A stretch of 64,000 nt of DNA from Candidatus Vogelbacteria bacterium RIFOXYD1_FULL_46_19 (GTDB lineage Bacteria > Patescibacteriota > Minisyncoccia > Phycocordibacterales > XYD1-FULL-46-19), in NCBI GenBank assembly GCA_001824825.1, contig MHTK01000006.1, positions 127,842 through 191,841 of the forward strand. The letters run 5' to 3'. The notes under the pieces were generated by a model. The model saw only the letters and a program-made list of their open reading frames with translations, had not been told where the DNA came from and did not search any database. The position numbers were made by a program, and so were the translations under genes. Shown piece by piece: positions 1 through 64,000 of this stretch. Within the stretch, counting starts at the first letter, position 1. Each line of letters starts with the position of its first letter.

Positions 1-1057
1 TTAGGTGACCTTCAATGTTTTTTAGAGTCTGGTCTGAAAAATTTAAAACGTATACTTTGGTCCGATAGATTCCAGGTTGATTTAAAGGACCGATACTAGC
101 AGTATAAAAAGTTTGTTGCTGATTTAAACGAAGTAAAAAGGAAAAACTTTTATTAGGGTCGGTCGGGTCAAACATAGTTACCCCAATAGTTTTTAAAACC
201 TCTGGTACTTTCGCGTAAGATAAAGAAATGGTAGTAGCTTTTTCAGCCTTAATATAAACAGTTCGACCTTGATCAAAATATTGTACCGGCTCTCCCACTT
301 GAGTCACTAAAAAATCTCCCAGTGAAAGCGCTATAATCCGCGGATCAGAACTTGCTACTTGAGGAAAATCCGCAAAGGGATCAGCCGGACCAGACCCGTC
401 ACCTCCATCTTCATCGCTATCGCCGTCATCCCCATCTTCCTCACCATCGTCATCATTACCAGTTGCCCCCGGCACCACCGTAAAAGCTAAAGCTCCAGAG
501 GAATACCGATCTCCCTCATACTCGGCAAAAATCATATAAAAATAAGTGGAGTCAAATTCAATATTGGCATCAACTGAATCTTCAGCCGCCCCAATGTAAA
601 CCACTAGCCCGTCATCAGGATTAGCTGGCAAACGACCAATTTGCCTGATGATTTTAACTCCCACCAAACCAGGGTAATCGGGATTTTCCCACGACAATCT
701 TATTTGTTCATCATCTTGACTATAGCTAGCTGTAAAGTCGCTAACATTAGGTAAAAGAAAACAAGAACCATCATCTTGATCAGCAGCCGGATCATAATTA
801 TCAGCCACCGGATCAGTACAACCTGGCACCCAGTAAATACACAAAGTTTGATCGTTTAAGTCAGCATCCGGATCATAATTTTTAGCATCGGGGTCCTTAC
901 AGCCACGCGACGGCCCAGAACCACTTTCGGTAACTGAGATATTAACATTCACCCCGTCAGTAGTTTGAGCAATGACAATGGTGGCTGGATTAAAAAATAA
1001 TAAAACTATTAACCCTAGCTTTGTCGACTTACCCAGATGTAAAAAAAAATTTTGCAT
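1..1057 (-). CDS. Secreted acidic surface protein with FN3-like beta-sandwich segment; C-terminus runs off window edge (partial)
   Basis: Manual translation of minus strand from ATG near 1057. N-terminal hydrophobic signal-like segment (LGLIVLLFFNPATIV). D/E/G-rich acidic stretch. No stop before position 1. Not in ORF track because it is unterminated. Confidence 0.45.
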   Translation of the reverse strand, partial: MQNFFLHLGKSTKLGLIVLLFFNPATIVIAQTTDGVNVNISVTESGSGPSRGCKDPDAKNYDPDADLNDQTLCIYWVPGCTDPVADNYDPAADQDDGSCFLLPNVSDFTASYSQDDEQIRLSWENPDYPGLVGVKIIRQIGRLPANPDDGLVVYIGAAEDSVDANIEFDSTYFYMIFAEYEGDRYSSGALAFTVVPGATGNDDDGEEDGDDGDSDEDGGDGSGPADPFADFPQVASSDPRIIALSLGDFLVTQVGEPVQYFDQGRTVYIKAEKATTISLSYAKVPEVLKTIGVTMFDPTDPNKSFSFLLRLNQQQTFYTASIGPLNQPGIYRTKVYVLNFSDQTLKNIEGHL

Positions 1058-1072
1058 GATCAAAGCACTGGT

Positions 1073-1825
1073 CTACAAGGTAATGGCTGTAACAGTTAGA
1101 GTCGCTTCGTAACTCCCGGCCCCCAAGACAGCGTCCGGGCCAACTTCCGCCTGCAATTTAAGGGTAGTGGCCGCGCCAGCCGGGTTATTAGCCGTCGTCC
1201 CCTCAGCTATAGTTTGATTGCTGGTAGAAAATCCAGTCCAGCAATAGTTGAAATTAGCGGAGCCTGACCCACAACTGCTACCATTATTTTTAAACCGATC
1301 AGTCACATCGTCACCGGTGACCGCAAACCCAAAAGCCGCCGTGTCTTCAGCTACCGCCCAGTCATAACTAGGGTCGACGCCGGGGGCATAATCCGAAAAA
1401 CTTCCACTGGTACTATTTTTCAAGGTAGGATTGGTGCTAGCTTTCACGGATAAACGATAGCCGGCGGAGTTATTAGTCGCCACGGTCCAACTCGCCTCCC
1501 CACTACTTGAGCCGCCCCCTTCAGAGATACTACTTAAGCCAACATCATCAGGTGAGCTCACCGTTAAAAAAACTTCCACATCACTTTCCATAGCCCGGTA
1601 ACCGGCTCGCAAATCATAGCTGTCACTGCTTAAATCCCCCGTTCCCACCTCACCCACAGTACTACCTAAACCGTAGGAGTCAGAGGTAAGTTCTCCACCG
1701 CCGATATTTAGACTGTCTTTTTCTAAAGCATAATTATCACTACTAGCTACGTAAGCCTCGGCTAAATTACCTGCCACCAAAAAACCAACGATTAATCCTA
1801 CAATTAAAAATAAGTTATATCTCAT
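1073..1825 (-). CDS. Secreted Gly/Ser/Thr-rich cell-surface protein, WxL-domain-like
   Basis: Signal peptide (MRYNLFLIVGLIVGFLVAGNLAEA). Low-complexity S/G/T composition. Several W-x-(V/L) motifs and a C-terminal ...SYEATLTVTAITL resembling the WxL C-terminal pattern. 2 bp from the next gene. Confidence 0.4.
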   Translation of the reverse strand: MRYNLFLIVGLIVGFLVAGNLAEAYVASSDNYALEKDSLNIGGGELTSDSYGLGSTVGEVGTGDLSSDSYDLRAGYRAMESDVEVFLTVSSPDDVGLSSISEGGGSSSGEASWTVATNNSAGYRLSVKASTNPTLKNSTSGSFSDYAPGVDPSYDWAVAEDTAAFGFAVTGDDVTDRFKNNGSSCGSGSANFNYCWTGFSTSNQTIAEGTTANNPAGAATTLKLQAEVGPDAVLGAGSYEATLTVTAITL

Positions 1826-1826
1826 C

Positions 1827-2747
1827 TTAAATTAATTTTAACATATGTTTTTTAAGTAGATAGACTGTCAGGAGCAACCCGAGCAATAGTCCTAAAACCA
1901 AAAGCCAGGGCGAGATAATCACGAGCCAAGTAGTGTCAGTATCAATGATATCGTCGTAGCCACGATTTTGTTCAACTTGCACCTGGTATAATCCGCTTCC
2001 CAACTGGCGAGTCAACTCTATCGATTTAGTTCGCTCAGAATGGGGTAAAACAAACCACGGCTCCACCGATAAAAACATCTTTTTTTGACTAATCATATTT
2101 TTTACCGTCAAAAGTCCGTAAGGGTTTAAATAAGTGTTGCCCGTATTGTGATAGGAAATATTCACGGTCGGTCGACGATCAGGATTTAAGTGCCAACGGC
2201 CGCCCGCGACCGCCAGATTAGTCAACCGACCTTCCACTTGAGCCCGCCCTTCCACTTGGATGAAAAATAAAATCCCAGCTTGTGAGGCTAGCTTAGCCGC
2301 CGCTTGGCCCCGATCCAGCCTCTCACCAGAGACCAACACCACTCCGTGTAAACTGCCGGCCACCGAAGCGGCTGTCGGTAAAGAGACGGCCACGGAGACT
2401 GTTTTAGTCTCTCCCTGGTCAAGGGTAAACTCATAGTCTGATAAATTAAAATAACGACGCAGAGAATAGAAACCGGCCTCCCCATCTAGTATGTCGACTC
2501 CGCCAGTGTCGGCATCGGCAGTATAATCGGCCGTGGATAAGGTAAATCGAGCCGGTCCACCTAATTGATTTAAAATATGGATCTCCCGAGCCGCCCTAGC
2601 CCCCGGCTTGATCATCATCTCAACCTTGGTCGGACTCACCCCAAAGAAGGGGGCTACACTCTCTGCTTGGAGCGATTCAGCGGCCATCAGAAAAGCGGCC
2701 ACCAGAGTCAAAACCAGAAGAGATTTAAACCTAGTTACCTGAAGCAT
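1827..2747 (-). CDS. Cell-surface protein with N-terminal signal peptide and C-terminal transmembrane anchor (DUF916-like architecture)
   Basis: ORF track 1827..2837. The likely true start is the internal Met (MLQVTRFKSLLVLTLVAAFLMAA signal peptide). C-terminal hydrophobic anchor WLVIISPWLLVLGLLLGLLLTVYLLKK. Confidence 0.45.
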   Translation of the reverse strand: MLQVTRFKSLLVLTLVAAFLMAAESLQAESVAPFFGVSPTKVEMMIKPGARAAREIHILNQLGGPARFTLSTADYTADADTGGVDILDGEAGFYSLRRYFNLSDYEFTLDQGETKTVSVAVSLPTAASVAGSLHGVVLVSGERLDRGQAAAKLASQAGILFFIQVEGRAQVEGRLTNLAVAGGRWHLNPDRRPTVNISYHNTGNTYLNPYGLLTVKNMISQKKMFLSVEPWFVLPHSERTKSIELTRQLGSGLYQVQVEQNRGYDDIIDTDTTWLVIISPWLLVLGLLLGLLLTVYLLKKHMLKLI

Positions 2748-4122
2748 CACGAATGGGGGTAAGTAAAAATAGGTAATCTTGATCGGTGGCGTTTTTAAAC
2801 TGAGGCGTAATAATTCCAGCCCGACCGTCAGCCTCAAAACTCACCTCGACCGGGTCAGAAAACATTGCTTCTAGTTTTACCCTGATATCTTCTAGGTCCT
2901 CACCAGCCAGACCAGCGGGCACTACTACTAACCCTTCTTGGCCGGAACTAGCTGGCTTTAACACTTGAGGTGATGACCCCTGACGTAACTCAGCTATAGT
3001 ACCAGCAAACTGCATTTCTAAATCATCCAACAGTTGCTGACGCATCTCTTCTTTAGTGATAGGTGACAACCGAGGTAAATTAGTAGGAACAGTCGAAGTT
3101 GACTTGTTCTCTAAATCGTCTGATCCAAAGCCTAAAAATCGAGTCCAGTTACTAATAGCTTGCCCAACCCTATCTTTACCAGCCCCAGCAAAGCTAGCTA
3201 GTACTTCGTAAACACGAGTTGGTATGTCAAACCATAAATCTTTTAAATCAGCGAGGGCCACCTGCCCCCACAAGCTAGTTTGGTCCACACTATACCCCGC
3301 CGAGGCCAAAAGGGCTTTATCAATCTCATTAATCATATATAAACTACTAGCGAAACTAGCCTCCAGGCTCTGGGTGAAGCCTCGGTCAGCCAGGATCCAT
3401 TCCTTACCGTTACCCGAAAAAGAGTTCAGGCTAGAAGCTACCAGAGCTGTCTTTCCTTGAACTGACAACTTTAGATCGGCCACTGAACTTTCTACCTGTC
3501 TTAATTTACCATCAACAAAAGCGGTCAAAGAACTGAAATAATTATTTATGGATTCGAGACCAAGATCGCGGTAATTAGAAAAATTATCAAGGCTGTCAAT
3601 CCCGCTCGAAAGACTAAGAGCGGCCGCTTGATCAATTTCTTCCATTTTAACTATTAAACTTTGTATGCGGTGGTTTAGAGCCATCCGACCAAAAACTACC
3701 CCTTGCTGCCAATGGTCAAATGACCAAACCACCGGATAAGTTAGAGTGGCCGTCAGATTGGGTAAATTAATAGTGGGAACGCGGCCTATCAGTAAATCAA
3801 TTTTGCTCCCCACCTCAACCCGACCACGGGCTAATTGCTCGAACACCACTTGTTCCCAACTAAGGCCAAGGTAGCGAAGGCGGGCAAGTTTATTTACTAT
3901 ATCTTCACTGGCTGTCAATAGAACCAAAGCCAGAACAAACCCCGCCAAAGGCACTATTAAGCTAAGCTCTGACCGCTTAGAGAGAGTGGTATTTCCGACA
4001 AAACCACTCTTGATCGGGGTAGACAAAGGCACCTGAATTTCATCAAGTCCTTGAATATTAACCGTTGAAGGGGGGCTTTGATTGTTAGAATCAGTCTTTG
4101 GGTCGGTTGAGCAAAACTCCAT
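2731..4122 (-). CDS. Single-pass membrane protein with large extracytoplasmic domain, unknown function
   Basis: 463-aa ORF. One TM segment (LSLIVPLAGFVLALVLLTA) after an approximately 50-aa N-terminus. Co-directional and tightly spaced with three other surface-protein genes. Confidence 0.45.
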   Translation of the reverse strand: MEFCSTDPKTDSNNQSPPSTVNIQGLDEIQVPLSTPIKSGFVGNTTLSKRSELSLIVPLAGFVLALVLLTASEDIVNKLARLRYLGLSWEQVVFEQLARGRVEVGSKIDLLIGRVPTINLPNLTATLTYPVVWSFDHWQQGVVFGRMALNHRIQSLIVKMEEIDQAAALSLSSGIDSLDNFSNYRDLGLESINNYFSSLTAFVDGKLRQVESSVADLKLSVQGKTALVASSLNSFSGNGKEWILADRGFTQSLEASFASSLYMINEIDKALLASAGYSVDQTSLWGQVALADLKDLWFDIPTRVYEVLASFAGAGKDRVGQAISNWTRFLGFGSDDLENKSTSTVPTNLPRLSPITKEEMRQQLLDDLEMQFAGTIAELRQGSSPQVLKPASSGQEGLVVVPAGLAGEDLEDIRVKLEAMFSDPVEVSFEADGRAGIITPQFKNATDQDYLFLLTPIRDASGN

Positions 4123-4257
4123 AGTGTTTAACTTATATAAAGTCTTTAATATTATACTTTATAGTGGAGTGGAACGGAACACTTTTGGCTTGAAAAATAA
4201 AGAGGAAGTAGTGGATAAGTTACTTTTTTTCGGTATACTGAAAATTATCATCTTATT

Positions 4258-6183
4258 ATGCAAATTGTTACCGTTACCCCTATCGATAAAGGCCTCCCCA
4301 GTGAGGAATTAACCTACTTTAGTAAGGCCTCAGTTCAACCTGGAGCTTTGGTTTTGGTGCCTATCCGCAAAAAGGAAACTTTGGCCCTAGTCACCGCTGT
4401 TGAAACCGCGAGTGAGGCGAAGGCCAAGCTAAAAACATCAGATTTTTCTTTAAAAAAGATCAGTCGGCTGGTGCATCCGGCCTTATTTACGCCCGCTTTT
4501 ACAGCCGGAGCTAAGGCGGCGGCTGATTTTTACACTATCCCCTTAGGCCAAGCCATCAAATTTGCCACCCCCAAAGTCATTTTAGACGCCCTGCTTGATA
4601 CCACTTGGCCGGCGCCAGCAACTCCTTCCCCTAATCAGCTAAAGTCAGCCGCCCCTAATCTTAAACTGATAGAGAAACAGGCCCTGCAAGATAATTTGGA
4701 TGAGCGCATCAGTTTTTACCGCAGTTTAACGCGAGAATCTTTTGCCCAAAAAGAGTCTCTTTTAGTCTTAGTCCCAACCGCCCTGGAGGCCGAAAAGTTT
4801 TACCCGGAGCTGGCCCGTGGTATTGAACAATACACCTTGGTTCTACACAACAAATTACCGTCGGCCGAGATAATTAAAATCTGGCACCAAGCTCTGGTCG
4901 ACGATCACCCGATCTTGATCATTGCCACCCCCTTGTTTCTCTCACTTCCAAAAAGGAATATCAAAACCATTATTATCGAGAAAGAAGCCAGTGACTGGTA
5001 CCGACCTATGGCTCGACCTTATATCGACCCGCGCACTTTGGCTGAGTTTTACGCGACAGCCGGAAGCGCTAAACTTATTTTCGGTGATACCGCTCTTAGA
5101 GTCGATACGATTTACCGAGTCGAAGACCGGCAAATCAACCCGGCCGCCCCGATTAAGTACCGACCCTACGCCGAGGTCCCGACGGAAGTGCTCGATCTTA
5201 AAAAAGCCACTCCTGATTTAGATCCGGAGCGAGAATTTAAACTATTAGATAAATCAGCGCTAGATTTATTGTCTTTCGCCTTACATCGCCGGCAATCAGT
5301 TTTTATGCTGGTCGGTCGGAGGGGCCTGGCTCCCCTAACTGTTTGCAATGACTGCAACTTTATTGCTCGTTGCCCAACCTGTAACACCCCACTGGTCTTA
5401 CACGAAGATAGTAAAAGGCAAAGAAGTTTTATTTGCCACTCCTGCCAAGCCAGACTTGAAAATATGGATCGCTGCGTCAACTGCTCGGGCTGGCGTTTGG
5501 CCCCACTCGGGATCGGCACCGAAACAGTGGCGCAAGCCATTGAAGGGGTAGCGGGAAACGCCTCAGTCTCTATTATCGACAGTGATCATACCCCCACCCC
5601 AGCCAAAGCGATCAAAAGTATAGCGGCTTTTTATCAAACCCCGGGCAGTATCCTTATCGGCACTGAGATGGCCTTAAATTATTTGACCGAGAAAATACCC
5701 CACACCATTGTAGTCTCTCTCGATAGCTTTTTTTCCTTACCCGGCTTTAGAATGCGTGAAAAAGTTTTACGCTTACTCCTCTCGACTAAAGAGTTAACCG
5801 GTAACCAAATGATCATCCAGACTCGCTTAGCTGATGACAATTTGTTTGCCGAAGTAGCCAAAGCCAACATCTTAGGTTTTTATCGAGAAGAAATAAAAAA
5901 TCGGGAGCTGGCTGCTTACCCACCTTTTTCTATTTTGTTAAAAATAACCCGGACTGGATCCCAGCTCCAAGTAGAAAAAGATATGAACCGCTTGGCTCGA
6001 CTCTTGGAAAGCTACCAACCCATTGTCTTTCCCGCTTTTAATGCCACTACTCGAGGTAAGTACACTGCTCACTGTTTAATCAAGCTCCCTCGCCTTAAGT
6101 GGCCTGACCGCAACCTCCAAGAGGTCTTACGCGCCTTGCCCACCGCTTTTATTGTTGAAATTGATCCGGCAGACATTATTTAA
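4258..6183 (+). CDS. priA: Primosomal protein N-prime (PriA) homolog with degenerate helicase ATPase motifs
   Basis: Collinear with PriA. KESLLVLVPTALEAEKF aligns to the region after the Walker A, but no G-x4-GK[ST] motif is present anywhere. The DEEH box is replaced by IIEKEASDW. The PriA Cys-rich zinc motifs are intact (CNDCNFIARCPTCNTPLVLH...CHSCQARLENMDRCVNCSG). Confidence 0.7.
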   Translation: MQIVTVTPIDKGLPSEELTYFSKASVQPGALVLVPIRKKETLALVTAVETASEAKAKLKTSDFSLKKISRLVHPALFTPAFTAGAKAAADFYTIPLGQAIKFATPKVILDALLDTTWPAPATPSPNQLKSAAPNLKLIEKQALQDNLDERISFYRSLTRESFAQKESLLVLVPTALEAEKFYPELARGIEQYTLVLHNKLPSAEIIKIWHQALVDDHPILIIATPLFLSLPKRNIKTIIIEKEASDWYRPMARPYIDPRTLAEFYATAGSAKLIFGDTALRVDTIYRVEDRQINPAAPIKYRPYAEVPTEVLDLKKATPDLDPEREFKLLDKSALDLLSFALHRRQSVFMLVGRRGLAPLTVCNDCNFIARCPTCNTPLVLHEDSKRQRSFICHSCQARLENMDRCVNCSGWRLAPLGIGTETVAQAIEGVAGNASVSIIDSDHTPTPAKAIKSIAAFYQTPGSILIGTEMALNYLTEKIPHTIVVSLDSFFSLPGFRMREKVLRLLLSTKELTGNQMIIQTRLADDNLFAEVAKANILGFYREEIKNRELAAYPPFSILLKITRTGSQLQVEKDMNRLARLLESYQPIVFPAFNATTRGKYTAHCLIKLPRLKWPDRNLQEVLRALPTAFIVEIDPADII

Positions 6184-6186
6184 TTT

Positions 6187-6705
6187 TTGTGTTATAGTAT
6201 TGTTATGACAGCGATTGTAAAAATTAATCATCCAGCCCTGCGCCAAATAGCTAAAGTGGTGGACCCAAAAACCATCGGGACTGCCGAACTGAATGATATC
6301 CTAAAAAAAATGTCAGTGGCTTTACTGGCCTGCGACGATGGCGTGGCACTAGCGGCCCCCCAAATTGGCCTACCGCTACGGATTTTCATCGTCTCTCATC
6401 GCCTCTTCGATGATAATGATACTAAAGACATTGTTTTCATTAATCCGGAAATTACTCGTCTAGCTAAAACCAAAGTAATTTTAGACGAAGGTTGTCTCTC
6501 GGTGCCTGGCTCTTATGGCAAAACCAAGCGAGCCCCCAAAGCCACCGTCACCGCCTTAGACGAAACAGGCCGCCGCTTTACCTGGAGTGGCACCGGTCTG
6601 ATGGCTCAGATTTTTCAGCATGAGACCGACCACTTAAATGGCATATTATTTAGTGATCATGCCACCGACTTAAAAAACCATTTTCCCGATGAACCAAAAA
6701 TATAA
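6187..6705 (+). CDS. def: Peptide deformylase
   Basis: EGCLSVPG and QHETDHLNG (HExxH) motifs. Confidence 0.9.
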   Translation: MCYSIVMTAIVKINHPALRQIAKVVDPKTIGTAELNDILKKMSVALLACDDGVALAAPQIGLPLRIFIVSHRLFDDNDTKDIVFINPEITRLAKTKVILDEGCLSVPGSYGKTKRAPKATVTALDETGRRFTWSGTGLMAQIFQHETDHLNGILFSDHATDLKNHFPDEPKI

Positions 6706-7531
6706 TTTTGTTTTCATGGGCACCGATCAGTTTGCCTGTTTAGTCTTGGACTATTTGGACCAAGCGGGTGTCCGCCCCACTTTAATTATCACCGTCCCCG
6801 ACAGGCCGGCCGGCCGGAAGCTAATACTGACCCCTCCGCCAGTAAAAGTCTGGGCGACCGAGCACGAACTCCCCGTCCTTCAACCGGCCAATTTAAAAGA
6901 CCTGGATTTAAATACCCTAGACACTAAGTACGATTTGGCGGTGGTGGCTTCCTATGGCCAGCTGATTCCGACTAAGATTTTAGATTTTTTCCAGCGACGC
7001 GTTTTAAATATTCACCCCTCTCTCTTACCGCGTTATCGCGGAGCCACCCCCCTTGAATCAGCTATTTTAGCTGGCGATAGCGAAACCGGTGTGACTATTA
7101 TGGAAATAGACGAGAATATGGACCACGGCCCCATTCTAGACCAAACTAAAATTCCTCTAACTAATCAAGATTATTTTACCCTACGCCGCGAAGCCGCCGA
7201 AGCGGGCGCCCAACTCCTAGCTGAAGTCGTACCTCGGTATCTAGAGGGCAGGCTTAAGCCGGTGGCTCAAGATCATCCAGCGGCCACCTACACCAAAAAA
7301 ATTACTAAAGCTGAGGGCGAACTTAATTTAAGCGATGACCCACTTCTAAATTATCGTCAGATTCGCGCTTACGTCGACTGGCCCGGCACTTATTTTTTTG
7401 TCGATAAAAACGGCAAGCGCCAACGAGTCATTATCAAACAGGCCCATTTAGAAGCGGGTCAACTAATTATTGACCGAGTCCTACCAGAGGGTAAAAAAGA
7501 AATGAGTTGGGAGGAATTTAGTGACCGCTAG
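6689..7531 (+). CDS. fmt: Methionyl-tRNA formyltransferase
   Basis: N-terminal formyltransferase fold (VVASYGQLIP, NIHPSLLPRYRGATP). Located immediately after def, the conserved def-fmt pair. Confidence 0.9.
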   Translation: MNQKYNFVFMGTDQFACLVLDYLDQAGVRPTLIITVPDRPAGRKLILTPPPVKVWATEHELPVLQPANLKDLDLNTLDTKYDLAVVASYGQLIPTKILDFFQRRVLNIHPSLLPRYRGATPLESAILAGDSETGVTIMEIDENMDHGPILDQTKIPLTNQDYFTLRREAAEAGAQLLAEVVPRYLEGRLKPVAQDHPAATYTKKITKAEGELNLSDDPLLNYRQIRAYVDWPGTYFFVDKNGKRQRVIIKQAHLEAGQLIIDRVLPEGKKEMSWEEFSDR

Positions 7532-7831
7532 ACACAAAAAATTAAATTTTTTATAGCTTCATCTTCAACTCGACCATAATTAGCCTTCGGCGTCAATATG
7601 TGTCATAACATAATATACATTGATTTTTGTCAATTTTTTGTTTATACTACCTACTGAAGCAGTCGTCTTATTAGAATAGTTCTTGGGTTGAACAATCAGC
7701 TCAACATGGTCGATTACGAGGACTCTATAGCCTCGTAATGTTAAACTTTTTTCAATTCTTGCTTTGGCTTAGAAACCAAACTTATTCGACTAATACGTCT
7801 GTCACTTATTAACAACTAACAAAAAAATAAT

Positions 7832-8287
7832 ATGAAAAAAATATTTCAAAGTTCATTGGTACGTTTTAACTCATTTATCGGGCTTAGTTTAGGCCTAGCT
7901 ATCATTGGCGTACTAACCTTGGGTCTACCTCACCTATCACAAGCAGCCACCTACGCCTATGTCAACACCTCAGGCACTGTGTTAAATGTCACCGCCAACA
8001 CCTCGGCCGGGGCCATTGCCACAGCTCCAAACATTGGAATGCACAGTGGAGTTATGCTGATTGATAATACTAACTATAGTTATAACGCACCGACCGCACC
8101 CGCCACCGGCGGCGCATTGTCTGGCTACCTCTATGTCAACTCCTCGGGTCAAGTAGTTCACGTAAACAGCGATACTTCAGCTGAAGCTTTCGCCGACGCC
8201 AACAATATTGCTACTCATAGTGGAGTAATGATAATCGACAGCTTTGCCGATGGCCAAATGATTAATGATCAAGTAACCGTTCGATAA
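7832..8287 (+). CDS. Small secreted protein with internal tandem duplication
   Basis: Signal peptide. Two approximately 55-aa repeats (Y-x-YVNTSG-x-V-x-V...HSGVM(L/I)ID). Confidence 0.55.
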   Translation: MKKIFQSSLVRFNSFIGLSLGLAIIGVLTLGLPHLSQAATYAYVNTSGTVLNVTANTSAGAIATAPNIGMHSGVMLIDNTNYSYNAPTAPATGGALSGYLYVNSSGQVVHVNSDTSAEAFADANNIATHSGVMIIDSFADGQMINDQVTVR

Positions 8288-8310
8288 AAAATGAGATCAT
8301 CTAACCACTA

Positions 8311-8339
8311 AAAAACCAGAGCCTAGCTCTGGTTTTTTA
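8311..8339 (+). terminator. Rho-independent terminator
   Basis: aaaaaccagagc-cta-gctctggtttttt hairpin plus T-run after the 7832..8287 gene. Confidence 0.7.
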
Positions 8340-8421
8340 GTAACTATTTAACTGACCATCACTTATAGACAACTTCAAAATTATAAATAAAAAGGTCGCA
8401 ATGGAAAATAGCCACTGCGAC

Positions 8422-8877
8422 CTAGATGTACGGAGTTGAATGGTTAAGCACAGCTTGTTTAATGTTCGGTACTAGGCAAACCGTCTCCAAAATCTTATCT
8501 TCTAGTATTGGCTGATAGAGGGAGTAAATCGGTATCCCCCAACCCAAGGCGAAGCCTAGCTCCATAGCCACCGATATGCCGACATAACCACCTGGACACA
8601 CCAGCCACACAAAGTCCGAATGTTTGATACAAGACAGATGGCGATCCTCCACTTGCCTAACTGAAGTATAAGGAAACTGCATATCTCCCACTAACAGTAA
8701 AAACTCTCCCTCCAGCACACTGTGCGACTGTGGTTTTTGGGGTGAAAGGACCCGAGCCCCTTCATCCTGAAGCTCCTCAATCGCTCCTCTTGTTTCTTTT
8801 ATAAATCGATTGAAGCTTGCACACACAGTCACAGTTGGGGTCGTACATATCCGCTTTGGTCTAGGTAGACTATACAC
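8422..8877 (-). CDS. Nucleoside 2-deoxyribosyltransferase-like (Rossmann/flavodoxin-like) protein
   Basis: C-terminal GGYVGISVAMELGFALGWGIPIY matches the D-S-G-T-x-F-E-x-G-x-A-x-A-x-G-K-P motif of the Nuc_deoxyrib_tr/Rcl family. The N-terminal approximately 20 aa of the ORF is likely spurious. Confidence 0.4.
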   Translation of the reverse strand: MYSLPRPKRICTTPTVTVCASFNRFIKETRGAIEELQDEGARVLSPQKPQSHSVLEGEFLLLVGDMQFPYTSVRQVEDRHLSCIKHSDFVWLVCPGGYVGISVAMELGFALGWGIPIYSLYQPILEDKILETVCLVPNIKQAVLNHSTPYI

Positions 8878-8939
8878 CTCGTTTCTCCTTTCCCACTTGG
8901 TTTTATCTACCTTATTCCTACCATACCCACATCAATTTG

Positions 8940-9377
8940 TTAACCAACTAAAGACAAATCTCCGTCGATAAGAATCGGGTCCATACCTTCGATCTCATCT
9001 TTTAAAAAACTGTTTGGTACGGCATTGTATAGAAAAATTTTCTTACCCAGTTCATAGGCCTTAAACATTTCCAGAAAAGTCGAGCCTCCAATATAATTGG
9101 GTTCCCCATATTTATCAAAATTTAAGACCACGAGGGCGTCATTTTCTTTTACTTTTTCCTCTTGCAGACGAAACATTTCCGCTTTAAATTTTTTATGATC
9201 CTCTGCCGACTTTTTTTTATATTCTTCTTCAGCCAAAGGATTGTCAAAACTATTAGGCAGAGTGACTAAATGACCCATTTTTTCCAATTCAATCTTTACG
9301 GGCAAAACTTTATCATAAACATGTTTACTACACACTAAAAATATTTTCATACAAAAATCATACAAAATTTTCCCCAA
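8940..9377 (-). CDS. Nucleoside 2-deoxyribosyltransferase-like protein (paralog)
   Basis: MKIFLVCS... N-terminus. NYIGGSTFLEMFKAYELGKKIFLY closely matches the family motif DSGTAFEIGYAYALGKPV. Confidence 0.55.
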   Translation of the reverse strand: MGKILYDFCMKIFLVCSKHVYDKVLPVKIELEKMGHLVTLPNSFDNPLAEEEYKKKSAEDHKKFKAEMFRLQEEKVKENDALVVLNFDKYGEPNYIGGSTFLEMFKAYELGKKIFLYNAVPNSFLKDEIEGMDPILIDGDLSLVG

Positions 9378-9478
9378 AAGGTCTATTATCGTCAGGGGTA
9401 GTTTTCCCTTTACTCTCCCATCTTTCGCTTAACCAACAGAAAAAAACCTATGTTTTTCTAATGTGATAAAATAGCGAT

Positions 9479-9793
9479 ATGACTAAAAAAAGCATAGCCG
9501 GCGGGACAGCCCACCCCTTACCAGCGGACCTACGAACAGCCCTTACCTCTGCCAGTAAGGCTCTCATCACTTGGGAAGATATCACTCCCTTGGCCCGTAA
9601 TGAATGGATTTGTTGGATTATCTCCGTTAAAACCCCCACCACCAGAAAACACCATCTCGACAGAGCGGTAGAGGAACTCGCTGAAGGCAAGCGCCGTCCT
9701 TGTTGCTGGATGGGCTGTACTCATAGAAAAGACAAACCTATCAACCCTTCGCAAAAATTTATTCTCAGTAGGCAGTCAAAAAAGAAAATCTAA
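9479..9793 (+). CDS. YdeI/OmpD-associated (bacteriocin-protection) family protein
   Basis: NEWICWIISVKTPTTRKHHLDRAVEELAEGKRR matches the (R/N)EWI-WI---K-ETR--RI--V--L-EGK signature. Preferred over the overlapping antisense ORF 9448..9690. Confidence 0.55.
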   Translation: MTKKSIAGGTAHPLPADLRTALTSASKALITWEDITPLARNEWICWIISVKTPTTRKHHLDRAVEELAEGKRRPCCWMGCTHRKDKPINPSQKFILSRQSKKKI

Positions 9794-9853
9794 TCTTTAT
9801 AAACAAAGAGGTCGCCCAACCGAAATTGGACGACCTTCAATAGGTAAAAGACA

Positions 9854-10234
9854 CTAAACGACTTCGAAACAACCCTCTGGGAATGCTACCATATCACTGA
9901 AATTAGTAGCAATCTCCCTTAAGAGTTTTGCTTCCTCACTTTTGCCAGCCTGAGTCAATACCCCGGCGACCACTGGCACATATGCTAATCGGGTTTTCGG
10001 GGGAACAATCTCCGCCAACCCGGCTCCACACATTTCGATAATCTCCGTCTGTGTGAAACAGGTCTCAACCGAAAGTCCTACAAGGGCTTGCAAAATGTTG
10101 TTAGGGATATTGTCACCAGCGGGAACCAGAAGTATTTTAATCTTCGCCCACTGGCCATCATAGCCATATCCCGGGGTCCTAATAGTTGCCAGGGTGTCAA
10201 TATCGACTTTTCGCACTAAAACCAATTCAGACAT
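9854..10234 (-). CDS. Hypothetical protein
   Basis: 126-aa ORF with no recognisable motif. Compact spacing with neighbours. Confidence 0.35.
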   Translation of the reverse strand: MSELVLVRKVDIDTLATIRTPGYGYDGQWAKIKILLVPAGDNIPNNILQALVGLSVETCFTQTEIIEMCGAGLAEIVPPKTRLAYVPVVAGVLTQAGKSEEAKLLREIATNFSDMVAFPEGCFEVV

Positions 10235-10313
10235 TTACCCACCCTCCTTTCTATCTATTATTATATATCAGTTTTACTCAAAAGTCAAGACTTGTCTAGA
10301 TAGGACCCTAATC

Positions 10314-10967
10314 CTATTTAACCGTCATCTTTTCGATAATCACCGGCTCCACCGGCTGGTCACCGGGAACCGTGGGTACACTCACAATTTTATCTACCAC
10401 TTCCATTCCACTTACCACTTGCCCAAACACCGGGTGTTTACTCTCTAGAGGTGGCTGATCAAAATCTAAAAAGGTATTGTCGGCCACGTTGATAAAGAAC
10501 TGGCTCCCCCCCGAGTTGGGCCGGCCGGAATTCGCCATCGAGATACTCCCCCGCCTGTTGGATAATTTATCCCCCACCACAAACTCATCCTCAATCATAT
10601 AGCCCGGCCCCCCAGTGCCATGAATGGCGGTATTAGCCGGCTGTTCCTTAGTTAGTGGGTCTCCGCCTTGAACCATAAAACCTGGGATCACTCGGTGAAA
10701 ACGCGTCCCATCGTAAAAACCCTCTTCGACTAATTTTAAAAAGTTACCGGCCGTGATCGGCATTTCCCGCTTAAAAAGCTCCAGTTCAAAGGTACCCTGA
10801 TTGGTTACCACTGTCACCACCGGATTGTTCAAAGCCTCACTAACCATTTCTTTAGTCTCCTCATCCATAGTTATATTTTTATTACTGTTATTGTTTAAAA
10901 CTCCCACCGCTACCAAACCGCCTACCAGCGCTACCACTAAAATTCCCCACACTAAATTCTGATTCAT
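10314..10967 (-). CDS. ppiB: Peptidyl-prolyl cis-trans isomerase, cyclophilin type, membrane-anchored
   Basis: N-terminal TM helix. FHRVIPGFMVQGGDP and GTGGPGY cyclophilin motifs. Confidence 0.9.
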   Translation of the reverse strand: MNQNLVWGILVVALVGGLVAVGVLNNNSNKNITMDEETKEMVSEALNNPVVTVVTNQGTFELELFKREMPITAGNFLKLVEEGFYDGTRFHRVIPGFMVQGGDPLTKEQPANTAIHGTGGPGYMIEDEFVVGDKLSNRRGSISMANSGRPNSGGSQFFINVADNTFLDFDQPPLESKHPVFGQVVSGMEVVDKIVSVPTVPGDQPVEPVIIEKMTVK

Positions 10968-10994
10968 AATAAAGTTCTATAAGTTAATATAATT

Positions 10995-11360
10995 TTACCG
11001 CCAGCCTCGTAATATATTTTTCATTTGACGCGCCCCTTTTCTAAATAAAGTAATTTCTTTGCCTTTTTTGGTTTTAATTTGACTTAAGATTTCTGCCTTC
11101 ATCGCATCAATCGCCGTATACAAGTCATATTCCACCGCCACCGAGCGACTAAGAGCCTGCCCCGGGATATCCAAAGTTAGCTCCGCTTTAAACAACTCCC
11201 CCCGGCGGTGATGTTCGGTCGTCTTGCCGATTTCTACCCCCGCTATCGCTTCCCCGGCCGACTCATCGATTTGATTTTTGATCTTCGATAGTTTATGCGA
11301 CAAATACTGCTCGAGGGCGGGAGTCAATTTTACCCCGGTGGTTTTGATATTTATTTTCAT
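10995..11360 (-). CDS. hpf: Ribosome hibernation promoting factor / ribosome-associated inhibitor A (HPF/RaiA, short form)
   Basis: MKINIKTTGVKLTPALEQYLSHKLSKI... is the typical S30AE/YfiA N-terminal domain. Confidence 0.85.
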   Translation of the reverse strand: MKINIKTTGVKLTPALEQYLSHKLSKIKNQIDESAGEAIAGVEIGKTTEHHRRGELFKAELTLDIPGQALSRSVAVEYDLYTAIDAMKAEILSQIKTKKGKEITLFRKGARQMKNILRGWR

Positions 11361-11431
11361 AAGCGAAAAAGAATTTAAAGAATAATTCTTCCCCTATTAT
11401 ATCATAGGAAACAACCCACCCAAGCCCGTCT

Positions 11432-11653
11432 CTAATCCGGTAGGGACAGCAGTTTAGTGGGGCTATGATGGCCACTAATTATCCGCACCGCCGCCGGGGC
11501 CACCCTGTAGTAGGCCGCCACCAGCTCCACTACCCGCCGGTTGGCTAAATGAAACTGCGCCGGCTCCTTAACAGCAATACTTAAGCGGTTGGGAGCAATA
11601 AGAGTCACCTGCTCCTGCCGGCTTTTGGTTTTAACTTTAACTCTGACGTACAT
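11432..11653 (-). CDS. DUF167 (YggU-like) protein
   Basis: MYVRVKVKTKSRQEQV...LANRRVVELVAAYYRVAPAAVRIISGHHSPTKLL matches the UPF0235 pattern. Start placed at the second Met. Confidence 0.55.
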   Translation of the reverse strand: MYVRVKVKTKSRQEQVTLIAPNRLSIAVKEPAQFHLANRRVVELVAAYYRVAPAAVRIISGHHSPTKLLSLPD

Positions 11654-11665
11654 AGCCACTTGGAT

Positions 11666-13084
11666 TTAAACTTGCTGAACCGACACCGTATTAGTGGTAC
11701 CGCTTTTCCCCAAGGTCAACCCGCCGACTAAAACAAATCTATCTCCCGGCTTAACCAGTTTTTTCTTTTTTAAAATTTCTTTAGCCTCTTTAACCGAGTC
11801 ACCAAAGGTCGCAAAACGATGTGGCAATAAAATTGGATCACAACCAAAAGATAAAGATAAGCGGTTAAAAGTTTTCACATCCGGCGTAATCACTACCACC
11901 GCACAAGATGGCTTATACCGCGACACCATCCGAGCGGTATAGCCCGAAGTAGATAAGGCTACAATTGCCTGCGCCACCACTTCATGAGCCACGTTTAAAG
12001 CCGAAAAGCTAATAGCGTCGGTAATATCCTTACCGGCCAAGTGTTCACCCTTTAAGATGCTTTCATAATTAATATACTGCTCAGTTTTAAGGGCAATATT
12101 GCGCATCGTTTCCACCACATTGACCGGATCAATCCCTAAAGTGGTTTCCTCCGACAGCATCACCGCGTCCGTCCCATCAAAAATAGCATTGGCCACATCA
12201 TTCACCTCGGCCCGGGTCGGGACAGGACTACCGATCATCGACTCCAGCATTTGCGTCGCGGTAATAACCGGCTTGCCCACCTTATTACATTTTTTAATAA
12301 TCATCTTTTGCAAAATCGGCACCTCCTCTTTTGGCACTTCAACCGCCAGATCACCGCGGGCCACCATCACGCCGTCGGTCGCCGCAATAATTTCATCAAT
12401 ATTTTCAATCGCCTCAGCTGTCTCGATTTTAGCAATAATTTTAATATCTGCTTTACTTTTATTTAACAAAGTCCGTAGTTCATCGATATCCTCACGACGC
12501 CGCACAAAAGATAAAGCCATAAAATCTACTCCTTGTTTAACCCCATAAGCAACATGCTTTTTATCCGTCGGCGTCAGTGAGCTAATAGACAAGTAGGCCC
12601 CCGGCACATTCACCCCGCGACGACCTTTAGTTTCGCCTCCGACCACAATCTGACAATAAATTTCAGTGCCTTTGACTTTCTCTACTACCAACTTCTTTTT
12701 ACCATCGTCCAAGAAAATAACCGAGCCGACAGCCACCTCTTGAGGTAACTTGGCATAATTAATATAGACGCCCGTTTCATCCCCCACCCGCTTAGTAGTC
12801 GACAAAACAAATGGTTGCCCGGCCACGAGTTTGACCCGCTCCTGGTAGAATTCACCAATTCTAATTTTCGGGCCTGGCAAATCCAGTAAAACCGCGATCG
12901 GTTGGTCCAGTTTTTTAGACACTCGGCGAATAGCTTCAATACGAGCGCCATGTTCCTCGTAAGAGCCATGAGAAAAATTCAGTCGGATGACATTCATACC
13001 CACCTGCACCAGTTTCGTTAGAACAGCCTCGCTTTCACTGGCGGGCCCGATGGTTGCTACGATTTTAGTTTTTTTCTTATTCAT
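11666..13084 (-). CDS. pyk: Pyruvate kinase (full length, with lid and C-terminal domains)
   Basis: KIVATIGPAS, NVIRLNFSHG, MVARGDLAVEVP, GKPVITATQMLESM. Confidence 0.9.
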   Translation of the reverse strand: MNKKKTKIVATIGPASESEAVLTKLVQVGMNVIRLNFSHGSYEEHGARIEAIRRVSKKLDQPIAVLLDLPGPKIRIGEFYQERVKLVAGQPFVLSTTKRVGDETGVYINYAKLPQEVAVGSVIFLDDGKKKLVVEKVKGTEIYCQIVVGGETKGRRGVNVPGAYLSISSLTPTDKKHVAYGVKQGVDFMALSFVRRREDIDELRTLLNKSKADIKIIAKIETAEAIENIDEIIAATDGVMVARGDLAVEVPKEEVPILQKMIIKKCNKVGKPVITATQMLESMIGSPVPTRAEVNDVANAIFDGTDAVMLSEETTLGIDPVNVVETMRNIALKTEQYINYESILKGEHLAGKDITDAISFSALNVAHEVVAQAIVALSTSGYTARMVSRYKPSCAVVVITPDVKTFNRLSLSFGCDPILLPHRFATFGDSVKEAKEILKKKKLVKPGDRFVLVGGLTLGKSGTTNTVSVQQV

Positions 13085-13198
13085 CCCCGTTATTAAGTTA
13101 GAGGTAATTTAACTTTGACAATCTACCACAGGTGCGCCTATTTATCAAAAAAACAGCCGCTTAACGCGACTGTTTTTAGACCACTTGTTTTTGGAATT

Positions 13199-13972
13199 CT
13201 ACTTGATCTCGTAATGTAAAACTACCTGAATAGTTACTTGGTTCGAACCCGGTTGAATCGAAGCTACCGCTTTCTCAGCTTGAGCCATATCAGCCCCACC
13301 TCGGCCGTAGGCTAAAGGCATTACCGGTGGGTAACCATTAACCGCTTCCTCGATCGACAACAGTTTACCTAAGCGAAAACCGCCAGCGTCTGCCACTTCC
13401 TTAGCCTGATCTTTAGCTTTAGCAATCGCTTCTTTCCGAGCTTCATTTTGAACCATAGTTGGATCTTCTATGCGAAAGACCAAACCAGACACGGAATTGG
13501 CCCCATTAGCTACCACCCCACTTAAGATAGGTCCCACCTTAGCAAAATCGCGCACCTTTACCCGCACTGTCTGACTAATTTCATAACCAATAATTTCTGG
13601 AGGTGGACAAGCTTGTCCCCCATTACAGTTAAAGTATTGGTAGCGAGGATTAGCACTATAATCAGACGTCTGGATGTCTTTTTCGGCTATCCCTTGGTTT
13701 TTCACAAAAGTAATAGCTCGATTGACTTTTTCCGTATTACTGATCTGCAGAGCCGACAAGTCAGTTCCCCCTTGAGTAATCACACTAAAAGAAAACTCCG
13801 CAATATCAGGCGCCGCTAATACTTCCCCTTCCGCACTGACACTAAAACTGCGTGTGGCTGCTGGATTAACCGATTTGGAATAAGCCCGCGTGTAAACCAG
13901 AGTTGAAAAAGTAAAGACTACTAGCGCCGCTATAACCACTATCCCTAAAATATTTTTTACTTGAGTATCCAT
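13199..13972 (-). CDS. SIMPL/DUF541 domain protein (periplasmic/immunogenic protein family), N-terminal TM
   Basis: TM anchor, then SFSVSAEGEVLAAPDIAEFSFSV...KVNRAITFVKNQGIAEKDIQTSDY typical of DUF541. Confidence 0.65.
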   Translation of the reverse strand: MDTQVKNILGIVVIAALVVFTFSTLVYTRAYSKSVNPAATRSFSVSAEGEVLAAPDIAEFSFSVITQGGTDLSALQISNTEKVNRAITFVKNQGIAEKDIQTSDYSANPRYQYFNCNGGQACPPPEIIGYEISQTVRVKVRDFAKVGPILSGVVANGANSVSGLVFRIEDPTMVQNEARKEAIAKAKDQAKEVADAGGFRLGKLLSIEEAVNGYPPVMPLAYGRGGADMAQAEKAVASIQPGSNQVTIQVVLHYEIK

Positions 13973-14113
13973 AACAAAAACGTAATAAATTAATAATCTT
14001 AAATTCTGAAAATTGGTCGGCCAACTTCAATTTCCAATTTGTTTTTAACATTTTAACATGACCAAAGTTAAGACGCATCTGCTAAGTATAATCTTACAGT
14101 TGAGCTTACTTTC

Positions 14114-14143
14114 TTGCTACTATCCACAAAATATGGCTATAAT
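14114..14143 (+). promoter_or_regulatory. Near-consensus sigma70-type promoter (TTGCTA, 18 nt, TATAAT)
   Basis: ttgcta at 14114-14119 and a perfect tataat at 14138-14143. It lies downstream of the ATG of the dubious 194-aa ORF. Confidence 0.5.
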
Positions 14144-14149
14144 ACTGGC

Positions 14150-14668
14150 TGGTAAGAGCCAACGGATGGCACTTAAGATCTTAAGGAAAAAGACAATGGG
14201 TGGATTAACCGTTTCCGACCACGACCAAGCGGTGACTATGCCGCCAAACCACGACGAGCATGTCTCCGTAGTATCGGTACAGCCAGCTAAGCGGCTAACC
14301 TTGGACAACTGGTGGCAAGCACCGCCAGCCAACAAGTGGGCTCGAGGAGCACTCGAGCTCGAAGTGATCCCCGAGTTCATCTTGGAGGTGAAAATCTTGC
14401 GGCCGACTACCCTACCGGCGGTCCAAAAATTTGTGACCAGCCTGAGTGGGAGGTATCGCCTGGGAACATTACCCCTTTTAGGGTTCGCACCACGGGATTT
14501 TTTCAACCCAAACTCCCCCTACTATCTCCCCAGGACTGTCAGTCCGGCTTTTGAGGTGGCCTACTTGCTCCAAGGGCGGATTTTGGTTCGACCCTACACG
14601 AACCCATTGCTACCTGGACACCGGATCCTCTACTACAACTAGAGGCCCTAAATGTGAACTTTTTATGA
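14150..14668 (+). ncRNA. Candidate structured non-coding RNA of undetermined class, roughly 500 nt
   Basis: GC-rich island (about 55 percent versus about 45 percent around it). Long overlapping ORFs in three frames on both strands, none protein-like. Own promoter and intrinsic terminator. Multiple hairpins (e.g. ggttcg-accctaca-cgaacc). Short matches to RNase P (CCACGACCA, GGUGAAAA, xCCGGCUUU) and tmRNA 5-prime (GGGCGGAUUUUGGUUCGAC) consensus, neither sufficient for assignment. Confidence 0.35.
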
Positions 14669-14669
14669 A

Positions 14670-14700
14670 CGCGCCTTATCTCCTAAGGTGCGTTTTCTTT
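14670..14700. terminator. Bidirectional intrinsic terminator
   Basis: acgcgcctta-tctcc-taaggtgcg followed by ttttcttt. Sits between the candidate ncRNA (+) and the uppP stop (-). Confidence 0.55.
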
Positions 14701-15479
14701 TAACTTATAATCACCAGATAGATAAAAACAGCCACCACTATCCGGTAAACTCCAAACCAGCTAAAATCGTGCTTTTGAACAAAAGCCAGTAACCATTTAA
14801 TAGCTACTAGTGAGAAAATAAAAGATAAAGCAAAACCCAAAGCCATCGCTTGCCATTCAACCGCATTAAAAGCCAAGCCGCTCTGCCACAAGTCGTAACC
14901 AACAGCGGCCACCATCGTGGGGATGGCTAGTAAAAACGAAAATTCCACAATAGCGGAACGGGACAAGCCTAGGGCCAAGCCCCCGATAATCGTCGCCCCC
15001 GAACGTGACACCCCTGGCACAATCGCCAGGGCTTGGTAACACCCAATAATGACCGCTTGACGATAAGATAAAGTCTCTAAATCAAAACGGTTCATCCGCT
15101 CTGGATGCCGGCCCAACCAGCGCTCAAAAATAATCAACCCAGCGCCCCCTAGCCCGAGCGACCAGGCCACCACCGATAAATTGGTCAGTAAAACCTCTTT
15201 GATAATCGAATATAAAGCAAAGCCAATCAAGGCCGTCGGTAGCCAAGCGGCCGCAATTTTTTTAAGTAAAACGACATCTGTCCTCAAGCGCTTAACGTAT
15301 AAAACCACTACTGCTAAAATAGCTCCCAACTGAATAAAAATCAAAAAACTGGATAAAAAATCAGACAGTGCAATGTCAAGCAATTCTGCCGCCGCCATCA
15401 AATGACCAGTCGACGATATCGGTAGAAACTCGGTCAAACCTTCAACCAGACTCAAAATAAAAACCTCTAAAATATCCAT
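14700..15479 (-). CDS. uppP: Undecaprenyl-diphosphatase
   Basis: MDILEVFILSLVEGLTEFLPISSTGHLM and a polytopic BacA/UppP profile. Start placed at MDIL. Confidence 0.9.
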   Translation of the reverse strand: MDILEVFILSLVEGLTEFLPISSTGHLMAAAELLDIALSDFLSSFLIFIQLGAILAVVVLYVKRLRTDVVLLKKIAAAWLPTALIGFALYSIIKEVLLTNLSVVAWSLGLGGAGLIIFERWLGRHPERMNRFDLETLSYRQAVIIGCYQALAIVPGVSRSGATIIGGLALGLSRSAIVEFSFLLAIPTMVAAVGYDLWQSGLAFNAVEWQAMALGFALSFIFSLVAIKWLLAFVQKHDFSWFGVYRIVVAVFIYLVIIS

Positions 15480-15610
15480 TTTTAAAATTTGATTAAAAAA
15501 CTTCCCCACTAAAACTTTAATAGTTTCCCTTCATTTAATTTTAGTAACCAAACTACCCAATAGCAACCAGACTAGCTAAAGACTTAATAGAGCCTGACCC
15601 TACCTTTTAT

Positions 15611-16111
15611 CTAAGAGAGCCATAGCCGGGTCATCCATAACAAAATTACTAACCCCACCTGAGAAATCACCCCTAAAAATAAATTATTTTTTAACCTGAT
15701 CTTGGTGTGAATAGTGGCATGAAATCTCTGTAACCCATCTAAAATTCTCCAACGGGAGAGGCCGTGCCAAAATTGCAAAAAATCCGGCAACATCCCCGCG
15801 AGTGCTCCCCCCAATAAAAGTAGCGGCCACTGACCATCAAGAAAGAAACCGAGACCGACCGCCAGAACCAACCCAAGGAGGGCATCTCCCCCAATCCGCC
15901 CCAAATCCCAAATGAAAGCTCGGCCCCAAGCCATTTCCACCACTCCCCGCTTCGCTGCTTCCTGATTTAAAGATAAAAGTTCATAATCCCGATGCGGTAT
16001 CATATCTAAAACAAAATGACTAAGAAAAGCGACTGTTAAGCCGACTACCGGCTCATTAGGCAACAGCGACACAATAATGGCCCCAGTGAGGGCGTGAGTG
16101 CTTAAAGTCAT
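15611..16111 (-). CDS. Membrane-bound metal-dependent hydrolase, YdjM/DUF457-like
   Basis: Polytopic. MTLSTHALTGAIIV...LSHFVLDMIPHRDYEL resembles the DUF457 His-rich N-terminus. Confidence 0.45.
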   Translation of the reverse strand: MTLSTHALTGAIIVSLLPNEPVVGLTVAFLSHFVLDMIPHRDYELLSLNQEAAKRGVVEMAWGRAFIWDLGRIGGDALLGLVLAVGLGFFLDGQWPLLLLGGALAGMLPDFLQFWHGLSRWRILDGLQRFHATIHTKIRLKNNLFLGVISQVGLVILLWMTRLWLS

Positions 16112-16117
16112 AACAGA

Positions 16118-17071
16118 TTAGAGACCGGCGCAACGATTAAAGCTAACCACTTGATTATTATACTCCACAATCGAAGCTTGAGTAATTTGCAATAGATTAT
16201 TGAATTCAGAAGCATAAGTATTAAACTGTCTAATCTGCTTGAATTCTTCTACGACTGTTACCGTTTCACCCTCAACTATTAGTTTTAAGTCAGTTAGTTG
16301 ACGCTCTAAACTATCCAAACGAGCTTTATTTTTGAAAATCTGAGCCTTCAAGGCTTGATTAGGTTCCGGACAAAGATCAAACGGGGTACCGAAAACTTGC
16401 ACCGCTAGTCGAGCTCGCCGGCCTTCGAAAACTCCTTCTTGAACCGCTACCCCAATATCGGTATAGCGCTTGGCTTCAATATTGGCTTGATGAGCTGGAC
16501 TATCTAGCCAAGCTTTCACTACCGCTTGGTCATTATTAAAAGTTCCTAGAGCTAAGTTTTCTCCAATTACAATAAATTTGTAGTCAATCTGACCAGCCAC
16601 ATCACTTACCCCCAAGCCACTGGGCGAAGCGTGAGCAAAGTACTGCTTATTAAACATATCCTCCAATCTGAGACGGGCTATCTCATTGAGTTTGGAATTC
16701 TCCTGTAGGGGCGGCAAGTTCTTATCAATTCTGGCCACATTGGTCCAAGCAATCACTCCGGCTCGAGATAAAGTAAAGGTTGAATCCAAGACCCCGGCCG
16801 CCGATAACAAATTTAGGGGTGGCGGGGTAATAATTAAACTTTTTAGTTCCGAGAGAGGTGTTAGAATATTATTTTTTAATTGACTCAAACTGACGCTAGC
16901 TTCAGGTCGTACCACCTCCAGCTCTCGATCTTCCGGTAAAACCGACTCCAGAAAATTTTTTGGTTCAGCTATATCAGTTCGGGTGTCCACCAAGGTTCGA
17001 TAAGAATACGTACCAAGAACGATGATGGCAATTAAGGTGAGTCCTAAACTAAACCAGATATAGCGAAGCAT
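16118..17071 (-). CDS. CAP (SCP/PR-1-like) domain protein, membrane-anchored
   Basis: N-terminal TM. C-terminal KQYFAHASPSG...GENLALG...VKAWLDSPAHQANI... matches the CAP/YkwD domain. Confidence 0.6.
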   Translation of the reverse strand: MLRYIWFSLGLTLIAIIVLGTYSYRTLVDTRTDIAEPKNFLESVLPEDRELEVVRPEASVSLSQLKNNILTPLSELKSLIITPPPLNLLSAAGVLDSTFTLSRAGVIAWTNVARIDKNLPPLQENSKLNEIARLRLEDMFNKQYFAHASPSGLGVSDVAGQIDYKFIVIGENLALGTFNNDQAVVKAWLDSPAHQANIEAKRYTDIGVAVQEGVFEGRRARLAVQVFGTPFDLCPEPNQALKAQIFKNKARLDSLERQLTDLKLIVEGETVTVVEEFKQIRQFNTYASEFNNLLQITQASIVEYNNQVVSFNRCAGL

Positions 17072-17072
17072 A

Positions 17073-17489
17073 TTAGTTTAATAGCGGATCATAAATTTCC
17101 GTCAGACTAACCAAATACCCGCCCCTGGTGACAGCTACAAATGGTAACCGGTACAAAGTCTCTCCCTGATCAAGGCTTTTAAACTTGGAATGAAGTTTTC
17201 TCGGTGACAAACTAAACTGGTCCTTGCCCCCTTGCCCTAAAATCAAGTCTGTGCGGCTCGATAGGTAAAATTCCTGAACCCCAGCCAAAGGACTAACTTC
17301 AACCACCACACTCCCTTGGCCCTCTACTTGATCTAAAACAACGTGAAAGCGGCCGCCAGCTTGGTAAATATCTCTCACATAAACCACTTGTTCCACACTC
17401 AATTCATCACTCACTTTAAGAGTGGTCATTGCCCACACAACCACCCCAATCATAATAACAATGAAAATGAGTATTTTTTTACGTGTCAT
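17073..17489 (-). CDS. Hypothetical membrane-anchored protein
   Basis: N-terminal TM helix. 138 aa with no motif. Confidence 0.4.
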   Translation of the reverse strand: MTRKKILIFIVIMIGVVVWAMTTLKVSDELSVEQVVYVRDIYQAGGRFHVVLDQVEGQGSVVVEVSPLAGVQEFYLSSRTDLILGQGGKDQFSLSPRKLHSKFKSLDQGETLYRLPFVAVTRGGYLVSLTEIYDPLLN

Positions 17490-17617
17490 AAATACATAGT
17501 CGGTCTCTTGCCTAGACCAAATTAAATAATCTTAAATTGGATTAACTATACAATACCCCCGGCTTGATCTCAAGTCATTAATTGGAGGCCCGGACTCACC
17601 TATGTTATAATTTTGTT

Positions 17618-17860
17618 ATGATCCTAAAAGAGTTCAACTCTTTTCTCGCTCTCGTTACCGCCGGCCATCTCGCGGTCGTTTTAGGAGTAGTCTTAATTTA
17701 TGCGGCCGTAATGAGCTGGGTGCTGTTATACCACTGGCAAGAGTATGGTCTCACTCGCAGTAAAATAATTTTAGCGACCGAAGCTACTTATCTATCGGTC
17801 ATCGCCATCTTAATTGCAACTATGGCCATCTTTTTTTATTTAGTTTACTTTAGTTCATGA
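17618..17860 (+). CDS. Small two-TM membrane protein
   Basis: Two hydrophobic helices. Stop overlaps the start of the next gene (ATGA). Confidence 0.4.
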   Translation: MILKEFNSFLALVTAGHLAVVLGVVLIYAAVMSWVLLYHWQEYGLTRSKIILATEATYLSVIAILIATMAIFFYLVYFSS

Positions 17861-18390
17861 ACAAAACCGTCCATCTGGAAACTGGTGAAGAAATCATAGC
17901 CGAGGTGCGAAAGCATTGGTTTATCTTTTTACTGGAAGGTCTAGCTTCTCTAGCAGCAGCCCTCGGGCCTTTAATTATTATTCCCATCTGCTTTAACTTC
18001 GCCGGAACTGAATTAAACAGTCGCTCCTTTTACATTTTAGCTTTCTTTTATAGCACCTGGCTGGCCCTAGTTTGGATCTACTTCTTTGTCTCCTGGACCG
18101 ATTATTACTTAGATGTCTGGTTGCTAACCAATGAAAAAATTATTGATATTGAACAGAAAGGTATTTTCCATCGCGAAGTATCTACTTTCCGCCTGGAACG
18201 AATTCAAGATGTGACAGTCGAAATCCCGGGCTTCTTAGCCACCCTACTTGATTATGGCCATCTACATGTTCAAACCGCCGGCGAACAAAGAGAATTTATT
18301 ATTTATAATGCCGCCCAACCCGGCGAGGTAAAAAAGAAAATTTTAAGCGCCTATCGGCGACCAGCCACCGACCCTAGTTTAAACGCCTAA
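17857..18390 (+). CDS. Bacterial PH domain (bPH_2/YdbT-like) membrane protein
   Basis: GEEIIAEVRKHWFIFLLEGL followed by TM helices, then a PH-like C-terminal domain. Confidence 0.5.
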   Translation: MNKTVHLETGEEIIAEVRKHWFIFLLEGLASLAAALGPLIIIPICFNFAGTELNSRSFYILAFFYSTWLALVWIYFFVSWTDYYLDVWLLTNEKIIDIEQKGIFHREVSTFRLERIQDVTVEIPGFLATLLDYGHLHVQTAGEQREFIIYNAAQPGEVKKKILSAYRRPATDPSLNA

Positions 18391-19332
18391 CTATTCTCGA
18401 TCATCCTTTTTAGTTTTTTTCTTCTTCTTTTTAGCTCGAGCTACAACTTTCTTGGCGTACTTAATTTCCGCCGCTTCAATTATTTTATCAGCAATATCCA
18501 AACCAGTAGCCATTTCAATCCCTTGCAAACCGGGTGAAGAATTGACTTCGATGACCAGTGGTCCCCGGTTAGACATCACCATATCAACACCAGCCACTGT
18601 TAACCCGTGCAAACGAGTGGCTTCAATGGCTACTGCCCGCTCCTTAGCACCCAAAGTAATCGGCTTAGCCACTCCTCCTTTATGCAAATTGGATCGGAAT
18701 TCACCTTCCACTCCGCCCCGTTCCATCGCCCCTACCACCTCCCCATCCACCACCAACGCTCGAATATCTTTACTATTAGCTTCACCAATAAATTCCTGGA
18801 CAATGATATCTTTTTTAATACCAGAAAAAGCTTCCACGGCTGACTTAGCGGAAGACACCGAATCGGCTTTAATCACGCCAGTGCCATGCGTCCCCTCTAA
18901 TAATTTTAAAATAACCGGTGTTCCGCCTACTTCTGCAATCATTAACTTTACATCATCAGCTTTAGGGTGACGGGCAAAGACTGATTTAGGAATGCCAACT
19001 CCTGATTTAGACAACATCTGCAAACTACGGAGTTTATCTCTGGAACGAATTAGGGCAGTGGACGTTAAGAGTGAAGTTACACCCATTAAATCAAAGTGCC
19101 TAATGACAGCGGCCCCATAGACAGTCACTGAGGCTCCGATACGGGGAATAATGATATCAATATCGACTAAGTAGTCGCTCGCCACCCTGATGGTTGGTTT
19201 TGATTTTTCCATCACCAAGTTACACTTGGTATGATCGATAATGACCACCTGATGTCCGCGAGCAAGACCCGCTTGGAGTAACCTGTCAGTTGAGTACAGA
19301 TCAGGTCGTCTGGAGAGAATAGCTATTTTCAT
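18391..19332 (-). CDS. rimK: RimK-family ATP-grasp ligase with poly-lysine C-terminal tail
   Basis: MKIAILSRRPDLYSTDRLLQAGLARGHQVVIID... ATP-grasp motifs. C-terminus RAKKKKKKTKKDDRE. Confidence 0.85.
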   Translation of the reverse strand: MKIAILSRRPDLYSTDRLLQAGLARGHQVVIIDHTKCNLVMEKSKPTIRVASDYLVDIDIIIPRIGASVTVYGAAVIRHFDLMGVTSLLTSTALIRSRDKLRSLQMLSKSGVGIPKSVFARHPKADDVKLMIAEVGGTPVILKLLEGTHGTGVIKADSVSSAKSAVEAFSGIKKDIIVQEFIGEANSKDIRALVVDGEVVGAMERGGVEGEFRSNLHKGGVAKPITLGAKERAVAIEATRLHGLTVAGVDMVMSNRGPLVIEVNSSPGLQGIEMATGLDIADKIIEAAEIKYAKKVVARAKKKKKKTKKDDRE

Positions 19333-19340
19333 GTTTACAT

Positions 19341-19772
19341 TTAGGTTGTGAATGTTTTAGAAACATCAACGATAAACTTCTTTTTAAGAATCTTTCGTCC
19401 GACTAAAACCGGGTAACGTAAATCTTGTCTGTTATTTAAACTCATTCTAGCCTGGAGTTGCTGCCCTCCTAATTTTACTACCAACGGTATAAAAAATCTG
19501 AGTTCAGATTGTCCGCTAGAATTTTTAACGTAACGCTTTTCAAACTCATACGATCTCTGTACTAATTGCCGAAATTCCGGATGACTATCGTCTAATAAAT
19601 AAAACTCTACCGCCGGCCGACCATTATGTTCCACCTCTTTAATATCAGTAGCATGAATCGTTCCGTTATAAGCCCCGGAGTCTATTTTGGCTACCAGCCC
19701 CGTTAAGTTAAAATCGACCAAATCAATGTGCTCCAAACGACCAATTAGTATTTTATCATTAAAAGTATTCAT
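19341..19772 (-). CDS. Retropepsin-like putative ATP-dependent zinc protease (RimB-like, PF05618-type)
   Basis: KIDSGAYNGTIHATDIK, a DSGA aspartic-protease-like motif. Immediately upstream of rimK, the conserved pairing. Confidence 0.55.
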   Translation of the reverse strand: MNTFNDKILIGRLEHIDLVDFNLTGLVAKIDSGAYNGTIHATDIKEVEHNGRPAVEFYLLDDSHPEFRQLVQRSYEFEKRYVKNSSGQSELRFFIPLVVKLGGQQLQARMSLNNRQDLRYPVLVGRKILKKKFIVDVSKTFTT

Positions 19773-19927
19773 GATGATATATTATAAGTCTATCTAAATC
19801 TACCGATTAAGCCACTAGAAGTCAATTTAGCCAAGGTTGTGAGACCTTCATTTTTTTGTTACAATACATCTGATTATTAGTCTGCCACTTTCCATTTTTT
19901 GGGACTTGGTTTAACGGATAAAATACT

Positions 19928-20083
19928 ATGGATGATAACACTTTGGATCCTAACGCTATGGATCCTGCAATGAATCCGTCAACTCCAACGGATGCTGATG
20001 GTCAGCCTGTCACTCCTGACGTGACTGTTCCCGAAGCTCCCGCTGAAACCCCTGAGGCTGCTCCCGATACCCTAGCTGCCTAA
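19928..20083 (+). CDS. Small acidic proline-rich protein (51 aa), unannotated in ORF track
   Basis: MDDNTLDPNAMDPAMNPSTPTDADGQPVTPDVTVPEAPAETPEAAPDTLAA. Preceded by TTGTGA-17-TACAAT and followed by a strong terminator. Confidence 0.35.
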   Translation: MDDNTLDPNAMDPAMNPSTPTDADGQPVTPDVTVPEAPAETPEAAPDTLAA

Positions 20084-20101
20084 TATTGGACAGAGCTAAT
20101 T

Positions 20102-20129
20102 AAAAAAACCGCCTTTGGGCGGTTTTTTT
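20102..20129. terminator. Strong bidirectional rho-independent terminator
   Basis: aaaaaaaccgcc-tttg-ggcggttttttt. Shared by the small ORF (+) and the CBS gene (-). Confidence 0.75.
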
Positions 20130-20136
20130 AATGGAC

Positions 20137-20598
20137 CTAATCTAAGCTAGCCTCGGGCAGATGTTGATCTAAAACTCGTCTAAAAATGTGCCGTCTGGTT
20201 ACTAAACCAACCAAGCTACCGCCTCTCACCACCGGCAAACGGTGAATGCCACGGGCCAACATTAAAGCCCCGGCTTTCATAATTGGAGTCGTTTCTTCTA
20301 CCACTACCACGTCTAAAGAAATAAAGTCTTTAATCAAATGTAATCGAACCTCCGTAATTTTATTTTCCCGATGCTCAAAATCTAAATAGTTAGCCGGATC
20401 TTCATAGTAACTATTGTAACGCGGATACAAGACACGGAATAAATCTTTTTCCGATAACATTCCCACCACCCGACGATCAATGTCCACCACTGGTGCACCG
20501 GAAATTTTTGATTCACGTAAAATATTCACAGCGTCACCATAAGTGGCCGTCACTGGTATAGTTACCACCTCTCTTACCATCACATCACCGACTTTCAT
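20137..20598 (-). CDS. CBS-domain pair protein
   Basis: Two CBS repeats (MVREVVTIPVTATYGDAV...GAPVVD and LARGIHRLPVV). Confidence 0.8.
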   Translation of the reverse strand: MKVGDVMVREVVTIPVTATYGDAVNILRESKISGAPVVDIDRRVVGMLSEKDLFRVLYPRYNSYYEDPANYLDFEHRENKITEVRLHLIKDFISLDVVVVEETTPIMKAGALMLARGIHRLPVVRGGSLVGLVTRRHIFRRVLDQHLPEASLD

Positions 20599-20632
20599 AG
20601 CTATAATTATACACCGAATCGTCCGGCCGCTG

Positions 20633-21337
20633 CTAGTTGGCAGCCAAATAGGTGGCCACCACCGCTGCCGTCTCCGCTCTTAAAACATTAGTACTTAAAG
20701 AGTAAGTTGGTAAATTATGACTCTGTATTAATTCAAGCTCAGCTGGACTCCAGCCCCCTTCCGGTCCAATAAACAAATCGTAAGGTTGATCGGAAGTGAC
20801 CACCGGCCATTTAGTATCCAGGCTTCCCATATCAAAACACATCGTTAATCCCGGTGAGGCTACCGACAAAGCGAGCGCCTTCGAAAAGGGTAGGGGTAGG
20901 GCTAAAGTTGGCACACTGACTCGACCAGATTGTTCGGTGGCCTCCACTGCAATTTTAGTTAGCCGGTCTAGACGCAAATCTTGTTTAATCGTTCGCTCAG
21001 TTCTAAGTGGCACAATGGCTGTTACTCCAACTTCCGTGGCTTTTTGCACCACCCACTCGAAATTCTCTTTTTTCAAAATGGCACAGTATAAATTTACGGC
21101 TCTGACTGACTCGGGTTTAAATGGTAATAGTCGAAGCACCTTTAATCTGGCCGCTTTTTGGTTCAACTCGACGATTTCTACCTCCGCTTCCTGCTTGGTT
21201 GCCTGATCAATCAATAAAATTATCTGTCCGGGGCGAAACCGTAAAACTAACCCCCATTGCTTTAGTAAAGCCCGGTCATTAACCCATAACTGATCCCCGA
21301 CTAACTCAAACTTTTCGATAAAGCGATGTATTTTCAT
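20633..21337 (-). CDS. rsmE: 16S rRNA (uracil1498-N3)-methyltransferase RsmE
   Basis: MKIHRFIEK... PUA-like N-terminus plus a SPOUT C-terminal domain pattern. Confidence 0.75.
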   Translation of the reverse strand: MKIHRFIEKFELVGDQLWVNDRALLKQWGLVLRFRPGQIILLIDQATKQEAEVEIVELNQKAARLKVLRLLPFKPESVRAVNLYCAILKKENFEWVVQKATEVGVTAIVPLRTERTIKQDLRLDRLTKIAVEATEQSGRVSVPTLALPLPFSKALALSVASPGLTMCFDMGSLDTKWPVVTSDQPYDLFIGPEGGWSPAELELIQSHNLPTYSLSTNVLRAETAAVVATYLAAN

Positions 21338-21351
21338 TAGTTAGTAACGGG

Positions 21352-21921
21352 TTAAGAATCTACCTCAACTGAGGACAGAAGACTTTTAACGAAATCAGCT
21401 GCCGGCTGTTTACCGACTACCTGGCCCTGGTGATTGACTTTAACTACAGTATTTTCCGACTCTACACCGTATTTCTTACGTAAACTAAGTCGGCTGTCAA
21501 AATCGATTTTCAAAATTAATATATGGGGCGGAATCTGATCTTCATTCACTGTCAGTTCTTTAACCAAACTTCGGCCCAGCGGATCCCAAGCAGCATAAAA
21601 GAATAAGACTCTCTGCTCGTAGTTGCCACCCGTCATCAAACTAGGATCATAATCCAGAAACCGGCCTAGCTCAGGGCTCAGCCATTGATCGTTTGACTCT
21701 TCTTCATCAGTTGAGGTTTCCCGGACCGTGACTTGGGTTGTGGTTAAATCGTCATTAACCGACGAACTAGAAATAGCGGCCGCCGCTAAACCTGTCACCA
21801 GCAAGCGAGCAGCACTAATATCTCTCTCTAGATGATTTAAATACCCCAGGCCTCCCGCCACCACGATAGCCGAAATCACTAGGAGTAAGGTCATTAAACT
21901 GATGTGACGACGATAAGGCAT
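21352..21921 (-). CDS. Membrane-anchored thioredoxin-fold protein lacking the CxxC active site
   Basis: VLFFYAAWDPLGRS occupies the position where thioredoxins have FYAxWCxxC. N-terminal TM. Confidence 0.45.
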   Translation of the reverse strand: MPYRRHISLMTLLLVISAIVVAGGLGYLNHLERDISAARLLVTGLAAAAISSSSVNDDLTTTQVTVRETSTDEEESNDQWLSPELGRFLDYDPSLMTGGNYEQRVLFFYAAWDPLGRSLVKELTVNEDQIPPHILILKIDFDSRLSLRKKYGVESENTVVKVNHQGQVVGKQPAADFVKSLLSSVEVDS

Positions 21922-22086
21922 AAGAAATAATTTTTATAAGCTAACTCTGATAGTTTACGAAATCCATAGCTTACCTGGATTATAACCTAAATGTGCTCGA
22001 CACCAAAAAATCACCTCTTAAATATTATAATGTCTCTTCTTAAAAACTTTTTTTAATTAGACTAAAACTTCCCCCAAATTTTTGGC

Positions 22087-22398
22087 CTAAGCCGCCAAGG
22101 GCCATACCTTACGTTCTGTCATTTTCTTCACAATCAACTCAGCTGATTCTTGATATTGGCCCGCTAAAGCTAGAGTTTGGACTTCAGTTTCGGCTGGATC
22201 ATCCAGGATATCAGAAATTATTTGACCCAATTCTTTAATCTGTTTCATCTGGTCTGTGGCTGACTCCTTCGGGTCCAGTATTTTTTTTAAAACTTTGGCT
22301 TGAACCGGATTACGAATTTCAATACCTAAGCGAGATCCCAACTTAGTCTCCTGACTAGCAGTTTTTTGACTCTCAATATTAACCTCAGGTTGCTCCAT
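22087..22398 (-). CDS. Hypothetical small acidic protein
   Basis: 103-aa ORF with no motif. Confidence 0.35.
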   Translation of the reverse strand: MEQPEVNIESQKTASQETKLGSRLGIEIRNPVQAKVLKKILDPKESATDQMKQIKELGQIISDILDDPAETEVQTLALAGQYQESAELIVKKMTERKVWPLAA

Positions 22399-22435
22399 AA
22401 TTATATTTATATTTTAACCACCTCGGCTATCACAT

Positions 22436-23371
22436 TTAATCAAACAAATCAATTAGATACTGATCAATTTCTCTCTGATCTAAATTATAAAAATATTTGT
22501 CGTCGCGGTGTAAGTCGCGGGCCAACTTACGCCCCACAAAACGCCAGTGCCAAGGTTCAAATTGATAATATTGATTATTATCCGGATAAGATAACACAAA
22601 GCCATATTTATGAGCATTATCAGTCAGCCACTTGTACACCTCAGTTTGATCAAAACCGGCAAAAACTGCCGGAGCCGAAGTACTGGTAAAGTCCACCGTT
22701 GTCCCTAGTTGATGTTCGGAATAGCCTTGATCGGCCGAAAAAGCATTAGCCCCCGAACCATAGTTCACGCTATATTGAGCTTTAAGAGAAGACTGCTCGC
22801 CAAACGACCGGTAAGCTGATACCACCTTAAGGTCAATATCATCTTCGGTGGCCCCCTCAAGCAAATCTGTCAAAAAATCAATTATCTCTCCATTTGCTTT
22901 AAGTTGTCGGCTGGCATCGTATAGATAGTCGGCCGGAATATCAGCCAGTTGGGCTGGCATATAATTCTCACTTAAAAAATAAACTTTGGAATACTTTTTC
23001 AATAATTCCGGATCTGTTTGACTTAACTTCTCTAAATCCCCCACCACATTAGTAATACCAACAATCTGGTCTTCAAATTGTTCATTCTTCTTCTCTTCCG
23101 CTTCCAAACGAGCCGCTACTTGACTACCTTCCGCTAAGCTTTGCTCCAATTTAAGCCCTAAATCGCGTACTTCTTGACTTAGCTTGTCGGCTTGTTCTCT
23201 AACCGCCAGTAAAGCCTCATTGGTCTCCTGATAGCGGTACCAACCTAAAATAGCCGCCAAAACGGCGACCACCAGACCAAGTCCCAAAAGACTAAGATAA
23301 ATTTTAGATGAGGAAAAAGTCACGCCAATGATTATAGCATAAAGAGGACAGTGCGCCGACCCGAGTTCCAA
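22436..23371 (-). CDS. D-alanyl-D-alanine carboxypeptidase-like M15B (VanY/LAS) peptidase with N-terminal TM and coiled coil
   Basis: SEHQLGTTVDFTS...FEPWHWRFVG matches the VanY zinc peptidase H-x6-D...EPWHW signature. Confidence 0.7.
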   Translation of the reverse strand: MELGSAHCPLYAIIIGVTFSSSKIYLSLLGLGLVVAVLAAILGWYRYQETNEALLAVREQADKLSQEVRDLGLKLEQSLAEGSQVAARLEAEEKKNEQFEDQIVGITNVVGDLEKLSQTDPELLKKYSKVYFLSENYMPAQLADIPADYLYDASRQLKANGEIIDFLTDLLEGATEDDIDLKVVSAYRSFGEQSSLKAQYSVNYGSGANAFSADQGYSEHQLGTTVDFTSTSAPAVFAGFDQTEVYKWLTDNAHKYGFVLSYPDNNQYYQFEPWHWRFVGRKLARDLHRDDKYFYNLDQREIDQYLIDLFD

Positions 23372-23381
23372 ACTGACATCC

Positions 23382-23924
23382 TTAGGACAAATTTCGGCGT
23401 CTTAATCGAAAGTACTGCCAGTAAAATAAGTGGAGGCCAATATAAGCTACCATATGAACCACCACTATCCAAAACAACCTAAAACCTTCAGGTAGCATTA
23501 AAGCCATGATGGTACTGGCCACACCATAAGTACCTAAATAATAAACCAGGCCTTTCTTAACAGCTTTAAACTCCACGGCCGGCCTGGCCATAATTCGAGG
23601 CACCAAGGCGACCGCTACCCAAAAGGCCCACATCCCGATATTACTAGCTTCCGGATTACCCCAAGGTGAGTTACCAATCACGAACCACTCAAAAGACAGA
23701 CCCAAGAGGCCAAAAAATAAATAATACAGCAAGTCCGACATAAAGCCGGCTCGGTTCGAGTCCAGCCAGCTACTGACCTGATAAACCACCGACAAATACA
23801 ACGGGTAAAAGAAGAGGGTAAAAATAAAGTTACCCGGATTGTGAGTGGCCAGCAAGTTAAACTGGAATTCCACCACCAAAGCGACCAGCGAGCCAATCGC
23901 CACGAAAGTTAAAAATTTTTTCAT
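23382..23924 (-). CDS. Polytopic membrane protein, unknown function
   Basis: Four to five predicted TM helices. Confidence 0.4.
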   Translation of the reverse strand: MKKFLTFVAIGSLVALVVEFQFNLLATHNPGNFIFTLFFYPLYLSVVYQVSSWLDSNRAGFMSDLLYYLFFGLLGLSFEWFVIGNSPWGNPEASNIGMWAFWVAVALVPRIMARPAVEFKAVKKGLVYYLGTYGVASTIMALMLPEGFRLFWIVVVHMVAYIGLHLFYWQYFRLRRRNLS

Positions 23925-23981
23925 AGTAATTGGGATAAATTTGTTTCGGATCAGACTGTCTTTAGATCCAACTAGAAAACT

Positions 23982-24371
23982 TTAGAATAAATTGAAGCCG
24001 ATATTGGTCAAGTAAAGTCCCAAGGCAACCGCCAAGAAGCCTCCGATCCAATAAACACTCTTTTTGTTAAGCCAGCTAACCCACTTGGTAAAGACTCGGT
24101 AAGGTAGCATTAGATAAGCCACTGCTTCTAAGAGTAGTAGCCAGCCCACAATCGTAATAATTACTTGAAAATTCCAGGCCCAAACATTATGGGCCACCAC
24201 CAAGGCCAAACCGGCTGCTAGTTCAATAACACAAATAGTGTAAATCAGAGCCCGATTTTTAGCCATCTCGGTCACCACCCTCATCATCGCTTGGCGTTTT
24301 ACCAGTAGAATTAAGCCCATTAAAATTAGATACAAACCAACGACTTGAGCCAAATACAAAGATAAAGACAT
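23982..24371 (-). CDS. Polytopic membrane protein, unknown function
   Basis: Four predicted TM helices. Confidence 0.4.
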   Translation of the reverse strand: MSLSLYLAQVVGLYLILMGLILLVKRQAMMRVVTEMAKNRALIYTICVIELAAGLALVVAHNVWAWNFQVIITIVGWLLLLEAVAYLMLPYRVFTKWVSWLNKKSVYWIGGFLAVALGLYLTNIGFNLF

Positions 24372-24518
24372 AAATTATAAATTAATCACTAATCCTTTAA
24401 TTATAACCAGTCTCTCAACCATTGAAAGTAATTTGTCCACGTTTATCCCCTTACTAGATACTAGGAAGGAGAGTCGCGCTTTCTATTCCGCCCAGGAGAG
24501 TTCAACTTAAAGACCAAA

Positions 24519-24552
24519 GCCCCGAGCGGGGCTTTGGTCTTTAAGTTAAAAG
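24519..24552. terminator. Intrinsic terminator downstream of the pilin gene
   Basis: aaagaccaaagcccc-gag-cggggctttggtcttt perfect palindrome flanked by A/T runs. Confidence 0.65.
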
Positions 24553-24561
24553 AAACGAAAA

Positions 24562-25023
24562 TTACCTAGTAACAGTAATCACTTCTTCTAGGTCTGCAAG
24601 CGGAGCATCCACAGTGATCCGACCATTCGTACCCTGAGCGATTTCATAACAGGTACTATTATCTACTTCACAAGACGGATCGATTGGCATAGCTACGATA
24701 TAAATGCCATTAGCGGTCAACACTGATAAGTCTATTAAACCAGTACAATCTACTGCGTCGGTTTGACAAACTGGCGTCGAACTCGAAGTAATAGTAGCTG
24801 GTAAAGTTCCACGATTATCAACACCATACTGATGCACAGCGTTAAGAATGGCGTTGACGTTACTACTGCGTTGCGAGTTGCGAGCCTTAGCAAACTGTCG
24901 GGCGGGATTAACCGCTACAATTACGACGGCGGCCAAAATGGCGATAATACCGATCACAATCAAAATTTCAATTAAAGTAAAACCTGATTGAGATCGCTTA
25001 GCCGAAGAAACGTTTTTTATCAT
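24562..25023 (-). CDS. pilA: Type IV pilin (major pilin)
   Basis: Class III signal peptide SQSGFTLIEILIVIGIIAILAAVV (G/F cleavage site, Glu+5). C-terminal Cys pair. Confidence 0.85.
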   Translation of the reverse strand: MIKNVSSAKRSQSGFTLIEILIVIGIIAILAAVVIVAVNPARQFAKARNSQRSSNVNAILNAVHQYGVDNRGTLPATITSSSTPVCQTDAVDCTGLIDLSVLTANGIYIVAMPIDPSCEVDNSTCYEIAQGTNGRITVDAPLADLEEVITVTR

Positions 25024-25175
25024 ATATTATTTAAAACTGTCTAATAAAATAAATAGTCGATTCTACCCAGACTCAAGTAAAATCAATATTTACTATCTAA
25101 GTAAATTATACTATAACTCGACTGAAAGAGTAAAGACCCTTGTGTATAACTAATTCTAATCAGTTTAGCCAACCA

Positions 25176-26348
25176 CTAATTGAACAAGTCTTTGAGCCAA
25201 AATAAATAACTTAAACTACCAACCACCAGTAAAATAATGACCAGGATCAGGTAAGTCTCTAAGCGACTAAACCAAGGTCGTCGGCCAGCCGACCGCTCCT
25301 CGGTGATTGAATTTGGTTTAAAACGCTTAACCAAAGAAGTAGCTACCAAATCAACCGGCCAGCCCGGCCGTGTCGAGTGTAAGGCGAGGCCAATCGGACC
25401 AGCATAAAGCCAAGGCAACAAAGCAGATATTTGGTCATCAGTTTTAGTTAAGTAGAGTAATGGATCCCCCTTTATAACCGGTAACCCCAGAGCGGTACTT
25501 AGGGTTGAAATTACCTGCTGATTTTCTACCCAATGGCCAGTAAGCAAAACTTGGCCAACCGAAAGACCAAACGACTCCTTGGCAAAATGAGCGGCTAATT
25601 TTATTTCACTGGCCACCGCCGATAGATCCGGTTTTAGGTCGACTGAAACTAGAGCTTGATCAGTGCCAGGCGTAGCTACGGCCGTCGCCGGTTGTGGCAA
25701 AGGTGTAACACTGGAAATAATGAGCCGACCCTTAACGTCATATACCCCCACCGAAGCCAGACTATCCGAGGCCTTTAAAATTGCCCTCCCAGCTTCAGTT
25801 ACGCCAGCCTGAGGAGCTTGGGCTTCAGTTGAAAGTAGGGCCCGACCTAAAGCGATAGACTCAGCTTCAATCACCCCTAAAGCTAGGCCCGCTCCCTTGG
25901 CCACCTCTTGGTAAGCTTTCAACTCTTCAGTTAAAGCTCCCAAGTATAAGACGGCCTCAACCTCAGTTTCCCTGGTCCCCAAACTTAAATAATTCCAACT
26001 TATCGCTTCAGGCTCCACTGGAATGACAGCCTTAGCTTCCGTGGCTATAGCCGCTAGTCGCTCGTCTTCAGTCAGACCGGACTTAATTTTAAATAAATGA
26101 AAAAAACACTGAGAATCGGGTAAACAAAAAGAAATCTCTTTCGGCAGAGACGGCCAGTCTTTTATTAATGATCCTAGAGCTTCGGCTAAAACAGCTGGAT
26201 CATGAATACGTTCATCATTAAAAGCACCCACCGGAGTCACCGCGCTAGCCATTTTAACTAAACGATTTTTATCATCAAGTAAGACCGCCTTAATCTCGCG
26301 ACTGTCAATAATAGCGGTTAAAAAATGACGACGATTTAAAAATAACAT
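25176..26348 (-). CDS. PilM-like actin-fold pilus assembly protein fused to a C-terminal PilN-like TM segment
   Basis: Actin-like ATPase fold pattern. C-terminal WFSRLETYLILVIILLVVGSLSYLFWLK transmembrane helix. Confidence 0.55.
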   Translation of the reverse strand: MLFLNRRHFLTAIIDSREIKAVLLDDKNRLVKMASAVTPVGAFNDERIHDPAVLAEALGSLIKDWPSLPKEISFCLPDSQCFFHLFKIKSGLTEDERLAAIATEAKAVIPVEPEAISWNYLSLGTRETEVEAVLYLGALTEELKAYQEVAKGAGLALGVIEAESIALGRALLSTEAQAPQAGVTEAGRAILKASDSLASVGVYDVKGRLIISSVTPLPQPATAVATPGTDQALVSVDLKPDLSAVASEIKLAAHFAKESFGLSVGQVLLTGHWVENQQVISTLSTALGLPVIKGDPLLYLTKTDDQISALLPWLYAGPIGLALHSTRPGWPVDLVATSLVKRFKPNSITEERSAGRRPWFSRLETYLILVIILLVVGSLSYLFWLKDLFN

Positions 26349-26356
26349 ATTTTAGT

Positions 26357-26755
26357 TTAATAACTGGCTACCTCTTGCCAACTAGTTACTTGTAAGGGTG
26401 CTCGCACTTCACTCACTTCAATCAGTACTTTTTGATGATAATCCCCCACAGTGGCTCTCGTTTTCACTACTCGACTAAACTCGGTCGGGGCTTCAACCAC
26501 TTCTATTATACACGACTCGTCACCTAAATTGACTTCTTCCCCCCCAGCGTAAGTTCCGTCCAAACGTAAACTCGACAAGGCTTTCTCAGCACAAGCGGTG
26601 GCTAAAGCTTGCGCTTGATTGGTAAACTCTTCGGCCAGACTAATCTCCGTTTCCCCGACCGAGCGGAGGGATACTCCTACGGCCAACACTAAAGTCACCG
26701 CCCCGATAACCAGTACACTAAGAAGAGCGATCATTCCTTGTTGGTGTTTAATCAT
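26357..26755 (-). CDS. Pilus-associated membrane-anchored protein (possible PilO-like), hypothetical
   Basis: N-terminal TM. Located inside the pilus operon. Confidence 0.35.
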   Translation of the reverse strand: MIKHQQGMIALLSVLVIGAVTLVLAVGVSLRSVGETEISLAEEFTNQAQALATACAEKALSSLRLDGTYAGGEEVNLGDESCIIEVVEAPTEFSRVVKTRATVGDYHQKVLIEVSEVRAPLQVTSWQEVASY

Positions 26756-27263
26756 TATATCTCGAGGTTACAGTAGTTAAAAAATTATGAGTCCTTCCAT
26801 ATTCCTGGCGAGCACTGTCGGTCCTCGTCTTCAAAGTTAAATTAATCCGGATGGTGGAGGGAGCGTCCGAAAAAGACGTGTTGGTAAAGGTTAAATTAGT
26901 AACCTCCAGCCCGCCGCTCGTTATAGGCACTGCAGTAGTTGTCCCCTCTTTTATCCTAAGAACTCCAGCTACCACGTCAAAGGTTACTACATCATTTAAA
27001 GCAATTGATTGCAAAGATAAAATACTTGATTCACCACCTGAGTCCGGGCTGTTTATCTCAGTCGCCTGACGAATGGCTTCCGTCATAACTTCTAAAGCCA
27101 ACCTAGCATTACTCGTAATTTCTTGCTGATTATCAGCTCGCACCTTACCTTCAATCACGTTAAATAAGGCTCCACCGGCCGCCAAAAGTAAGATAGTTAA
27201 AATACTGAAATAAATCAGCAACTCAATTAAACTAAAACCAGCTGGAGACGGTTTTCTGATCAT
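26748..27263 (-). CDS. Prepilin-type N-terminal cleavage/methylation domain protein (minor pilin)
   Basis: PAGFSLIELLIYFSILTILLLAAGGALF. Confidence 0.7.
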   Translation of the reverse strand: MIRKPSPAGFSLIELLIYFSILTILLLAAGGALFNVIEGKVRADNQQEITSNARLALEVMTEAIRQATEINSPDSGGESSILSLQSIALNDVVTFDVVAGVLRIKEGTTTAVPITSGGLEVTNLTFTNTSFSDAPSTIRINLTLKTRTDSARQEYGRTHNFLTTVTSRYND

Positions 27264-28078
27264 AGGACAGGTTCATCAAAATCAGGAATAATAAAAACCT
27301 CCGAACTCCCATCAAGCATAATAAACTCCACCGTAATCGCTGTGCCTAAAATCGAACCGACCCAGCGTAGCTGATCAATTTCCACATTTGGTGCCCCGGG
27401 GATCAAGGTCGTATCGGTAATATCAATAATATTACCAGTGTTAGCACTACCTTGCCACACAAAGACTTGGGCAATGCGCGTTTTTGTTAGAGTGTTAGGC
27501 TTATCCCAAGTTAAAATCATTTTATCTAAAGTGACCGGGGTTGAGCACTTAGCTCCAATCCAGACTTCGCGAATTATTTTATTGGCCGCCCCTTGTTCAA
27601 TGCTAGCACCACTCACATCCACGAAAAAGCAGTCAATTTCTTCCAGGGGCTCCTCTTGCCAATCCGATAAATAAGTAATGAGCTCGGTGGATTGGGGCCG
27701 GCTATCCCCTAACTGCCAGCTAACCTGACTTTTAACCTCTTTTAGTCCTGGCTGGTCAGGTACCGTCGAAATGGTAATAATTCGTGTAAACTGATCCTGC
27801 ACATTTTCACCACCGGCTAGTTGCCACTGCTCGTCCGAAAGAGATATTCCATGAACCCCATCAGTAAGATCATTAAAGTCATTATCACGAATAGCTCGCA
27901 CCACTTCCAATCCTTCTTTCGCCAACCACACCGCTTTAGTTCTTTCCACTCCTTGCCAGGAAGACACATCCGCTTCCAACACTAGAAATAAGATAGCAGT
28001 GGCCCCAATAGTAAATACCCCCATCGCCACCAACAGCTCAACTAAACTTTGTCCGGTTTGTCGCTTTAAACGGTTCAC
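27260..28078 (-). CDS. Prepilin-type minor pilin/pseudopilin
   Basis: QTGQSLVELLVAMGVFTIGATAILFLVLEA. Confidence 0.6.
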   Translation of the reverse strand: MNRLKRQTGQSLVELLVAMGVFTIGATAILFLVLEADVSSWQGVERTKAVWLAKEGLEVVRAIRDNDFNDLTDGVHGISLSDEQWQLAGGENVQDQFTRIITISTVPDQPGLKEVKSQVSWQLGDSRPQSTELITYLSDWQEEPLEEIDCFFVDVSGASIEQGAANKIIREVWIGAKCSTPVTLDKMILTWDKPNTLTKTRIAQVFVWQGSANTGNIIDITDTTLIPGAPNVEIDQLRWVGSILGTAITVEFIMLDGSSEVFIIPDFDEPVL

Positions 28079-28578
28079 AAGGTTTCAATTAAACCCAACT
28101 TATTAATCTCAATCGTCTCGCTCCGAGTGCCAGCCGTAATAGTGATTGATCCCACAGCGGTCGGGCGACCAGTTTGTGAGGTAAAAACCCATTCAGACTC
28201 ACAGCTAGTTGTCACTCCAGCTGGTAGCGCCGGAGGCGGCCGACTAGTTTGTGAGTCAAAAACCCATTCAGACTCACAGCTAGTTGTCACTCCAGCTGGT
28301 AGCCCAAAAATTAGATCCTCCGACTCGTCCCGACTAGCGTAAGACTCACCCTGAAATAACACGTAGGTGTCCGACAAAAATTTGACTCCAAACGACTGAT
28401 CGTTTTTCTGCCACTTGGCTTTAGCTTGGGCTTCCCGTAAAGCCGATTGGACCCCGGTGGTCGTGTCGGCTAAGTGACTGGCCGATAAGTAGCTAAGAGC
28501 CACTGGTAGAAAAAGTCCTAGCAATACGATAAACAAAGCTAGACTGACTATTACCTCGATTAAAGTAAAACCCTTCAT
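28075..28578 (-). CDS. Prepilin-type pseudopilin (GspH-like) carrying an in-frame 25-aa tandem duplication
   Basis: MKGFTLIEVIVSLALFIVLLGLFLP. Repeat units LPAGVTTSCESEWVF(D/T)SQT(S/G)RP x2. Confidence 0.65.
   Translation of the reverse strand: MKGFTLIEVIVSLALFIVLLGLFLPVALSYLSASHLADTTTGVQSALREAQAKAKWQKNDQSFGVKFLSDTYVLFQGESYASRDESEDLIFGLPAGVTTSCESEWVFDSQTSRPPPALPAGVTTSCESEWVFTSQTGRPTAVGSITITAGTRSETIEINKLGLIETL
28166..28303. repeat. Two 63-bp near-identical direct repeats (period 75 bp) inside the pseudopilin gene
   Basis: cgac(c/t)agtttgtgag(g/t)(t/c)aaaaacccattcagactcacagctagttgtcactccagctggtagc at 28166-28228 and 28241-28303. Confidence 0.75.
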
Positions 28579-28591
28579 ATGAAATAGTGAT

Positions 28592-29644
28592 TTAAAATAC
28601 TCCGGATGTTAAATCATAAATCGGCATAATAATCGCCAGGGCCACGAAGCCAACCGCCACCCCGATAAAAATTAATAGGGCCGGCTCCAAAATAGTTGGC
28701 AATTGTTTAGTCTTTGATTGAACAATTTTTATATAATGGTCGGCCAAATAGCCTAGTGATTCATCAATGGTGCCACTTTTCTCACCGGTCGCAATAATAC
28801 TAACTAAATTTTTCGGATAGAGTTTGGGCCAGTCCGCCAGAGCCACCGATAATGGTGTCCCCCCCACCACCCGACTCCCAACCACCAAGAGTGAATCTTC
28901 ATAGTTAACATTGGTCACCGCTCCACTAGTCACTTCAATCGTTTCGCGCAAAGACAAGCCACTTTTTAACAAAGTTTCAAACAATCTAGTCACTAAAGCC
29001 AACTGATAAGTGGCAATGAGACTGCCCACAATCGGGACTTTAATGTAACCTGTGTGCAAAATTTTTCTGACCAGACGTAACTTATTTAACATTTTAAAAG
29101 CGATATAAAAACCGATTAGGCCCAAGATCGCCAAATACCAATAATTTTGAATGAAATGGGTAAACCCGAGTAATAAACGCGTCGCCAGCGGCAACTCTAC
29201 TCGTAGTTGTGAAAATAAAGGAATTAACTTGGGTAAAATATACAAAGACAAACCGGCCCCCATTAAAATAGTGGCTCCAAAAACAAAACGGGGGTAAAAA
29301 GTCGCCGCCTTTATTTCCTGTTTTAGGGTATGGTCTCGCTCTAACCACTCGGCCAAGTAGGCCAAGCTTTCATCCAAAGTACCACTGGATTCCGCCACCT
29401 TAATCATACTGATAAAAACCCCACCAAAGACTTCTCTTTCTGCCTCAAAAGCTTTAGATAAAGAAGTTCCAGCTTGGATCTTTTCGGCTATACCTACAAT
29501 CACTCGCTTAAACGCTCTACTACTAGTTTGTTCCGACAAAGTAAACAGGGCCTCATTGACCGCCATACCACTTTTTAACATGACGGCTAAACTATTAGCA
29601 AACTCAACTTTTTCTCCAGTCTTGATATAATTGAAAATGTTCAC
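28592..29644 (-). CDS. pilC: Type IV pilus inner-membrane platform protein PilC (GspF family)
   Basis: T2SSF-domain pattern with three TM segments. Confidence 0.85.
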   Translation of the reverse strand: MNIFNYIKTGEKVEFANSLAVMLKSGMAVNEALFTLSEQTSSRAFKRVIVGIAEKIQAGTSLSKAFEAEREVFGGVFISMIKVAESSGTLDESLAYLAEWLERDHTLKQEIKAATFYPRFVFGATILMGAGLSLYILPKLIPLFSQLRVELPLATRLLLGFTHFIQNYWYLAILGLIGFYIAFKMLNKLRLVRKILHTGYIKVPIVGSLIATYQLALVTRLFETLLKSGLSLRETIEVTSGAVTNVNYEDSLLVVGSRVVGGTPLSVALADWPKLYPKNLVSIIATGEKSGTIDESLGYLADHYIKIVQSKTKQLPTILEPALLIFIGVAVGFVALAIIMPIYDLTSGVF

Positions 29645-29667
29645 AGCTGTTAATTTAGTGGGTAATC

Positions 29668-31353
29668 TTATGACTTGGTGACCCTGATAATTTCCGCTAG
29701 AGTAGTAATTCCCTGAAAAGCTTTTCTAAGCCCGTCGACCGCCATCGAACTACGGCCCTCGGCCCGCGCCGCTTGCTCGATAGTACCAGCAGAGGCTTTC
29801 TGAATGACCAAGCTTCGTAGTTCTTCATTCATTTCAAAAACTTCAAAAATTCCGATTCGGCCCTGATAGCCAGTCTGATTACAATCATCACATTTTCTTC
29901 CCCGATACAATCTAATATCAGTAACCGCCTTGCCACCAGACAGCTCGACGGCGGCCGCCAGTAACTCCGGATTTTGATTAATGACTAGTTGCTCTTCAGC
30001 TGGTAGCACATAACTCTCCCGACACTTATCACAAATCCGCCTAACCAAACGCTGGGCGATAACAATATTTAAGCTCGAGGCCACCAGAAATGGTTCAACC
30101 CCTAAATCTATTAAACGAGGAAAAGTAGTGGCCGCATCATTGGCGTGTAGAGTAGATAGCAGTAAGTGGCCGGTCATAGCCGCATTAACCGCAATATTAG
30201 CAGTTTCAGTGTCTCTAATTTCACCCACCATTATAATGTCCGGGTCTTGACGCACAATTGATCGTAAACCAGTGGAGAAAGTCACGTTCTTTTTCACATT
30301 CACTGGTATTTGTTGAATATGTTCGATATTATACTCCACTGGGTCTTCGATCGTCATTACATTAACTTCTGGACTGTTTAAAAGTTGCAATAAAGTATAG
30401 AGCGTCGTCGATTTACCGGAACCGGTCGGGCCGACTGAGAGAATCATACCATGGGGTTTTAAGATGGCTTTTTTGATCATCTCTTCATAAGCCGGCGAAT
30501 AGCCCAAATCCGACAAGTTCACTTTATGAGCCGATTCAGTGGTCAAGAGTCTCATGACCACATTTTCACCTCGCGTGGTGGGTACAACCGATACTCGGAC
30601 ATCAAACTTAATTTGATTCGCTGCGTATTCAAAACGACCGTCTTGCGTCGCGGCATGCTCGTCAGTCCGCAAGCGTGACATAATTTTAAGCCGAAAAATA
30701 ATTTTTTCGTGCAAAGGCTTCGGATAAGTCAAAATTTCATGTAAAATACCGTCGATTCGAAAGCGCACTGATGACGATTCTTCCAGTGGTTCAATGTGAA
30801 TATCTGAAGCGCCATTATCATAAGCGTACTCCATAACCAGATTAACCAACTCAATAATTCCCTCCTCACTAGTTTCCTGCTTCGTCAGACTTTGCACCAA
30901 TTGCTCGGCCCGCTCACGTCGGTCACTTTTATAACCCCTAAGGGCCGCCCCAATACTGCCGGCCGTAGTTAAAGCCACGTCGACGCGCTTGCCAGTTTTT
31001 TTCTCTAAGAGCTCAAAAAACTCATAATTATTAGGATTAGTGGTGGCCACCGCCACCCTCTCATCATCTTCGTTATAAACAACCACCTGCTGACTACTAG
31101 CTACTGCTTCCGGAATAATTTGCAATAAGTTTTTATCAATGACCATTTCGTGCAAGGACACAAATCTCAAACCTAAGCTATCGGCCAAAGTCTGACCTAA
31201 ATGGTCGTCAGAAATGTAACCATCTTTTACGAGTACCTCCAGCACCGACTGCTTAAGCTCGGTTGCTCTAGTTAGAGCTCGACCTAACTGTTCCTCAGTC
31301 AAGTGACCAGGTTTAACCAATAAAGAATTTAGTTGTTCGTTTGATACAATCAT
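29668..31353 (-). CDS. pilB: Type IV pilus assembly ATPase PilB (GspE family)
   Basis: Walker A GPTGSGKSTTL. C-terminal tetracysteine CDKC...CDDC. Confidence 0.9.
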   Translation of the reverse strand: MIVSNEQLNSLLVKPGHLTEEQLGRALTRATELKQSVLEVLVKDGYISDDHLGQTLADSLGLRFVSLHEMVIDKNLLQIIPEAVASSQQVVVYNEDDERVAVATTNPNNYEFFELLEKKTGKRVDVALTTAGSIGAALRGYKSDRRERAEQLVQSLTKQETSEEGIIELVNLVMEYAYDNGASDIHIEPLEESSSVRFRIDGILHEILTYPKPLHEKIIFRLKIMSRLRTDEHAATQDGRFEYAANQIKFDVRVSVVPTTRGENVVMRLLTTESAHKVNLSDLGYSPAYEEMIKKAILKPHGMILSVGPTGSGKSTTLYTLLQLLNSPEVNVMTIEDPVEYNIEHIQQIPVNVKKNVTFSTGLRSIVRQDPDIIMVGEIRDTETANIAVNAAMTGHLLLSTLHANDAATTFPRLIDLGVEPFLVASSLNIVIAQRLVRRICDKCRESYVLPAEEQLVINQNPELLAAAVELSGGKAVTDIRLYRGRKCDDCNQTGYQGRIGIFEVFEMNEELRSLVIQKASAGTIEQAARAEGRSSMAVDGLRKAFQGITTLAEIIRVTKS

Positions 31354-31365
31354 AACTAGTCGGCC

Positions 31366-31758
31366 CTAGCCGAGAATGGCTCTAATTTTTTGGACCACCG
31401 ACACCATCGATATATTAGCTTTAACCAAATAATCATTAACACCTTTTTGTTTGGCTTGCTCGATGTCACTTTCTTGACCCAAATTAGACAAAATAATAAT
31501 CGGGATATCTTTGCTGGCTGGATTGTTCTTCACCTCATCAATAACATCAAATCCTGTCTTTTTAGGCATAATCATATCCAAAATGATTAAATCAATGCTT
31601 TCGGTTTTAATTTTCTGAATAGCTTGCTCACCATCCACAGCGGCTATGGTTTTAAAATTTTCCTTTTCTAGCTTGTCGATAAGAACTCGTGACAAAAAAT
31701 CGTCGTCCTCGGCAACTAAGATGGTAAGCTTGTGGGGTTCTGATATAGCTGGGCTCAT
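31366..31758 (-). CDS. Single-domain response regulator (CheY-like receiver)
   Basis: ILVAEDDDF...LIILDMIMPKKTGF...IIILSNLG...K receiver motifs. No output domain. Confidence 0.85.
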   Translation of the reverse strand: MSPAISEPHKLTILVAEDDDFLSRVLIDKLEKENFKTIAAVDGEQAIQKIKTESIDLIILDMIMPKKTGFDVIDEVKNNPASKDIPIIILSNLGQESDIEQAKQKGVNDYLVKANISMVSVVQKIRAILG

Positions 31759-31780
31759 AAATTTAAATATTTTCTAGTTA

Positions 31781-33094
31781 TTATAGTTTAGCCGAGGCTA
31801 GGTGTCGATTGCCGGTGGCCGACTTAGTCCCTTTTTTAACCGGCAAAATCACGGTAAATTTGGTACCCTTGTCCTCTTCTGTTTCAAAGCTAATCCGGCC
31901 ACCAGCCGAATCAACAATCGATTTAACAATATACAAACCTAAGCCGGTACCATCAGTATCTTTATCAATAATATTGTGCCCTCTAAACATTTTCGTAAAC
32001 ACTTTCGACACTTCCTCTTTGGGAATACCGTAGCCGGTGTCACTAACTTCCAAGTGAAGTTGATTTTTTTTGATCAAGGCGGCAACTGTTACCTCACCAC
32101 CGCTCGGAGTATATTTGATAGCGTTTGATAACAAATTTTCCATTATCATTCGCCCGTAACGTGGGTCCATGTTTACCACTCCGATACTTGAACTGTATTT
32201 TTTAATCAAACTGATAGATTTTAATTTCAACTGATAGCTAAAATCAGCAACCGCTTCATCAAGTAACCCGGCCACATCGGTTAAGCGAGCGTCCACAATA
32301 AAAGTATCAAGCTCAATGCGTGATACTTCTAAAATAGAGTTGACCAAAGCAATCATTCGCTGGTTACTATCACTAATACGATGAAGATATTCAGCCTGCT
32401 CACTTTTTAGTTTACCCAAGTCGCCCGTCATCAAAGCTTCGGCGTACCAATTAATAGCTGACAAAGGAGTCCTAAGTTGATGGGAAACCAAGGAAATAAA
32501 CTCGTTTTTAGCTCGATCAATTTGTTTCTCCTTTTCAATATTACGGAAAACAATAATCGCTCCCAGTATCCGCTCCGCTGACACAATCGGCGATACTGAT
32601 ACTGCCGCCGCAAAAGGAGAACCGGTTTGACCCTTCATAATCCAAGCCTCGGAAAAAGTCTTTTTCCTATTTTTTATAGTAGCGGTCACTATTTCTTTGG
32701 TCTCGACACCAGAATCTGGATTAGAGAGTGATACTAGCTTTTCCCACAGTTGTCCGGCTTTTAACTTCTCATTTATATTCAACATTTTTTTGGCCGCTCC
32801 ATTTATTACCTGAATTCGTCCAGCCGTATCCACTACCACTAAGCCTTCCCCCATATTTTCTAAGATCACTCGGTTACGCAAGTTAGATACATGCAATAAT
32901 TTGGTCACAAACAAAAAGTTGGCCATCGCAAACGCCAAGAGCAAAAGTACCGACATCTGCATGGTGACCGTTTGCGAGAGAGCTTCACTGGAGAGCGGCC
33001 AACCCAAAAGTACAGCTAGTAAAACTGAACCGACCAAAATTACCGCTAGTGATAAAATCTTAACTAACGAAGTTTTGAGGTGCGATATTACCAT
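31781..33094 (-). CDS. Membrane sensor histidine kinase with PAS domain
   Basis: Two N-terminal TM helices. H-box HQLRTPLSAI. HATPase_c G-boxes (DTGYGIP, GTGLGLYIVK). Confidence 0.85.
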   Translation of the reverse strand: MVISHLKTSLVKILSLAVILVGSVLLAVLLGWPLSSEALSQTVTMQMSVLLLLAFAMANFLFVTKLLHVSNLRNRVILENMGEGLVVVDTAGRIQVINGAAKKMLNINEKLKAGQLWEKLVSLSNPDSGVETKEIVTATIKNRKKTFSEAWIMKGQTGSPFAAAVSVSPIVSAERILGAIIVFRNIEKEKQIDRAKNEFISLVSHQLRTPLSAINWYAEALMTGDLGKLKSEQAEYLHRISDSNQRMIALVNSILEVSRIELDTFIVDARLTDVAGLLDEAVADFSYQLKLKSISLIKKYSSSIGVVNMDPRYGRMIMENLLSNAIKYTPSGGEVTVAALIKKNQLHLEVSDTGYGIPKEEVSKVFTKMFRGHNIIDKDTDGTGLGLYIVKSIVDSAGGRISFETEEDKGTKFTVILPVKKGTKSATGNRHLASAKL

Positions 33095-33206
33095 TAAAAT
33101 ATTATAGCAGACTTCGCCCGTACGTTTAAACTAGATTCCCGCTATCTATCAGCACCGCCGTCGATACGGCCCGGTCTCTCAACCGGTTTCAACAGGCCGA
33201 TGATTA

Positions 33207-33243
33207 AAAACCTCGAACCCTAGCGGGGTCCGAGGTTTTTTGG
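33207..33243. terminator. Bidirectional intrinsic terminator
   Basis: aaaacctcgaaccc-tagc-ggggtccgaggtttttt. Confidence 0.6.
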
Positions 33244-33258
33244 TTAAACAAAGTGAAT

Positions 33259-33369
33259 TTACTTTTTCTTCTTGTTGGCTAACATGACCCTTTTGACCGC
33301 CAAGCGCTTTTGGGTTTTCTTAGACCGCGAAGTTTTATTTTTAATATCTTGGGATGCTCTTTTAGCCAT
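33259..33369 (-). CDS. Small highly basic 36-aa ORF (MAKRASQDIKNKTSRSKKTQKRLAVKRVMLANKKKK), ribosomal-protein-like composition
   Basis: Manual translation. Lies between the DEAD-box helicase stop and the terminator. Not in ORF track (under 60 aa). Confidence 0.3.
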   Translation of the reverse strand: MAKRASQDIKNKTSRSKKTQKRLAVKRVMLANKKKK

Positions 33370-33423
33370 ATTATATTCTTATATTTTAATTTGTTTAATT
33401 ATACCGCAAAGTAATCTATTCGA

Positions 33424-34644
33424 CTATTCCACGAAGGATAGGGCTTTGCCTTTCTTACCGGCCCGACCAGTTCGGCCAATCCGGTGAATATAATCCTCAT
33501 AAGTGGTTGGTAAGTCAAAATTAATCACGTGCGAAATGTCGGAAATATCCAAGCCGCGGGCCGCCACGTCGGTGGCCACCAAAACCTGAGCGCGATTATT
33601 TTTGAAAGCCTCTAGGGCTCGTTGGCGACCATTATGATTTTTATTACCATGAATAGACTCCGCTCGGAGGCCACGTTTCGACAACATTTCAGCTAAGCGT
33701 TCAACGCCATGCTTAGTCCGACCAAACACTAGGACGCGACTAAAATCTTCCTGCTTCAGCAAATCGTGTAAAATATCCAACTTGTTTTGTCCGGGTTTCA
33801 GTCGGATCACATCCTGATGAACATCCTTAGAGGTGTCTTGAGTTTTAACTGAAATTCTAACTGGTGATTTCAAGAAATCTTTAATCAATATTTCGATGGT
33901 AGACGACAAAGTCGCCGAGAAAAATAAAGTGTGTCGCTCCTTTTTCATCAAAGCGATAATATAACGCATATCATTGATAAAACCCATATCGAGCATTCGA
34001 TCGGCTTCATCTAAAACGACCGTACCAAAAGCCGAGAGGTTTAAAACTCTCCGTTCGATTAAATCTTTCAGTCGTCCAGGAGTACCAATCACAAAGTGAT
34101 TAACGTGACGCAAGCTGGCAATTTGCCGACCAATCGGGGCCCCACCCACACACACCACCGAGTGAATTCCTAGTCGTCTGGCAAAAGTTTTTAATTCTTC
34201 GTCAATCTGAATGGCTAATTCTCTGGTGGGAGCCATAATTAACACTCTTTCTTTAGGGTTCTTTAGAATCTTATCAATCAAAGGGATAACAAAAGCCGCC
34301 GTTTTACCGGTACCGGTATTAGCGATTCCCACCACATCTTCATCTTTTAAGATGTGAGTAATGACTTTATCTTGAATCGGAGTGGGCGTAATGTAACCCT
34401 TGTCGATTATATTTTGCTTCAAACGTTGGTCCACCTCAAAATCCGCAAAGGCATGCTCGGCTACATAAACTTCCACTTCTTCGGTGATAGCGACTTTATT
34501 AATGAGTCGAGAAATATCTAAGGTCGACTTACTACCATAGCCACGACTACCGCTTGACCCTCCCCGCCTCGGCGCGTAACCGCGACCGCTTGAATTTGAC
34601 CGAGAACCGAAACGGTTCCGGGAATTATTATTTCCTTGATACAT
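33424..34644 (-). CDS. DEAD-box ATP-dependent RNA helicase with RGG/GS-rich N-terminal tail
   Basis: Motifs GTGKTAAF, PTRELA, DEAD (VLDEADRMLD), SAT, HRIGRTGRAG. Confidence 0.9.
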   Translation of the reverse strand: MYQGNNNSRNRFGSRSNSSGRGYAPRRGGSSGSRGYGSKSTLDISRLINKVAITEEVEVYVAEHAFADFEVDQRLKQNIIDKGYITPTPIQDKVITHILKDEDVVGIANTGTGKTAAFVIPLIDKILKNPKERVLIMAPTRELAIQIDEELKTFARRLGIHSVVCVGGAPIGRQIASLRHVNHFVIGTPGRLKDLIERRVLNLSAFGTVVLDEADRMLDMGFINDMRYIIALMKKERHTLFFSATLSSTIEILIKDFLKSPVRISVKTQDTSKDVHQDVIRLKPGQNKLDILHDLLKQEDFSRVLVFGRTKHGVERLAEMLSKRGLRAESIHGNKNHNGRQRALEAFKNNRAQVLVATDVAARGLDISDISHVINFDLPTTYEDYIHRIGRTGRAGKKGKALSFVE

Positions 34645-34902
34645 ATACTTCTTATTTTGTTATTACTACCCGAAGATCGAATAGTATGGTTGGCTCAGAG
34701 TAAAAACTTGCGCCTCCGGCTATTGTTAAAAGTAAGGCCGCCGGTATCTCGCAAGTTTCAAATAAAGACAAGCCTTATATTCGAGTTTTTAACCAGCTCG
34801 AATAAAACTAGAGAGAATTTCTTACCCCAGCAGTATATACTAAATCTGACTTTTGTCAACAATAACCATTCTCCACGCGGTTTAGCCTGTTTAGATAAAA
34901 AG

Positions 34903-35050
34903 CGGGGCCGGTAGCTAATCGGCCCCTAACCTAGAGCCCAAGCGAGCGCCAGTCCCATGGTCGCTTTAGGGCCGACCATGGATCCCTACCACCCCAGGTT
35001 GAAGTGGTTTAAACCCCTAGAGGTAATGGCCACCCTCGGTCTAGGCTGAG
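34903..35050 (-). ncRNA. Candidate small structured RNA in divergent intergenic region (GC-rich, hairpin-dense, ends in intrinsic terminator)
   Basis: Stems ccatggtcg/cgaccatgg, gagg..cctc and ggggccg-gtagctaat-cggcccc followed by TTTTT on the minus strand. Located upstream of the TTGACA-16-TATACT promoter of the helicase gene. No ORF. Confidence 0.25.
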
Positions 35051-35170
35051 GTCAGTCTAATACTTTCATCCCTAAATTTCTAGATCTCGATCGATTAAAT
35101 TTTATGCTAAGATTAGGTTCTAGATTAATACCTTTAAGCTAGACCCTTTAACCTTTCAACTCTCAAACTT

Positions 35171-36373
35171 ATGACTAAAAATTTAACTCTACTCGTTATT
35201 AGTGCCTTACTCTTATTCATCATTGTCATCACCGGTCCCACCGCCGAAGCTAAAGTCACCAACGACTCTGATTTGGAAGTAGCCGGCTGGGTTCCCTACT
35301 GGCGCCTAAGTGAAGGCTCTAAGAGTGCCAAAAGACAACTCAAAAAGTTGGACACTATTTACCCTTTTGTTTATTCCGTCACCACGGACGGGGAACTAAA
35401 AGATTTAGGTAATTTAAAAAATAAAGACTGGCAAAGACTGGCCAAAGCGGCTAAAACCAAACGAGTCGAAATCATCCCCACCGTTATGTGGTCTGGTGGG
35501 GCCGACATTCATCGCCTCTTAAGCGATCCGGAATTGCGCCAGAACCACATCAAAGCTATCACCAAGATGGTCAGAAAGGGTAAGTACGCCGGGGTGGATA
35601 TCGACTATGAAGGTAAGCAAGCGGCCACTAAAGACTATTTTTCACTTTTTTTAGCCGAGCTTAAAAGTGAATTAGGTCAAAAAAAATTAGTCTGCACCAT
35701 TGAAGCCCGCACCCCGCCCGCTTCCCTCTACCGTGTCCTACCCCCGGTCATCGCTTATGCCAATGATTACGAAGCTATCGGAGAGCACTGCGACGTGGTA
35801 CAAATTATGGCTTATGACCAGCAACGGGCCGATATCTTGCTAAATGATGAGAGAAAGGGTGCCCCCTATGCCCCCACGGCTGATGTGGATTGGGTGAGAA
35901 AAGTGGTAGAACTAACCACCGCTACCATTCCGGCCGAAAAAATTATGTTGGGCATCCCCACCTACGGAGCAGAATATGAAATTGTGGTTTCGCCCAACTG
36001 GTACCAGCGCTACAGTAAACTCTGGGCCCTCAATCCGGAATATGGCCTAGACACTGCCAAAAAATTCAAGACGGAACCGTCCCGTAATCAAGCCGGGGAA
36101 CTAAGTCTCTCCTATCAAGCTAACCCCACTCTCGCCCCTATCACTTCTCTACTCTCAGTACCTAAAAATACCCCCCGTGGTGAAGTGGCGACGGCTCAAG
36201 CTCTCTCCTACGCAAATTTAACCGGCCAAACTGTCACGGTCAATTATTTATCTTGGAGCGACTCGGGAGCCGTCAAAGCCAAAATTGATTTAGCTCGTGA
36301 GCTGGGTTTGCGCGGTGTCTCCTTGTTTAAAATAGACGGCGGTGAAGACAAAAAAATTTGGTCTCTGTTTTAA
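35171..36373 (+). CDS. Secreted glycoside hydrolase family 18-like protein
   Basis: Signal peptide. GH18 catalytic D-x-D-x-E motif (GVDIDYEG). Confidence 0.6.
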   Translation: MTKNLTLLVISALLLFIIVITGPTAEAKVTNDSDLEVAGWVPYWRLSEGSKSAKRQLKKLDTIYPFVYSVTTDGELKDLGNLKNKDWQRLAKAAKTKRVEIIPTVMWSGGADIHRLLSDPELRQNHIKAITKMVRKGKYAGVDIDYEGKQAATKDYFSLFLAELKSELGQKKLVCTIEARTPPASLYRVLPPVIAYANDYEAIGEHCDVVQIMAYDQQRADILLNDERKGAPYAPTADVDWVRKVVELTTATIPAEKIMLGIPTYGAEYEIVVSPNWYQRYSKLWALNPEYGLDTAKKFKTEPSRNQAGELSLSYQANPTLAPITSLLSVPKNTPRGEVATAQALSYANLTGQTVTVNYLSWSDSGAVKAKIDLARELGLRGVSLFKIDGGEDKKIWSLF

Positions 36374-36378
36374 ACCTC

Positions 36379-38292
36379 TTACTTTAACCCGACAAGTATT
36401 TCTTTAAGCGAAGCGGTAGCCACCCCAACCACTCGGTCAGCCCCGCCATAGTACAAATACAGTTTGTCTCCCCGAATAATCGAGCCACAAGGAAAGACCA
36501 CATTGGGTACTTCCCCTTCCTTTTCGTATGGCATTAGTGGTTCAAACAAAGGAGCAGCCGAGCGGGCTAAGATTTCAGTCGGATCATCTTTATCCAAGAG
36601 AGCGGCGCCTACTCGATAAGTATCCTGTTCATCAATACCGTGGTAAAACATCAGCCACCCAGCTTTCAGGAGATGGGGCGTACCCGCCAGTCCCACTCTT
36701 TTGCCATCCCACATCCCGCGGCGAGGTTCCAAAATTTCAAACGAGGTATCAACTTCACTCGGTGTAAAAAGTAGATCATCCACATAGTCACCGGTAATAT
36801 GATGATTAACTCGGTGAATTACCAAGTACCCGCGGGAGAACTTCTTAGGTAGTAAAATTCCGTCCTTATCGTCCGTACTTTTTGGTGTAATAATAACCGG
36901 CTCCGACCAAATAAAGCGTCGAGCGGCCAAATCTTTTTTACTAATATGAGAGATGGCGATGCGCGGACTATCAAACCCATTATAAGCCGTATAGCACATA
37001 AATATTTTCTGACCAATTAAAACCAGCCGAGGGTCTTCACAGCCATAAGGATTCTGACTGCCCGCCGGCTTAGACTCAAAATCGGCTCGGGGCCCGTACA
37101 CCGGCTGATCATGACGATAAGAAATATTCACCCCGTCCAAACTTTCAGCGTAACCAATGACCGAGGCCCGGCTATCATTTTGAGCGCGGTATAAAATTCT
37201 GACCGTTCCCTCCAGATCAAGAGCGGTTGGATTAAAAACATTCTTATTTTCCCAGCTACTTTTGGCGATGGGCGTCAAAATCGGATTACCAGACCATCGC
37301 TCAAATACTTTGGTTCGCTTCGACTCGCTCAACTCTTTTAGTAAACCATCAAGGGGCAAACTGGCCACACAGGTGGTGGTGTCAGCCGCCCCATAAAAAA
37401 TCTCCAATTGGTTTTTTTTAACCACCGCGCCGGTCGGAAAAGATACGTCCGAGACAAAACCAAACTTGGCGTAAACCTGGTCTGGAATAATGACCGGCCA
37501 ACGAGTACGACCGATAATTTGCCGTGGGTCCTTAAGGTCCAGCAAGGCGGCCTCGACCCCAAACACCCGCGCCGCTCCGGTATAATAGTTTTGAATATGA
37601 GAATAGATCACCAACCAGCCGTCTTTGGTTTTTACCGGAGGTGCTCCCACCTCCGTCAAATCGGCCTCACTACGGCGTAAAACCAACTCATGCTGTTCGA
37701 GTTCGTCATACCATTTCGCCCAACGGTCGTGATCCCACAAGTCCTCGATTTTATCAAAACTAGCCAAACCAATGCGGGCCGGTGGCGCATCCGTATTTAC
37801 CGTGACTAGGGCGTAATACTTTCCATTTATCTTTTCCGGCCACAACGCCATCGCTTTAGCATTAAAGGGTGTCACCAAATGCCTTTCCTCTATTGTTTTT
37901 AAATCTCGAGTCACCGCCACAGCCACCTTAATACTATCGGGCCCCAAATTGGCCGATGAGAGAGCGGTGTAAAAAATCAAATATCGTCCATCAATTTCCA
38001 CTATCCGCGGATCTTCACAACCATATTTTTCCCACTCCGCTTCCGGTCGAATGAGCGGCTGACGATCCGTAAAATCATACTTACCATTATTAGACGCTTT
38101 AGCGACACCAATTATCGACTGGTACAAATTGGGCGCCATTATTATGTCGGGATTAGAGATGGCCCGGTAGACCATAAAGAGTTCCTGTCCCCTCGCGATC
38201 GGGCAGCCGTTGCAGGCAGAAACATTTTCCCACTTGTGATTCTTTAGCGGGTGCAAAATCGGATTATGGTCGTTTTGTTTAACATTAAACAT
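36379..38292 (-). CDS. Tandem two-domain GH130-family glycoside phosphorylase-like protein (DUF377)
   Basis: Two copies of the GH130 hallmark G-C-E-D-P-R (YGCEDPRIVEIDGRYLIFYTA and YGCEDPRLVLIGQKIFMCYTAY). No signal peptide. Confidence 0.6.
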   Translation of the reverse strand: MFNVKQNDHNPILHPLKNHKWENVSACNGCPIARGQELFMVYRAISNPDIIMAPNLYQSIIGVAKASNNGKYDFTDRQPLIRPEAEWEKYGCEDPRIVEIDGRYLIFYTALSSANLGPDSIKVAVAVTRDLKTIEERHLVTPFNAKAMALWPEKINGKYYALVTVNTDAPPARIGLASFDKIEDLWDHDRWAKWYDELEQHELVLRRSEADLTEVGAPPVKTKDGWLVIYSHIQNYYTGAARVFGVEAALLDLKDPRQIIGRTRWPVIIPDQVYAKFGFVSDVSFPTGAVVKKNQLEIFYGAADTTTCVASLPLDGLLKELSESKRTKVFERWSGNPILTPIAKSSWENKNVFNPTALDLEGTVRILYRAQNDSRASVIGYAESLDGVNISYRHDQPVYGPRADFESKPAGSQNPYGCEDPRLVLIGQKIFMCYTAYNGFDSPRIAISHISKKDLAARRFIWSEPVIITPKSTDDKDGILLPKKFSRGYLVIHRVNHHITGDYVDDLLFTPSEVDTSFEILEPRRGMWDGKRVGLAGTPHLLKAGWLMFYHGIDEQDTYRVGAALLDKDDPTEILARSAAPLFEPLMPYEKEGEVPNVVFPCGSIIRGDKLYLYYGGADRVVGVATASLKEILVGLK

Positions 38293-38295
38293 AAT

Positions 38296-39468
38296 TTATT
38301 TATAAGCTAGTCGATTGATTTTTAATGGGGGCAAGTGTTCGTCAGATCGCAAGGAATTCATAAACTGCTCAAATGGCGCCGAGGCTGCACACACATATTT
38401 ATCCCCCCCACCGTAGTAGATAAATAAGGTTCCATCTTTGACCACCGCCCCACAAGGATAGACAACGCCGGGTTTCCAATCGTTTTCATACCATAAATCA
38501 GGCGAGAGCAGTGGCTCGCGCGAGCGGTACAAAACTCGCTCTGGTTGATTTAGATCAAGCAACATAGCCCCTAGGTGATACTGACCATCATTCTGATCAT
38601 CCACCCCGTGCGTGATGACTAGCCAGCCATACTTGGTCTTAAGTGGCACTGAACCAAAACTAATTTTTCGACTATCCCAACCAGATACTTGCGGGGCAAT
38701 GGCAAATTCCCCGGCCGGCCATTTATCCTCATCAAAACGCAAGTGATCCAAGTAATCAATTAGAATGTTCGGAAACACCCGCTGAAAAAAAACATAGCGA
38801 CCATTAATTTTTCCCGGAAAAAGACCACCGCTTTTGGCAATCACCCCGGGCTTGGTACACAAAACCGGTTTGGTCCACCGCCATTTTCGATTCAAAAAAT
38901 CTTCAACAGCTATTGAGCTTAAGGCAATACGCACCGACTCCCAACCACCGAAAGCCACATAGGTTAGAAAAAGCCTGTCCCCAATTTGGCAAATTTTTGG
39001 ATCTTCACAGCCGGCCCAGCCGCCACCGGAAGTATAAGTAGCCGGAGCAAAAGTCTTCGGCCCGGCGAGACTAGTACTTTCAAAACTCTCGCGAGGCCAG
39101 TAAACGGGATACGGCAACCGTTCTTCAAAATTCAAGCCATCACTGCTACAGGCGTAACCAATCGTCGACATACCATCACTACCGACAGCCCGGTATAACA
39201 AATGAACTTTACCGTCCAAGCAAATAGCGGCCGGATTTAGCACCCCTTGGGCTTCCCAACCGTAGCCGGTTGGCTCTAATAGTGGGTTAAGATTGGACCG
39301 CGTCACATAAGGTTCGACCCGCCCTGAAGCCGAACGGGCCTTTTTAAAAACCTTGAGTTTACCCGGCCTAAACCAGCTGTAAAAAAAATTTCTGATCCTT
39401 TTTAACAAAGCTCGTATCATTAATTTTTTTAAATAACAAGTAAAGACTGAGGTAGATACCGCCATCAA
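38296..39468 (-). CDS. GH130-family glycoside phosphorylase-like protein (single domain)
   Basis: GCEDPKICQIGDRLFLTYVAFGG. The true start is likely an internal Met. Confidence 0.6.
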   Translation of the reverse strand: MMAVSTSVFTCYLKKLMIRALLKRIRNFFYSWFRPGKLKVFKKARSASGRVEPYVTRSNLNPLLEPTGYGWEAQGVLNPAAICLDGKVHLLYRAVGSDGMSTIGYACSSDGLNFEERLPYPVYWPRESFESTSLAGPKTFAPATYTSGGGWAGCEDPKICQIGDRLFLTYVAFGGWESVRIALSSIAVEDFLNRKWRWTKPVLCTKPGVIAKSGGLFPGKINGRYVFFQRVFPNILIDYLDHLRFDEDKWPAGEFAIAPQVSGWDSRKISFGSVPLKTKYGWLVITHGVDDQNDGQYHLGAMLLDLNQPERVLYRSREPLLSPDLWYENDWKPGVVYPCGAVVKDGTLFIYYGGGDKYVCAASAPFEQFMNSLRSDEHLPPLKINRLAYK

Positions 39469-39836
39469 TCAAGGCGGCCATAATCGTCGGCAAAACGCTC
39501 GATATCGGACTCATCAAAGTCTCCAGTGGCCACCTCTATAATCACCAACTCCTCCTTTGAACTTGTGTTAGTCAAGCGATGTTTGATCCCGACTGGCACA
39601 AACACCGATTGCCCCTCTTTTAAAATCACCTCTCTCCCATCTACTTCCGCTAAACCTCTCCCAGCCACCCTAACCCAATTTTCTGCTCTTTTTTGATGTG
39701 ATTGCAGAGACAAGCGCGCCCCGGGATTGACGGTGATTTTTTTTATCACCACCTGAGTCCCGTCTGAGCTTATAAAAGAACCGAGCACAACAAAATTGCC
39801 CCAAGGTCGAACATCTTTTTCCATTTCTTTTTCCAT
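39465..39836 (-). CDS. Cupin-fold mannose-6-phosphate isomerase-like protein
   Basis: WGNFVVLG...VNPGARLSLQSHQKRAENWVRVAGRG...VPVGIKHRL is the type II PMI C-terminal cupin pattern. Confidence 0.55.
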   Translation of the reverse strand: MEKEMEKDVRPWGNFVVLGSFISSDGTQVVIKKITVNPGARLSLQSHQKRAENWVRVAGRGLAEVDGREVILKEGQSVFVPVGIKHRLTNTSSKEELVIIEVATGDFDESDIERFADDYGRLD

Positions 39837-39917
39837 TTCTTTATTGTAACGTTATTCTAGCTCAGCCTCAATCTAAACTTTTAAATAACCAAATTTAATA
39901 GCAAATAAGCACTCAGA

Positions 39918-40667
39918 TTATTTCGTTGGCTCAATATTAGCAATGAATTTTTTTATCAATTCGGCCGTCATGGCGGGATCGGTTACTGGATAACATTTAA
40001 CCCCGGCCTCGTAAGCTGAATAATCATTGCCCCCGGGAAACATCGCGTCCCCCACAAACACTGCCTCAGCTGGCTCGAGCCCTAGCCTCTCCAGTATTTT
40101 TTTTATACCAAAAGCTTTATTAAATCCTTTTTTAGAAATATCAATCGAAGTCATACCGCCAATACCAATTTCAAATTCCGGCAGTAATTCGAGCAATCGA
40201 GCTCTCATTTTTTTTCTTATTTCTCGGTCACTGTCATAATCACTTTTAAGATCAAGGGGGGCCGCTTGACCCAGGGCTGAATAGGTCATTTGACTGCCGC
40301 GGTCTTCGATCGCTTCCCCAAACAGCTCCCCAGCCGGCTCAACTATAACTTCGGCTAGAGCCGCTTTGATTTTGGTTTTATCCTCTGCCGTTAAATTATT
40401 ATTGTAAACATTCTGCCAGCCTTCATTATATTCATATAGAGAGCTACCACTGGCTGGCAGTAAATAAAGATTTTGGCGGAGTTCATCATTTAGCTCCAAC
40501 CGAGGAACAAACTGCGTCAAATATTGATCAATACCAGCCCCGGAGATGACCGCTACCTTGGCTACAGCCAGTAATCTGGCTACTAATTTGACCATCCCCA
40601 GCTCAATCACACTTTTACTCGGCGCCAAAGTGCCGTCTAAATCAAAAATGTGGAGTTTTATCATCAC
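39918..40667 (-). CDS. Eukaryotic-type phosphomannomutase (HAD superfamily, PMM/Sec53 family)
   Basis: HAD motif I FDLDGTL. C-terminal FVGDAMFPGGNDYSAYE matches PMM FFGDKTMPGGNDHEIF. Confidence 0.65.
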   Translation of the reverse strand: MMIKLHIFDLDGTLAPSKSVIELGMVKLVARLLAVAKVAVISGAGIDQYLTQFVPRLELNDELRQNLYLLPASGSSLYEYNEGWQNVYNNNLTAEDKTKIKAALAEVIVEPAGELFGEAIEDRGSQMTYSALGQAAPLDLKSDYDSDREIRKKMRARLLELLPEFEIGIGGMTSIDISKKGFNKAFGIKKILERLGLEPAEAVFVGDAMFPGGNDYSAYEAGVKCYPVTDPAMTAELIKKFIANIEPTK

Positions 40668-40831
40668 CCTATCATAACAAATTCAAACCCAACCGGCATT
40701 CCCATATTTTCTCTTAGTCCCACTTTGGCACTTGAGTCAACTTGATTATATAATAGATGAAATAGTTACCATCTTGGCGGCTTTGCCCCTTCTAGTCTTT
40801 TTTACTCTGATTATCGCTGACCGCCGGTAGT

Positions 40832-40978
40832 ATGATTGCCCCTCACAATGTGATTACCGCTTTAACCGTAGCAGAACTCGCTAGCGGTGACAGTAAAGTC
40901 ATTAAGGCTAATCCGCCACCGCTTTTAATTTATTTAGTTCTACTTAGTCTGGTCGGATTACTCATCTCTGCTATATAA
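40832..40978 (+). CDS. Possible 48-aa small membrane peptide in intergenic region
   Basis: Manual translation MIAPHNVITALTVAELASGDSKVIKANPPPLLIYLVLLSLVGLLISAI. No recognisable RBS. Weak. Confidence 0.15.
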   Translation: MIAPHNVITALTVAELASGDSKVIKANPPPLLIYLVLLSLVGLLISAI

Positions 40979-41014
40979 TGAGTCGGACGGCAATATTATG
41001 TTAAAATTTACTTT

Positions 41015-42016
41015 ATGAATATTACTTGCGTTGAAGTTCGAGAGGAAGAGAAAATTTTTTTTGAACAGGAATTACCTACCGCCAAGCTACTGGCTGAAAA
41101 ATTAGACAGCTCTATGTTGTCTACTATTAGAGACACGGAGATTTTATGCGTGTTCGTCGACTCACTGGTCACCAAAGAAGTGATTGATGCCTTACCCCAC
41201 TTACAGTTGATTACTACCCGTTCCACTGGCCTCGACCACGTCGATACCGCTTACGCGACCAGTAAGGGTATAACGGTCACCAATGTCCCCGGCTACGGTA
41301 AACGCTCGGTGGCGGAATTTGCTCTAGCTTTGCTTTTAACTTTATCGCGCAAGATTTTCGACGCCTATCACCAAGTCCGCTTCAATGGCGACTACAGCTT
41401 CAAACATCTGCGTGGCTTTGACCTTGGTGGTAAAACTCTCGGCATTATAGGTACCGGCCAAATTGGTCGCCACTTGGCTCAGATTGCTAGAGGTCTCGAG
41501 ATGACAGTCCTAGCTTACGATGTCCAGCCTGATCCAGCCATTGCCACATCTTTAGGCTTTACTTATGTCGATTTTGATACACTCCTCTCAGGAGCCGACA
41601 TCATTTCCCTCCACGTCCCCCTTCTGCCCGCCACTCGACATTTATTAAATCGGGACACTTTAGCCAAAACCAAACCCGGAGTTTACATCATCAACACCGC
41701 CCGCGGTGAATTGATTGATACCACCGCCTTAATTGAAGCTTTAAACAGCGGCCAAGTGGCGGGGGCCGGCCTAGATGTGCTCGAAGGTGAAAGTGAATTA
41801 AAAGATGAAGTTGAATTAATCTCTGGTGGCCAGCAAATGGCCGATGTCCAAGTAATGCTAGAAAATCACATCCTCACCGATATGCCCCAGGTCGTGGTGA
41901 CACCCCACATTGCTTTCTATTCTAAAGAGGCCGAACGCGAAATCGTCCAAACCAGTATCAGTAATATTAAGTCCTTTATGAAGGCTACCCCCACTAATAA
42001 AGCACAGGCTCTATGA
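41015..42016 (+). CDS. D-isomer-specific 2-hydroxyacid dehydrogenase (glycerate/hydroxypyruvate/D-lactate dehydrogenase family)
   Basis: NAD-binding GIIGTGQIGRHLA. Catalytic R...E...H pattern in the C-terminal half. Confidence 0.85.
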   Translation: MNITCVEVREEEKIFFEQELPTAKLLAEKLDSSMLSTIRDTEILCVFVDSLVTKEVIDALPHLQLITTRSTGLDHVDTAYATSKGITVTNVPGYGKRSVAEFALALLLTLSRKIFDAYHQVRFNGDYSFKHLRGFDLGGKTLGIIGTGQIGRHLAQIARGLEMTVLAYDVQPDPAIATSLGFTYVDFDTLLSGADIISLHVPLLPATRHLLNRDTLAKTKPGVYIINTARGELIDTTALIEALNSGQVAGAGLDVLEGESELKDEVELISGGQQMADVQVMLENHILTDMPQVVVTPHIAFYSKEAEREIVQTSISNIKSFMKATPTNKAQAL

Positions 42017-43287
42017 GTACCTCCATCATCAACCGCCACAACTTAGCCACCACCCCCTTGCGCGAGCAAGCCCTCAGTATTATCGAAGCAGGTCTTGAAG
42101 CTATTGATACCACCCGAGCTATTAATAGATCTATCAGTCTCGACTCAGACAATAATTTAATCGTGGCCGGCCAGACTTTTTCTCTGGCCAACAAAAAGCG
42201 TATTCAGGTTATCGGTTTTGGCAAAGCCTCTTGCTTGGCCGCTATGGCCTTGGAAAAAATTTTGGGTTCAAGCTTGCACTCCGGTGTCGTGATTGACGTA
42301 AAAAAAACGTCTTGTGAGCTCATTTACGCTTTTGAGGGCTCTCACCCCAAACCCACCATCGCCAATGTTAACGCTTCAGCTAAAATTGTGGAACTGGCCC
42401 AGTCGGTCGGTCCGGATGATTTGGTGATTGTCATTGTGTCCGGTGGTGGCTCGGCTCTTTTATGCTGGCCCTTATCCGAGTATGAGCAAAATATTATTCT
42501 CTACGAAAAGTTCCTTCAAGCTGGGGGCACCATCCAAGAACTAAACCTAGTGCGCAAACACTTATCCGGCTTAAAAGGCGGCGGTCTGGCCGCTATGTTG
42601 CATCCGGCCACGGTTATTGGTTTGGTTTTTTCCGATGTGCCCGGTGGACATATTTCCGATATTGCTTCTGGTCCCACCTTTTACGATGAGTCCACTGTGG
42701 ATGAGGCTAAGGCAATTTTACACAAGTACAATATTACCGATGAATTCACTTTGATCGAAACCCCAAAAGATCAGACTCTTTTCCAAGGCGTTCACAATTT
42801 TTCTCTAGTCACTAATGAACTAGCCTTAAAGGCAATGACCGATCGAGCTAAAGCTTTAGGCTTTACCGCCACCATTATTTCCCCCAAAATGTATGATTTT
42901 GCCGCCCCAACTCTGGAAACTTTTTGGCAAACCACGCCCCCTGGTGGGGCCTCGGTCGGTGGTGGTGAAATTCGGCTAGTGGTCTCTAAAAGTGGTGGCT
43001 CGGGCGGTCGCAACCTTTACCTGGCCAATGAAGCCTTGAGTCGCATTAAAGATGAAGATGAGCTATTTGTTTCTTTCGCTTCCGACGGTATCGACAACTG
43101 CCCAGCAGCCGGTGCCCTAGTAGACCATAAGACCCTAGCTGCTGCCCAAGCTTTAAACTTAGACGTAGCCGACTACCTTAGCCGTTTCGATAGCCAGGCC
43201 TTATTTGAGCAAACTGGCGACCTCATCATGACCGGGCCGACTGGCTCCAACGTGGCCGACTTGATGATGTATCTGCGAACGCAGTAA
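42013..43287 (+). CDS. Glycerate kinase (MOFRL family, glycerate 2-kinase type)
   Basis: IVSGGGSALL, LSGLKGGGLA, a DUF4147+MOFRL-like pattern. Start overlaps the upstream stop (ATGA). Confidence 0.7.
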   Translation: MSTSIINRHNLATTPLREQALSIIEAGLEAIDTTRAINRSISLDSDNNLIVAGQTFSLANKKRIQVIGFGKASCLAAMALEKILGSSLHSGVVIDVKKTSCELIYAFEGSHPKPTIANVNASAKIVELAQSVGPDDLVIVIVSGGGSALLCWPLSEYEQNIILYEKFLQAGGTIQELNLVRKHLSGLKGGGLAAMLHPATVIGLVFSDVPGGHISDIASGPTFYDESTVDEAKAILHKYNITDEFTLIETPKDQTLFQGVHNFSLVTNELALKAMTDRAKALGFTATIISPKMYDFAAPTLETFWQTTPPGGASVGGGEIRLVVSKSGGSGGRNLYLANEALSRIKDEDELFVSFASDGIDNCPAAGALVDHKTLAAAQALNLDVADYLSRFDSQALFEQTGDLIMTGPTGSNVADLMMYLRTQ

Positions 43288-43309
43288 TTACCAATCTCTT
43301 TTTTAAAAT

Positions 43310-44113
43310 ATGAAAAAAATCTCCAGTGCTCAAATTGTGGCCACTCTCGGACCGGCTTCCAGTGACCCTGTACTTTTAGCGAGAATGATCGACTCCGGTC
43401 TCGACGCAGTCCGCCTTAATTTTTCTTGGGGTACTTTAGACGAACACGCGGCTTACATTGAAGCTGTCCGCCAGCTGGCTCCCACGCTACCAATTATTGG
43501 TGATTTACCAGGTCCTCGAGTCCAACAGGGAGATGGTCATTCTTTTGATAACAACCAGCCGGTATTAACGGCTCGTGACCGGGACTTCATTACTTTTGCC
43601 GCCGAGCAGGGTCTAGACTACTTGGCCCTTTCTTTTATTACTAACGCCGGCGATATGGCCCAGGCTAAAGAATTGATCAGAGCGGCCGGCAGTCAGGCGC
43701 GCGTCATTGCTAAAATTGAACGAGCTGAGGCTTTATTAAACTTACCAGAAATTATAGCCGTCTCGGATGCAGTAATGGTGGCTCGAGGCGACTTAGGCGA
43801 TAATATTCCGGTCGAGACCTTGCCGTTTGTGACAGTGGAAATAATTGAGGCTACTCGAGCCGCCGGCAAACCCGTCATCACGGCGACGGAAATGCTATCA
43901 TCAATGGTTAACTCCCCACGGCCAACCCGGGCCGAAGTGACCGATATTGCTTACGCTATTACCAATGGCTCGGACGCCTTGATGCTTTCGGAAGAAACGG
44001 CTACCGGTCATTACCCTTTAGAAGCAATCACTATGATGGAAAAAATTATCATTGAAGCCGAGCACCGTAGCGCCGGTAAGCACGAAGCGGTCAACCGACT
44101 CACTCGGGTCTAA
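43310..44113 (+). CDS. Pyruvate-kinase-like TIM-barrel-only protein (lacks lid B domain and C-terminal domain; catalytic Lys substituted)
   Basis: Collinear with the A-domain of host pyk (IVATLGPAS, VRLNFSWG, MVARGDLG, GKPVITATEMLSSM). The approximately 100-aa B domain is replaced by 20 aa. No C domain. DLPGPK to DLPGPR and LQKMII to VTVEII. Confidence 0.7.
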   Translation: MKKISSAQIVATLGPASSDPVLLARMIDSGLDAVRLNFSWGTLDEHAAYIEAVRQLAPTLPIIGDLPGPRVQQGDGHSFDNNQPVLTARDRDFITFAAEQGLDYLALSFITNAGDMAQAKELIRAAGSQARVIAKIERAEALLNLPEIIAVSDAVMVARGDLGDNIPVETLPFVTVEIIEATRAAGKPVITATEMLSSMVNSPRPTRAEVTDIAYAITNGSDALMLSEETATGHYPLEAITMMEKIIIEAEHRSAGKHEAVNRLTRV

Positions 44114-44148
44114 CAACTATATTCCTTTACTGGCTTACGCTTTTTAGA

Positions 44149-45429
44149 TTAGAAACCCAGTTCACTCCGACTAGCGAAGGCCCCCTCTGACCCCAGCTCT
44201 TCTTCAATTCTAAGGAGTTGATTGTATTTAGCAGTGCGTTCGCCCCGGCACACTGAGCCGGTTTTAATTTGCCCACAGGCGAGACCCACCGCGAGATCCG
44301 CAATGGTCGTATCCTCAGTTTCGCCTGAGCGATGAGACATAATAGTTCGCCAGCCGGCGGCCTGAGCTGCTTTCACCACGGCCATCGTTTCAGTTAGGGT
44401 GCCGATTTGATTGGGTTTAATTAAAATCGCATTAGCGGTCTGACCTTCTATGGCTTTAGTCAAACGCTCCAAATTGGTGACCAATAAGTCGTCACCTACT
44501 ATTTGTATTTTTGACCCGAGCACCTTAGTCATCTGTCCGAAATTATCCCAATCATCTTCCGCTAAACCATCCTCAATTGAAACTATAGGGTACTTATTGA
44601 TCCAGGTTTGATACAACTCCATCATTTCAGACGCCTCAAGCGACCTGCCTTCCGATTTAAGTAGGTACTGCCCGTCTTGATAAAACTCGGTCGCTGCCAC
44701 GTCGAGAGCGAGCCCTACCTCCTCACCCGGCTTAAAACCAGCCTGACTGATTGCCTCCATTAAAAGCTCTAGCGCTACCTCATTGGTAGGTAAAATCGGA
44801 GCAAAACCACCTTCATCCCCCACGGTTGTATTAAGCCCCCGACCTTTTAGTATGTCTTTTAACGCTTGAAAAACCTCTACCCCCACCCGGAGAGCTTCCT
44901 GGTAGGTCGGCGCCCTCAGTGGCATAATCATAAACTCCTGTAAGTCGGTTGAATTACTAGCGTGCTGGCCCCCGTTTAAAATATTAATCATTGGTCGAGG
45001 CAAAAGTAGTTTAGTGGTCCCGGCCAGTTCTCCCACGTAGCGATACAGTGGCCAATTAGTCGCCGCGGCAGCCGCTTTGGCAAAGGACAAGGACACCGCC
45101 AAAATAGCGTTAGCCCCTAAGTGGCTTTTATCCGCTGTCCCGTCAAGTTCTATCAGTTTTTTATCTAAACTCTCCACCATCCAAGTCTCACCCACTAGCG
45201 CGGGCGCTATCACCTCATTAATATTTTCCACCACCTGCTTCACTCCCCGGCCCCGGTAACGCTCGCCACCATCTCTAAGCTCTACCGCTTCATGACTACC
45301 AGTGGACGCCCCCGACGGCACCGCTGCCCGCCCCCGACTTCCACCCTCCAGTGTCACATCTACCTCCACCGTCGGCTGGCCGCGCGAGTCCAAAATTTCC
45401 CGACCCTTGATTGAAATTATTTTAAACAA
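44149..45429 (-). CDS. eno: Enolase
   Basis: Full-length enolase with [33 protein letters not shown]. Confidence 0.95.
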
Positions 45430-45598
45430 AATAGATTCACGAGTTACTTTTAATTAACTCACTCTATCACTTAAGCTATCATCCGAGCAAGATTTTTTAA
45501 CATCTTACCCTAAATTAAGTAAAAATCCCCACACCCAATGACGGATGTGGGGAAGCGCGTGTGTGGGTGGACCATTGGTAGGCCCGCCACCAAACTAT

Positions 45599-45624
45599 TG
45601 TACATAAAATCATATTTATGTACA
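45599..45624. promoter_or_regulatory. Perfect 10-bp inverted repeat (TGTACATAAA-N6-TTTATGTACA), operator-like
   Basis: Seen directly. Lies at the left edge of the cassette region. Confidence 0.3.
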
Positions 45625-45832
45625 AGTTTTTAAAGAAGTAAGTTAGATAAAAAGCCAACCAGTCGCGACATCGAGAGGGAATTATTTTTGGAACGAACGA
45701 GCTTATTCATGAGGAGCTACTCGTCTCACGAAACTGTCATACAGGACACAATACCAAGTGGGGTGACTCTGAATATTTGAATAATGCCCCCTCGAGCTGA
45801 CCCTTTGTCCTTTTTCACTCCTTGATATAGAG

Positions 45833-46072
45833 TTAACGAAGTTTGTCCTCCGCCCGCCGAACCAGTTCCGCTAGGGGGACTTGGAGAACATTAGAAAACA
45901 CCATCAACGTTGTGAGAGACCCACACCCCGCCACTTCGTTATTGCTGACAGAGGCTTGGGTCAATCTGCATAATTGGGCCAATTGAACTTGGGTTAGGTT
46001 TTGAGCCTGACGTTCACTTCGAATTACCCGCCCCAAAGCCCTCTTAAGTTCTTTACCCTTTAACTTTTTCAT
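45833..46072 (-). CDS. XRE-family helix-turn-helix transcriptional regulator (79 aa)
   Basis: LTQVQLAQLCRLTQASVSNNE HTH pattern. Confidence 0.6.
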   Translation of the reverse strand: MKKLKGKELKRALGRVIRSERQAQNLTQVQLAQLCRLTQASVSNNEVAGCGSLTTLMVFSNVLQVPLAELVRRAEDKLR

Positions 46073-46229
46073 CCCAACCCTTCCTTTCCGCTCGATTTTT
46101 CTAATTATATTTATATCACATCTAGACTAATTTTCTAGCAACCAAGCTCCCTTCTCATTTTAAGTTAGAGGTATAAAAAAGGAGCCTGCCTATAGCAAGC
46201 TCCAAAAACCCTAGAGTATGTTTAACGTC

Positions 46230-46298
46230 TACACTCCAAAGACTAAAGAACTCCCCTTACAGCAGTGGCTAACCCGAGGACACATAAAACGCTTCATG
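46230..46298 (-). CDS. Possible 22-aa Cys-rich micro-ORF (MKRFMCPRVSHCCKGSSLVFGV) with strong RBS and terminator
   Basis: Manual translation. gagaaaggaggtgaga precedes the ATG. ggagc-ttgctataggcag-gctcc plus tttttt follows. Confidence 0.2.
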
Positions 46299-46439
46299 CT
46301 CTCACCTCCTTTCTCTTTTTATTATATCATAGCTGTCAAGACTGATAGGAATGATGCTTCTTAAAAGTTTAGGGAACTATATTATTAGGTAAAACAAAAA
46401 ACGCCCGCCAACGAAAATCGTTGGAGGGCGGTGATTTGT

Positions 46440-46688
46440 CTAAATCTCCAAAATCTTCATCAAGGAAATTATTACCAGACCTGCTCCAGCGAATCCAGCC
46501 AGGATTTCCAGTGGTCGAAACCTATACTTGATGTCTGGAGTTTCTGGTAAGAAAACCTTTACCACTGCCGCTAGTCCAGAAATGGCCAAGATGACCCAGA
46601 CAAAAACTGGCAACGGAAGGTGGTAAAACAGTGCCACGATGCCTGTAAGTTGTAAAAGACTACAAACAAAGTGTACTAACGCAACCAT
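46440..46688 (-). CDS. Small two-TM membrane protein (cassette cargo)
   Basis: RBS aaaaggagact. Followed by terminator cgcccgccaacgaaaatcgttggagggcg plus T-run. Confidence 0.45.
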   Translation of the reverse strand: MVALVHFVCSLLQLTGIVALFYHLPLPVFVWVILAISGLAAVVKVFLPETPDIKYRFRPLEILAGFAGAGLVIISLMKILEI

Positions 46689-46832
46689 GATTAGTCTCCT
46701 TTTCTCGGTTTAGTTTCTACCCTATTCCTACCACACCATTGTAAATTTGTTAACTTGTTTACACTTGGCTCCGCCGATTAGGTGAAGTGAGAAAATTAGG
46801 GTAAAAGAAAAGGCCCAAGTATTTGGGCCACA

Positions 46833-47333
46833 CTACTCAAGTCCCCAACCTACTAGAGCTGGGAACTTCTTAACCTGAATCTCTCTTGAAGCATGAATGA
46901 CTCTTTTAAGTTGACTGGAGAGTTTTCTGTCTGGTGGAAGATATAAACAAATGATCCCCGACTTATACCAAAGCATCACATTGATCTTTGACTCCAGAGA
47001 TTGGTTTGCAACCTCCCAAACTAAAGAATCAGCGGTGGCTCCTTCTCTGTATTCCCAGATCATTAAAACTGGGGCCAACAGATGATCCGTTAAAAAATAG
47101 TCGAGAACCACTCCAGAACGGTCGGGTCGATAAGACTCTTCTACCCAACCCTTCATCCACTCGCAGTGAAAGGCTTGGCAATTTCTTGGTCTGGTTGGAT
47201 AGATTTGACAAGAGTTTTCGGAACAGAACCGACAAGTCTCGTTCATTCCTTTTTTTAGTTCAGCCACAGCGTGAGTTGTGCAGCAGGCTGTGCAACCACC
47301 GCAGACACGGGTTGGTTTTTGAATTACCGACAC
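46833..47333 (-). CDS. YkgJ-family CxxCxxCC zinc/iron-chelating domain protein (cassette cargo)
   Basis: VCGGCTACCTTHA...CRFCSENSCQ...CQAFHC. GTG start 7 nt after AGGAGGT. Confidence 0.5.
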   Translation of the reverse strand: MSVIQKPTRVCGGCTACCTTHAVAELKKGMNETCRFCSENSCQIYPTRPRNCQAFHCEWMKGWVEESYRPDRSGVVLDYFLTDHLLAPVLMIWEYREGATADSLVWEVANQSLESKINVMLWYKSGIICLYLPPDRKLSSQLKRVIHASREIQVKKFPALVGWGLE

Positions 47334-47507
47334 GAGTATCACCTCCTATCCAGTTACGTTTCTCCCCTATTCCTACCACAACATTGTAGATTTGTTAACT
47401 TGTTTACACTGGGCTCCGCGGGCTCGAGGAAGTGAGAAAATTAAGGTAAAAGAAAACCGCCCAACCTTGAAGCTGGGCGGTCTGATCTGTTGAAAAGCCT
47501 TCCACCA

Positions 47508-47876
47508 CTACCTGCTGGCAAACCCTCCAGGCGACAGCAAAATGAAAACAAAGAATCTGAGTCCTCCCATCGACAACCTCAAGCGTTCGAAAATCCGCTC
47601 TGTCCGCTTTTGGATGTTCGCCCGTCGCGACGGAAAGTCGATTGCTCGAATCTCGATCTCAACGTCGAAATTACTCGGACCATCCTTTTCGTGTCGCTCG
47701 CGGAAGCGGATCTCGAGATCGTGAGCAACCAGCCTGGCCCCGGGTTCCTCGGCCGAGAGTTCCGCGGGAACAATGTCCCAAATTTCCCGATAGAGTGTCC
47801 TCAACAAACGATCAAATTGCTCCGAGTCGATTTTATTGCGGTCGGCTAATACTTCTACAATAGGCATAAGATCACC
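47508..47876 (-). CDS. Tautomerase-superfamily-like protein with N-terminal Pro1 (cassette cargo)
   Basis: The start MPIVEVLADRNKIDSEQFDRLLRTLYREIWDIVPAE parallels 4-oxalocrotonate tautomerase [51 protein letters not shown]. Driven by TTGACA-17-TATAAT at about 48040. Confidence 0.35.
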   Translation of the reverse strand, partial: GDLMPIVEVLADRNKIDSEQFDRLLRTLYREIWDIVPAELSAEEPGARLVAHDLEIRFRERHEKDGPSNFDVEIEIRAIDFPSRRANIQKRTERIFERLRLSMGGLRFFVFILLSPGGFASR

Positions 47877-48225
47877 TCCTCTCCGGTTTCGTTTCTTCCC
47901 CATTTCTACCAGAGTTTGAGGAAAAACAAAAGCACTCTACGCAAATCCACACGAGAGTGCTCTTACCTTGTTACTACTAGCAACAAAGCGTTGGTCCCAG
48001 CAGGACAGCCATGCAGGTCTTCATTTCTATACTTTTTTTATTATATATCTATATAGTATATCTGTCAATAGTTGCTCCGCCACCTGCTGTGCCGGGCTGT
48101 AGCTACAGGCGAAGAATGGGGGTGAATTGAGAAAGTTAAAGTTGAGATAAAAATCTTGCTTATATTAAAAAGACCGGAAGAAATGTTTCTCCCGGTCGCC
48201 CCACAATGGACTAACGAAATGATCG

Positions 48226-48429
48226 CTAGTAGCCTCGATTACGGACCGAAGCATCACGATCCTGACACGCAGCTTCGCGGCCTTGCTCGTGCTCATTGCT
48301 AAATTGCTCTGAGCCGAGCAGTCCGGCGAAACCACCAGATATCGCACCCGTGTTGGGGCTATCCGATTCAGCTTCGTAGCCTTTCTGGAAGCCGTCTGTC
48401 ACATGATCTTCCGGAGTTTCTCGTGCCAT
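48226..48429 (-). CDS. Small acidic protein (67 aa), cassette cargo
   Basis: RBS aagaaaggaggtgatatag-ATG. Confidence 0.4.
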   Translation of the reverse strand: MARETPEDHVTDGFQKGYEAESDSPNTGAISGGFAGLLGSEQFSNEHEQGREAACQDRDASVRNRGY

Positions 48430-48459
48430 CTATATCACCTCCTTTCTTAGAAAATTTCC

Positions 48460-48558
48460 CTACACGAGGGGTGGACGGTGGTCGAAAGGATCGATCTCAA
48501 TCTGATCTAATTCTCCACAAGTAGATCCTCCCTCTGGTGGCATATCCAACGTATTCAT
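48460..48558 (-). CDS. Possible 32-aa peptide with strong RBS (agggaggtgatccaa-ATG)
   Basis: Manual translation MNTLDMPPEGGSTCGELDQIEIDPFDHRPPLV. Confidence 0.25.
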   Translation of the reverse strand: MNTLDMPPEGGSTCGELDQIEIDPFDHRPPLV

Positions 48559-48841
48559 TTGGATCACCTCCCTTGCTAAAAGCAACTTACCCTAAGCCCC
48601 CAGATGAGCTTAAAGTTTGATCTGATCATAATGAAAACTTCATCTGTTGTCAAGGCTGTCGGTAATGCTCCTACAAATTTAACCCCTGTTAATTTGTTAA
48701 CCCTCAGCTCCACCGACTGTTTTACCAAGCCGTAGCCTGGTGGGCTAAGGATGGAGGAAGTGAGAAAGTTGGGGTAAAAGAAAAGACCCTGTTCACCATA
48801 CGGTTACTAAGGGTCTTTGTTTTTTGGAGTGCCTCGGCCGG

Positions 48842-49117
48842 CTACTGAGTCGGCCAATGCGCCAACTGGTCAGGCATCCGCTCAAGTGCGTGGACCGTGT
48901 CCTCATACCACGGGACACTGAGGTCGAAGTCGGGGCACTTGGATTCCTTTTCCCGCGCCAGCTCGTTGGCGGGCTGAAGGTCCCATTCGGAGGGGACCTC
49001 GTCGCCGACGCAGAACCCGGGGCAGTTCGGTTCCTCGATGAAGATGAACGTACCGTTCACCTCGCGAACAAGGCCGCCGCCCTGGGTCGAATAAACCGGG
49101 TAATTCCGTTCCATCAT
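48842..49117 (-). CDS. Hypothetical GC-rich protein (91 aa), cassette cargo
   Basis: Local GC is markedly higher than host. RBS ggaggtagtaagtc-ATG. TTGACA-17-TATACT promoter. Confidence 0.45.
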   Translation of the reverse strand: MMERNYPVYSTQGGGLVREVNGTFIFIEEPNCPGFCVGDEVPSEWDLQPANELAREKESKCPDFDLSVPWYEDTVHALERMPDQLAHWPTQ

Positions 49118-49213
49118 GACTTACTACCTCCATTGGTTGAAATTTTCACTCTATTTACTAGTATAACGTATTATACATTATTTGTCAAGTTCCTATGGTT
49201 TAGCACCACCCCC

Positions 49214-49268
49214 AGGTTCGCCCATCCTACCCACATACAAAAATAACCCCTTATTTCTAGGGTTATTT
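49214..49268. repeat. 55-bp noncoding module, copy A of a near-identical pair
   Basis: aggttcgcccatcctacccacatacaaaaataaccccttatttctagggttattt. Identical module at 52717-52770. Each is immediately followed by a tRNA-end repeat. Confidence 0.7.
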
Positions 49269-49534
49269 TGTGGGGCTCCGCGGGCAGACTCTCCCCCAAC
49301 GAGGGCTGGTACTTTTCCACCTCGCTTCGCTCGTAGAGAAAAGTCTTTCGAGTCCTGACGTGAGTGAAGCAGTTCACTCACTCCCGCGTCGCTCGACATA
49401 CGACAAAAGTCAGAACCTAGGTTCTGACTTTGTCTAGCTCGCTCCGCGGACTGTCTGAAGTGAGAACGTTGGGGTAAAAGAAAAGGGCCAAGCCAGTATT
49501 AAAACTGACCGGCCACAAGTAAACAGTGAGGGAA

Positions 49535-49831
49535 CTAGGGGCTCGAATTGAACGAATCTTGCTCCAAGAAAACGTCCCATTCTCGACCATCAATTACAAC
49601 TTCGAACGGTCCATAGGTCTGTGGTGGTCGGCGAGCCTCTTTTCCCTGAAAAATAACTTGACGCGCAATCTTTGGCGAGTCGAACCATTCCGGACTAGAG
49701 GTAAAAGTGATGGAACCACCCTCCACCTCGGGGTGAGACAAACAACTCACCGAGCCCACCATAGAAACGTGCGTCAATCCTGGTAAGGATGGTGGAATTT
49801 TAACCACCACCGAACCGACAGTTTGAGTCAT
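49535..49831 (-). CDS. Hypothetical protein (98 aa), cassette cargo
   Basis: RBS ggagaggaggtgacgtagt-ATG. Confidence 0.45.
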   Translation of the reverse strand: MTQTVGSVVVKIPPSLPGLTHVSMVGSVSCLSHPEVEGGSITFTSSPEWFDSPKIARQVIFQGKEARRPPQTYGPFEVVIDGREWDVFLEQDSFNSSP

Positions 49832-49932
49832 ACTACGTCACCTCCTCTCCGGTTTTGTTTCTCCTCTATTCCTACCAGATTTTAAGGAAAAAGAAAACCG
49901 CCCTCCAACGGTTTTCGTTGGGGGCGGGATCA

Positions 49933-50463
49933 TCAGATATTGAGAAGCTCGTTAAAACTCTCAAAATTGAGACATTGTAAAGGATCCTCCAATCCGTTAA
50001 GGTACAGATAAACACCCGGATGATCTGCCTCCTCCAACTCCTCCAAAACAATCTCCAATCTCGAGTTCCTGGCCAGAGACTCTGCTAGTTCGCGACCGAA
50101 CTTATCGGTTAAGTAACTGTCAAAGTCTTCAAAGACTTCCCCCTTACATAACAGGTCGCGCAAGGTCACACCGTTGGCTTCCGGAAAGATTGATGAGCAA
50201 ATACCAACAGGAAAGTCGAGCCAGACAGATTTTACTTCCCCTTCATTCACTCGACATACCAAAAGAGGTGGTGAATACGGTTTGCCAAACTTTATTGTCC
50301 CACCAATCAGTACCCGAATCTGAACTCCTTCCGGCTTTGCTGGTAGCCACCGTACATCTGTTACCTCCTTCCAGATGTCGCAGTGAAGTCCTGTAAACTC
50401 CCCCCAACTCATAGCATCTGTGTCAATGTCAGCTTTCATCCTGTAGATCCTTTCATGGTCCAC
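49933..50463 (-). CDS. Hypothetical protein (176 aa), cassette cargo
   Basis: Promoter TTGACT-17-TATTGT. Terminator cccgcccccaacgaaaaccgttggagggcgg plus T-run. Confidence 0.45.
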   Translation of the reverse strand: MDHERIYRMKADIDTDAMSWGEFTGLHCDIWKEVTDVRWLPAKPEGVQIRVLIGGTIKFGKPYSPPLLVCRVNEGEVKSVWLDFPVGICSSIFPEANGVTLRDLLCKGEVFEDFDSYLTDKFGRELAESLARNSRLEIVLEELEEADHPGVYLYLNGLEDPLQCLNFESFNELLNI

Positions 50464-50614
50464 AACTCTGTTTTTTACAATAGCACGTTATTATAACTAA
50501 GTCAACTATTACTCCGCGGGCTCGAGGAAGTGAGAAAATTAAGGTAAAAGAAAACCCCACTCCACCTTTACGGCAAGTAGGGCTTGTCACGTCAACACCC
50601 AAGTAAAATGAGAA

Positions 50615-51109
50615 TCATTTGAGAGGGTGAACGTCCGATCGAACCAAGTCACGAGAGTGGGCGTTGTCCCAAAAGTCGAGAAACTCCATTTGGGCCAGAA
50701 CCCACCCCAACCAACGAGCAAACTTTTCGCCATCTCCTTCCCACGTCATGTACCACATCTCCTGGATCATCCACAGGAGATACCCCAAAGGTGCTGGAGA
50801 AACACACCCTTGATGCCCTGCGCCCAGGGGCTTTAAGTCTGGGTCCCTAAGAAGTAGAGCCACTTTGATTGCTGCCCAGGTTCTGGGATAAAGAAGGGAT
50901 GATTTGTAGATAAAATCCCGCCTCCTCTCATCCCAGTGAACGATAGCATAGGTATCCCTATGTATGACTTCGTCACCGTCGACAGAGCAGACCCTACCGC
51001 ATATTACGCACGGAAACCCATCCTCCACTGAAGATTTTCCGTCTCTTTTGACCATGAGCGGATAACCCTTGGTCTGGTCAAGAGGATTACCACAAACACT
51101 GCAAGCCAT
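50615..51109 (-). CDS. Zinc-ribbon-containing hypothetical protein (cassette cargo)
   Basis: MACSVCGNPL...GFPCVICGRVC, two CxxC pairs. RBS ggagaggaggtgatattt-ATG. Confidence 0.45.
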   Translation of the reverse strand: MACSVCGNPLDQTKGYPLMVKRDGKSSVEDGFPCVICGRVCSVDGDEVIHRDTYAIVHWDERRRDFIYKSSLLYPRTWAAIKVALLLRDPDLKPLGAGHQGCVSPAPLGYLLWMIQEMWYMTWEGDGEKFARWLGWVLAQMEFLDFWDNAHSRDLVRSDVHPLK

Positions 51110-51222
51110 AAATATCACCTCCTCTCCGGTTTCGTTTCTTCCCTATTCCTACCACACCATCGTAAATTTGTTAACAACAAACCCGCCTCGCGACGAGTTT
51201 GTCGTCGGGGCGGGAAATACTT

Positions 51223-51537
51223 CTAGTAAATCCTTTCCCCCTTATGATTGATCAAAAATTCTTCACCGTTAAGAGAAACTCGTGCTTTCCCTTTGTGAAA
51301 GAAACCAACCTTATCAAATCTGCCATCATAAGCAGGACTACCATCGGGATGGATATGAAAAGCTGTGTCTCCCTCCCACACTTCGGCTAATCCTTCGTGA
51401 AAGTGGTCGGTGTAGTCATACCTTTGGGTATAGGCAGGGCTACCATCTGGGTGGATGTGCCACATCTTCTTACCATCACCTGTCCAGGCCAAGTCTTCGT
51501 GAAAGATTCCATGAACTTGTACTTCTTTAACTGTCAT
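51223..51537 (-). CDS. Repeat protein with duplicated HIHPDGSPAY motif (WG-repeat-like), cassette cargo
   Basis: Two copies of HIHPDGSPAY-x-(Q/G)R(Y/F)D. Confidence 0.45.
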   Translation of the reverse strand: MTVKEVQVHGIFHEDLAWTGDGKKMWHIHPDGSPAYTQRYDYTDHFHEGLAEVWEGDTAFHIHPDGSPAYDGRFDKVGFFHKGKARVSLNGEEFLINHKGERIY

Positions 51538-51781
51538 ACCAGGTCATCCCCTTTCCAAAGTTAGAGTTTGGCGTCTGGATATATTTCTAACATATTTAAA
51601 GATAAAGTACATAAGCTACTATATGTACATATTTAGCACCCCGCCGTTAACCCCCGGCTCGCCGACTGTTTTACCAAGCCGAAGCCTAGTTGGCGAAGGA
51701 TGGCGGGAAGTGAAAAAATTGAGGTAAAAGAAAACCGCCGGACGTGTAAGGCCCGGCGGCTCGATAAAAAAACTATGAGTA

Positions 51782-52531
51782 TCAATAAGTGACTCCGAAA
51801 AACTTCGCGAGTCGCAAGAGCCGAGATGCGCGCAGATTTTCCAGCTTCGTACTCAAGCGTCGATGAGAATCTTGGAGCTCGGAGCGCTGATCACGCAAGT
51901 CCTCGATCTTATGAAGCAGGCTCTTGACTTGAATCTGATGGGAGTGCCGAGACTCATCGAGCAAGACTTGCAATTCGTCGACTTGCTGCCGAAGGTTCGA
52001 AGCCTGCACAAAGTGCTTCCGGATTTCCGTGATCAACGCCTCTTTGGCAGTGGTGGCCATTTTTTCCGCTTTGACCGCCGCCTTCACCTCCTCAACTGTG
52101 GCATTCCCGGTCCAATAGCGGCAAAGGAGGTTGGCGTCCGGAACATAACAAGCCACCGATGTCCGCTTCTCGGAGGACGTGAATCGGTCATTACCGATCT
52201 GGACTTCGACCCAGTGGTTGTAGCCGTCGGAGTAAGCTTGCCCGACACGGTCGGAGGGACCGACAAATGGTGCGTGGCCATCTATCACAAGTTTATCCTT
52301 GTCCCACTCCAACGCAATGGTCCCAACCCACGGACGAGAGGAGATGGACGAAGCTACAGCTACCATTCCTCTTTCCCCTTTACGAGGGGTTACTGTAAGC
52401 GAATGGATCGTCTCACCACTCAAGGCACCAACCGGATCACTGGCACCAATAAGGATCATGGGAGGGCATTGGCCATTTCCGTCACACAGACGAAAACTTC
52501 CTACACCGTCGAGACATTTCGAGATCGCGTA
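51782..52531 (-). CDS. GC-rich protein with N-terminal Cys-containing domain and C-terminal coiled coil (cassette cargo)
   Basis: Perfect TTGACA-17-TATAAT promoter at 52650-52678 on the minus strand. C-terminal heptad-like QVDELQVLLDESRH...LRDQRSELQDSHRRL. Confidence 0.45.
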   Translation of the reverse strand, partial: YAISKCLDGVGSFRLCDGNGQCPPMILIGASDPVGALSGETIHSLTVTPRKGERGMVAVASSISSRPWVGTIALEWDKDKLVIDGHAPFVGPSDRVGQAYSDGYNHWVEVQIGNDRFTSSEKRTSVACYVPDANLLCRYWTGNATVEEVKAAVKAEKMATTAKEALITEIRKHFVQASNLRQQVDELQVLLDESRHSHQIQVKSLLHKIEDLRDQRSELQDSHRRLSTKLENLRASRLLRLAKFFGVTY

Positions 52532-52716
52532 CATGATTTTCAACCTTTCTTTCCAGTATCACTGGATAGGCATTCGGCGGCCATCGGCCTCCGAACTATG
52601 CAAACCCTGCACTAGGGGCCAGCCATTACCTAATGGCCAAACTAAACTTATTATATTTCATTAGTTACGCTTTGTCAATAGTGTGTCTTAATTCACTCTT
52701 GAATTGCACTATCCTA

Positions 52717-52770
52717 GGTTCGCCCATCCTACCCACATACAAAAATAACCCCTTATTTCTAGGGTTATTT
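52717..52770. repeat. 55-bp noncoding module, copy B
   Basis: See copy A. Confidence 0.7.
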
Positions 52771-53060
52771 ACGGGCTCCGCGGGCAGACTCTCGAGCTAC
52801 ACTCGCTGGTACTTTTCGTCTCACTCACCTATCGGCTCGCTCTCATCGAAAAATCTTTCTCGTCCTGACGTGAGTGAAGCAGTTCACAAGGCAGGACTCT
52901 TTCCTTACAGGAACTGTACACCTTTTAGCTAAAGTCTTCGCAGGCTCAACTTTAGGCTCAAAAGCTTTTCGAGTCCTGACGGAGGCAGCCCCACTGCCTC
53001 CTCCCGCGGAGCTCAAAAAATCAAAGCCCCCACTTTCGTGAGGGCTAAGATTTTTACGAG

Positions 53061-53133
53061 CTCCGCGGGCAGGACTCGAACCTGCGACCAATCGATTAAC
53101 AGTCGACCGCTCTACCAGCTGAGCTACCGCGGA
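53061..53133 (-). tRNA. tRNA-Asn (anticodon GUU)
   Basis: Folded by hand. Acceptor UCCGCGG/CCGCGGA. D-arm GCUC-AGCUGGUA-GAGC. Anticodon arm GUCGA-CUGUUAA-UCGAU (GUU). T-arm GCAGG-UUCGAGU-CCUGC. Discriminator G. 73 nt. No encoded CCA. Confidence 0.85.
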
Positions 53134-53208
53134 ATGTTTAGTTTTGTAAGAACTATCCAGCCACCATCTTTGATAGCCAGAATGATTGTTACAAGAGCAG
53201 CCGACACA

Positions 53209-53282
53209 CCGCCGACGCGTTCCGGCCTTGCGAAGCTCCAGGTCTTCGCTTCTCACTCCACCAACTGAGCTACCCGTCCGCC
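53209..53282 (-). pseudogene. tRNA-like remnant (5-prime half resembles tRNA-Asn; no valid acceptor or anticodon arm)
   Basis: GGCGGACGGGUAGCUCAGUUGGUGGAGUG resembles the tRNA-Asn 5-prime half, but the remainder does not fold as a canonical tRNA. Confidence 0.3.
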
Positions 53283-53420
53283 ATCGCAAGCTCAGGCGTT
53301 GCGGGCGGGCCGCGGAATATATTATTCTCCAGGAACACGAAAATCATACCAAAAACCGCTAAAATTGCAAAGGGATCAAGCCTTAGGCTAGACCTAAAAA
53401 TCTGCTATAATTGGCCCACT

Positions 53421-55259
53421 ATGTCTAAATCAAAAACCAAATCCCCGACCAAAACTGTGTCCCCCTCATCAAAACATATCTGGGACCTGTCCCCTTTGTA
53501 TCAGAGTGACACTGATCCTAAGATCGAAGCAGATCTCGCCCACTACCACCAACTTTCTTATCAATTCATCGACAAATGGAAAGATCGCACCGATTATTTA
53601 AAATCTCCACATATTTTAAAGGAGGCCTTGCATGACTACGAAGCTTGGCTCGAGGCGGGTGGCTCCTTGGGTGATATCGGCTATTATTTTTCGCTCCGCA
53701 GTGCCCAAGAAGAAAACAATCCGCAGCTGAAAGCCCGCTTAAACCAGCTAACCGACCTAGCCACCAAGATAGAAAATGACGCTCAATTTTTTACCATGCG
53801 CTTGGCCAAAGTACCAGCAGCCGCCCAAAAAAAGTTTTTACATAATAAAATTCTAGCCCACTACCACCACTTCTTAAAAAGATTATTTGATGAGGCTAAA
53901 TACCTCTTGTCCGAGCCGGAAGAAAAAATAATGAATTTGAAGTCAAACCCCGCCCACAGCCAGTGGGTCCAAATGACTTCATCACTACTAGCCAAAGAAA
54001 CTCGCCCCGTTTACGACAAAGATGGCAAACTCAAAAATTTGCCCTTGTCAGAGATCTCGAGCTTAATTTCTCATACTAGCCAAAAAATTCGTGACAAAGC
54101 CGCCGCCGCTATGAATGATATTTTAAGTAGTTTCACTGGCGTGGCCGAAGCCGAAATGAACGCTATTTTACTAAACAAGAAAATTAATGACGAGCTTAGA
54201 TGTTTAAGCCGGCCCGATACGAGTCGCCACCTGTCGGACGACGTAGAAACAGAAGTGGTGGACGCCCTCCTCGTGGCTGTCGAGGGCTTTTTTACCACCA
54301 GCCAGCGTTACTACAAACTTAAAGCCAAACTTTTAGGCAAAAAGAGGCTAGCCTACCACGAGCGCAATGTCCCCTACGGCCAAACGCGAGCCAACTATTC
54401 ATATGAGCAAGCGGTGGAGATAGTTGGGCGAACTTTCCAGAATCTGGACCAGGACTTTTATCGCCACTTTCAAAACTTTGTCGACCGCCGACAAATTGAC
54501 GTTTGGCCAAAGCCTGGTCGGTCAGCCGGGGCCTTTTGTGCCTCCGGCACTCCGAAGGCACCAGTGTACATTTTATTAAACCACACCAACCTACTCTCCG
54601 ATGTCTTAACCTTGGCCCATGAAGCCGGCCACGGTATTAATGATGAGTTTATGAAGACTAGCCAAGGCAGCCTCTATTTTGGTACCCCGCTCGTGACAGC
54701 CGAAGTAGCCAGCACTTTTACCGAGGACTTTGTCCTAACCGAGCTAATGAAATCGGCGGATGACGAAACCCGCTTAGCTTTACAACTAGCCAAATTAAAC
54801 GATGAAATTTCGACAGTGATGCGCCAAGTGGCTGCCTATCGCTTTGAGCAGGAACTCCACCTAGCCTTTCGCACCGAGGGTTATCTCTCATATGAACGTA
54901 TTGGGACTATTTTTACTAAACACATGAAAGCTTATATGGGTCCGGTGGTGGAGCAATCGGTCGGGTCGGGCAACTGGTGGATCTATTGGGGCCACTTCCG
55001 CAGTTTCTTTTACGTTTACTCTTACGCTAGCGGCATTATTATTTCCAAAGCCATGCAGGCTAAAGTAAAAAGTGATCCGGCCTTTATGTCTTATGTTAAA
55101 GACTTTTTACGCGCCGGTAGTTCGGCTACTCCTAGCGAAATTTTTGACCGCCTGGGTATTAATATTCGAGAACCGGCTTTTTGGCAAACTGGTTTAAAAG
55201 AAATTTCCGACCTACTAGTAGACACGGAAAAGTTAGCCAAAAAACTGGAAAAAGTTTAA
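53421..55259 (+). CDS. pepF: Oligoendopeptidase F (M3B family)
   Basis: HEAGHGINDEF zinc motif. Overall M3B length. Confidence 0.9.
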   Translation: MSKSKTKSPTKTVSPSSKHIWDLSPLYQSDTDPKIEADLAHYHQLSYQFIDKWKDRTDYLKSPHILKEALHDYEAWLEAGGSLGDIGYYFSLRSAQEENNPQLKARLNQLTDLATKIENDAQFFTMRLAKVPAAAQKKFLHNKILAHYHHFLKRLFDEAKYLLSEPEEKIMNLKSNPAHSQWVQMTSSLLAKETRPVYDKDGKLKNLPLSEISSLISHTSQKIRDKAAAAMNDILSSFTGVAEAEMNAILLNKKINDELRCLSRPDTSRHLSDDVETEVVDALLVAVEGFFTTSQRYYKLKAKLLGKKRLAYHERNVPYGQTRANYSYEQAVEIVGRTFQNLDQDFYRHFQNFVDRRQIDVWPKPGRSAGAFCASGTPKAPVYILLNHTNLLSDVLTLAHEAGHGINDEFMKTSQGSLYFGTPLVTAEVASTFTEDFVLTELMKSADDETRLALQLAKLNDEISTVMRQVAAYRFEQELHLAFRTEGYLSYERIGTIFTKHMKAYMGPVVEQSVGSGNWWIYWGHFRSFFYVYSYASGIIISKAMQAKVKSDPAFMSYVKDFLRAGSSATPSEIFDRLGINIREPAFWQTGLKEISDLLVDTEKLAKKLEKV

Positions 55260-55295
55260 TCGCGCTTAGAAATAATTAGTGATATACTGTCTCGC

Positions 55296-56285
55296 ATGAG
55301 TATTGGGGCCTACTATCTAATTATTCTACTGGCGCTTGCCGGCTGGCTGGTTTCCCTTCATATTTGGCAAAGCAAAAAAAGGAACCGCCCGCTTACTTGT
55401 CCGCTCAAGTCCGATTGCAACGCAGTCGTTACTAGCGATTTTTCCCGCCTCCTAGGTATACCATTAGAGCTTTTAGGCCTCCTTTATTATGGCCTCACAA
55501 TTATTTTTTATGCTCTGTTTATCGCCCTGCCCGCTTGGCAAGGACCGGCTGGCACCTTTATTCTACTCGTAGCCACCGCCGCCGCTTTTTTATTTTCCAT
55601 TTACTTAACTTTAGTCCAAGCTTTAGCCATCAGAGAGTGGTGCCTGTGGTGTTTGATATCGGCCGGCCTTTGTACTGCTATTTTTGCCACCGCAATTTTA
55701 GGTGGTGACCTGACTTTCGCCGATATGCTAACTCGCTACCGAGAATATATTGTCACCGCCTTTACGATTGGCTTAACTTTAGGGGTCGGGGCTTCCACGG
55801 TCTATAACGTACTGTATCTAAAATCACTCCGTGATTTAAAAATTTCTCAAGCTGAGCAAGATATTCTGCGGACCATTTCCCAAATCATTTGGTTAGGTTT
55901 AATTGTGATTATCGTTTCCGGTATCACGCTCTACGTATCAAATCCCGATGTTTACAACCAATCGATGAAATTCATCACTAGTTTACTAGTAATGGGCGTA
56001 ATAGTAATCAGTGACGCCCTACTTAATATTTTAGTAGCTCCTCAACTCATAGATATTTCCGCCGGCCGGCGTCCGGAGCACCGACCAGGAGAGCTACGCA
56101 ACTTACGTCGATTATCTTTTGGTTTATCAGCCGCTTCCGCGGTATCTTGGTACACCATATTAGCCCTAGCTCTGTTACCACTTAGCCTCAGCTCTTCTTT
56201 ACCTTTTTTGATTTTATCCTATCTCACCATCCTAGTAATTGGTATTATTTCTAGCCAGCTGATGGAATACAGCTTGGTTGTCTAA
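55296..56285 (+). CDS. Vitamin K epoxide reductase (VKOR) family membrane protein with extended C-terminal TM domain
   Basis: Loop cysteines TCPLKSDC. Active-site CxxC in TM (EWCLWCLISAG). Confidence 0.6.
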   Translation: MSIGAYYLIILLALAGWLVSLHIWQSKKRNRPLTCPLKSDCNAVVTSDFSRLLGIPLELLGLLYYGLTIIFYALFIALPAWQGPAGTFILLVATAAAFLFSIYLTLVQALAIREWCLWCLISAGLCTAIFATAILGGDLTFADMLTRYREYIVTAFTIGLTLGVGASTVYNVLYLKSLRDLKISQAEQDILRTISQIIWLGLIVIIVSGITLYVSNPDVYNQSMKFITSLLVMGVIVISDALLNILVAPQLIDISAGRRPEHRPGELRNLRRLSFGLSAASAVSWYTILALALLPLSLSSSLPFLILSYLTILVIGIISSQLMEYSLVV

Positions 56286-56853
56286 GTGTTTTTCCATGAA
56301 CCACCCTTGGGCGGAAGCAGCACGAGCTTTAAGCGATAATAAATTGGTAGTTCTACCCACCGATACCATCTATGGCCTAGCGGCCAAAGCTCTATCTCCT
56401 CTGGCAATAGCCAAACTAAACCAGGCCAAAGGTAATCGCACGAACAAACCATACATTATAGCTATCGCCAGTATCAATCAACTTCAAATTTTTCAAACCA
56501 AACTATCAACTACCCAGCAAGATTATTTAAGGCAAGTTTGGCCCGGCCCGACGAGTGTAATCCTAACTTGCCCCAGTTCAACTTGCCCTTATTTACATCA
56601 CGGAAAAAATACTTTGGCTTTCCGACTACCAACCTTTAAACCGCTGATTGATTTAATTGAGCAAGTTGGACCACTGGCTATCCCCTCCTCTAACCCATCT
56701 GGAGCTAAGTCAGCCACCTCTATAGCCGAAGCGGTGAGTTATTTCGGCCCAGAAGTAGCAGTTTATGTTAAGGCCGACCAAGAACCCTTGGCCGGTAAGC
56801 CTTCAACTCTCATCGATTTAACCACCAACCCGCCTACAATCATCCGCCCATAA
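56278..56853 (+). CDS. tsaC: L-threonylcarbamoyladenylate synthase (YrdC/TsaC family)
   Basis: VVLPTDTIYGLAAKALSP...KGNRTNKPYIIAIAS. Confidence 0.85.
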   Translation: MSKCFSMNHPWAEAARALSDNKLVVLPTDTIYGLAAKALSPLAIAKLNQAKGNRTNKPYIIAIASINQLQIFQTKLSTTQQDYLRQVWPGPTSVILTCPSSTCPYLHHGKNTLAFRLPTFKPLIDLIEQVGPLAIPSSNPSGAKSATSIAEAVSYFGPEVAVYVKADQEPLAGKPSTLIDLTTNPPTIIRP

Positions 56854-56908
56854 TTTAACAAACCAGCTTTAGGTTGCGCTGGCCTACTGGCTATATTATT
56901 ATCAACCA

Positions 56909-57247
56909 ATGACTGACCAAAACCTAATCAGCTATGAGGATTTCACTAAAGTTCACCTTCGCGTAGTCACTATATTAGAAGCGGAACGTGTCCCTAAGTC
57001 AGACAAGCTCCTACGCTTAACCGTAACCTTAGGTGAAGAAGAACGTCAGATTATTGCAGGGATTGGCCAGACCTATGAGCCAAGCACTCTCGTGGGCCAG
57101 CAAGTAGCCGCGGTAATTAATTTAGAACCAAGATCAATTATGGGACTAGAGAGCCACGGGATGATTTTAGCCGCCAGTACTGACCAAGGTCCGGTTATTT
57201 TGAGCCCAAGAAACAGCGAAGTGTTAGCTGGCAGCATTATTCGTTAA
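56909..57247 (+). CDS. tRNA-binding domain protein (CsaA/Trbp111-like)
   Basis: DFTKVHLRVVTILEAERVPKSDKLLRLTV...QIIAGI is the OB-fold tRNA-binding signature. Confidence 0.8.
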   Translation: MTDQNLISYEDFTKVHLRVVTILEAERVPKSDKLLRLTVTLGEEERQIIAGIGQTYEPSTLVGQQVAAVINLEPRSIMGLESHGMILAASTDQGPVILSPRNSEVLAGSIIR

Positions 57248-57266
57248 TTAGCTAAACTTAAACCTT

Positions 57267-58028
57267 ATGAAAACCAGTAATATTATCGTTATCATTGTAG
57301 TAATCTTGATCGTGGCCTTAGGCTGGTTGTTTTTACAACCAAAAGCTGACAAAGAAGCGGTTCCAACCGTAAATTCCTATGAGGAGTGTGTCGCGGCTGG
57401 TTATGCTGTATTGGAGTCATATCCAACCCAATGTCAGACTCCCGATGGCCGAACCTTTACGGCTGATGTGGGTAATGAACTAGAGAAAACCGACTTGATC
57501 CAAGTCTCCAATCCCCGACCGGGCCAAGCTATCAGTAGCCCCTTGGAAATTTCTGGTACAGCCAGAGGTACTTGGTACTTTGAAGCCAGTTTCCCTATCC
57601 ATTTAGAAGATGCCGCAGGTAATCGCCTGGCCACCAGTATTGCCGAAGCTCAATCTGATTGGATGACGGAAAACTTTGTGCCTTTCCGCAGTACTATGAG
57701 CTTTACGGCAACCTCAAGTGGCCCTTTCACTTTAGTTTTAGAAAAATCAAATGCCTCTGGCCTCCCCGAACACAGTGACGAGCTCCGCATCCCCGTCATA
57801 GTCAGCGACGGTAGCAATTCCACTGCCAGCCGAACCAGTGGTGGCTGTGTTATTACCGGCTGTAGCGCTCAAATCTGTGCCAGTGAAGATATGGCCAGTA
57901 CTTGTGAATTTAGACCCGAATACGCTTGCTATCAGTCCGCCAACGCCCGTTGTGCTAGGAATAGTGCCAACCAGTGTGCCTGGGTGGAAACAGCTGAATT
58001 AAAAGCATGCTTGGCTCAAGCTCAATAA
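57267..58028 (+). CDS. Membrane-anchored Gmad2 Ig-like domain protein with Cys-rich C-terminus
   Basis: PGQAISSPLEISGTARGTWYFEASFPIHLEDAAGNRLA matches the Gmad2/GerMN-associated domain. C-terminal CxxC-rich segment. Confidence 0.5.
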   Translation: MKTSNIIVIIVVILIVALGWLFLQPKADKEAVPTVNSYEECVAAGYAVLESYPTQCQTPDGRTFTADVGNELEKTDLIQVSNPRPGQAISSPLEISGTARGTWYFEASFPIHLEDAAGNRLATSIAEAQSDWMTENFVPFRSTMSFTATSSGPFTLVLEKSNASGLPEHSDELRIPVIVSDGSNSTASRTSGGCVITGCSAQICASEDMASTCEFRPEYACYQSANARCARNSANQCAWVETAELKACLAQAQ

Positions 58029-58053
58029 CCAAGCCAAAAGCCTGACCCTAAAC

Positions 58054-58079
58054 AAACCGGGCCCCTGGGCCCGGTTTTT
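58054..58079 (+). terminator. Rho-independent terminator
   Basis: aaaccgggcccc-tg-ggcccggttttt. Confidence 0.7.
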
Positions 58080-58128
58080 GGTTATCCGTTATTTATTGAT
58101 ATTAAGTAAGTTTGAGTCCCACCTTTAC

Positions 58129-58518
58129 TTACCATTGCTTGCGATAAGTTAAAGCGGTGGCCACCGCCGCAGCTAAAACTCCCAAGAGTGGGGCCGATTC
58201 CACCGATAAGCCAAATAAAAGTAAGAGCAGAAAATTATCCAGTGCTACTAGTATACTAACCCAAAAAACTAAACGTCGTGGTAAAAACCATAGCAAGAGT
58301 CCAACCGCCAGGAGTATTTCCACGATACCAAGCACTTGAAGGGCCGTCTGGAACTCGATAAAATTCAAAAAATCAACCACCGCCGCAGGCAAGGCCACCC
58401 AAACATCTTCGCGCACCAACGGTTTCGTTACAGTGCTATAGCCGGTGTACAACAACATTGAGCCTAATCCGACCCGTAAGAAAAAATTATTATTAAACTT
58501 TTTTAAAATCCGCTTCAT
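58129..58518 (-). CDS. Polytopic membrane protein, unknown
   Basis: Four TM helices. Confidence 0.4.
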   Translation of the reverse strand: MKRILKKFNNNFFLRVGLGSMLLYTGYSTVTKPLVREDVWVALPAAVVDFLNFIEFQTALQVLGIVEILLAVGLLLWFLPRRLVFWVSILVALDNFLLLLLFGLSVESAPLLGVLAAAVATALTYRKQW

Positions 58519-58543
58519 TAAGAAAGACCAAAATTTATTATTG

Positions 58544-59317
58544 TTACTCCAATAGTGTTAATAATAGCATCAAACTCACCCCCACAACAATGGCCCCCAG
58601 TTGAATCATAGCGGTTTTAGCGCCCACACTTTTATGCAACTCCGGTACCAAATCGGAACCGGCAATATAAATAAAACCGCCAGCGGCCAAGGCTAAAATG
58701 TAGGGCGTGGCACCCTCCAATTGGTTACCAATAACGAGGGCGGTAACTACACCCACCACCGCTAGTAAGGCGGATAATAAATTTAACAGTAAAGCTTTTT
58801 TGACCGAAAAGCCGGCGTGAAGTAAGACCCCAAAATCTCCAATTTCTTGAGGAATCTCATGTAAAATAACAGCCAAAGTAGTGGCCACCCCGACCGGCGG
58901 ACTAACTAAATAAGCGATACCAATCGCAATGCCATCAATCAGGTTATGAACCCCGTCAGCCGCCAAGTTTAAATAACCAAGTGGTTCCTGAGTCGACTCC
59001 AAATGATCCAGGGCTTCCGCCTCTGGCCCAGCTGGATGATGATGACTCCAACGAAAAAACTTTTCCAAAACAAAAAAAATCAACATACCACCGATTACCC
59101 AAAGAGCCATGGCCTGCGGTGACAAACCTGACTCATACACTTCCGGTAAGACGTGAATAAAAACGTCACCAAAGAGGGCCCCCACCGACAGGGCCACCAA
59201 TACAAAAACAGCTTTAGATAAAATTTGACGCCTTAATAATAAGGTAAAAATTCCAATTAATGAGATCAAACTGACGATCGCTACGCTCCCGATCGCTAGT
59301 AACCAGGGTGAAGTCAT
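58544..59317 (-). CDS. zupT: ZIP-family zinc transporter (ZupT-like)
   Basis: HEIPQEIGDFGVLLHAGFS ZIP signature. Eight TM helices. Confidence 0.85.
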   Translation of the reverse strand: MTSPWLLAIGSVAIVSLISLIGIFTLLLRRQILSKAVFVLVALSVGALFGDVFIHVLPEVYESGLSPQAMALWVIGGMLIFFVLEKFFRWSHHHPAGPEAEALDHLESTQEPLGYLNLAADGVHNLIDGIAIGIAYLVSPPVGVATTLAVILHEIPQEIGDFGVLLHAGFSVKKALLLNLLSALLAVVGVVTALVIGNQLEGATPYILALAAGGFIYIAGSDLVPELHKSVGAKTAMIQLGAIVVGVSLMLLLTLLE

Positions 59318-59474
59318 CACAAAATAGTAAAGTAACCAAGGTGATTAGTCAACCGAACACCAAAAGAAAGAAAGTCTTAGTGCTCGGTCAACCCCAAAGA
59401 ACGATTATGGTCAGAGTCAGGTTGGTTGTGCTACAATACCAAAATCGCAAGTTTTATCATTATATTTATTTTTT

Positions 59475-60212
59475 ATGGATGAAAAAAAATCTGTGCCCAG
59501 TTTGGGCACCCCGGTAGCTATTGTCATCGCCGGTTTGGTCATTGCCGGAGCGGTTGTCTATGGCAACTACCAAACCCCAGCTCCTAAAGCTGAGACTGAG
59601 GGTGGTGACTGGACAGCTTTATTTGAAAATTTAGAGCCAGTCAGTGCCAATGAACATATTCAAGGTTCACCCTCGGCCCCCATTACGATTATTGAGTACT
59701 CAGATTTAGAATGTCCTTACTGTAAAGTCTTTCATCAAGTGATGAACCAGTACATGGCTTCCAAACCGGACAGTGAGGTGGCCTGGGTCTACCGGCATTT
59801 CCCCTTAGACAGTATCCATACCAAGGCCAGGCCAGAGGCCATCGCCGCTGAATGCGCTAATAGCCTCGGTGGTAACACCGCCTTTTGGCAATTTATTAAT
59901 GAATTATTTACCATTACCCCATCTAATGATGGCTTAGACTTAGCGCAATTGCCGGTTATGGCCGAAAAAATTGGTCTTGATGTTACAGCGTTCAACACCT
60001 GCTTAGATAGTGAAGCCCCCGCCGAGCAAGTGGCCGACGATTATAACCGGGGTCTCGAAATCGGAGTTGACGGCACACCATTTGTAATTGTAGTCGGACC
60101 AAGTGGACAAGCTTATCCAATTTTCCGCCAGGATCCCTCAACTATTGAGGAGGAAGAGGTTCAAACCGTAATCACTGACCTGATAAACCTTTACAACGCC
60201 GAGTTGCAGTAG
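59475..60212 (+). CDS. DsbA-family thiol:disulfide oxidoreductase, membrane-anchored
   Basis: N-terminal TM. CPYC active site (ECPYCKVFH). Confidence 0.8.
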   Translation: MDEKKSVPSLGTPVAIVIAGLVIAGAVVYGNYQTPAPKAETEGGDWTALFENLEPVSANEHIQGSPSAPITIIEYSDLECPYCKVFHQVMNQYMASKPDSEVAWVYRHFPLDSIHTKARPEAIAAECANSLGGNTAFWQFINELFTITPSNDGLDLAQLPVMAEKIGLDVTAFNTCLDSEAPAEQVADDYNRGLEIGVDGTPFVIVVGPSGQAYPIFRQDPSTIEEEEVQTVITDLINLYNAELQ

Positions 60213-60235
60213 CTCTATCCCTTACAGTTTTAAAC

Positions 60236-60275
60236 TAAACCGCCCGCCAAAAGCTTCAGCTTTTGGCGGGCGGTT
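60236..60275. terminator. Bidirectional intrinsic terminator
   Basis: aaaccgcccgccaaaagc-ttcag-cttttggcgggcggttt. Confidence 0.7.
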
Positions 60276-60296
60276 TCTAAGTTACTACCCTCGTCG

Positions 60297-61619
60297 TTAG
60301 TACCCAAGCAATCGTTTAGACTTATCGTGCAAACGAATTTTTTCGTGAGCCTTAGCTTCAATCTGCCTAATTCGCTCGCGAGTCACCCCAAACTCCTTAC
60401 CCACTTCCTCTAGAGTACGCATCACTCCATCTTCTAACCCGTGGCGCATTTCTAAAATCTTCCTTTCCTTTAAAGTTAAGTCACTTAAAATTTCCTGAAT
60501 TTGATCTCGTAAAATACGACGCGACACTTCCTGATCAGGTGGAGCGATTTTATCGTCTGACACAAACTCCCCTAAAGATGATTTCTCATCATCGTCATCG
60601 GTAGGTTTGTCGAGCGAAGCGGTACTCTGATCAATTTTTTCAATCGTATGAATTTTTTCCACATCCACCCCCATTTCGGTAGCAATTTCCTGCGGCAAAG
60701 GCTCCCGACCCAAGTCCTGAGACAAGCGACGCACCACCTGCTTATATTTAGCGATAGTTTCCACCATATGAACCGGAATCCGGATAGTCCGAGACTGATC
60801 GGCGAGTGCCCGAGTAACAGCTTGTCTAATCCACCAAGTCGCATAAGTGGAAAACTTAAAACCCTTACGGAAGTCAAATTTCTCGACTGCTTTAAAGAGT
60901 CCGAGATTACCTTCCTGAATCAAGTCAAGTAAAGTCAGATCAGAACTGCGGCCAATGTATTTCTTCGCAATCGACACCACTAAACGTAAGTTGGCATTAG
61001 CCAGTGTTTTTTTTGATTCTTCATCACCCTCTAAAATCCGTTTAGCTAATTCACGTTCTTCAGGGCCGGTTAATAATTTGTGACGGCCAATTTCCTTTAA
61101 ATACATTTGAACGGAGTCTAAAGATGACTCAGAGCCATGACTACTTCGGCCCCGACTAGGCACTTCGGCTATATCATCTAAAAGCCCCCCCTCTTCCAGC
61201 ACATCAATGCCAGCCTCATCAAACTGAGCGTACAAATCCTCCAAAAAAATAATATTATTTTCAATGGCGGGAAATTCTTTTAAAAGTTCATTATAGGTAA
61301 CAAACCCCCGCTGACGACCCTTCCGAATTAGAATGGCCACTCGTTCCGTTAACTCTTCTTTACTAGACTTAATGCCAGTGACCGTTTTCTCCCCCCGCTG
61401 CTTTTTCTTAGTCACTTTCGAAGCTACTGCTTTATTTTTAGCTGCAACTTTGGTGGATCTATTAACTCTAGTTCCGACTTTAGTGGTTTTTTTCTTAGCC
61501 ACTGGTCGACGAACTTTGGACGGTCTTTTAGCTTTAGTAGCCACCTTAGTGGTCTTCTTAACGAGCTTCGGTCGAACTTTTTTTGCAGTTTTTTTTGTAC
61601 TTGTTTTTCTGGTAGCCAT
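60297..61619 (-). CDS. rpoD: RNA polymerase sigma factor RpoD (sigma70) with lysine-rich N-terminal extension
   Basis: Region 2.4 ([18 protein letters not shown]...[10 protein letters not shown]) and region 4 ([23 protein letters not shown]). Confidence 0.9.
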
Positions 61620-61624
61620 GTGGT

Positions 61625-63382
61625 CTAGTAGTCTTTTTTATTAATAGCTTTTGAAATATCTTGGCATTTTTTTAAGTATTTGTCCATGAGCACTTCATCG
61701 TGCAAACTTTCGGCCTCTTTCATTTTTTTCATTATCAACTCCAATTCTGACTTTAAAAATTCTTGTCGGAAATTAGCTTCAAGTTCCTGTAAGGCTAGTT
61801 CCAGTTTGGTTTGATCGGTCCCGTATAAAATCTCGGCTGCTAATAACTTTTCCCCTTTCTGTGGTAGTAGTTTATCCATATTCACCTTAAGGTAAACCGT
61901 CCCCGCTAAATCCTCGAGCTGTCTATAGGACTTAGAAGTAGAGACGGATTCCCCACCATTTTCTTCCAACCACCACCACAAAGCGATAATTTGAGCTAAA
62001 ATACGATCCGTTCGCGACAAATCCCTCTCCCCTGGCTTGTTACCCACCAACGGCTCGCTTCGTGATGGTGCTAACTCACCATCACTCAACCTAGTTGGAA
62101 GCGGCGTATTTTTTAAGTCTTGCCAAACAATCTCTTCAGCCAGGCTGGTCACGTCAGCAATTTTTTTTACAAAATGTGCTTGATCAATAATATGAGTTAA
62201 GCGTAACAGCAGCGGATAAATTTGGTCTTTAATAGCATGAGCCCGAGCTCTTTGATCCTGATAGCGACGAGATAAAGTACGGAGATAAAAGTCTATCACG
62301 TGAACTGATTTCGTCACTGCCTCTTGAAACAACTCCGGCTTATCCCGCACCACATCGGCCGGATCGGCCCCCTCCGGCAAAGCGGCAATTCGCACTTCAA
62401 AACCCATAGCAAGAGCCATCTCCACCGCCCGCCTAGAGGCTGCCAGGCCGGCCTCATCACCATCGAAAGACATCACCAAATTCAAAGCTAAACGCTTTAA
62501 GTTAACCAAATGGCGATCAGTTAAGGCTGTGCCGGACACGGCCACCGAGTTTACCACCCCCGCCTGATGAGCCATAACTAAGTCCATTTGCCCTTCGACC
62601 AGGACCGCCATATCAGTCCGACGAATTTCTACCTTAGCTTCAGGGAAGCCGTACAGCAGTTTAGATTTATCGTAAACTATCGTTTGCGGCGAATTTAGAT
62701 ATTTCGCTTCATCACCCCTGGTTCCACTTGGGTCAAACAGCCGACCGGAAAAACCCACAATGGTTCCCGTAGTATCAGAGAGGGGAAACATAATCCGGCC
62801 GCGGAAACGGTCATAAACTTTTTTCCCACCGCTCTTGTTAGTCTCGCCCACTAACCCTGCTTTCACTAAAATAGCGTCCGTAAAACCTCGAGCTTTTAAG
62901 TAGTTGTAGATGTTTTGCCAACCAGGCGGTGCGAAACCAAGCCGAAACTTAGCCACACTCTCCGGAGTCAGTCCTCGCTCGCTCAAGTAAGTATTCACCT
63001 CCGCTGCCTCTTTTAACTGTTCCTCGTAAAAGAGAGCGGCAGCGGCCAGAGCGGTTACCACCTGGTCTTTATCAACGTCAGTTGAACCGGTCGCGGGGCC
63101 AACTTTAAACTCTATCCCAGCCCGATCGGCGAGAATTTTAACCGCCCCCATAAAGTCCACCCCTTCAATTTCCTCCACAAAAGAGATCATATCCCCACCC
63201 CGATTACAGCCGAAACAATGATAGCTTTGTCGCGACGGCGAAACAAAGAAGGAAGGACTTTTCTCATTGTGAAAAGGGCAGCGCGTTTTATAGTTAATAC
63301 CCGCTTTGTCTAACTTTAGATATGAAGACACCACGTCGACAATATTCAAACGATCCTTGATTTGTTCGACTGGTGTAGACAT
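61625..63382 (-). CDS. dnaG: DNA primase DnaG
   Basis: Zinc finger [11 protein letters not shown]...CFGC. TOPRIM EGQMD...DGDEAG. Confidence 0.9.
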
Positions 63383-63483
63383 TTTTTATATAGCTTTTGA
63401 ACTAAACATCACCCAACTAAAGTTGGTCCATGAAAATACTACTTTAGTTGGAGCTGTCGGACCTCTAACAAAGCCGATACGGC

Positions 63484-64000
63484 TTAAGCCTTAAACTCCT
63501 GTTCTGCTTGTTCATTGTAGCCAGGAATCAAACCGGTGCCGGCCGGAATCAAGCGGCCAATGATGACATTTTCTTTCAAGCCCCGCAGCTTATCTTCGCC
63601 ACCTTTGATGGCAGTCTCAATCAGCACCCGCGTGGCATGCTGGAACGAAACGGCGGACAAGAAGCTAGAAGTGGTAAGAGCTACTTCGGAAATACCTAAG
63701 ATGACCGTCTCACCTTTAGCTTCCACTTTTTTCTCAGACTTAACTCGATCATTTTCGGCCACCAATTCCACATACTCCACTATTTCGTTAATACGGAATT
63801 TAGTATCGGCCGGATCTTTAACCTTACGGCGTGAAAACATCTGACGAATAATCAGCTCAATGTGCTTGCGCGAAATAGCCACTCCTTGCAACTGATAAAT
63901 AGCATTTACTTCCTTAATGATATAGTCTTCCACATCCAAGCGGCCGGCCAACTTCTGATATTGGACCAAGTCCACCGAACCATCGGTTAAAATTTGACCC
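63484..64000 (-). CDS. rpoC: DNA-directed RNA polymerase subunit beta-prime, C-terminal end (partial; continues beyond window)
   Basis: GLKENVIIGRLIPAGTG and the upstream conserved beta-prime C-terminal segment. The frame stays open to the window edge. Confidence 0.85.
   Translation of the reverse strand, partial: GQILTDGSVDLVQYQKLAGRLDVEDYIIKEVNAIYQLQGVAISRKHIELIIRQMFSRRKVKDPADTKFRINEIVEYVELVAENDRVKSEKKVEAKGETVILGISEVALTTSSFLSAVSFQHATRVLIETAIKGGEDKLRGLKENVIIGRLIPAGTGLIPGYNEQAEQEFKA

Follow-up and report, generated by a model that had tools for sequence, protein, structure and literature searches.

A conserved four-gene GH130 operon of Patescibacteria that probably interconverts beta-1,2-manno-oligosaccharides and fructose-6-phosphate

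Introduction

The closest described matches for the GH130 domains discussed here are Teth514_1788, a 1,2-beta-oligomannan phosphorylase, and Teth514_1789, a beta-1,2-mannobiose phosphorylase, both GH130_6 enzymes of Thermoanaerobacter sp. X-514 (PMC4264767; 9FJ8, 7FIP). Other systems with which the locus can be compared are the N-glycan pathway of Bacteroides thetaiotaomicron, represented by BT1033 and UhgbMP (GH130_2), the beta-1,2-mannosidases BT3780 and BACOVA_03624 (GH130_3; PMC4599007), and the Leishmania mannogen cycle with its GT108 enzymes MTP1-7 (6Q4W-6Q50; PMC10913872). Phosphomannomutases (PMMs) of the HAD type, to whose family a protein encoded beside the GH130 genes belongs, often act on glucose and mannose phosphates alike (PMC8808168).

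Results

The features of the locus, which lies within a 64 kb window (the whole stretch of DNA that was analysed), are as follows.

35171..36373, plus strand: secreted GH18 (PF00704), adjoining the GH130 genes and convergent with them
36379..37314, minus strand: C-terminal GH130 domain, "C" (residues 327-637 of the tandem protein)
37315..38292, minus strand: N-terminal GH130 domain, "N" (residues 1-326 of the 637-aa tandem protein)
38296..39285, minus strand: catalytic propeller of the single GH130 protein, "S" (PF04041)
39286..39465, minus strand: polybasic, amphipathic N-terminal extension of S, about 60 aa
39465..39836, minus strand: stand-alone 123-aa cupin of the type II mannose-6-phosphate isomerase (PMI) family (PF01050)
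39918..40664, minus strand: HAD-IIB hexose-phosphate mutase, 248 aa from the ATG at 40664, first gene of the operon
40668..41014, strand not applicable: divergent intergenic region of 347 bp upstream of the operon, presumably containing its promoter

Five open reading frames were confirmed, at 35171-36373 (+), 36379-38292 (-), 38296-39468 (-), 39465-39836 (-) and 39918-40667 (-), and the products of all five score above Pfam gathering thresholds. The likely start codons of S and of the HAD protein are the ATGs at 39465 and 40664, correcting the frames 38296-39468 and 39918-40667 respectively. The four minus-strand genes, encoding the HAD-IIB mutase, the PMI-type cupin, S and the tandem N-C protein, are tightly packed, with the cupin TGA stop and the S ATG overlapping as TGATG and only 3 nt between S and N-C. 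No signal peptide was found on the GH130 proteins, and the four genes constitute one cytoplasmic operon that is kept across the ultra-small Patescibacteria (CPR). Within 40668..41014, promoter-like matches are not commoner than in shuffled sequence, and no Rfam match was found.

Synteny was counted in the neighbourhood of the tandem GH130 gene in 49 related genomes with sufficient flanking DNA. N-C is directly preceded by S at all 49 loci, the cupin is within 3 kb of the tandem gene at 33 and the HAD gene within 3 kb at 28; S, cupin and HAD are all present at 23/49, and roughly a third to a half of the loci lack the cupin and HAD genes nearby. Because S and N-C are syntenic at every locus and the cupin and HAD genes are usually there, the clustering is not a product of chance. 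Fusions are also found, including S-N-C fusion proteins (P0012-P0015) and, at one locus (L004), a HAD protein joined in frame with the S GH130. Relatives of the tandem protein are present in at least 597 GTDB species representatives, and the best 80 of these carry mostly Patescibacteria labels; a few are Omnitrophota, one bin is labelled Bacteroidetes and several bins are unclassified. The three GH130 paralogue classes (S, N and C) are ancient and each is conserved separately. An RfaE-domain-II-like sugar-1-phosphate nucleotidyltransferase is encoded in the operon at 13 of the 80 loci, some of them without the cupin and HAD genes, and none was found in this window.

The original prediction correctly counted three GH130 domains, and Pfam GH130 matches the tandem protein with 300.6 bits in two stretches and the single protein (PF04041) with 137.5 bits. 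The proposed substrates, Man-beta-1,4-GlcNAc and Man-beta-1,4-Glc, are not supported by the signature residues. Using criteria taken from earlier work (PMC7660257, PMC4599007), we find in all three domains the Glu/Lys pair diagnostic of beta-1,2-mannoside specificity and in none the Tyr/Arg (beta-1,4) pair, with the Glu/Lys signature and proton donor kept in 81/81 C, 80-81/81 N and 62/62 S sequences. The closest sequence and structure matches of all three domains are Teth514_1788 and Teth514_1789, far above UhgbMP or BfMGP; for the tandem protein the scores are 203 bits for Teth514_1789, 77 for UhgbMP and 37 for BfMGP. The 450-bit cut-off of the NCBIfam beta-1,2-mannobiose phosphorylase equivalog is missed, at 397 and 195 bits.

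A phosphate site of Arg and His, as predicted for GH130 phosphorylases, is present in this window's S and in C (81/81), whereas both residues are absent from N, a loss that extends across the family and that, for this one domain, counts against the original prediction. S contains all of the signature residues (R92, E154, D155, K211, R229, H286, D355), and its best PDB matches are 9FJ8 (Teth514_1788, 4e-45) and 7FIP (Teth514_1789, 7.5e-44); most S enzymes in relatives lack the phosphate-binding Arg, although it is retained here. In C, R369, E419, D420, K476, R494, H551 and D619 are each present in 81/81 sequences, and position 532 (R here) is always K or R (81/81). Residues 331-632 of C align with 9FJ8 (7e-53), the match to 7FIP is at 6e-59, and Foldseek TM-scores to these two structures are 0.87-0.89, the AlphaFold2 model of the 637-aa tandem protein having a pLDDT of 92.7 and a pTM of 0.89. 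S and C carry the canonical beta-1,2-mannoside phosphorylase signature, and beta-1,2-mannosides are their predicted substrates.

N retains R43, E93, D94, K146 and D304 (80-81/81 sequences), but T164 stands in place of the phosphate-binding Arg (T or S in 76/81) and S231 in place of the His (76/81), and the third basic position has L212 here and His in 64/81. Neither D168 nor E214 varies among 19 sequences (alignment A1), and residues 182-201 form a helical, Trp-rich insertion. As judged from its sequence, N has intact sugar subsites and proton-donor Asp but cannot be a standard phosphorylase, because the phosphate ligands are gone; it may hydrolyse, transfer or merely bind the same beta-1,2-mannoside.

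The N-terminal extension of S, with 14 K/R and one D/E, probably serves to associate the protein with membranes or polyanions. Of 62 S-class homologues, 27 carry a transmembrane (TM)-like segment and 28 a polybasic tail, and 5 are short. In all 27 TM-type proteins K/R residues follow the TM segment (a mean of 4.4, versus 0.19 before it), which puts the catalytic domain in the cytoplasm.

Membership of the HAD protein in the PMM family, as predicted, was borne out by scores of 40.5 bits for PF03332 (eukaryotic PMM; threshold 22.4) and 67.7 bits for TIGR01484 (HAD-IIB), with other HAD models also matching. Its best PDB match, over the full length, is the Lactococcus lactis alpha-phosphoglucomutase (alpha-PGM) 4BND (E=1e-31), and matches to eukaryotic PMMs range from 1e-11 to 1e-7, every PDB match being either a PMM or the L. 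lactis alpha-PGM. The motifs D8-x-D10-G-T and GGND are kept in 41 operon-linked homologues, and the HAD protein shares with the L. lactis enzyme a Gly-Gln where eukaryotic PMMs have Gly-Arg. By sequence, we assign it to the eukaryotic-type PMM family, nearest to L. lactis alpha-PGM.

The cupin matches PF01050 with 84.7 bits (threshold 23.6), and its whole 123 aa align to the C-terminal PMI part of the TIGR01479 GMP/PMI model (358-467 of 467). Q45, H47, R50, E52, W54 and H86 are kept in 42 operon-linked homologues, and the conserved motifs are RPWG, LSLQxH..R.E.W, HR and DD.R..D.YGR; in both the cupin and its family consensus, Lys takes the place of the second His in the usual HxH. No close solved structure was found for the cupin and, to our knowledge, stand-alone PF01050 cupins are largely uncharacterised.

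The GH18 protein (PF00704, 94.8 bits) has a Sec-type signal peptide, MTKNLTLLVISALLLFIIVITGPTAEA/KV, in agreement with its predicted secretion, and the motif D143-x-D145-x-E147. Its best structural matches are 4Q6T, YdhD (3CZ8) and YaaH/SleL (4S3K, 4S3J), followed by chitinases, and no endo-beta-N-acetylglucosaminidase structure matches at E<=0.01. We considered GH18 as an operon partner and rejected it, since the gene is convergent, on the opposite strand, has a homologue near the GH130 pair at only 1/49 loci, and is YdhD/YaaH-like. It is, on sequence grounds, best regarded as an unrelated secreted wall- or chitin-type hydrolase outside the conserved module.

Discussion

We propose that this four-gene cytoplasmic operon probably interconverts beta-1,2-linked manno-oligosaccharides and fructose-6-phosphate. 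S and C would act as inverting phosphorylases, in the reversible reaction of beta-1,2-Man(n) and Pi to beta-1,2-Man(n-1) and alpha-mannose-1-phosphate, the HAD-IIB mutase would interconvert mannose-1-phosphate (Man-1-P) and mannose-6-phosphate (Man-6-P), and the cupin would interconvert Man-6-P and fructose-6-phosphate (Fru-6-P), with N hydrolysing, transferring or simply binding the same mannoside. A polybasic tail would keep S on the cytoplasmic side of the membrane, a task that falls to a transmembrane anchor in relatives. As all of the steps are reversible, the module could either drain or fill a mannoside pool. The original route from mannoside through Man-1-P and Man-6-P to Fru-6-P is upheld by the operon structure, translational coupling, synteny and fusions, to which the observed family memberships and signature residues can be added; from these we infer which substrates are used, in which direction the flux runs and what N does. 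Weighing against the proposal are the missed equivalog cut-off, the failure to find a close solved structure for the cupin, and the loci that lack nearby cupin and HAD genes.

It had been suggested that the locus resembles the Bacteroides N-glycan phosphorylase pathway, with a secreted GH18 endo-N-acetylglucosaminidase freeing the chitobiose core, GH130 enzymes acting on Man-beta-1,4-GlcNAc or Man-beta-1,4-Glc in the manner of BT1033, and PMM and PMI leading to glycolysis. Every named family is indeed present, side by side, and the downstream PMM/PMI logic equals that of the Bacteroides pathway (PMC4264767). However, the beta-1,2 rather than the beta-1,4 pair in three domains, the low scores of the tandem protein for UhgbMP and BfMGP, and a GH18 that is convergent, rarely syntenic and of the wrong type make this very improbable, and the signature residues and synteny largely refute it. 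No exo-glycosidase was found alongside the module, and neither the operon, nor its conserved surroundings at 80 loci, nor the rest of the 64 kb window encodes a sugar transporter. Scavenging of host glycans is a possibility to which none of the results points.

No beta-1,2-mannoside source was found for the module, and we lean slightly, on a near-even balance, towards a cell-made reserve or envelope glycan rather than an imported one. Catabolic salvage of environmental or host beta-1,2-manno-oligosaccharides, through an unlinked importer, ATP-free phosphorolysis and fermentation via Fru-6-P, would be a minimal version of Teth514_1785-1796. In favour of this, those GH130 phosphorylases that have been characterised serve catabolism or salvage (PMC4264767), the module has two canonical phosphorylase domains, like the Teth514_1788/1789 pair, PMM and PMI point to glycolysis, and a membrane tether could set S beside an importer. 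We nonetheless consider salvage slightly the less likely source, as the 80 loci and the 64 kb window show no linked transporter, solute-binding protein or secreted mannanase, hundreds of species keep the operon despite the rarity of beta-1,2-mannans in nature (PMC4264767), and the N domain without a phosphate site and the Arg loss in most S enzymes are left unexplained. These last features fit somewhat better with an endogenous cycle, which we advance tentatively. The beta-1,2-mannoside would then be both built and mobilised by the cell itself, as a mannogen-like reserve or as an envelope glycan close to the membrane, and the three GH130 paralogues would share out priming or synthesis, trimming and phosphorolysis in the way that the Leishmania MTP paralogues do. 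Consistent with this are the reversible, cytoplasmic steps, the separate conservation of the three classes, the loss from most relatives' S of an Arg that is a determinant of phosphorylase activity (PMC12814180), the membrane tethering of S, the lack of linked import machinery, the nucleotidyltransferase in 13/80 operons, including loci without cupin and HAD, and the measurable GDP-Man transferase activity of beta-1,2 GH130 phosphorylases. Against the cycle, the authors reporting that activity considered it possibly irrelevant physiologically (PMC12814180), cellular Pi favours phosphorolysis, this window has a full phosphorylase site in S and lacks the nucleotidyltransferase, and no report of beta-1,2-mannan in any Patescibacterium was found in the literature.

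A further reading, which we regard as improbable, is that the HAD protein is a general alpha-phosphoglucomutase, the cupin is not a PMI, and Man-1-P from GH130 is directed to nucleotide-sugar synthesis for glycosylation and not to glycolysis. Counting against our proposed pathway and for this reading, the HAD protein's closest characterised relative goes by the name of alpha-phosphoglucomutase rather than PMM, and has the same Gly-Gln; the Thermoanaerobacter cluster pairs GH130 enzymes with a Man-1-P guanylyltransferase, and the nucleotidyltransferase of some operons points the same way. Against it, the cupin is 60 bits above the PF01050 threshold with its Gln/His/Glu/His set kept, the GH130 product is the likely substrate of the mutase, given the HAD-S fusion and the tight synteny, and the dual use of glucose and mannose phosphates is common among HAD-type PMMs.

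Among known systems, GH18 resembles the peptidoglycan-type Bacillus YdhD and YaaH (SleL), among its best structural-database matches, in its catalytic DxDxE, but lacks their LysM domains and has a Sec signal peptide. The cupin aligns throughout with the type II PMI domain of AlgA, ManC and XanB (PF01050, TIGR01479) and keeps its motifs, although it stands alone without a nucleotidyltransferase domain and has Lys for the second His of HxH. The HAD protein shares the HAD-IIB fold, the DxDGT nucleophile motif and GGND with L. lactis PgmH (4BND) and with PMM1, PMM2 and Sec53 (PF03332), and sides with PgmH in having Gly-Gln where PMM2 has Gly-Arg141; unlike these enzymes, it is operon-linked with GH130, and fused to it in one relative. 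N is like BT3780 and BACOVA_03624 in keeping the proton-donor Asp and Glu/Lys without basic phosphate ligands. In BT3780 the basic residues become Glu227 and Glu268, whereas N has Thr/Ser, Ser and His/Leu, with the conserved acids D168 and E214 nearby; N is far nearer the phosphorylases (129 bits) than BT3780 (42 bits), and some GH130_3 members are secreted, whereas N has no signal peptide. With BT1033 and UhgbMP the module has in common the GH130 fold, inverting phosphorolysis and the Man-1-P to Man-6-P to Fru-6-P logic, but similarity is much weaker, Glu/Lys replaces Tyr/Arg, and there is no polysaccharide-utilisation locus, transporter, exo-glycosidase or syntenic GH18 of the endo-N-acetylglucosaminidase type.

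Teth514_1788 and Teth514_1789 are likewise two adjacent cytoplasmic phosphorylases giving Man-1-P, and all three domains share with them the catalytic Asp and the Glu/Lys +1 pair, to which S and C add the Arg/His phosphate site. Identity is about 35-44% over aligned columns, under the equivalog cut-off; the tandem enzyme with an N-terminal half lacking the phosphate site and the polybasic or transmembrane extension of S are differences, and the partners here are the HAD mutase and cupin PMI, while in the Thermoanaerobacter cluster they are an ABC transporter, GH5, the Man-1-P guanylyltransferase and GT4. The Leishmania GT108 enzymes gave no phmmer match and their structural likeness is distant (TM 0.62-0.68, ranks 36-42). 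The two nevertheless have in common a five-bladed propeller with a similar active site, a beta-1,2-mannoside polymer (putative for this module), a cytoplasmic cycle reversible via Man-1-P, and paralogues that differ at the phosphate-binding Arg, which in the MTPs divide transferase and phosphorylase roles.

Organization of the GH130 operon

All five open reading frames named in the original prediction are present at the following coordinates, and each was assigned to a family by Pfam.

Pfam assignments of the operon genes and the adjacent GH18 gene
35171-36373 (+): GH18, 94.8 bits
36379-38292 (-): tandem GH130, PF04041, 300.6 bits in two stretches (threshold 26)
38296-39468 (-): single GH130, PF04041, 137.5 bits (threshold 26)
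39465-39836 (-): mannose-6-phosphate isomerase (PMI) C-terminal cupin, PF01050, 84.7 bits (threshold 23.6)
39918-40667 (-): eukaryotic-type phosphomannomutase (PMM), PF03332 plus HAD models, 40.5 bits (threshold 22.4)

We refer to the single GH130 enzyme as S, and to the two domains of the 637-residue tandem protein as N (residues 1-326) and C (residues 327-637). The four minus-strand genes are tightly packed, with 81 nt between the HAD and cupin genes, an overlap of the cupin TGA stop with the ATG of S (TGATG, 39467-39463), and 3 nt between the end of S and the start of the tandem gene. GH18 is on the opposite strand and convergent with the end of the operon, the two reading frames ending 5 nt apart. 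The HAD protein most likely starts at the ATG at 40664, giving 248 aa, a length that agrees with the gene callers. Promoter and terminator pattern matches near the operon are no commoner than in shuffled sequence and we claim no transcript boundaries; the sole match in an Rfam gathering-threshold scan of the window is a tRNA gene (53061-53133), with none near the operon.

The nearest genomes are Patescibacteria MAGs, and an identical tandem GH130 protein with the same neighbouring genes is present in a 97.7-kb JGI metagenome contig and two other assemblies. The cupin (39465-39836, -) is called as 135 aa by JGI, apparently by reading through the TGA at 39467-39465, and as 119 aa in the ENA and Logan calls. 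Because all other genes have the same length in both call sets, start-codon choice aside, the longer version seems to be an artefact of gene calling rather than a sign of stop-codon recoding.

S, N and C carry a beta-1,2-mannoside signature

An AlphaFold2 model of the tandem protein (pLDDT 92.7, pTM 0.89) has the five-bladed beta-propeller fold, and Foldseek places it closest to Teth514_1788 and Teth514_1789 (TM-scores 0.87-0.89). These Thermoanaerobacter enzymes, a 1,2-beta-oligomannan phosphorylase (9FJ8) and a beta-1,2-mannobiose phosphorylase (7FIP) respectively, are also the best solved relatives of the tandem protein, of its N half alone, and of S. The tandem protein scores 203 bits against 7FIP and 183 against 9FJ8, compared with 77 and 37 bits against the beta-1,4 enzymes UhgbMP (4UDG) and BfMGP (3WAS). 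The best-matching NCBIfam model for the GH130 proteins is the beta-1,2-mannobiose phosphorylase equivalog NF052550, though both the tandem protein (397.3 bits over two stretches) and S (194.7 bits) fall below its cut-off of 450 and so below equivalog level. As to family GT108, phmmer gave no match to 6Q4W-6Q50, and a distant fold match alone was found (E ~1e-9, TM 0.62-0.68).

In GH130 enzymes the linkage specificity follows a residue pair, Glu/Lys for beta-1,2, Tyr/Arg for beta-1,4 and Glu/Arg for beta-1,3, and phosphorylases carry a phosphate-binding Arg and His that hydrolases lack (PMC7660257, PMC4599007). The three domains of the window were put into one alignment with their homologues (80 tandem, 61 single) and with four reference enzymes, in which we scored the proton donor (D104 in UhgbMP numbering), the phosphate ligands (R168, H231), and the specificity pair (Y103/R150). 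The proton-donor Asp is present as D155 in S (62/62), D94 in N (80/81), and D420 in C (81/81), and it is accompanied by an adjacent Glu and by Lys at the R150 position in all 62 S, 81 N and 81 C sequences. Together with the +1 Arg and a C-terminal Asp, these positions are kept nearly without exception in all three domain classes, and because of this S, N and C are, judged by their signatures, GH130 enzymes of the beta-1,2-mannoside type (as in GH130_4 and GH130_6) and not of the N-glycan or mannosyl-glucose type. The substrates of the original prediction, Man-beta-1,4-GlcNAc and Man-beta-1,4-Glc, are not supported, given the Teth514 enzymes as best matches and Glu/Lys in all three domains, in place of the Tyr/Arg pair (UhgbMP Y103/R150) of the beta-1,4 subfamilies GH130_1 and GH130_2. 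In a neighbour-joining tree S, N and C form separate clades, and the Thermoanaerobacter sequences cluster with S and C.

The phosphate site is missing from the N domain

In the C domain, R494 and H551 are each conserved in 81/81 sequences and a third basic residue is present, and the S enzyme of the window likewise has R229, H286 and R266/K267. As in other GH130 phosphorylases, S and the tandem protein lack a signal peptide. The Arg of S is mostly Ser, Asn or Ala in its relatives and is found in just 4 of 62 sequences, the window's included; the window's S is a basal, canonical member of its class. N has T164 at the Arg position (Thr/Ser in 76/81), S231 at the His position (76/81, His next), and L212 at the third basic position, equivalent to Uhgb_MS R242 (His in 64/81), and pairwise alignments to Lin0857 and Teth514_1788 concur that its phosphate ligands are missing. 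The original proposal of three phosphorylase domains thus stands for S (R229/H286) and C (R494/H551), where the phosphate-binding Arg and His are in place, and falls for N (T164/S231).

N retains the sugar subsites and acid catalyst but cannot bind phosphate in the standard mode, and it may act as a hydrolase or a transferase or serve only for binding. In the GH130_3 beta-1,2-mannosidase BT3780 the basic phosphate ligands are replaced by the catalytic-base residues E227 and E268 (PMC4599007). N also lacks the basic ligands, and its D168 and E214, which are invariant in an alignment of 19 sequences (A1), are candidate counterparts of E227 and E268 by their spacing, the match between the two proteins being weak (42 bits). 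An insertion specific to N (residues 182-201) is helical and Trp-rich.

Partner enzymes of the operon

The HAD protein belongs to NCBIfam class HAD-IIB (TIGR01484, 67.7 bits, threshold 41.8), and its conserved DxDGT and GGND motifs are intact, including D8 and D10. Its best PDB match, over the full length, is the Lactococcus lactis alpha-phosphoglucomutase 4BND (E=1e-31), which we take to be a bacterial member of the eukaryotic-type PMM family, followed by eukaryotic and protozoan PMMs at 1e-11 to 1e-7. All PDB matches at E<0.001 are PMMs or the L. lactis enzyme, and with the PF03332 threshold also passed, the placement of the HAD protein within the PMM family was correct. A mutase acting on Man-1-P is plausible, since HAD-type PMMs commonly accept both mannose and glucose phosphates (PMC8808168), and the operon context and a HAD-GH130 fusion argue for it.

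The cupin is of the type II PMI family and matches, along its whole length, the PMI part of bifunctional GMP/PMI proteins (NCBIfam). A PDB search returned no close solved structure for it. Q45, H47, E52 and H86 are conserved across 42 operon-linked homologues and, by their likeness to PMI zinc ligands, are putative metal ligands.

Distribution, synteny and gene fusions

The tandem GH130 architecture is very common (5,855 proteins at E<=1e-10), and 116 of the 120 proteins among the matches listed are 630-651 aa long. Within GTDB species representatives, at least 597 stretches (among 600 matches listed) encode a relative, and the best 80 of these carry mostly Patescibacteria labels; the others are a few Omnitrophota, several bins without classification, and one labelled Bacteroidetes. 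Synteny was counted in those 49 loci whose flanks reach 3 kb or more on both sides of the tandem gene.

Genes near the tandem GH130 gene in 49 related loci
Single GH130, immediately upstream on the same strand: 49/49
Cupin, within 3 kb: 33/49
HAD, within 3 kb on either side: 28/49
Single GH130, cupin and HAD together: 23/49
GH18 homologue nearby: 1/49

Several of these genes also occur fused. There are S-N-C fusion proteins of 971-1110 aa, and in the closest relative (locus L004, tandem protein 64% identical), which has no detectable cupin, a single 636-aa reading frame (8079-9989, +) encodes HAD (aa 5-254) followed by S (aa 259-634). The S-N-C and HAD-S fusions confirm the functional coupling predicted for the operon genes, and with the synteny and the operon structure they support the originally proposed pathway downstream of Man-1-P.

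Clustering of all flanking reading frames in the 80 related loci revealed no recurrent sugar transporter or secreted glycanase; the recurrent neighbours are housekeeping genes and a DrrA-type ABC ATPase only. There is likewise no sugar transporter among the window genes with Pfam hits examined. The analogy to Bacteroides glycan loci finds no support here, as the co-localised SusC/D or ABC transporter and exo-glycosidases of such loci were sought and found neither in the operon, nor in the 80 related loci, nor among the genes examined in the 64-kb window.

A nucleotidyltransferase gene of 150-180 aa accompanies 13 of the 80 operons (L019, L020, L025-L027, L031, L033, L042, L047, L068, L074, L079 and L082), on the operon strand and mostly directly beside HAD or S; four of the 13 loci have neither cupin nor HAD. 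The product is cytidylyltransferase-like (PF01467), with RfaE domain II, D-glycero-beta-D-manno-heptose-1-phosphate adenylyltransferase, as its best NCBIfam match (79 bits), and it suggests that Man-1-P may be connected to a nucleotide sugar. The gene was sought in the window and is absent.

S is predicted to be tethered to the membrane

The S enzyme of the window has an extension of ~60 aa ahead of the propeller (39286-39465, -) that is polybasic and amphipathic, with 14 K/R and 1 D/E, and the tandem proteins have none. Among 62 S homologues the extensions are transmembrane-like in 27, polybasic (20-50% K/R) in 28, and short in 5, their exact lengths being uncertain, as starts were set at the most upstream in-frame start codon. 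In 27/27 of the transmembrane type, positive charges follow the hydrophobic segment (mean 4.4, vs 0.19 before it), which predicts an N-out/C-in orientation and a catalytic domain of S that is cytoplasmic and membrane-tethered. A survey of GH130 reported signal peptides only in hydrolase groups and treated phosphorylases as cytoplasmic (PMC7660257). In the literature examined, a GH130 tethered to the membrane is nowhere mentioned.

GH18 and other genes in the window

GH18 carries a signal peptide, and its DxDxE motif is intact. Among solved structures it is closest to 4Q6T, YdhD and YaaH/SleL, enzymes of the peptidoglycan and chitin type, and then to chitinases. All 47 PDB matches with E<=0.01 belong to the YdhD, YaaH/SleL, chitinase or chi-lectin types, with no endo-beta-N-acetylglucosaminidase among them, and the GH18 of a Microgenomates genome has also been termed a peptidoglycan hydrolase (PMC7143001). 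Because it is on the opposite strand and syntenic in only 1/49 loci, we treat GH18 as an unrelated neighbour of the operon; with no endo-N-acetylglucosaminidase match at that threshold either, its supposed role in releasing the chitobiose core of N-glycans is not supported. GH18 is flanked by a DEAD-box helicase gene, beyond which lies a type IV pilus or T2SS-like cluster (24562-33094, -) encoding PilM, N-methyl pilins, T2SSF, and a PilB-like T2SSE with MshEN, and adjoining a response regulator and a PAS histidine kinase.

A mini pyruvate-kinase-like protein of 267 aa (43310-44113, +) matches the PK barrel in two stretches, the better aligning residues 83-240 with profile positions 171-328 of 328, and has no PK_C domain; a full-length pyruvate kinase (472 aa) is encoded elsewhere in the window. 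It adjoins genes for glycerate 2-kinase (DUF4147/MOFRL), D-2-hydroxyacid dehydrogenase, and enolase, and was noted together with reading frames at 41015-43287 (+), 44149-45429 (-) and 11666-13084 (-). Locus L027 has homologues of these same four genes 6-10 kb from its GH130 operon, that of the dehydrogenase matching only in part. A link between these genes and the operon, for instance through mannosylglycerate metabolism, was considered and rejected as unsupported; they lie on one locus with the GH130 pair in only 1-2 of 80 loci, at least 6 kb away.

Between enolase and the tRNA gene (53061-53133, -) is a run of about a dozen small reading frames (45833-52459, -), mostly without Pfam hits and with one XRE-type HTH, which may be an integrated element. 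Strand asymmetry is strong and uniform over the window, with most genes on the minus strand and GC skew negative in all 2-kb bins (-0.06 to -0.21), and a similar asymmetry is reported for a Microgenomates genome (PMC7143001).

A proposed beta-1,2-mannoside module and the source of its substrate

The best-supported reading of the families, signatures, synteny and fusions is a reversible cytoplasmic module, for which we infer the substrates, the direction of flux, and the role of N. S and C would phosphorolyse beta-1,2-mannosides to alpha-Man-1-P, the HAD mutase would convert this to Man-6-P, and the cupin would yield Fru-6-P.

The mannoside could come from outside the cell or be made within it. 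Salvage of imported oligosaccharides would match the working of known GH130 clusters (PMC4264767), yet with a linked transporter missing and no plausible abundant substrate, we regard it as rather unlikely. The lack of linked import machinery would fit a beta-1,2-mannoside produced by the cell itself, as a reserve or an envelope glycan, as would the three specialised paralogues, the erosion of phosphate sites in two of them, the membrane tether of S, and the RfaE-domain-II-like sugar-1-phosphate nucleotidyltransferase in 13/80 operons. A GDP-Man transferase side-activity is reported for beta-1,2 GH130 enzymes, although the same authors doubt its relevance in cells (PMC12814180), and the literature searched contains no report of such a polymer from these bacteria; production by the cell is a possibility that we hold with low confidence, about as likely as salvage.

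In its fuller form, the proposal of an endogenous mannoside is that in Patescibacteria, as well as in some Omnitrophota, the cell both produces and recycles a beta-1,2-mannoside, either a mannogen-like reserve or a membrane-proximal envelope glycan, and this we put forward as speculation with low confidence. Three anciently diverged GH130 paralogues would divide the work: the tethered S, with its Arg lost in most lineages, as a possible transferase, N as the domain without a phosphate site, and C as the canonical phosphorylase. The HAD mutase and mini-cupin PMI would couple these to central metabolism.

The Patescibacteria (Candidate Phyla Radiation) account for a large share of bacterial diversity, and most ideas about their physiology are guesses drawn from sparse gene sets. 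The operon is one of few multi-gene sugar modules retained across hundreds of their species, and its enzymes have hitherto gone unremarked under the generic glycosidase labels "GH130" or "DUF377". A beta-1,2-mannoside target, in place of plant mannan or N-glycans, changes the prediction of what these bacteria eat or store; should the cell make the mannoside itself, bacteria would have a new reserve or envelope polymer, and the full recycling proposal, if true, would be the first proposed energy or carbon store in these ultra-small symbionts. For enzymology, the operon offers a natural tandem that joins a phosphorylase covalently to a sister domain lacking the phosphate site, a GH130 with a predicted membrane tether, and natural HAD-GH130 and triple-GH130 fusions.

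In the literature searched, the Patescibacteria operon, the tandem with its phosphate-site-less half, the tethered S, and the HAD and cupin partners have not previously been described. GH130-GH130 tandems were merely counted, four in CAZy in 2018, without analysis (PMC7660257). Searches on GH130 in the CPR, bacterial mannogen, and bacterial beta-1,2-mannan storage returned nothing beyond one Microgenomates genome for which two intracellular GH130 enzymes and a "peptidoglycan hydrolase" of family GH18 are mentioned in passing (PMC7143001). The predicted chemistry is the one known from the Thermoanaerobacter beta-1,2-mannoside phosphorylases, and a cycle of synthesis and recycling would parallel, in bacteria, the mannogen cycle of Leishmania, with GH130 enzymes in place of GT108.

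Follow-up and report, generated by a model that had tools for sequence, protein, structure and literature searches.

A variable tRNA-Asn-linked island of small genes and reused boundary modules in Candidatus Vogelbacteria

Small genes between enolase and tRNA-Asn

Here, we analyzed a 64-kb stretch of DNA (the window) from Candidatus Vogelbacteria RIFOXYD1_FULL_46_19, an uncultured groundwater bacterium of the Candidate Phyla Radiation (CPR). Between the enolase gene (44149–45429) and an intact tRNA-Asn (GTT; about 53061–53133, minus strand; ARAGORN, 72 bits in Rfam), 13 small genes of 22–250 aa were counted, all on the tRNA strand, where the first-pass annotation had described about ten. Eleven of these small, co-oriented genes lie between position 46341 and the tRNA, in a variable island (46341–53060, 6.7 kb) attached to the tRNA-Asn 3′ end. 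Its right boundary (46340/46341, no strand) was placed by comparison with the sister lineage L140, which is 96.9% identical to the window from the −35 element CTTGACA (46340) onwards to 40809 and carries different genes upstream. Outside the variable island lies a conserved flank (45833–46297, minus strand) that is retained in L140 and consists of a 22-aa peptide gene (46229–46297) and an XRE-type HTH gene (45833–46072; Pfam HTH_3, 6e-6). The modules reused between the island genes are a terminator, a 29-nt box (D2), a core resembling the tRNA-Asn 3′ end, and a promoter with a 5′UTR box, and the resulting units span 0.2–3.5 kb with 0–5 tiny genes each. Domain searches of the window ORFs of at least 180 aa detected no recombinase, consistent with the earlier remark that the window lacks an integrase or recombinase gene.

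All island genes are on the minus strand. Closest to the tRNA, a 250-aa protein with a beta-rich N-terminal part and a long C-terminal coiled coil (51782–52534) is encoded downstream of a perfect TTGACA-17-TATAAT promoter (52650–52678); only two homolog clusters were found among 5.8 billion, and its AF2 model has a pLDDT of 61 with a confidently predicted 100-residue helix. It is followed by a WG-repeat cassette (51140–51720) comprising a 104-aa gene (51223–51537; Pfam WG_beta_rep, 3.8e-8), a D2 remainder/D8 leader, and a terminator, and by a 164-aa gene with a Cys-rich N-terminus (50615–51109). The 168-aa gene (49933–50439) is an orphan whose sole match among 1.84 billion cluster representatives is itself, and the product of the 98-aa gene (49535–49831) has no Pfam or PHROG match. 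Next come a 91-aa gene (48842–49117) and a two-gene cassette (48226–48558) of 32 aa (48460–48558, also called in L143) and 67 aa (48226–48429) behind a TTGACA-17-TATGAT promoter. The 119-aa gene (47508–47867) encodes a protein whose fold is not interpretable owing to an AF2 pLDDT of 65. A 166-aa Cys-cluster protein (46833–47333) belongs to a phage-borne family (phrog_9155, 3e-8), with relatives in 27 viral contigs at 30–46% identity, and an 82-aa hydrophobic protein (46440–46688) is encoded in the last cassette ahead of the conserved backbone. An anti-phage role, which had been suggested for the cargo, gained no support from PADLOC, which returned only one marginal coiled-coil match. The cargo is mostly orphan and might, as a guess, be an expressed, fast-turnover accessory pool that is partly phage-derived.

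Boundary modules and tRNA-derived repeats

The D2 box, searched as the 28-mer gaagtgagaaaattaaggtaaaagaaaa with at most three mismatches, occurs at 46784, 47429, 48757, 50527, and 51707 (0.00 expected) and nowhere else in the 64 kb. With a sixth site at 49457 (4–5 mismatches) and degenerate ones at 48124 and about 46390, the reuse of modules between cassettes noted in the first-pass annotation was borne out. Repeat analysis delimited one representative boundary module, a D2 box (46783–46811) plus a degenerate core, at 46769–46813 (minus strand), with further D2 boxes at 47428–47456, 48756–48784, 49456–49484, 50526–50554, and 51706–51734 on the same strand. It also defined a module of the P1 promoter (TTAACA-17-TGgTAGGAAT) and a 5′UTR box at 46692–46754, which recurs at 47337–47399, 47870–47932, 49836–49898, and 51113–51175 (all minus strand). 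Within the window, the modules are limited to the island except for one P1-like site (8911–8944), while the D2 boundary module is also present in L002, L082, L140, and L123, next to unrelated genes.

Perfect TTGACA-17-TATAAT promoters occur twice on the gene strand (52678 and 48068), alongside two sites matching at 11 of 12 positions, and 13 of 14 terminator-like hairpins lie on that strand; the excess over shuffled sequences is only modest (15 promoters versus 8.4, 14 terminators versus 9.0). The claim that each gene has its own promoter nearly holds, the 32-aa and 67-aa genes using one in common. An element described as present in both orientations is a single palindromic terminator hairpin that occurs at two sites (46405–46432 and 49897–49924).

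The sequence GCTCCGCGGGCAG recurs exactly at 49275, at 52775, and in tRNA-Asn, and the 11-mer GCCCGCGGAGC, allowing one mismatch, is found on the tRNA strand at 47413, 49275, 49441, 50511, and 52775 and inverted at 53002. These six copies within the island (7.6 kb) compare with 0.05 ± 0.22 expected from 500 dinucleotide shuffles, and the remaining 56 kb of the window contain none. All four direct repeats reported earlier were correctly placed and their similarity to the tRNA end exceeds chance; the list had overlooked the inverted copy and two further ones, at 49441 and, in degenerate form, at about 46770. The repeats are genuine and derived from the tRNA. Three of the core copies (47413–47423, 49441–49451, and 50511–50521, minus strand) form part of boundary modules.

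Two further copies lie in direct repeats of about 175 nt that bracket a 3.5-kb unit. Copy A (52713–52887, minus strand) comprises a hairpin with an inverted piece of the T-arm, a tRNA 3′-end copy in direct orientation (CTCGAGAGTCTGCCCGCGGAGCC, 52773–52796), and a native-type terminator with its flank; copy B (49211–49377, minus strand) contains another tRNA 3′-end copy (49273–49290), likewise with a native-type terminator and flank. In these two tRNA-end copies (#2 at 52773 and #3 at 49273), the similarity to the tRNA end reaches 24–27 nt and continues into the flank: over more than 60 nt, homology extends to the sequence that natively lies downstream of tRNA-Asn in the related species L002 and L004, so that both look like displaced, attR-like tRNA ends. 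In L002, the equivalent position holds that species' own tRNA variant.

Directly beside the tRNA, the inserted DNA begins on its left with a "Type-2" flank (52890–53060, minus strand), which is also conserved in L082 and, as two copies, in L002. It comprises a terminator (53025–53046), an inverted tRNA 3′-end copy split by a hairpin (about 52968–53020), and a second conserved hairpin (about 52925–52971). In comparison with L082 and the two L002 copies, 16 pairs are changed on both sides, and the inverted copy changes in concert with the local tRNA. Together with the tRNA end, the flank is predicted to fold at −63.7 kcal/mol (z −12.4), and it matched no family in Rfam.

Strain polymorphism and recombinases at tRNA-Asn

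The 3′ end of tRNA-Asn is an integration hotspot and forms the attL side: strains of the sister species (L084/85 versus L086/87) are 100% identical over 746 nt and diverge right after the last base of the tRNA (...GGGGGAGC). A search of relatives for the cognate recombinase, as the first-pass annotation had proposed, located the family in L086/87 and in two further lineages, L089 and L090, each with a large serine recombinase gene convergent on tRNA-Asn. In L086, this is a Zn_ribbon_recom recombinase fragment; L089 ends in the tRNA T-arm directly after the recombinase gene; and in L090 the recombinase gene (8001–9170) overlaps tRNA-Asn (9129–9204), in an element with phage-like genes such as GP3_package.

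In L140, the 9.4 kb upstream of the boundary hold entirely different genes yet the same D2+core and D2+core+P1+UTR modules, and hardly any cassettes are common to several islands. Cassette presence/absence polymorphism exists within the population, as seen in two short metagenomic contigs, L122 and L141 (1.5 and 4.8 kb). L122 matches the window at 99.7% over 53051–51720 and picks up again at 51176–51053, lacking the 104-aa WG-repeat cassette, whereas L141 has another context upstream of the 164-aa gene, which thus has three such contexts (window, L122, and L141); the remaining assemblies are collinear. The breakpoints map to T-tract/D2 and 5′UTR boxes, outside the tRNA-like core, suggesting recombination between repeated regulatory modules and not site-specific cassette capture. 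Collinearity with the window at 99.9–100% in about 10 independent assemblies indicates that the array is stable across most of the population sampled.

Origin of the island

We consider it probable (roughly 0.7) that this is a hypervariable tRNA-Asn-linked island shaped by site-specific insertion at the tRNA end and by recombination between boundary modules. In one process, DNA would integrate at the last bases of tRNA-Asn, likely through a tRNA-Asn-specific large serine recombinase supplied by related elements outside the window. Every insertion would move older DNA further inward, together with its tRNA-end-like arm and the native flank with the terminator, and the present residue would be integrase-less units. 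In the other, cassettes of one to a few genes would be gained, lost, and replaced via recombination between conserved boundary modules (terminator T-tract/D2 box, tRNA-end-like core, and P1 promoter with 5′UTR box), which would also supply each cassette's own transcription signals. Direct repeats left by serine integrases are normally very short, so the 11–24-nt tRNA-like copies would have to be putative attP arms with a resemblance to the tRNA arm. Serial insertion at the tRNA end, as initially proposed, is consistent with the tRNA-derived repeats, the displaced-end flanks, and the hotspot; the recent variants break outside the core. Several features count against our explanation: the window contains no recombinase, most assemblies agree in gene order, both cassette variants come from short contigs, simple serial insertion does not predict two attR-like units with native-type flanks, and homologous recombination alone does not account for the strong cross-species conservation of D2.

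A dedicated integron-like system appears unlikely, in which a trans-acting recombinase would join mobile promoter-bearing cassettes to the tRNA-Asn end or to other D2-core sites, with terminator-D2-core as the attC-like element. Such a system would fit the D2+core that follows 8–9 of 11 gene terminators, the joining of one core to several left and right arms, and the tRNA-Asn-specific recombinases of the clade. The module is also near-identical, beside unrelated cargo, across species whose pepF is only 71% identical, and the L082 core fits the window-type and not the local tRNA, suggesting import together with a cassette. However, the array has no adjacent integrase, D2-core is neither a palindrome nor foldable as an attC-like site, and a recognizable core is present at only about 5 of 11 junctions, two others having D2+D8 instead. 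The off-core breaks in L122 and L141, the near absence of shared cassettes, and the occurrence of the module at just 2 of about 10 L140 junctions likewise argue against it. The integron-like reading is only partly supported. The array does resemble integrons in its single direction, small cassettes, fixed entry site, and recurrent element at cassette 3′ ends; IntI, attI/Pc, and palindromic attC are missing, the cassettes bear their own promoters, and the core is tRNA-derived, so the analogy drawn earlier is not supported.

Still less probable is that the island is what decay has left of one or two larger elements integrated at tRNA-Asn, such as a prophage or satellite, with modules that are early-gene promoter and terminator signals and no cassette-level mobility. 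The phage-borne family of the 166-aa protein, the XRE regulator at the island edge, the phage-like genes of the L090 element, the identity of most assemblies, and the 3.5-kb unit between direct repeats are compatible with it. Against it, the modules reappear in different species with unrelated cargo, and L122 and L141 differ at cassette scale in strains otherwise 99.7–99.9% identical. Moreover, no structural or replication genes are left, no nucleotide match was found in 50,697 phage records, and the modules were found in none of 2.9 million viral contigs.

That the repeats are a mere regulatory motif of a small-gene regulon, perhaps under the adjacent XRE protein, with coincidental tRNA resemblance, is very improbable: D2 always lies between terminator and promoter, P1 and UTR are plausible expression signals, and a single P1-like site is present elsewhere in the window, but the shuffle statistics and the native-flank homology of copies #2 and #3 largely refute coincidence, and the L002-specific tRNA variant and the polymorphisms within modules also speak against it.

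The favored reading, insertion at the tRNA end with recombination between modules, has several counterparts. The small size of the units had been contrasted with that of known integrative elements; they are better read as cis-mobilizable units or as remnants without an integrase, and such units are known from Dehalococcoides ssrA islands (PMC3146451), SCC composites, CIMEs, and tycheposon islands (10.1101/2020.12.28.424599). In ssrA islands and SCC composites (CcrB-family large serine recombinases), integration likewise takes place at the 3′ end of an essential small gene present in single copy, tandem islands are bounded by direct repeats of that end, and the recombinase gene lies beside attL on the reverse strand, as in L086/87, L089, and L090. 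Many of their units have no integration module of their own and are read as cis-mobilizable (PMC3146451). Here, in contrast, the target is tRNA-Asn, the host is a CPR bacterium, the units span 0.2–3.5 kb with 0–5 tiny genes instead of about 10–60 kb, the recombinase is absent from the window, and the conserved terminator-D2-promoter boundary module has no counterpart in ssrA islands or SCC. CIMEs and ICE/IME att accretion, as cited in PMC3146451 and PMC5704250, similarly involve tandem integrase-less DNA between att-like repeats at one attachment site, whereas here the scale is much smaller and an ICE/IME partner was not identified.

In Prochlorococcus, tycheposon islands also lie beside tRNAs in a streamlined genome, with partial tRNAs scattered inside and older arrivals displaced inward by newer ones (10.1101/2020.12.28.424599); tycheposons have tyrosine recombinases and replication modules, whereas the enzymes associated with the present site belong to the serine recombinases, and its residents are single-gene units that have regulatory modules in common. 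Promoter-early stem-loops (PeSLs) of T4-type phages likewise combine promoter and terminator motifs around small orphan genes in hyperplastic regions, and where near-identical genomes differ by insertion, deletion, or replacement, the breakpoints lie within these motifs (PMC2839356, PMC4122927), as in L122 and L141. Unlike PeSLs, the present motif lies on a bacterial chromosome at a tRNA integration site and has an added tRNA-derived core. We see the island as a miniature of known tRNA-linked genomic islands and not as a new type of integron.

The variable island and its cargo

We read the locus beside tRNA-Asn as a hypervariable genomic island of units that carry no integrase. The window comes from a 192-kb metagenomic scaffold of a Candidate Phyla Radiation (CPR)/Patescibacteria organism, and exact-sequence look-up matched its proteins to OHA59557-OHA59569. 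An intact tRNA-Asn(GTT) (53061-53133, minus strand; 72 bits) is flanked on one side by the oligoendopeptidase F gene (pepF, 53421-55259), whose product is 71% identical to that of Vogelbacteria RIFOXYD1_FULL_44_32. On the other side, the small genes up to enolase (44149-45429, minus) all lie on the strand of the tRNA, as the first-pass annotation had stated. The limits of the island were set by comparison with L140, a contig of a sister lineage with 95% identical pepF from the same sample as L083. L140 matches window positions 46340-40809 at 96.9% identity, with homology starting exactly at the -35 element of the promoter of a 22-aa peptide gene, and upstream of that point carries 9.4 kb of entirely different, co-oriented genes; the variable island is therefore 46341-53060. 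In gene-strand order, the island genes encode proteins of 250, 104, 164, 168, 98, 91, 32, 67, 119, 166, and 82 aa.

The only Pfam matches were WG_beta_rep in the 104-aa protein and an XRE HTH in a protein of the conserved flank (45833-46072). Relatives of the 166-aa Cys-cluster protein, a member of the phage-borne family phrog_9155, are encoded on 27 viral contigs. Two homolog clusters were found for the 250-aa protein, with one relative at 52% identity and none among viruses, while the 168-aa protein had no relative among 1.84 billion cluster representatives. A PDB sequence search with the 250-, 166-, and 119-aa proteins gave no match to a solved structure, and AlphaFold confidence was too low (pLDDT 65 for the 119-aa and 61 for the 250-aa protein) to justify fold searches for these two. 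PADLOC returned a single marginal coiled-coil match among the cargo (LmuB, E 0.0017), which we do not accept as a sign of defence. No recombinase domain was detected in the island proteins or in any window ORF of at least 180 aa, in agreement with the earlier claim that the window lacks a recombinase.

Several further features of the region were recorded. On the minus strand at 47925-48068, about 100 nt separate a perfect consensus promoter from a downstream terminator, an interval in which no credible ORF was seen (at best a 15-aa peptide lacking a ribosome-binding site); the product may be a small RNA. The public gene tables for this contig (L001 and L131; 50144-51109 and 51773-52459) run across TGA stops, yielding 321-aa and 228-aa products that span intergenic modules; an alternative genetic code was judged a gene-calling artefact, since code 11 leaves the housekeeping genes intact. 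Enolase is adjoined by a truncated pyruvate kinase gene (43310-44113, 267 aa, barrel only), a full-length copy lies at 11666-13084, and the distance from the DEAD helicase to pepF is 9 kb in the sister-species contig L084 and 19 kb in the window. The enolase-GH130-GH18 block (35000-45430) may therefore be part of a larger variable region.

Boundary modules and displaced tRNA ends

Similarity to the tRNA 3′ end is confined to the island. The terminal 13-mer of the tRNA recurs exactly at 49275 and 52775. Allowing up to one mismatch, six copies of the terminal 11-mer lie in the 7.6-kb island (one of them inverted, at 53002) and none in the other 56 kb. In 500 dinucleotide shuffles the corresponding count was 0.05 ± 0.22, and the proposed relation of the repeats to the tRNA thus exceeds chance. 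Altogether, the island is divided by seven tRNA-end-like copies into units that all lack a recombinase gene. Two of the copies, #2 (52773-52796) and #3 (49273-49290), lie inside a unit of about 175 nt (52713-52887) that is repeated at 49211-49377 with 82% identity, the two copies of the unit ending in CTCGAGAGTCTGCCCGCGGAGCC or GGGGAGAGTCTGCCCGCGGAGCC followed by a strong terminator. In the related contigs L002 and L088, the intact tRNA-Asn continues into a native flank, GAGCCCCTAAAAACAGCCCTAATAACATGGGTTGTTTTTGTA...AGGAGATAGAAC; a similar flank is present in the related species represented by L004, where unrelated genes follow the tRNA. Because more than 60 nt after copies #2 and #3 align with these native flanks, the two copies look like displaced, attR-like tRNA ends that have kept their original downstream DNA. 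The duplication of the attR-like unit runs against simple serial insertion, which does not predict it.

The 170 nt directly after the tRNA (52890-53060), here called the type-2 flank, consist of a terminator, an inverted copy of the tRNA 3′ end interrupted by one hairpin, and another hairpin. This element is kept in three genomes with compensatory changes at 16 pairs, its inverted arm co-varies with the local tRNA, and the element and the tRNA end fold jointly as a single forked hairpin (z -12.4). An Rfam search of the island (gathering threshold, E ≤ 1) recovered only the tRNA and no family for the type-2 flank; a sub-threshold match to SpF41 was dismissed as merely overlapping the tRNA. The type-2 element could be a recombinase site architecture, a single-strand-folded site, or an RNA.

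The tRNA-Asn region itself varies among relatives. In the sister species (L082, 1407-1683; also L002, about 9200-9440) a group I intron (RF00028, 86 bits) interrupts the anticodon loop, which is why ARAGORN misses the sister-species tRNA; the genes of the window and of L004 are intron-free. Upstream of the tRNA (53134-53330) lies a conserved element with tRNA 5′-half fragments, TTCCGCGG and, at 53256-53274, GGTAGCTCAGTTGGTGGAG. The hairpin GAAGCGAAGACCTGGAGCTTCGC is common to the window and L082, whose element at 1180-1370 resembles a pseudo-tRNA-Asn with an insertion.

A second set of repeats marks the ends of the genes. The 28-nt element listed by the first-pass annotation, which we term the D2 box (29 nt; gene strand TTTTCTTTTACCnnAAnnTTCTCACTTCC), has five copies at three or fewer mismatches against 0.00 expected, and the rest of the 64 kb has none; a sixth copy has diverged further, and two others are degenerate. 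After 8-9 of the 11 gene terminators, whose stems ahead of the D2 boxes all differ from one another, the T-tract continues into a D2 box. After the D2 box comes either a short tRNA-like core, CTCGAGCCCGCGGAGCC (47413, 50511, and 49441; degenerate at about 46770), or an alternative shared segment, D8 (51662-51706 and 48713-48757), and the right arm of the core is in turn a P1 promoter, another promoter, or a terminator. The P1 module, present in five copies, reads TTAACA-17-TGgTAGGAAT followed by the 5′UTR box GAAACGAAACCGGAGAGGAGGTGA. Promoter-like sites precede nearly every island gene, two of them being perfect TTGACA-17-TATAAT, and 13 of the 14 terminator-like hairpins are on the gene strand. 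The proposal that each gene has its own promoter thus holds for nearly all of them, the exception being the 32- and 67-aa genes, which have one in common. An element previously described as occurring in both orientations proved to be one palindromic terminator occurring twice (46405-46432 and 49897-49924), with the imperfect positions of the hairpin exchanged between its arms, as if one copy had been flipped.

A P1-like promoter and leader (GTTAACAAATTGATGTGGGTATGGTAGGAAT...) was also seen outside the island, at 8880-8944 on the minus strand, upstream of a 151-aa ORF (8422-8877), where it could be a promoter type native to the genome or the trace of another small islet. Among 2.9 million viral contigs, the D2 pattern had no match and the D2-core pattern had one chance match (L149, an RNA-virus contig). 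A search with the type-2 pattern gave 20 chance matches, all without extended similarity. In a set of 50,697 phage records blastn found nothing similar to the island, and the one metagenome scan for the module returned only L082.

Cassette turnover between strains and lineages

Within the population of the window organism, about 10 assemblies are collinear with the window at 99.9-100% identity, and two near-identical strains differ. Rifle-type groundwater samples (SAMN03842451, ERZ27254749/50, ERZ5996431, and SRR2177968/86, among others) contain this population. The first, L122, matches at 99.7% from 53051 to 51720, continues through about 85 unique nt, and passes directly into the 164-aa gene, and is therefore without the 104-aa WG-repeat cassette. 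Its unique stretch holds a degenerate copy of the tRNA T-arm and acceptor (GGGTTCGGATGTTGTGGAGTAAG), a P1 variant, and a UTR variant. The second, L141, matches at 99.9% from 51132 to 46677, and its first 309 nt are unrelated, with a divergent gene; here the breakpoint falls within the UTR box AAACCGGAGAGGAGGTGA. The mappable recent breaks in these strains are thus in the T-tract/D2 and P1/UTR boxes and not in the tRNA-like core.

Polymorphism among relatives, as expected from the earlier interpretation, was also found at the tRNA itself. Four assemblies of RIFOXYD1_FULL_44_32 have identical pepF but fall into two types, which are 100% identical over the 746 nt from pepF through the tRNA and diverge directly after its last base. 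In one type (L084/85, with L082 representing the same contig), a type-2 flank and small genes come next; the other (L086/87) differs in content, as L140 does from the window. The contig of the closest relative by pepF (L083, 95%) ends before the tRNA.

The boundary modules recur in these genomes with other cargo. L140 carries D2 with CTCGAGCCCGTGGAGCC at 5604-5650 and, at 6320-6440, a D2-like box with CTCGAGCCCGCGGAGCC, P1, and the UTR box. In L082, D2 and core lie between unrelated 319-aa and 93-aa genes, and the core corresponds to the window-type tRNA (CCCGCGGAGC), unlike the local tRNA (CCGGGGGAGC). In L002 the module is found 9 kb from the tRNA, after purH-fragment genes, and L002 also has its own tRNA variant, GATCCTGCCGGGAGCC, at the equivalent position ahead of a P1-type promoter. 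The more distant L123 has the same module layout as the window junction at 50554. Cargo common to the islands comprises only a 170-aa gene in L084 and L140 (66% identity) and the 52% relative of the 250-aa protein. A ParB-like assignment of the L084 319-aa protein was dropped, since it had no Pfam match and only marginal Ku70 matches.

Recombinases at tRNA-Asn and the origin of the island

A search of relatives for a cognate recombinase located large serine recombinase genes at the homologous tRNA. In the L086/87 type, what comes after the tRNA is the 3′ end of a large serine recombinase gene convergent with it (A2571_03465; Pfam Zn_ribbon_recom, 5e-10). Homologous genes adjoin tRNA-Asn in other CPR lineages: in L090 the gene (8001-9170) overlaps the tRNA (9129-9204), and L089 (9123-10648) ends in a tRNA T-arm just beyond its recombinase gene. 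These contigs share a similar post-tRNA flank, CC(C/T)AT(T/A)GG(T/A)TG. The abutting genes thus point to a clade-specific serine recombinase family, absent from the window, that would target the tRNA-Asn 3′ end. Many database homologs are annotated without a catalytic domain or as split, probably owing to contig breaks at the site or to gene miscalls. The candidate attB is the tRNA-Asn 3′ end with its native flank, and candidates for attP are the CCCATTGGTTG-type flank, the type-2 element, and the D2-core junctions.

Comparison with known systems placed the locus between two precedents. As in Islander-type tRNA islands, an intact tRNA stands at one end, displaced 3′-end direct repeats with native-type flank lie within, and the site is polymorphic (L084/85 versus L086/87, L140 versus the window, and L004), but the integrase expected within the island is missing. 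In SCC and ssrA islands, a large serine recombinase lies by attL and points toward the target; the window lacks it, whereas L086/87, L089, and L090 possess it, and the island shares with this type tandem units delimited by target 3′-end repeats, some without a recombinase. In Dehalococcoides, such tandem ssrA islands have 20-bp repeats of the target 3′ end and, next to attL, a CcrB-like serine recombinase encoded on the reverse strand, and 15 islands without an integration module were read as cis-mobilizable (PMC3146451). Partial tRNAs are also scattered through the tRNA-proximal islands of Prochlorococcus, where newer arrivals push older ones inward (10.1101/2020.12.28.424599). The second precedent is the promoter-early stem-loop (PeSL) cassette, by which orphan genes of T4-type phages are shuffled in modular fashion (PMC2839356, PMC4122927). 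Like PeSLs, the D2/P1/UTR modules combine sigma70-type promoters and terminator stem-loops around small orphan genes, and near-identical genomes (L122, L141) differ by indels or replacements with breaks in these motifs. PeSLs, however, occur in hyperplastic regions of T4-type phages, with mini-circles, whereas the island lies in a bacterial chromosome with housekeeping flanks.

The first-pass annotation had compared the locus to an integron, and its observations stood apart from the corrections on promoter sharing and the palindromic terminator; of its interpretation, integration at tRNA ends was supported, and the integron part was not. The window contains no IntI, attI, or Pc; the D2-core junction is no inverted repeat, the sole palindromes being ordinary terminator stems of unrelated sequence rather than attC sites; and island cassettes nearly all carry promoter-like sites, whereas integron cassettes are mostly promoterless. 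That D2-core is nonetheless a true recombination site, as an integron-like reading would have it, seems to us unlikely, and is kept alive by the near-invariance of the 29-nt D2 box across species, which exceeds what homologous recombination requires. A Xer/dif-like junction, considered by comparison with the B. subtilis dif site (ACTTCCTCGAG ... TGTAAAC), was rejected, since it would have an 11-nt gap between its arms and a variable right arm.

We return to the tRNA-linked island of integrase-less units, which combines tRNA/ssrA-linked accretion with PeSL-like modular shuffling. In a first step, partly shown here, DNA would enter at the tRNA-Asn 3′ end, likely through the serine recombinase family found there in relatives. 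Half-sites bound by one recombinase resemble each other, and if the P arm resembles the tRNA arm, integration would leave a tRNA-like arm and native flank at the far end, exactly the arrangement of copies #2 and #3. In a second step, cassettes are gained, lost, and replaced by recombination between boundary modules, a turnover documented by L122, L141, and L140; the same modules would supply the terminator T-tract, promoter, and ribosome-binding leader. Precedents for both steps are published and their combination is new, as are the very small unit size (0.2-3.5 kb with 0-5 genes), a regulatory module with a tRNA-derived core inside it, and the occurrence in a CPR host.

A more far-reaching proposal, which we hold to be doubtful, is that Vogelbacteria/Paceibacteria-group CPR bacteria have a cassette system of their own. 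A tRNA-Asn-specific large serine recombinase acting in trans would capture promoter-bearing, mostly orphan single-gene cassettes, bounded by a conserved element of about 45-110 nt (T-tract/D2, tRNA-Asn-acceptor-like core, and outward promoter), beside tRNA-Asn and move them between species, with the forked-hairpin type-2 element as entry site. If true, this would be an analogue of integrons or pdif modules that relies on tRNA mimicry and a serine recombinase.

The genomes of CPR bacteria are tiny, no conjugative machinery is known from these organisms, and their ways of acquiring genes are poorly understood. Here, the mapped breakpoints document complete turnover of a tRNA-Asn hotspot between lineages 97% identical in the flanking backbone, and differences of single cassettes between near-identical strains. 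The boundary modules cross species and, judging by sequence, bring ready-made expression signals for orphan genes, making the locus a natural system for orphan-gene recruitment and expression in minimal genomes. Together with its defined attB, the tRNA-Asn 3′ end, the clade-specific family of large serine recombinases is also a possible genome-engineering tool. The main value of the locus lies in what it tells about gene acquisition in CPR genomes and in its pointer to a tRNA-Asn-specific serine recombinase family.

What the first reader, a model, noticed from the sequence alone, without database searches (positions are those of the whole stretch)
49190..49500. Roughly 300-bp noncoding module (copy A) with a tRNA 3-prime-half mimic carrying an inserted hairpin; duplicated at 52700-53060
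Both copies contain the identical 55-bp element (aggttcgcccatcctacccacataca...gggttattt), then the tRNA-end repeat. Next comes a block ctggtactttt...aaa(a/g)tctttcgagtcctgacgtgagtgaagcagttcac. In that block TTCGAGTCCTG (the tRNA-Asn T-arm 3-prime half) is followed by a perfect hairpin (gtgagtgaa/ttcactcac) and then TCCCGCG, in the orientation opposite to the real tRNA. A third variant at 52962-53020 reads ttcgagtcctg-ACGGAGGCAG-cccca-CTGCCTCC-tcccgcggagctc. These look like recombination sites (attP-like arms with recombinase-binding inverted repeats) or tRNA-derived small RNAs.
Basis: seen in the sequence. Interest (0 to 1): 0.6.

Follow-up and report, generated by a model that had tools for sequence, protein, structure and literature searches.

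The report
tRNA-end mimic module marking cassette junctions
The repeated 300-bp non-coding block is real and belongs to a widespread, apparently undescribed family of folded DNA/RNA modules that copy the top half of a neighbouring tRNA and sit where small accessory-gene cassettes pile up behind tRNA genes in ultra-small (CPR) bacteria.

Summary
Copy A (49211-49388) and copy B (52713-52889) are 83% identical and share a 58-nt block at 98%. A third unit (52892-53013) lies directly behind tRNA-Asn (53060-53133, minus strand).

Read on the tRNA-sense strand, the 'inverted tRNA half with an inserted hairpin' is the 5' strands of the tRNA acceptor and T stems, separated by a hairpin (hp1). It is followed by CGUCAGGAYUCGAAA, two more hairpins, and a direct repeat of the tRNA 3' end.

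Pattern scans and a covariance model found 45 such modules in about 30 other genomes, almost all Patescibacteria. Of these, 26 start 20-62 nt after a tRNA of 12 isoacceptor types. The others lie inside arrays of accessory genes.

All four helices covary strongly, and the pairs are almost purely Watson-Crick. No Rfam family and no paper I found matches.

No recombinase lies in the window or is shared among the loci. Flanks just beyond the module differ between close relatives.

Best reading (0.45): the modules are folded arms of att-like junctions between integrase-less cassettes integrated in tandem at the tRNA 3' end, recombined in trans. Main rival (0.3): a tRNA-like non-coding RNA.

The parts
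53060..53133 (-). tRNA-Asn(GTT). Its T loop, T-stem 3' strand and acceptor 3' strand (53060-53080) form the core sequence X that is repeated through the island.
   Evidence: ARAGORN; Rfam tRNA, 72 bits.
53014..53059 (-). tRNA trailer plus intrinsic terminator. It forms the apex of the long hairpin ('stem B') made by the tRNA 3' end and the start of module B1.
   Evidence: DNA fold of 52960-53085(-): -51.7 kcal/mol, z = -11.0, 0 of 200 shuffles as stable; RNA fold.
52892..53013 (-). Module unit B1 (type 1). Parts in order: acceptor-5'-strand copy GAGCTCCGCGGG (53003-53014); hp1 (52981-53001); CGTCAGGACTCGAAA (52966-52980); P4; P5 with TGTAA loop; P3 3' strand GAGTCCTG (52892-52899). Only 'CC' of the acceptor repeat remains.
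   Evidence: Covariance model R1, 103.3 bits, E = 7e-24. The orthologous copy in L022 is 70% identical with a compensated hp1.
52773..52889 (-). Module unit B2 (type 2, decayed). It has a truncated hp1 (52870-52887), a degenerate P3 5' strand, P4, P5, and the core repeat GAGAGTCTGCCCGCGGAGCCC (52773-52793).
   Evidence: 83% identical to copy A; R1 gives 10.8 bits, E = 0.08.
52713..52770 (-). 58-nt right-arm block of copy B: a terminator hairpin followed by TATGTGGGTAGGATGGGCGAACC. A TTGACA/TATAAT promoter and the 253-aa gene follow it.
   Evidence: 98% identical to 49211-49268 (D5); sequence.
49272..49388 (-). Module copy A (type 2). Parts in order: CGCGGG (49383-49388); hp1 (49360-49381); CGTCAGGACTCGAAA (49345-49360); P4 with a GCGAAGC apex; P5; core repeat GAGAGTCTGCCCGCGGAGCCCC (49272-49293).
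   Evidence: R1, 33.1 bits, E = 7e-6. RNA fold closes CGCGGG with CCCGCG, z = -3.2.
49211..49268 (-). 58-nt right-arm block of copy A. The promoter and the 91-aa gene (48842-49117) follow it.
   Evidence: D5.
49389..49486 (-). Left flank of copy A. It holds the cassette-end motif TTTTCTTTTACCCCAACGTTCTCACTTC, a tRNA-end remnant CAGTCCGCGGAGC (49442-49450), and a terminator hairpin (49398-49440). This is a decayed equivalent of the tRNA end plus terminator seen in front of B1.
   Evidence: D2; DNA fold, z = -2.65.
45430..52712 (-). Island of about 11 small co-oriented genes between enolase and the tRNA. Each gene has its own promoter and terminator. Junction motifs with tRNA-end remnants lie at 46769-46813, 47414-47458, 48742-48786, 50512-50556 and 51692-51736.
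   Evidence: (D1, D2). The proteins are ORFans apart from a WG repeat and an HTH.

Best explanation
The block is one member of a family of non-coding, structured modules tied to tRNA 3' ends.

Architecture on the tRNA-sense strand, in order:
- a perfect complement of the acceptor 3' strand, often extending into the trailer;
- hairpin hp1, constant in shape and variable in sequence;
- GU, then CAGGAYUC, which is the T-stem 5' strand extended to pair with the 3' part of the T loop;
- GAAA, a long hairpin P4, then RNAC-N-G;
- a short hairpin P5 with a UGUAA-type loop;
- a direct repeat of the tRNA 3' end (GARUCCUG plus the acceptor 3' strand).

The complement can pair in two ways. Paired with the downstream repeat, it gives a mimic of the tRNA top half. 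Paired with the real or remnant tRNA end upstream, it gives a Y-shaped junction whose third arm is hp1.

Shown:
- This architecture is conserved with compensatory changes in 45 copies from about 30 genomes.
- It sits directly behind tRNAs of 12 isoacceptor types, or between accessory-gene cassettes behind such tRNAs.

Inferred:
- In the window, [module]-[core repeat]-[58-nt block] is an attP-like junction (P arm, core, P' arm) between elements integrated in tandem at the T-loop/3'-end core of tRNA-Asn.
- B1 is an old cargo-less unit, resident since before the split from a related species.
- A and B2 belong to a second element type whose two junctions lie about 3.5 kb apart.
- Recombination is carried out by a recombinase encoded elsewhere. 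It reads the folded tRNA-sense strand (single-stranded DNA) rather than a sequence, in the manner of integron attC sites.
For: - Direct repeats of the tRNA 3' end cluster in the island.
- A and B2 share both arms around the core repeat.
- The family was found by pattern scans: 8 metagenome loci, and 33 genome loci that are nearly all Patescibacteria.
- Model R1 finds 45 credible copies. Loci L032, L049, L035, L033, L043 and L031 hold 2-4 copies each.
- 26 of 45 copies start 20-62 nt after a same-strand tRNA.
- Covariation: 92.2% of cells paired against 69.6% in shuffles; 266 double-change cells against 72; 0 of 500 shuffles reach this; slid controls give 42-47%.
- Stems are almost purely Watson-Crick: 16 G-U pairs against 1103 standard pairs.
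- In tRNA-Ala copies the acceptor complement carries A3-U70 instead of the tRNA's own G3.U70.
- Long near-perfect hairpins run from the tRNA end to the module. For B1, z = -11.
- Most proximal copies lie behind a terminator.
- Truncated and fused units have breakpoints in hp1 or the core (window B1/B2, L034, L040, L047, L027).
- Sequence just past the core repeat differs between close relatives: L017 vs L019, and L034 vs L038.
- Cargo between modules is typical accessory content: patatin, an ice-binding pilin, PHB depolymerase, a methyltransferase, glyoxalase.
- Core copies in the L049 array carry acceptor sequences of other lineages' tRNA-Asn.
Against: - No recombinase gene lies in the 64-kb window.
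- No protein family is shared among the loci.
- No excised circle or empty site was recovered. All metagenome contigs of this organism are one clone at 99.9% identity.
- There were no hits in 2.9 million viral contigs.
- B1 is conserved with the orthologous locus of a species whose flanking gene is only 66% identical. It therefore behaves as a resident, selected feature rather than a recent insertion.
- Junction and loop nucleotides are conserved (GAAA, AC-N-G, UGUAA, G.A pairs), and some copies sit inside tRNA operons without terminators (L040, L043, L044). Both fit an RNA as well.
- Classical integrase arm sites conserve sequence, not structure.
- A homologous cassette elsewhere lacks the module.
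Confidence: 0.45

Rival explanations
1. The module is a gene for a structured non-coding RNA that mimics the tRNA top half (acceptor stem plus extended T stem, with hp1 replacing the D and anticodon arms). It would be made by read-through or co-transcription with the tRNA and released by the tRNA-processing enzymes. It would act at the RNA level, for example as a decoy or partner of enzymes that read the acceptor/T minihelix, or as a processing insulator between the tRNA and downstream genes. On this reading the cassette arrays merely use the same hotspot.
For: - Orientation is always that of the tRNA.
- Unpaired nucleotides and G.A pairs are conserved at junctions and in the P5 loop.
- G-U pairs outnumber A-C mismatches 16 to 9, and 6 to 0 in hp1, which favours the sense strand.
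- Copies lie inside tRNA operons between tRNA genes without terminators (L043, L044, L040).
- The orthologous copy is kept over long divergence with compensatory changes.
Against: - About 22 of 27 proximal copies start right after a canonical terminator, with no room for a promoter.
- G-U pairs make up only about 1.4% of pairs.
- The acceptor complement is a perfect antisense copy that runs into the non-tRNA trailer.
- About 10 of 25 proximal copies lack the 3' acceptor repeat needed to close a tRNA-like stem.
- Truncated and fused copies are common.
- Neither ARAGORN nor the Rfam tRNA model calls the module a tRNA.
Confidence: 0.3
2. The two antisense segments act as a guide, in RNA or single-stranded DNA, that base-pairs with the tRNA gene's 3' end. 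This would direct a trans-encoded recombinase or nuclease to that site, giving a programmable homing device analogous to bridge RNAs, omega RNAs or group II intron EBS/IBS pairing.
For: - The complement always matches the particular tRNA next to it, across 12 isoacceptor types, including the Y/R covariation in the T-loop part.
- Module subtypes are shared between different tRNAs, so the core has been retargeted.
Against: - No IS110, TnpB, IscB or reverse-transcriptase gene is adjacent in any locus.
- Both segments are antisense to the same strand, unlike IS110 bridge RNA loops (from my own knowledge of IS621).
- The complement is already paired in cis to the repeat or to the tRNA end.
Confidence: 0.1
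3. The blocks are passive scars: decaying duplicates of the tRNA 3' end plus ordinary terminators, left by past integrations, with no function of their own.
For: In the window all three units are partly decayed: B2 is truncated, A has lost one C of the core, and B1 lacks the acceptor repeat. Terminator-like hairpins are abundant in the island.
Against: The same non-tRNA core (hp1, GAAA, P4, AC-N-G, P5) recurs in 45 copies across several CPR classes and three other phyla, with strong compensatory variation. Scars would not keep structure while sequence turns over.
Confidence: 0.07
4. The perfect hairpin is a palindromic binding site for a dimeric recombinase or repressor.
For: The hairpins are perfect 8-9 bp palindromes at a fixed position.
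Against: The hp1 sequence differs in nearly every copy, with GC, AU, CG and UA all seen at the same pair positions. Only the closing G-C pair is constant.
Confidence: 0.03

Closest known systems
tRNA-anchored genomic islands built by serial site-specific integration (for example tycheposon islands of Prochlorococcus; bioRxiv 10.1101/2020.12.28.424599)
   Same: The island lies next to a tRNA gene. Partial tRNA 3'-end repeats are scattered through it. New elements push older ones outward. Cargo is accessory genes, and many remnants lack an integrase (for the paper; here).
   Different: Tycheposons carry tyrosine recombinase and replication modules, and no structured tRNA-mimic arm is described for them. 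Here no recombinase is present in any of about 30 loci, the units are 0.15-3.5 kb, and a covarying folded module marks the junctions.
Integron cassette arrays and attC sites
   Same: Arrays of small, mostly co-oriented accessory genes are separated by sites whose secondary structure, not sequence, is conserved. Pairing is almost purely Watson-Crick, as expected for folded single-stranded DNA. One fixed strand appears to fold. Cargo-less units exist.
   Different: There is no IntI gene and no attI. The R/L box consensus (RYYYAAC / GTTRRRY) is absent. The anchoring site is a tRNA 3' end. The module is a multi-helix junction, not a single bulged hairpin. Cassettes here carry their own promoters and terminators. 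Only some junctions carry a module.
tRNA and tRNA-like RNAs (tmRNA tRNA-like domain, YrlA, viral tRNA-like structures)
   Same: The acceptor stem and T stem are identical in sequence to the neighbouring tRNA. The module has the same orientation and sits in the position of a second gene in the tRNA transcription unit.
   Different: There is no D arm, anticodon arm or 7-nt T loop. Neither ARAGORN nor the Rfam tRNA/tmRNA models detect it. YrlA gives only 16.6 bits against a threshold of 69. The acceptor copy is a perfect antisense of the 3' strand rather than a copy of the tRNA's 5' strand.
CTX-phage-type folded single-stranded attP and other elements that exploit Xer recombinases
   Same: Two inverted copies of the target site, separated by a stem-loop, fold into a duplex recombination site on one strand. 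The recombinase is supplied by the host.
   Different: The target here is a tRNA end, not dif. No phage genes are present. This comparison rests on my own knowledge and was not tested.

Membership tests
Integrase-type att sites at tRNA genes | Direct repeats of the tRNA 3' segment flank the integrated DNA | tested here: met
   CCCGCGGAG occurs 6 times, all in the island. Longer core repeats lie at 49272-49293 and 52773-52793.
Integrase-type att sites at tRNA genes | An integrase gene lies inside or beside the element | tested here: not met
   Pfam listings over the whole window show none. No protein family is shared among the loci. Cargo proteins are not recombinases.
Integrase-type att sites at tRNA genes | Arm regions with conserved sequence repeats for integrase or accessory proteins | tested here: inconclusive
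   The 58-nt right arm is 98% identical between copies A and B but is not found in any other locus. The left arm conserves structure, not sequence.
Integron / attC | An IntI tyrosine recombinase with attI next to the array | tested here: not met
   No recombinase in the window.
Integron / attC | Cassette-end sites that conserve a hairpin structure but not sequence | tested here: met
   Compensatory variation is seen in all four helices.
Integron / attC | R''/R' core motifs RYYYAAC ... GTTRRRY | tested here: not met
   Read directly from the alignments. The conserved strands are TTCGARTCCTG / CAGGAYTCGAA, and GTTCGAR does not fit GTTRRRY.
tRNA / tRNA-like RNA | Cloverleaf recognised by tRNA models | tested here: not met
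   ARAGORN finds only the real tRNA. Rfam tRNA matches only 53061-53133.
tRNA / tRNA-like RNA | Acceptor stem closed by the 5' and 3' ends | tested here: inconclusive
   The stem is present in copy A and in about 15 of 25 tRNA-proximal copies. It is absent in B1 and about 10 others.
Any Rfam 15 family | A match at or near the family's gathering score | tested here: not met
   Window 44000-54500 and three module regions were scanned. Only hairpin-level noise appeared; the best was sbcD at 27.7 bits against a threshold of 40, on the opposite strand.
IS110 bridge RNA / IS200-IS605 omega RNA | An adjacent DEDD recombinase or TnpA/TnpB gene | tested here: not met
MITE | Terminal inverted repeats and a fixed-length target-site duplication | tested here: not met
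   The repeat is a tRNA-end segment of variable length, from 8 to more than 55 nt (L036). No terminal inverted repeats are present.
Intrinsic terminator only | A G+C-rich hairpin followed by a T run, and nothing else conserved | tested here: not met
   Terminators flank the module (53014-53059, and inside the 58-nt block). The module core has no T run and keeps three further helices.

The most novel reading that the evidence does not exclude
Patescibacteria, and sporadically other phyla, may possess an integron-like gene-capture system anchored on tRNA genes. Its recombination site would be a folded mimic of the tRNA top half that carries its own copy of the target, with cassettes moved by a recombinase that is not linked to the array. 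Alternatively, the module may be a new class of tRNA-mimic RNA made from tRNA trailers.
Probability: 0.3. Interest if true: 0.85.

Novelty: new variant of a known kind. Interest (0 to 1): 0.72.

Why it matters
CPR/Patescibacteria have tiny genomes and few recognised mobile elements, so how they gain accessory genes is poorly understood.

This work identifies a conserved folded module at tRNA 3' ends. It recurs at the borders of variable accessory-gene cassettes in many CPR classes. That gives a concrete, searchable marker for their integration hotspots.

It also defines a specific nucleic-acid structure whose partner enzyme can be sought.

- If the structure is the recombination site, it would be a second natural example, after integron attC, of recombination guided by structure rather than sequence.
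- If it is an RNA, it would be a new family of tRNA mimics.

Tried and rejected
- Rfam 15 on the window island and on three module regions gave only the tRNA and hairpin-level noise. A sub-threshold sbcD match in L038 was not reproduced in the betaproteobacterial copy L036.
- Three viral-contig scans gave no hit.
- BLAST of the betaproteobacterial copy against plasmids matched only the tRNA part.
- All-against-all clustering of ORFs in the loci, to find a linked enzyme, recovered only syntenic housekeeping genes.
- Pfam, PHROGs and PADLOC scans of cassette proteins found no recombinase, transposase or defence hit.
- Look-ups of window proteins, to find strain variants, excised circles or empty sites, returned only one clone. 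The two odd junctions (L003 left of 53273, L066 left of 51132) are too short to interpret.
- The homologous cassette of the 253-aa gene in another array has no module.
- I compared the core by eye with hammerhead and other small ribozymes, the RNase P external-guide layout, H/ACA pockets, IS110 bridge loops, group II EBS/IBS order, SRP Alu and single-strand origins. None fits, although the GCGAAGC apex of P4 recalls stable DNA mini-hairpins at single-strand origins (from my own knowledge).
- Seven literature searches found no description of the module.

Full report
**Context**

The window is a contig of an uncultured groundwater bacterium with CPR/Patescibacteria-type gene content. Its only tRNA is tRNA-Asn(GTT) at 53060-53133 on the minus strand.

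Between this tRNA and enolase (44149-45429) lies a 7.6-kb island. It holds about 11 small, co-oriented minus-strand genes, each with its own consensus promoter and terminator. Nearly all the proteins are ORFans.

**Observation check**

- The 58-nt block is 98% identical between 49211-49268 and 52713-52770.
- The tRNA-end repeat and the following block are 82-84% identical. The two copies align at 83% over 177 nt.
- CCCGCGGAG occurs six times in 64 kb, all inside the island, against about 0.5 expected by my arithmetic. TTCGAGTCCTG occurs only in the tRNA and in the two 'inverted' sites.

Copy B is composite.
- B1 (52892-53013) is a complete unit except for its 3' acceptor repeat.
- B1 is fused at ...GAGTCCTGCC|TT|GTGAA... 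to unit B2 (52773-52889).
- B2 has lost the acceptor copy and half of the hairpin.

**Re-reading the anatomy**

On the minus strand, which is the tRNA-sense strand, copy A reads as follows:
- CGCGGG-A;
- hairpin hp1;
- GU-CAGGACUC-GAAA;
- hairpin P4;
- ACC-A;
- hairpin P5;
- A-GAGUCUG-CCCGCGGAGC.

CGCGGG and CAGG are simply the 5' strands of the tRNA's acceptor and T stems. The closing segment is a direct repeat of the tRNA 3' end. The fold therefore closes like the top half of a tRNA (z = -3.2).

The same 5' segments can instead pair with the tRNA end upstream. For B1, a near-perfect long hairpin is formed with the module start by these parts of the tRNA region:
- the T loop;
- the T-stem 3' strand;
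- the acceptor 3' strand;
- the trailer and terminator.

hp1 forms the third arm of this junction (DNA fold -51.7 kcal/mol, z = -11.0).

**A widespread family**

- One metagenome scan for the hairpin-split pattern gave the orthologous locus of a related species (L021/L022) and copies behind tRNA-Trp.
- A genome scan for CGTCAGGAYTCGAAA...GARTCCTG gave 33 loci. About 30 are real, and nearly all come from Saccharibacteria, Paceibacteria, Vogel-, Zambryski-, Collier- and Nomurabacteria. Single hits came from a flavobacterium, a betaproteobacterium and a verrucomicrobium.
- A covariance model built from ten copies finds 45 credible modules. Six loci hold two to four each.
- 26 of the 45 begin 20-62 nt after a same-strand tRNA of 12 isoacceptor types. 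Three more follow tRNA-Asn genes that ARAGORN misses because they carry an intron. The rest lie 0.2-4 kb further into arrays.
- The acceptor complement and the Y/R position of the T-loop complement always match the local tRNA.

**Structure is what is conserved**

On the model-fitted alignment, 92.2% of pair cells are standard pairs, against 69.6% after shuffling and 42-47% when the partners are slid. There are 266 double-change cells against 72 in shuffles, and 0 of 500 shuffles reach this. The alignment was fitted to the model, so these numbers lean toward it. However, single-sequence folds recover the same four helices in nearly every copy.

Further points on the pairing:
- Pairs are almost purely Watson-Crick: 16 G-U and 9 A-C against 1103 standard pairs. 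In hp1 the count is 6 G-U against 0 A-C.
- In tRNA-Ala copies the acceptor complement carries A3-U70 where the tRNA itself has G3.U70. The segment is therefore an antisense copy of the 3' strand, not a duplicate of the tRNA 5' end.
- Unpaired GAAA, AC-N-G and the UGUAA loop are conserved.

**Link to variable gene content**

- In L032, L049 and L035 the modules alternate with cassettes. These encode a patatin-like lipase, an ice-binding pilin, a methyltransferase and a glyoxalase. In L033 two modules precede a PHB depolymerase gene.
- Between close relatives, homology holds through the tRNA and the module, then breaks right after the core repeat. L017 has 284 bp there where L019 has 1327 bp. 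L034 has 82 bp where L038 has 843 bp.
- Truncated or fused units have breakpoints in hp1 or in the core. They occur in the window, L034, L040, L047 and L027.
- In L049 the core repeats carry acceptor sequences typical of other lineages' tRNA-Asn.
- No recombinase is in the window, and none is shared among the loci.

**Interpretation**

In the window, [module A or B2]-[core repeat]-[58-nt block with terminator] has the layout P arm, core, P' arm. That layout is expected at the junction of two elements of one family integrated in tandem at the tRNA T-loop/3'-end core.

B1 is a cargo-less unit of another subtype. It is conserved in the orthologous locus L022 at 70% identity, with a fully compensated hp1.

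I therefore favour a DNA-level role: a folded, structure-defined arm of an att-like site, used by a recombinase acting in trans (0.45). Four observations support this:
- the near-absence of G-U pairs;
- perfect palindromes that run into non-tRNA trailer;
- terminators directly upstream of about 22 of 27 proximal copies;
- frequent truncations.

The recombinase, the single-stranded state and the crossover point are inferred, not shown.

The main rival is a tRNA-mimic RNA (0.3). It is supported by conserved junction nucleotides, by copies inside tRNA operons without terminators (L040, L043, L044), and by long-term retention. A guide function (0.1) and passive scars (0.07) are less likely. The hairpin as a sequence-specific protein site is contradicted.

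**Comparison with known systems and novelty**

- The island resembles tRNA-anchored islands built by serial integration, such as tycheposon islands. It also resembles integron arrays in that structure, not sequence, is conserved at junctions.
- It fails defining features of both: there is no integrase, no IntI/attI, and no R-box motifs.
- No Rfam 15 family matches, and seven literature searches found no description. Absence from these sources is not proof of novelty.
- I rate it a new variant of a known kind (tRNA-linked integration sites). There is a 0.3 chance that it is a distinct cassette-capture system or a new RNA class.

Noticed in passing
window 53140-53313 (-); also L022 2460-2720 (-) and L049 2643-2800 (-): A second kind of module sits on the 5' side of tRNA-Asn. 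It starts with a direct repeat of the tRNA 5' end (ATTCCGCGG at 53305-53313 and 53129-53137). An inserted hairpin follows, then a D-arm copy (TAGCTCAGTTGGTGGAG), TGA, the hairpin GAAGC...GCTTC, and GCAAGGCC. It is conserved in the related species. In L049 it continues into P4/P5-like helices that the covariance model detects (34 bits).
   Followed up: partly
L003 1-170 versus window left of 53273: A contig from another groundwater sample is identical to the window from the peptidase gene up to 53273. It then diverges inside the hairpin of the 5'-side module into an unrelated gene end and terminator. This may be an arrangement without the tRNA-Asn island, or an assembly chimera.
   Followed up: partly
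L022 2133-2427 (-): In the related species, tRNA-Asn is interrupted in the anticodon loop by a group I intron (Rfam Intron_gpI, 72 bits, E = 2e-18). L029 and L031 look the same. The window's tRNA-Asn has no intron.
   Followed up: yes
window 46692-46754, 47337-47399, 47870-47932, 49836-49898, 51113-51175: Five cassettes share a conserved promoter-plus-leader block (GTTAACAAATTTAC..GGTAGGAATAGGG.AGAAAC.AAACCGGAGAGGAGGTGAT) at 63-89% identity. The genes behind it are unrelated. It looks as if unrelated ORFs have been placed into a common expression frame.
   Followed up: no
window 46769-46813, 47414-47458, 48742-48786, 49442-49486, 50512-50556, 51692-51736; L057 about 1460-1530: A cassette-end motif follows the terminators: TTTTCTTTTACCYYAAYTTTCTCACTTC, then a shortened tRNA end (CTCGAG-CCCGCGGAG). 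Two copies are 100% identical over 45 nt. The same motif, with a different acceptor remnant (TTTGAGACCGTGGAG|TAATA), occurs in an array of another organism that holds a 52%-identical homologue of the 253-aa gene.
   Followed up: partly
window 48713-48757 and 51662-51706: A further 45-nt repeat (89% identical), CCGACTGTTTTACCAAGCCG.AGCCT.GT.GGC.AAGGATGG.GG, sits at two cassette ends in place of the short tRNA-end remnant. It is unexplained.
   Followed up: no
window 52544-52640 (-); L058 1630-1750: The 253-aa gene has a long leader (about 100 nt) with paired segments (GGCCATTAGGTAATGGCTGGCC..., GGAGGCCGATGGCCGCC). Its counterpart is conserved upstream of the 52%-identical homologue in another metagenome. 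It may be a cis-regulatory structure.
   Followed up: no
P4 apex of many modules, e.g. window 49322-49334 and 52938-52946: The apex of hairpin P4 often reads (Y)GCGAAGC or TAGCGAA. From my own knowledge, GCGAAGC is an unusually stable DNA mini-hairpin known from single-strand replication origins, and TAGCG(T/A) is the conserved loop of ssoA origins. The motif is present in roughly half of the copies.
   Followed up: no
L066 1-309 versus window right of 51132: A 4.8-kb contig from another sample matches the island from 51132 to 46677. Upstream of the shared leader AACCGGAGAGGAGGTGAT it carries unrelated AT-rich sequence. This is either an array variant or a chimera formed at the repeated leader.
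   Followed up: no
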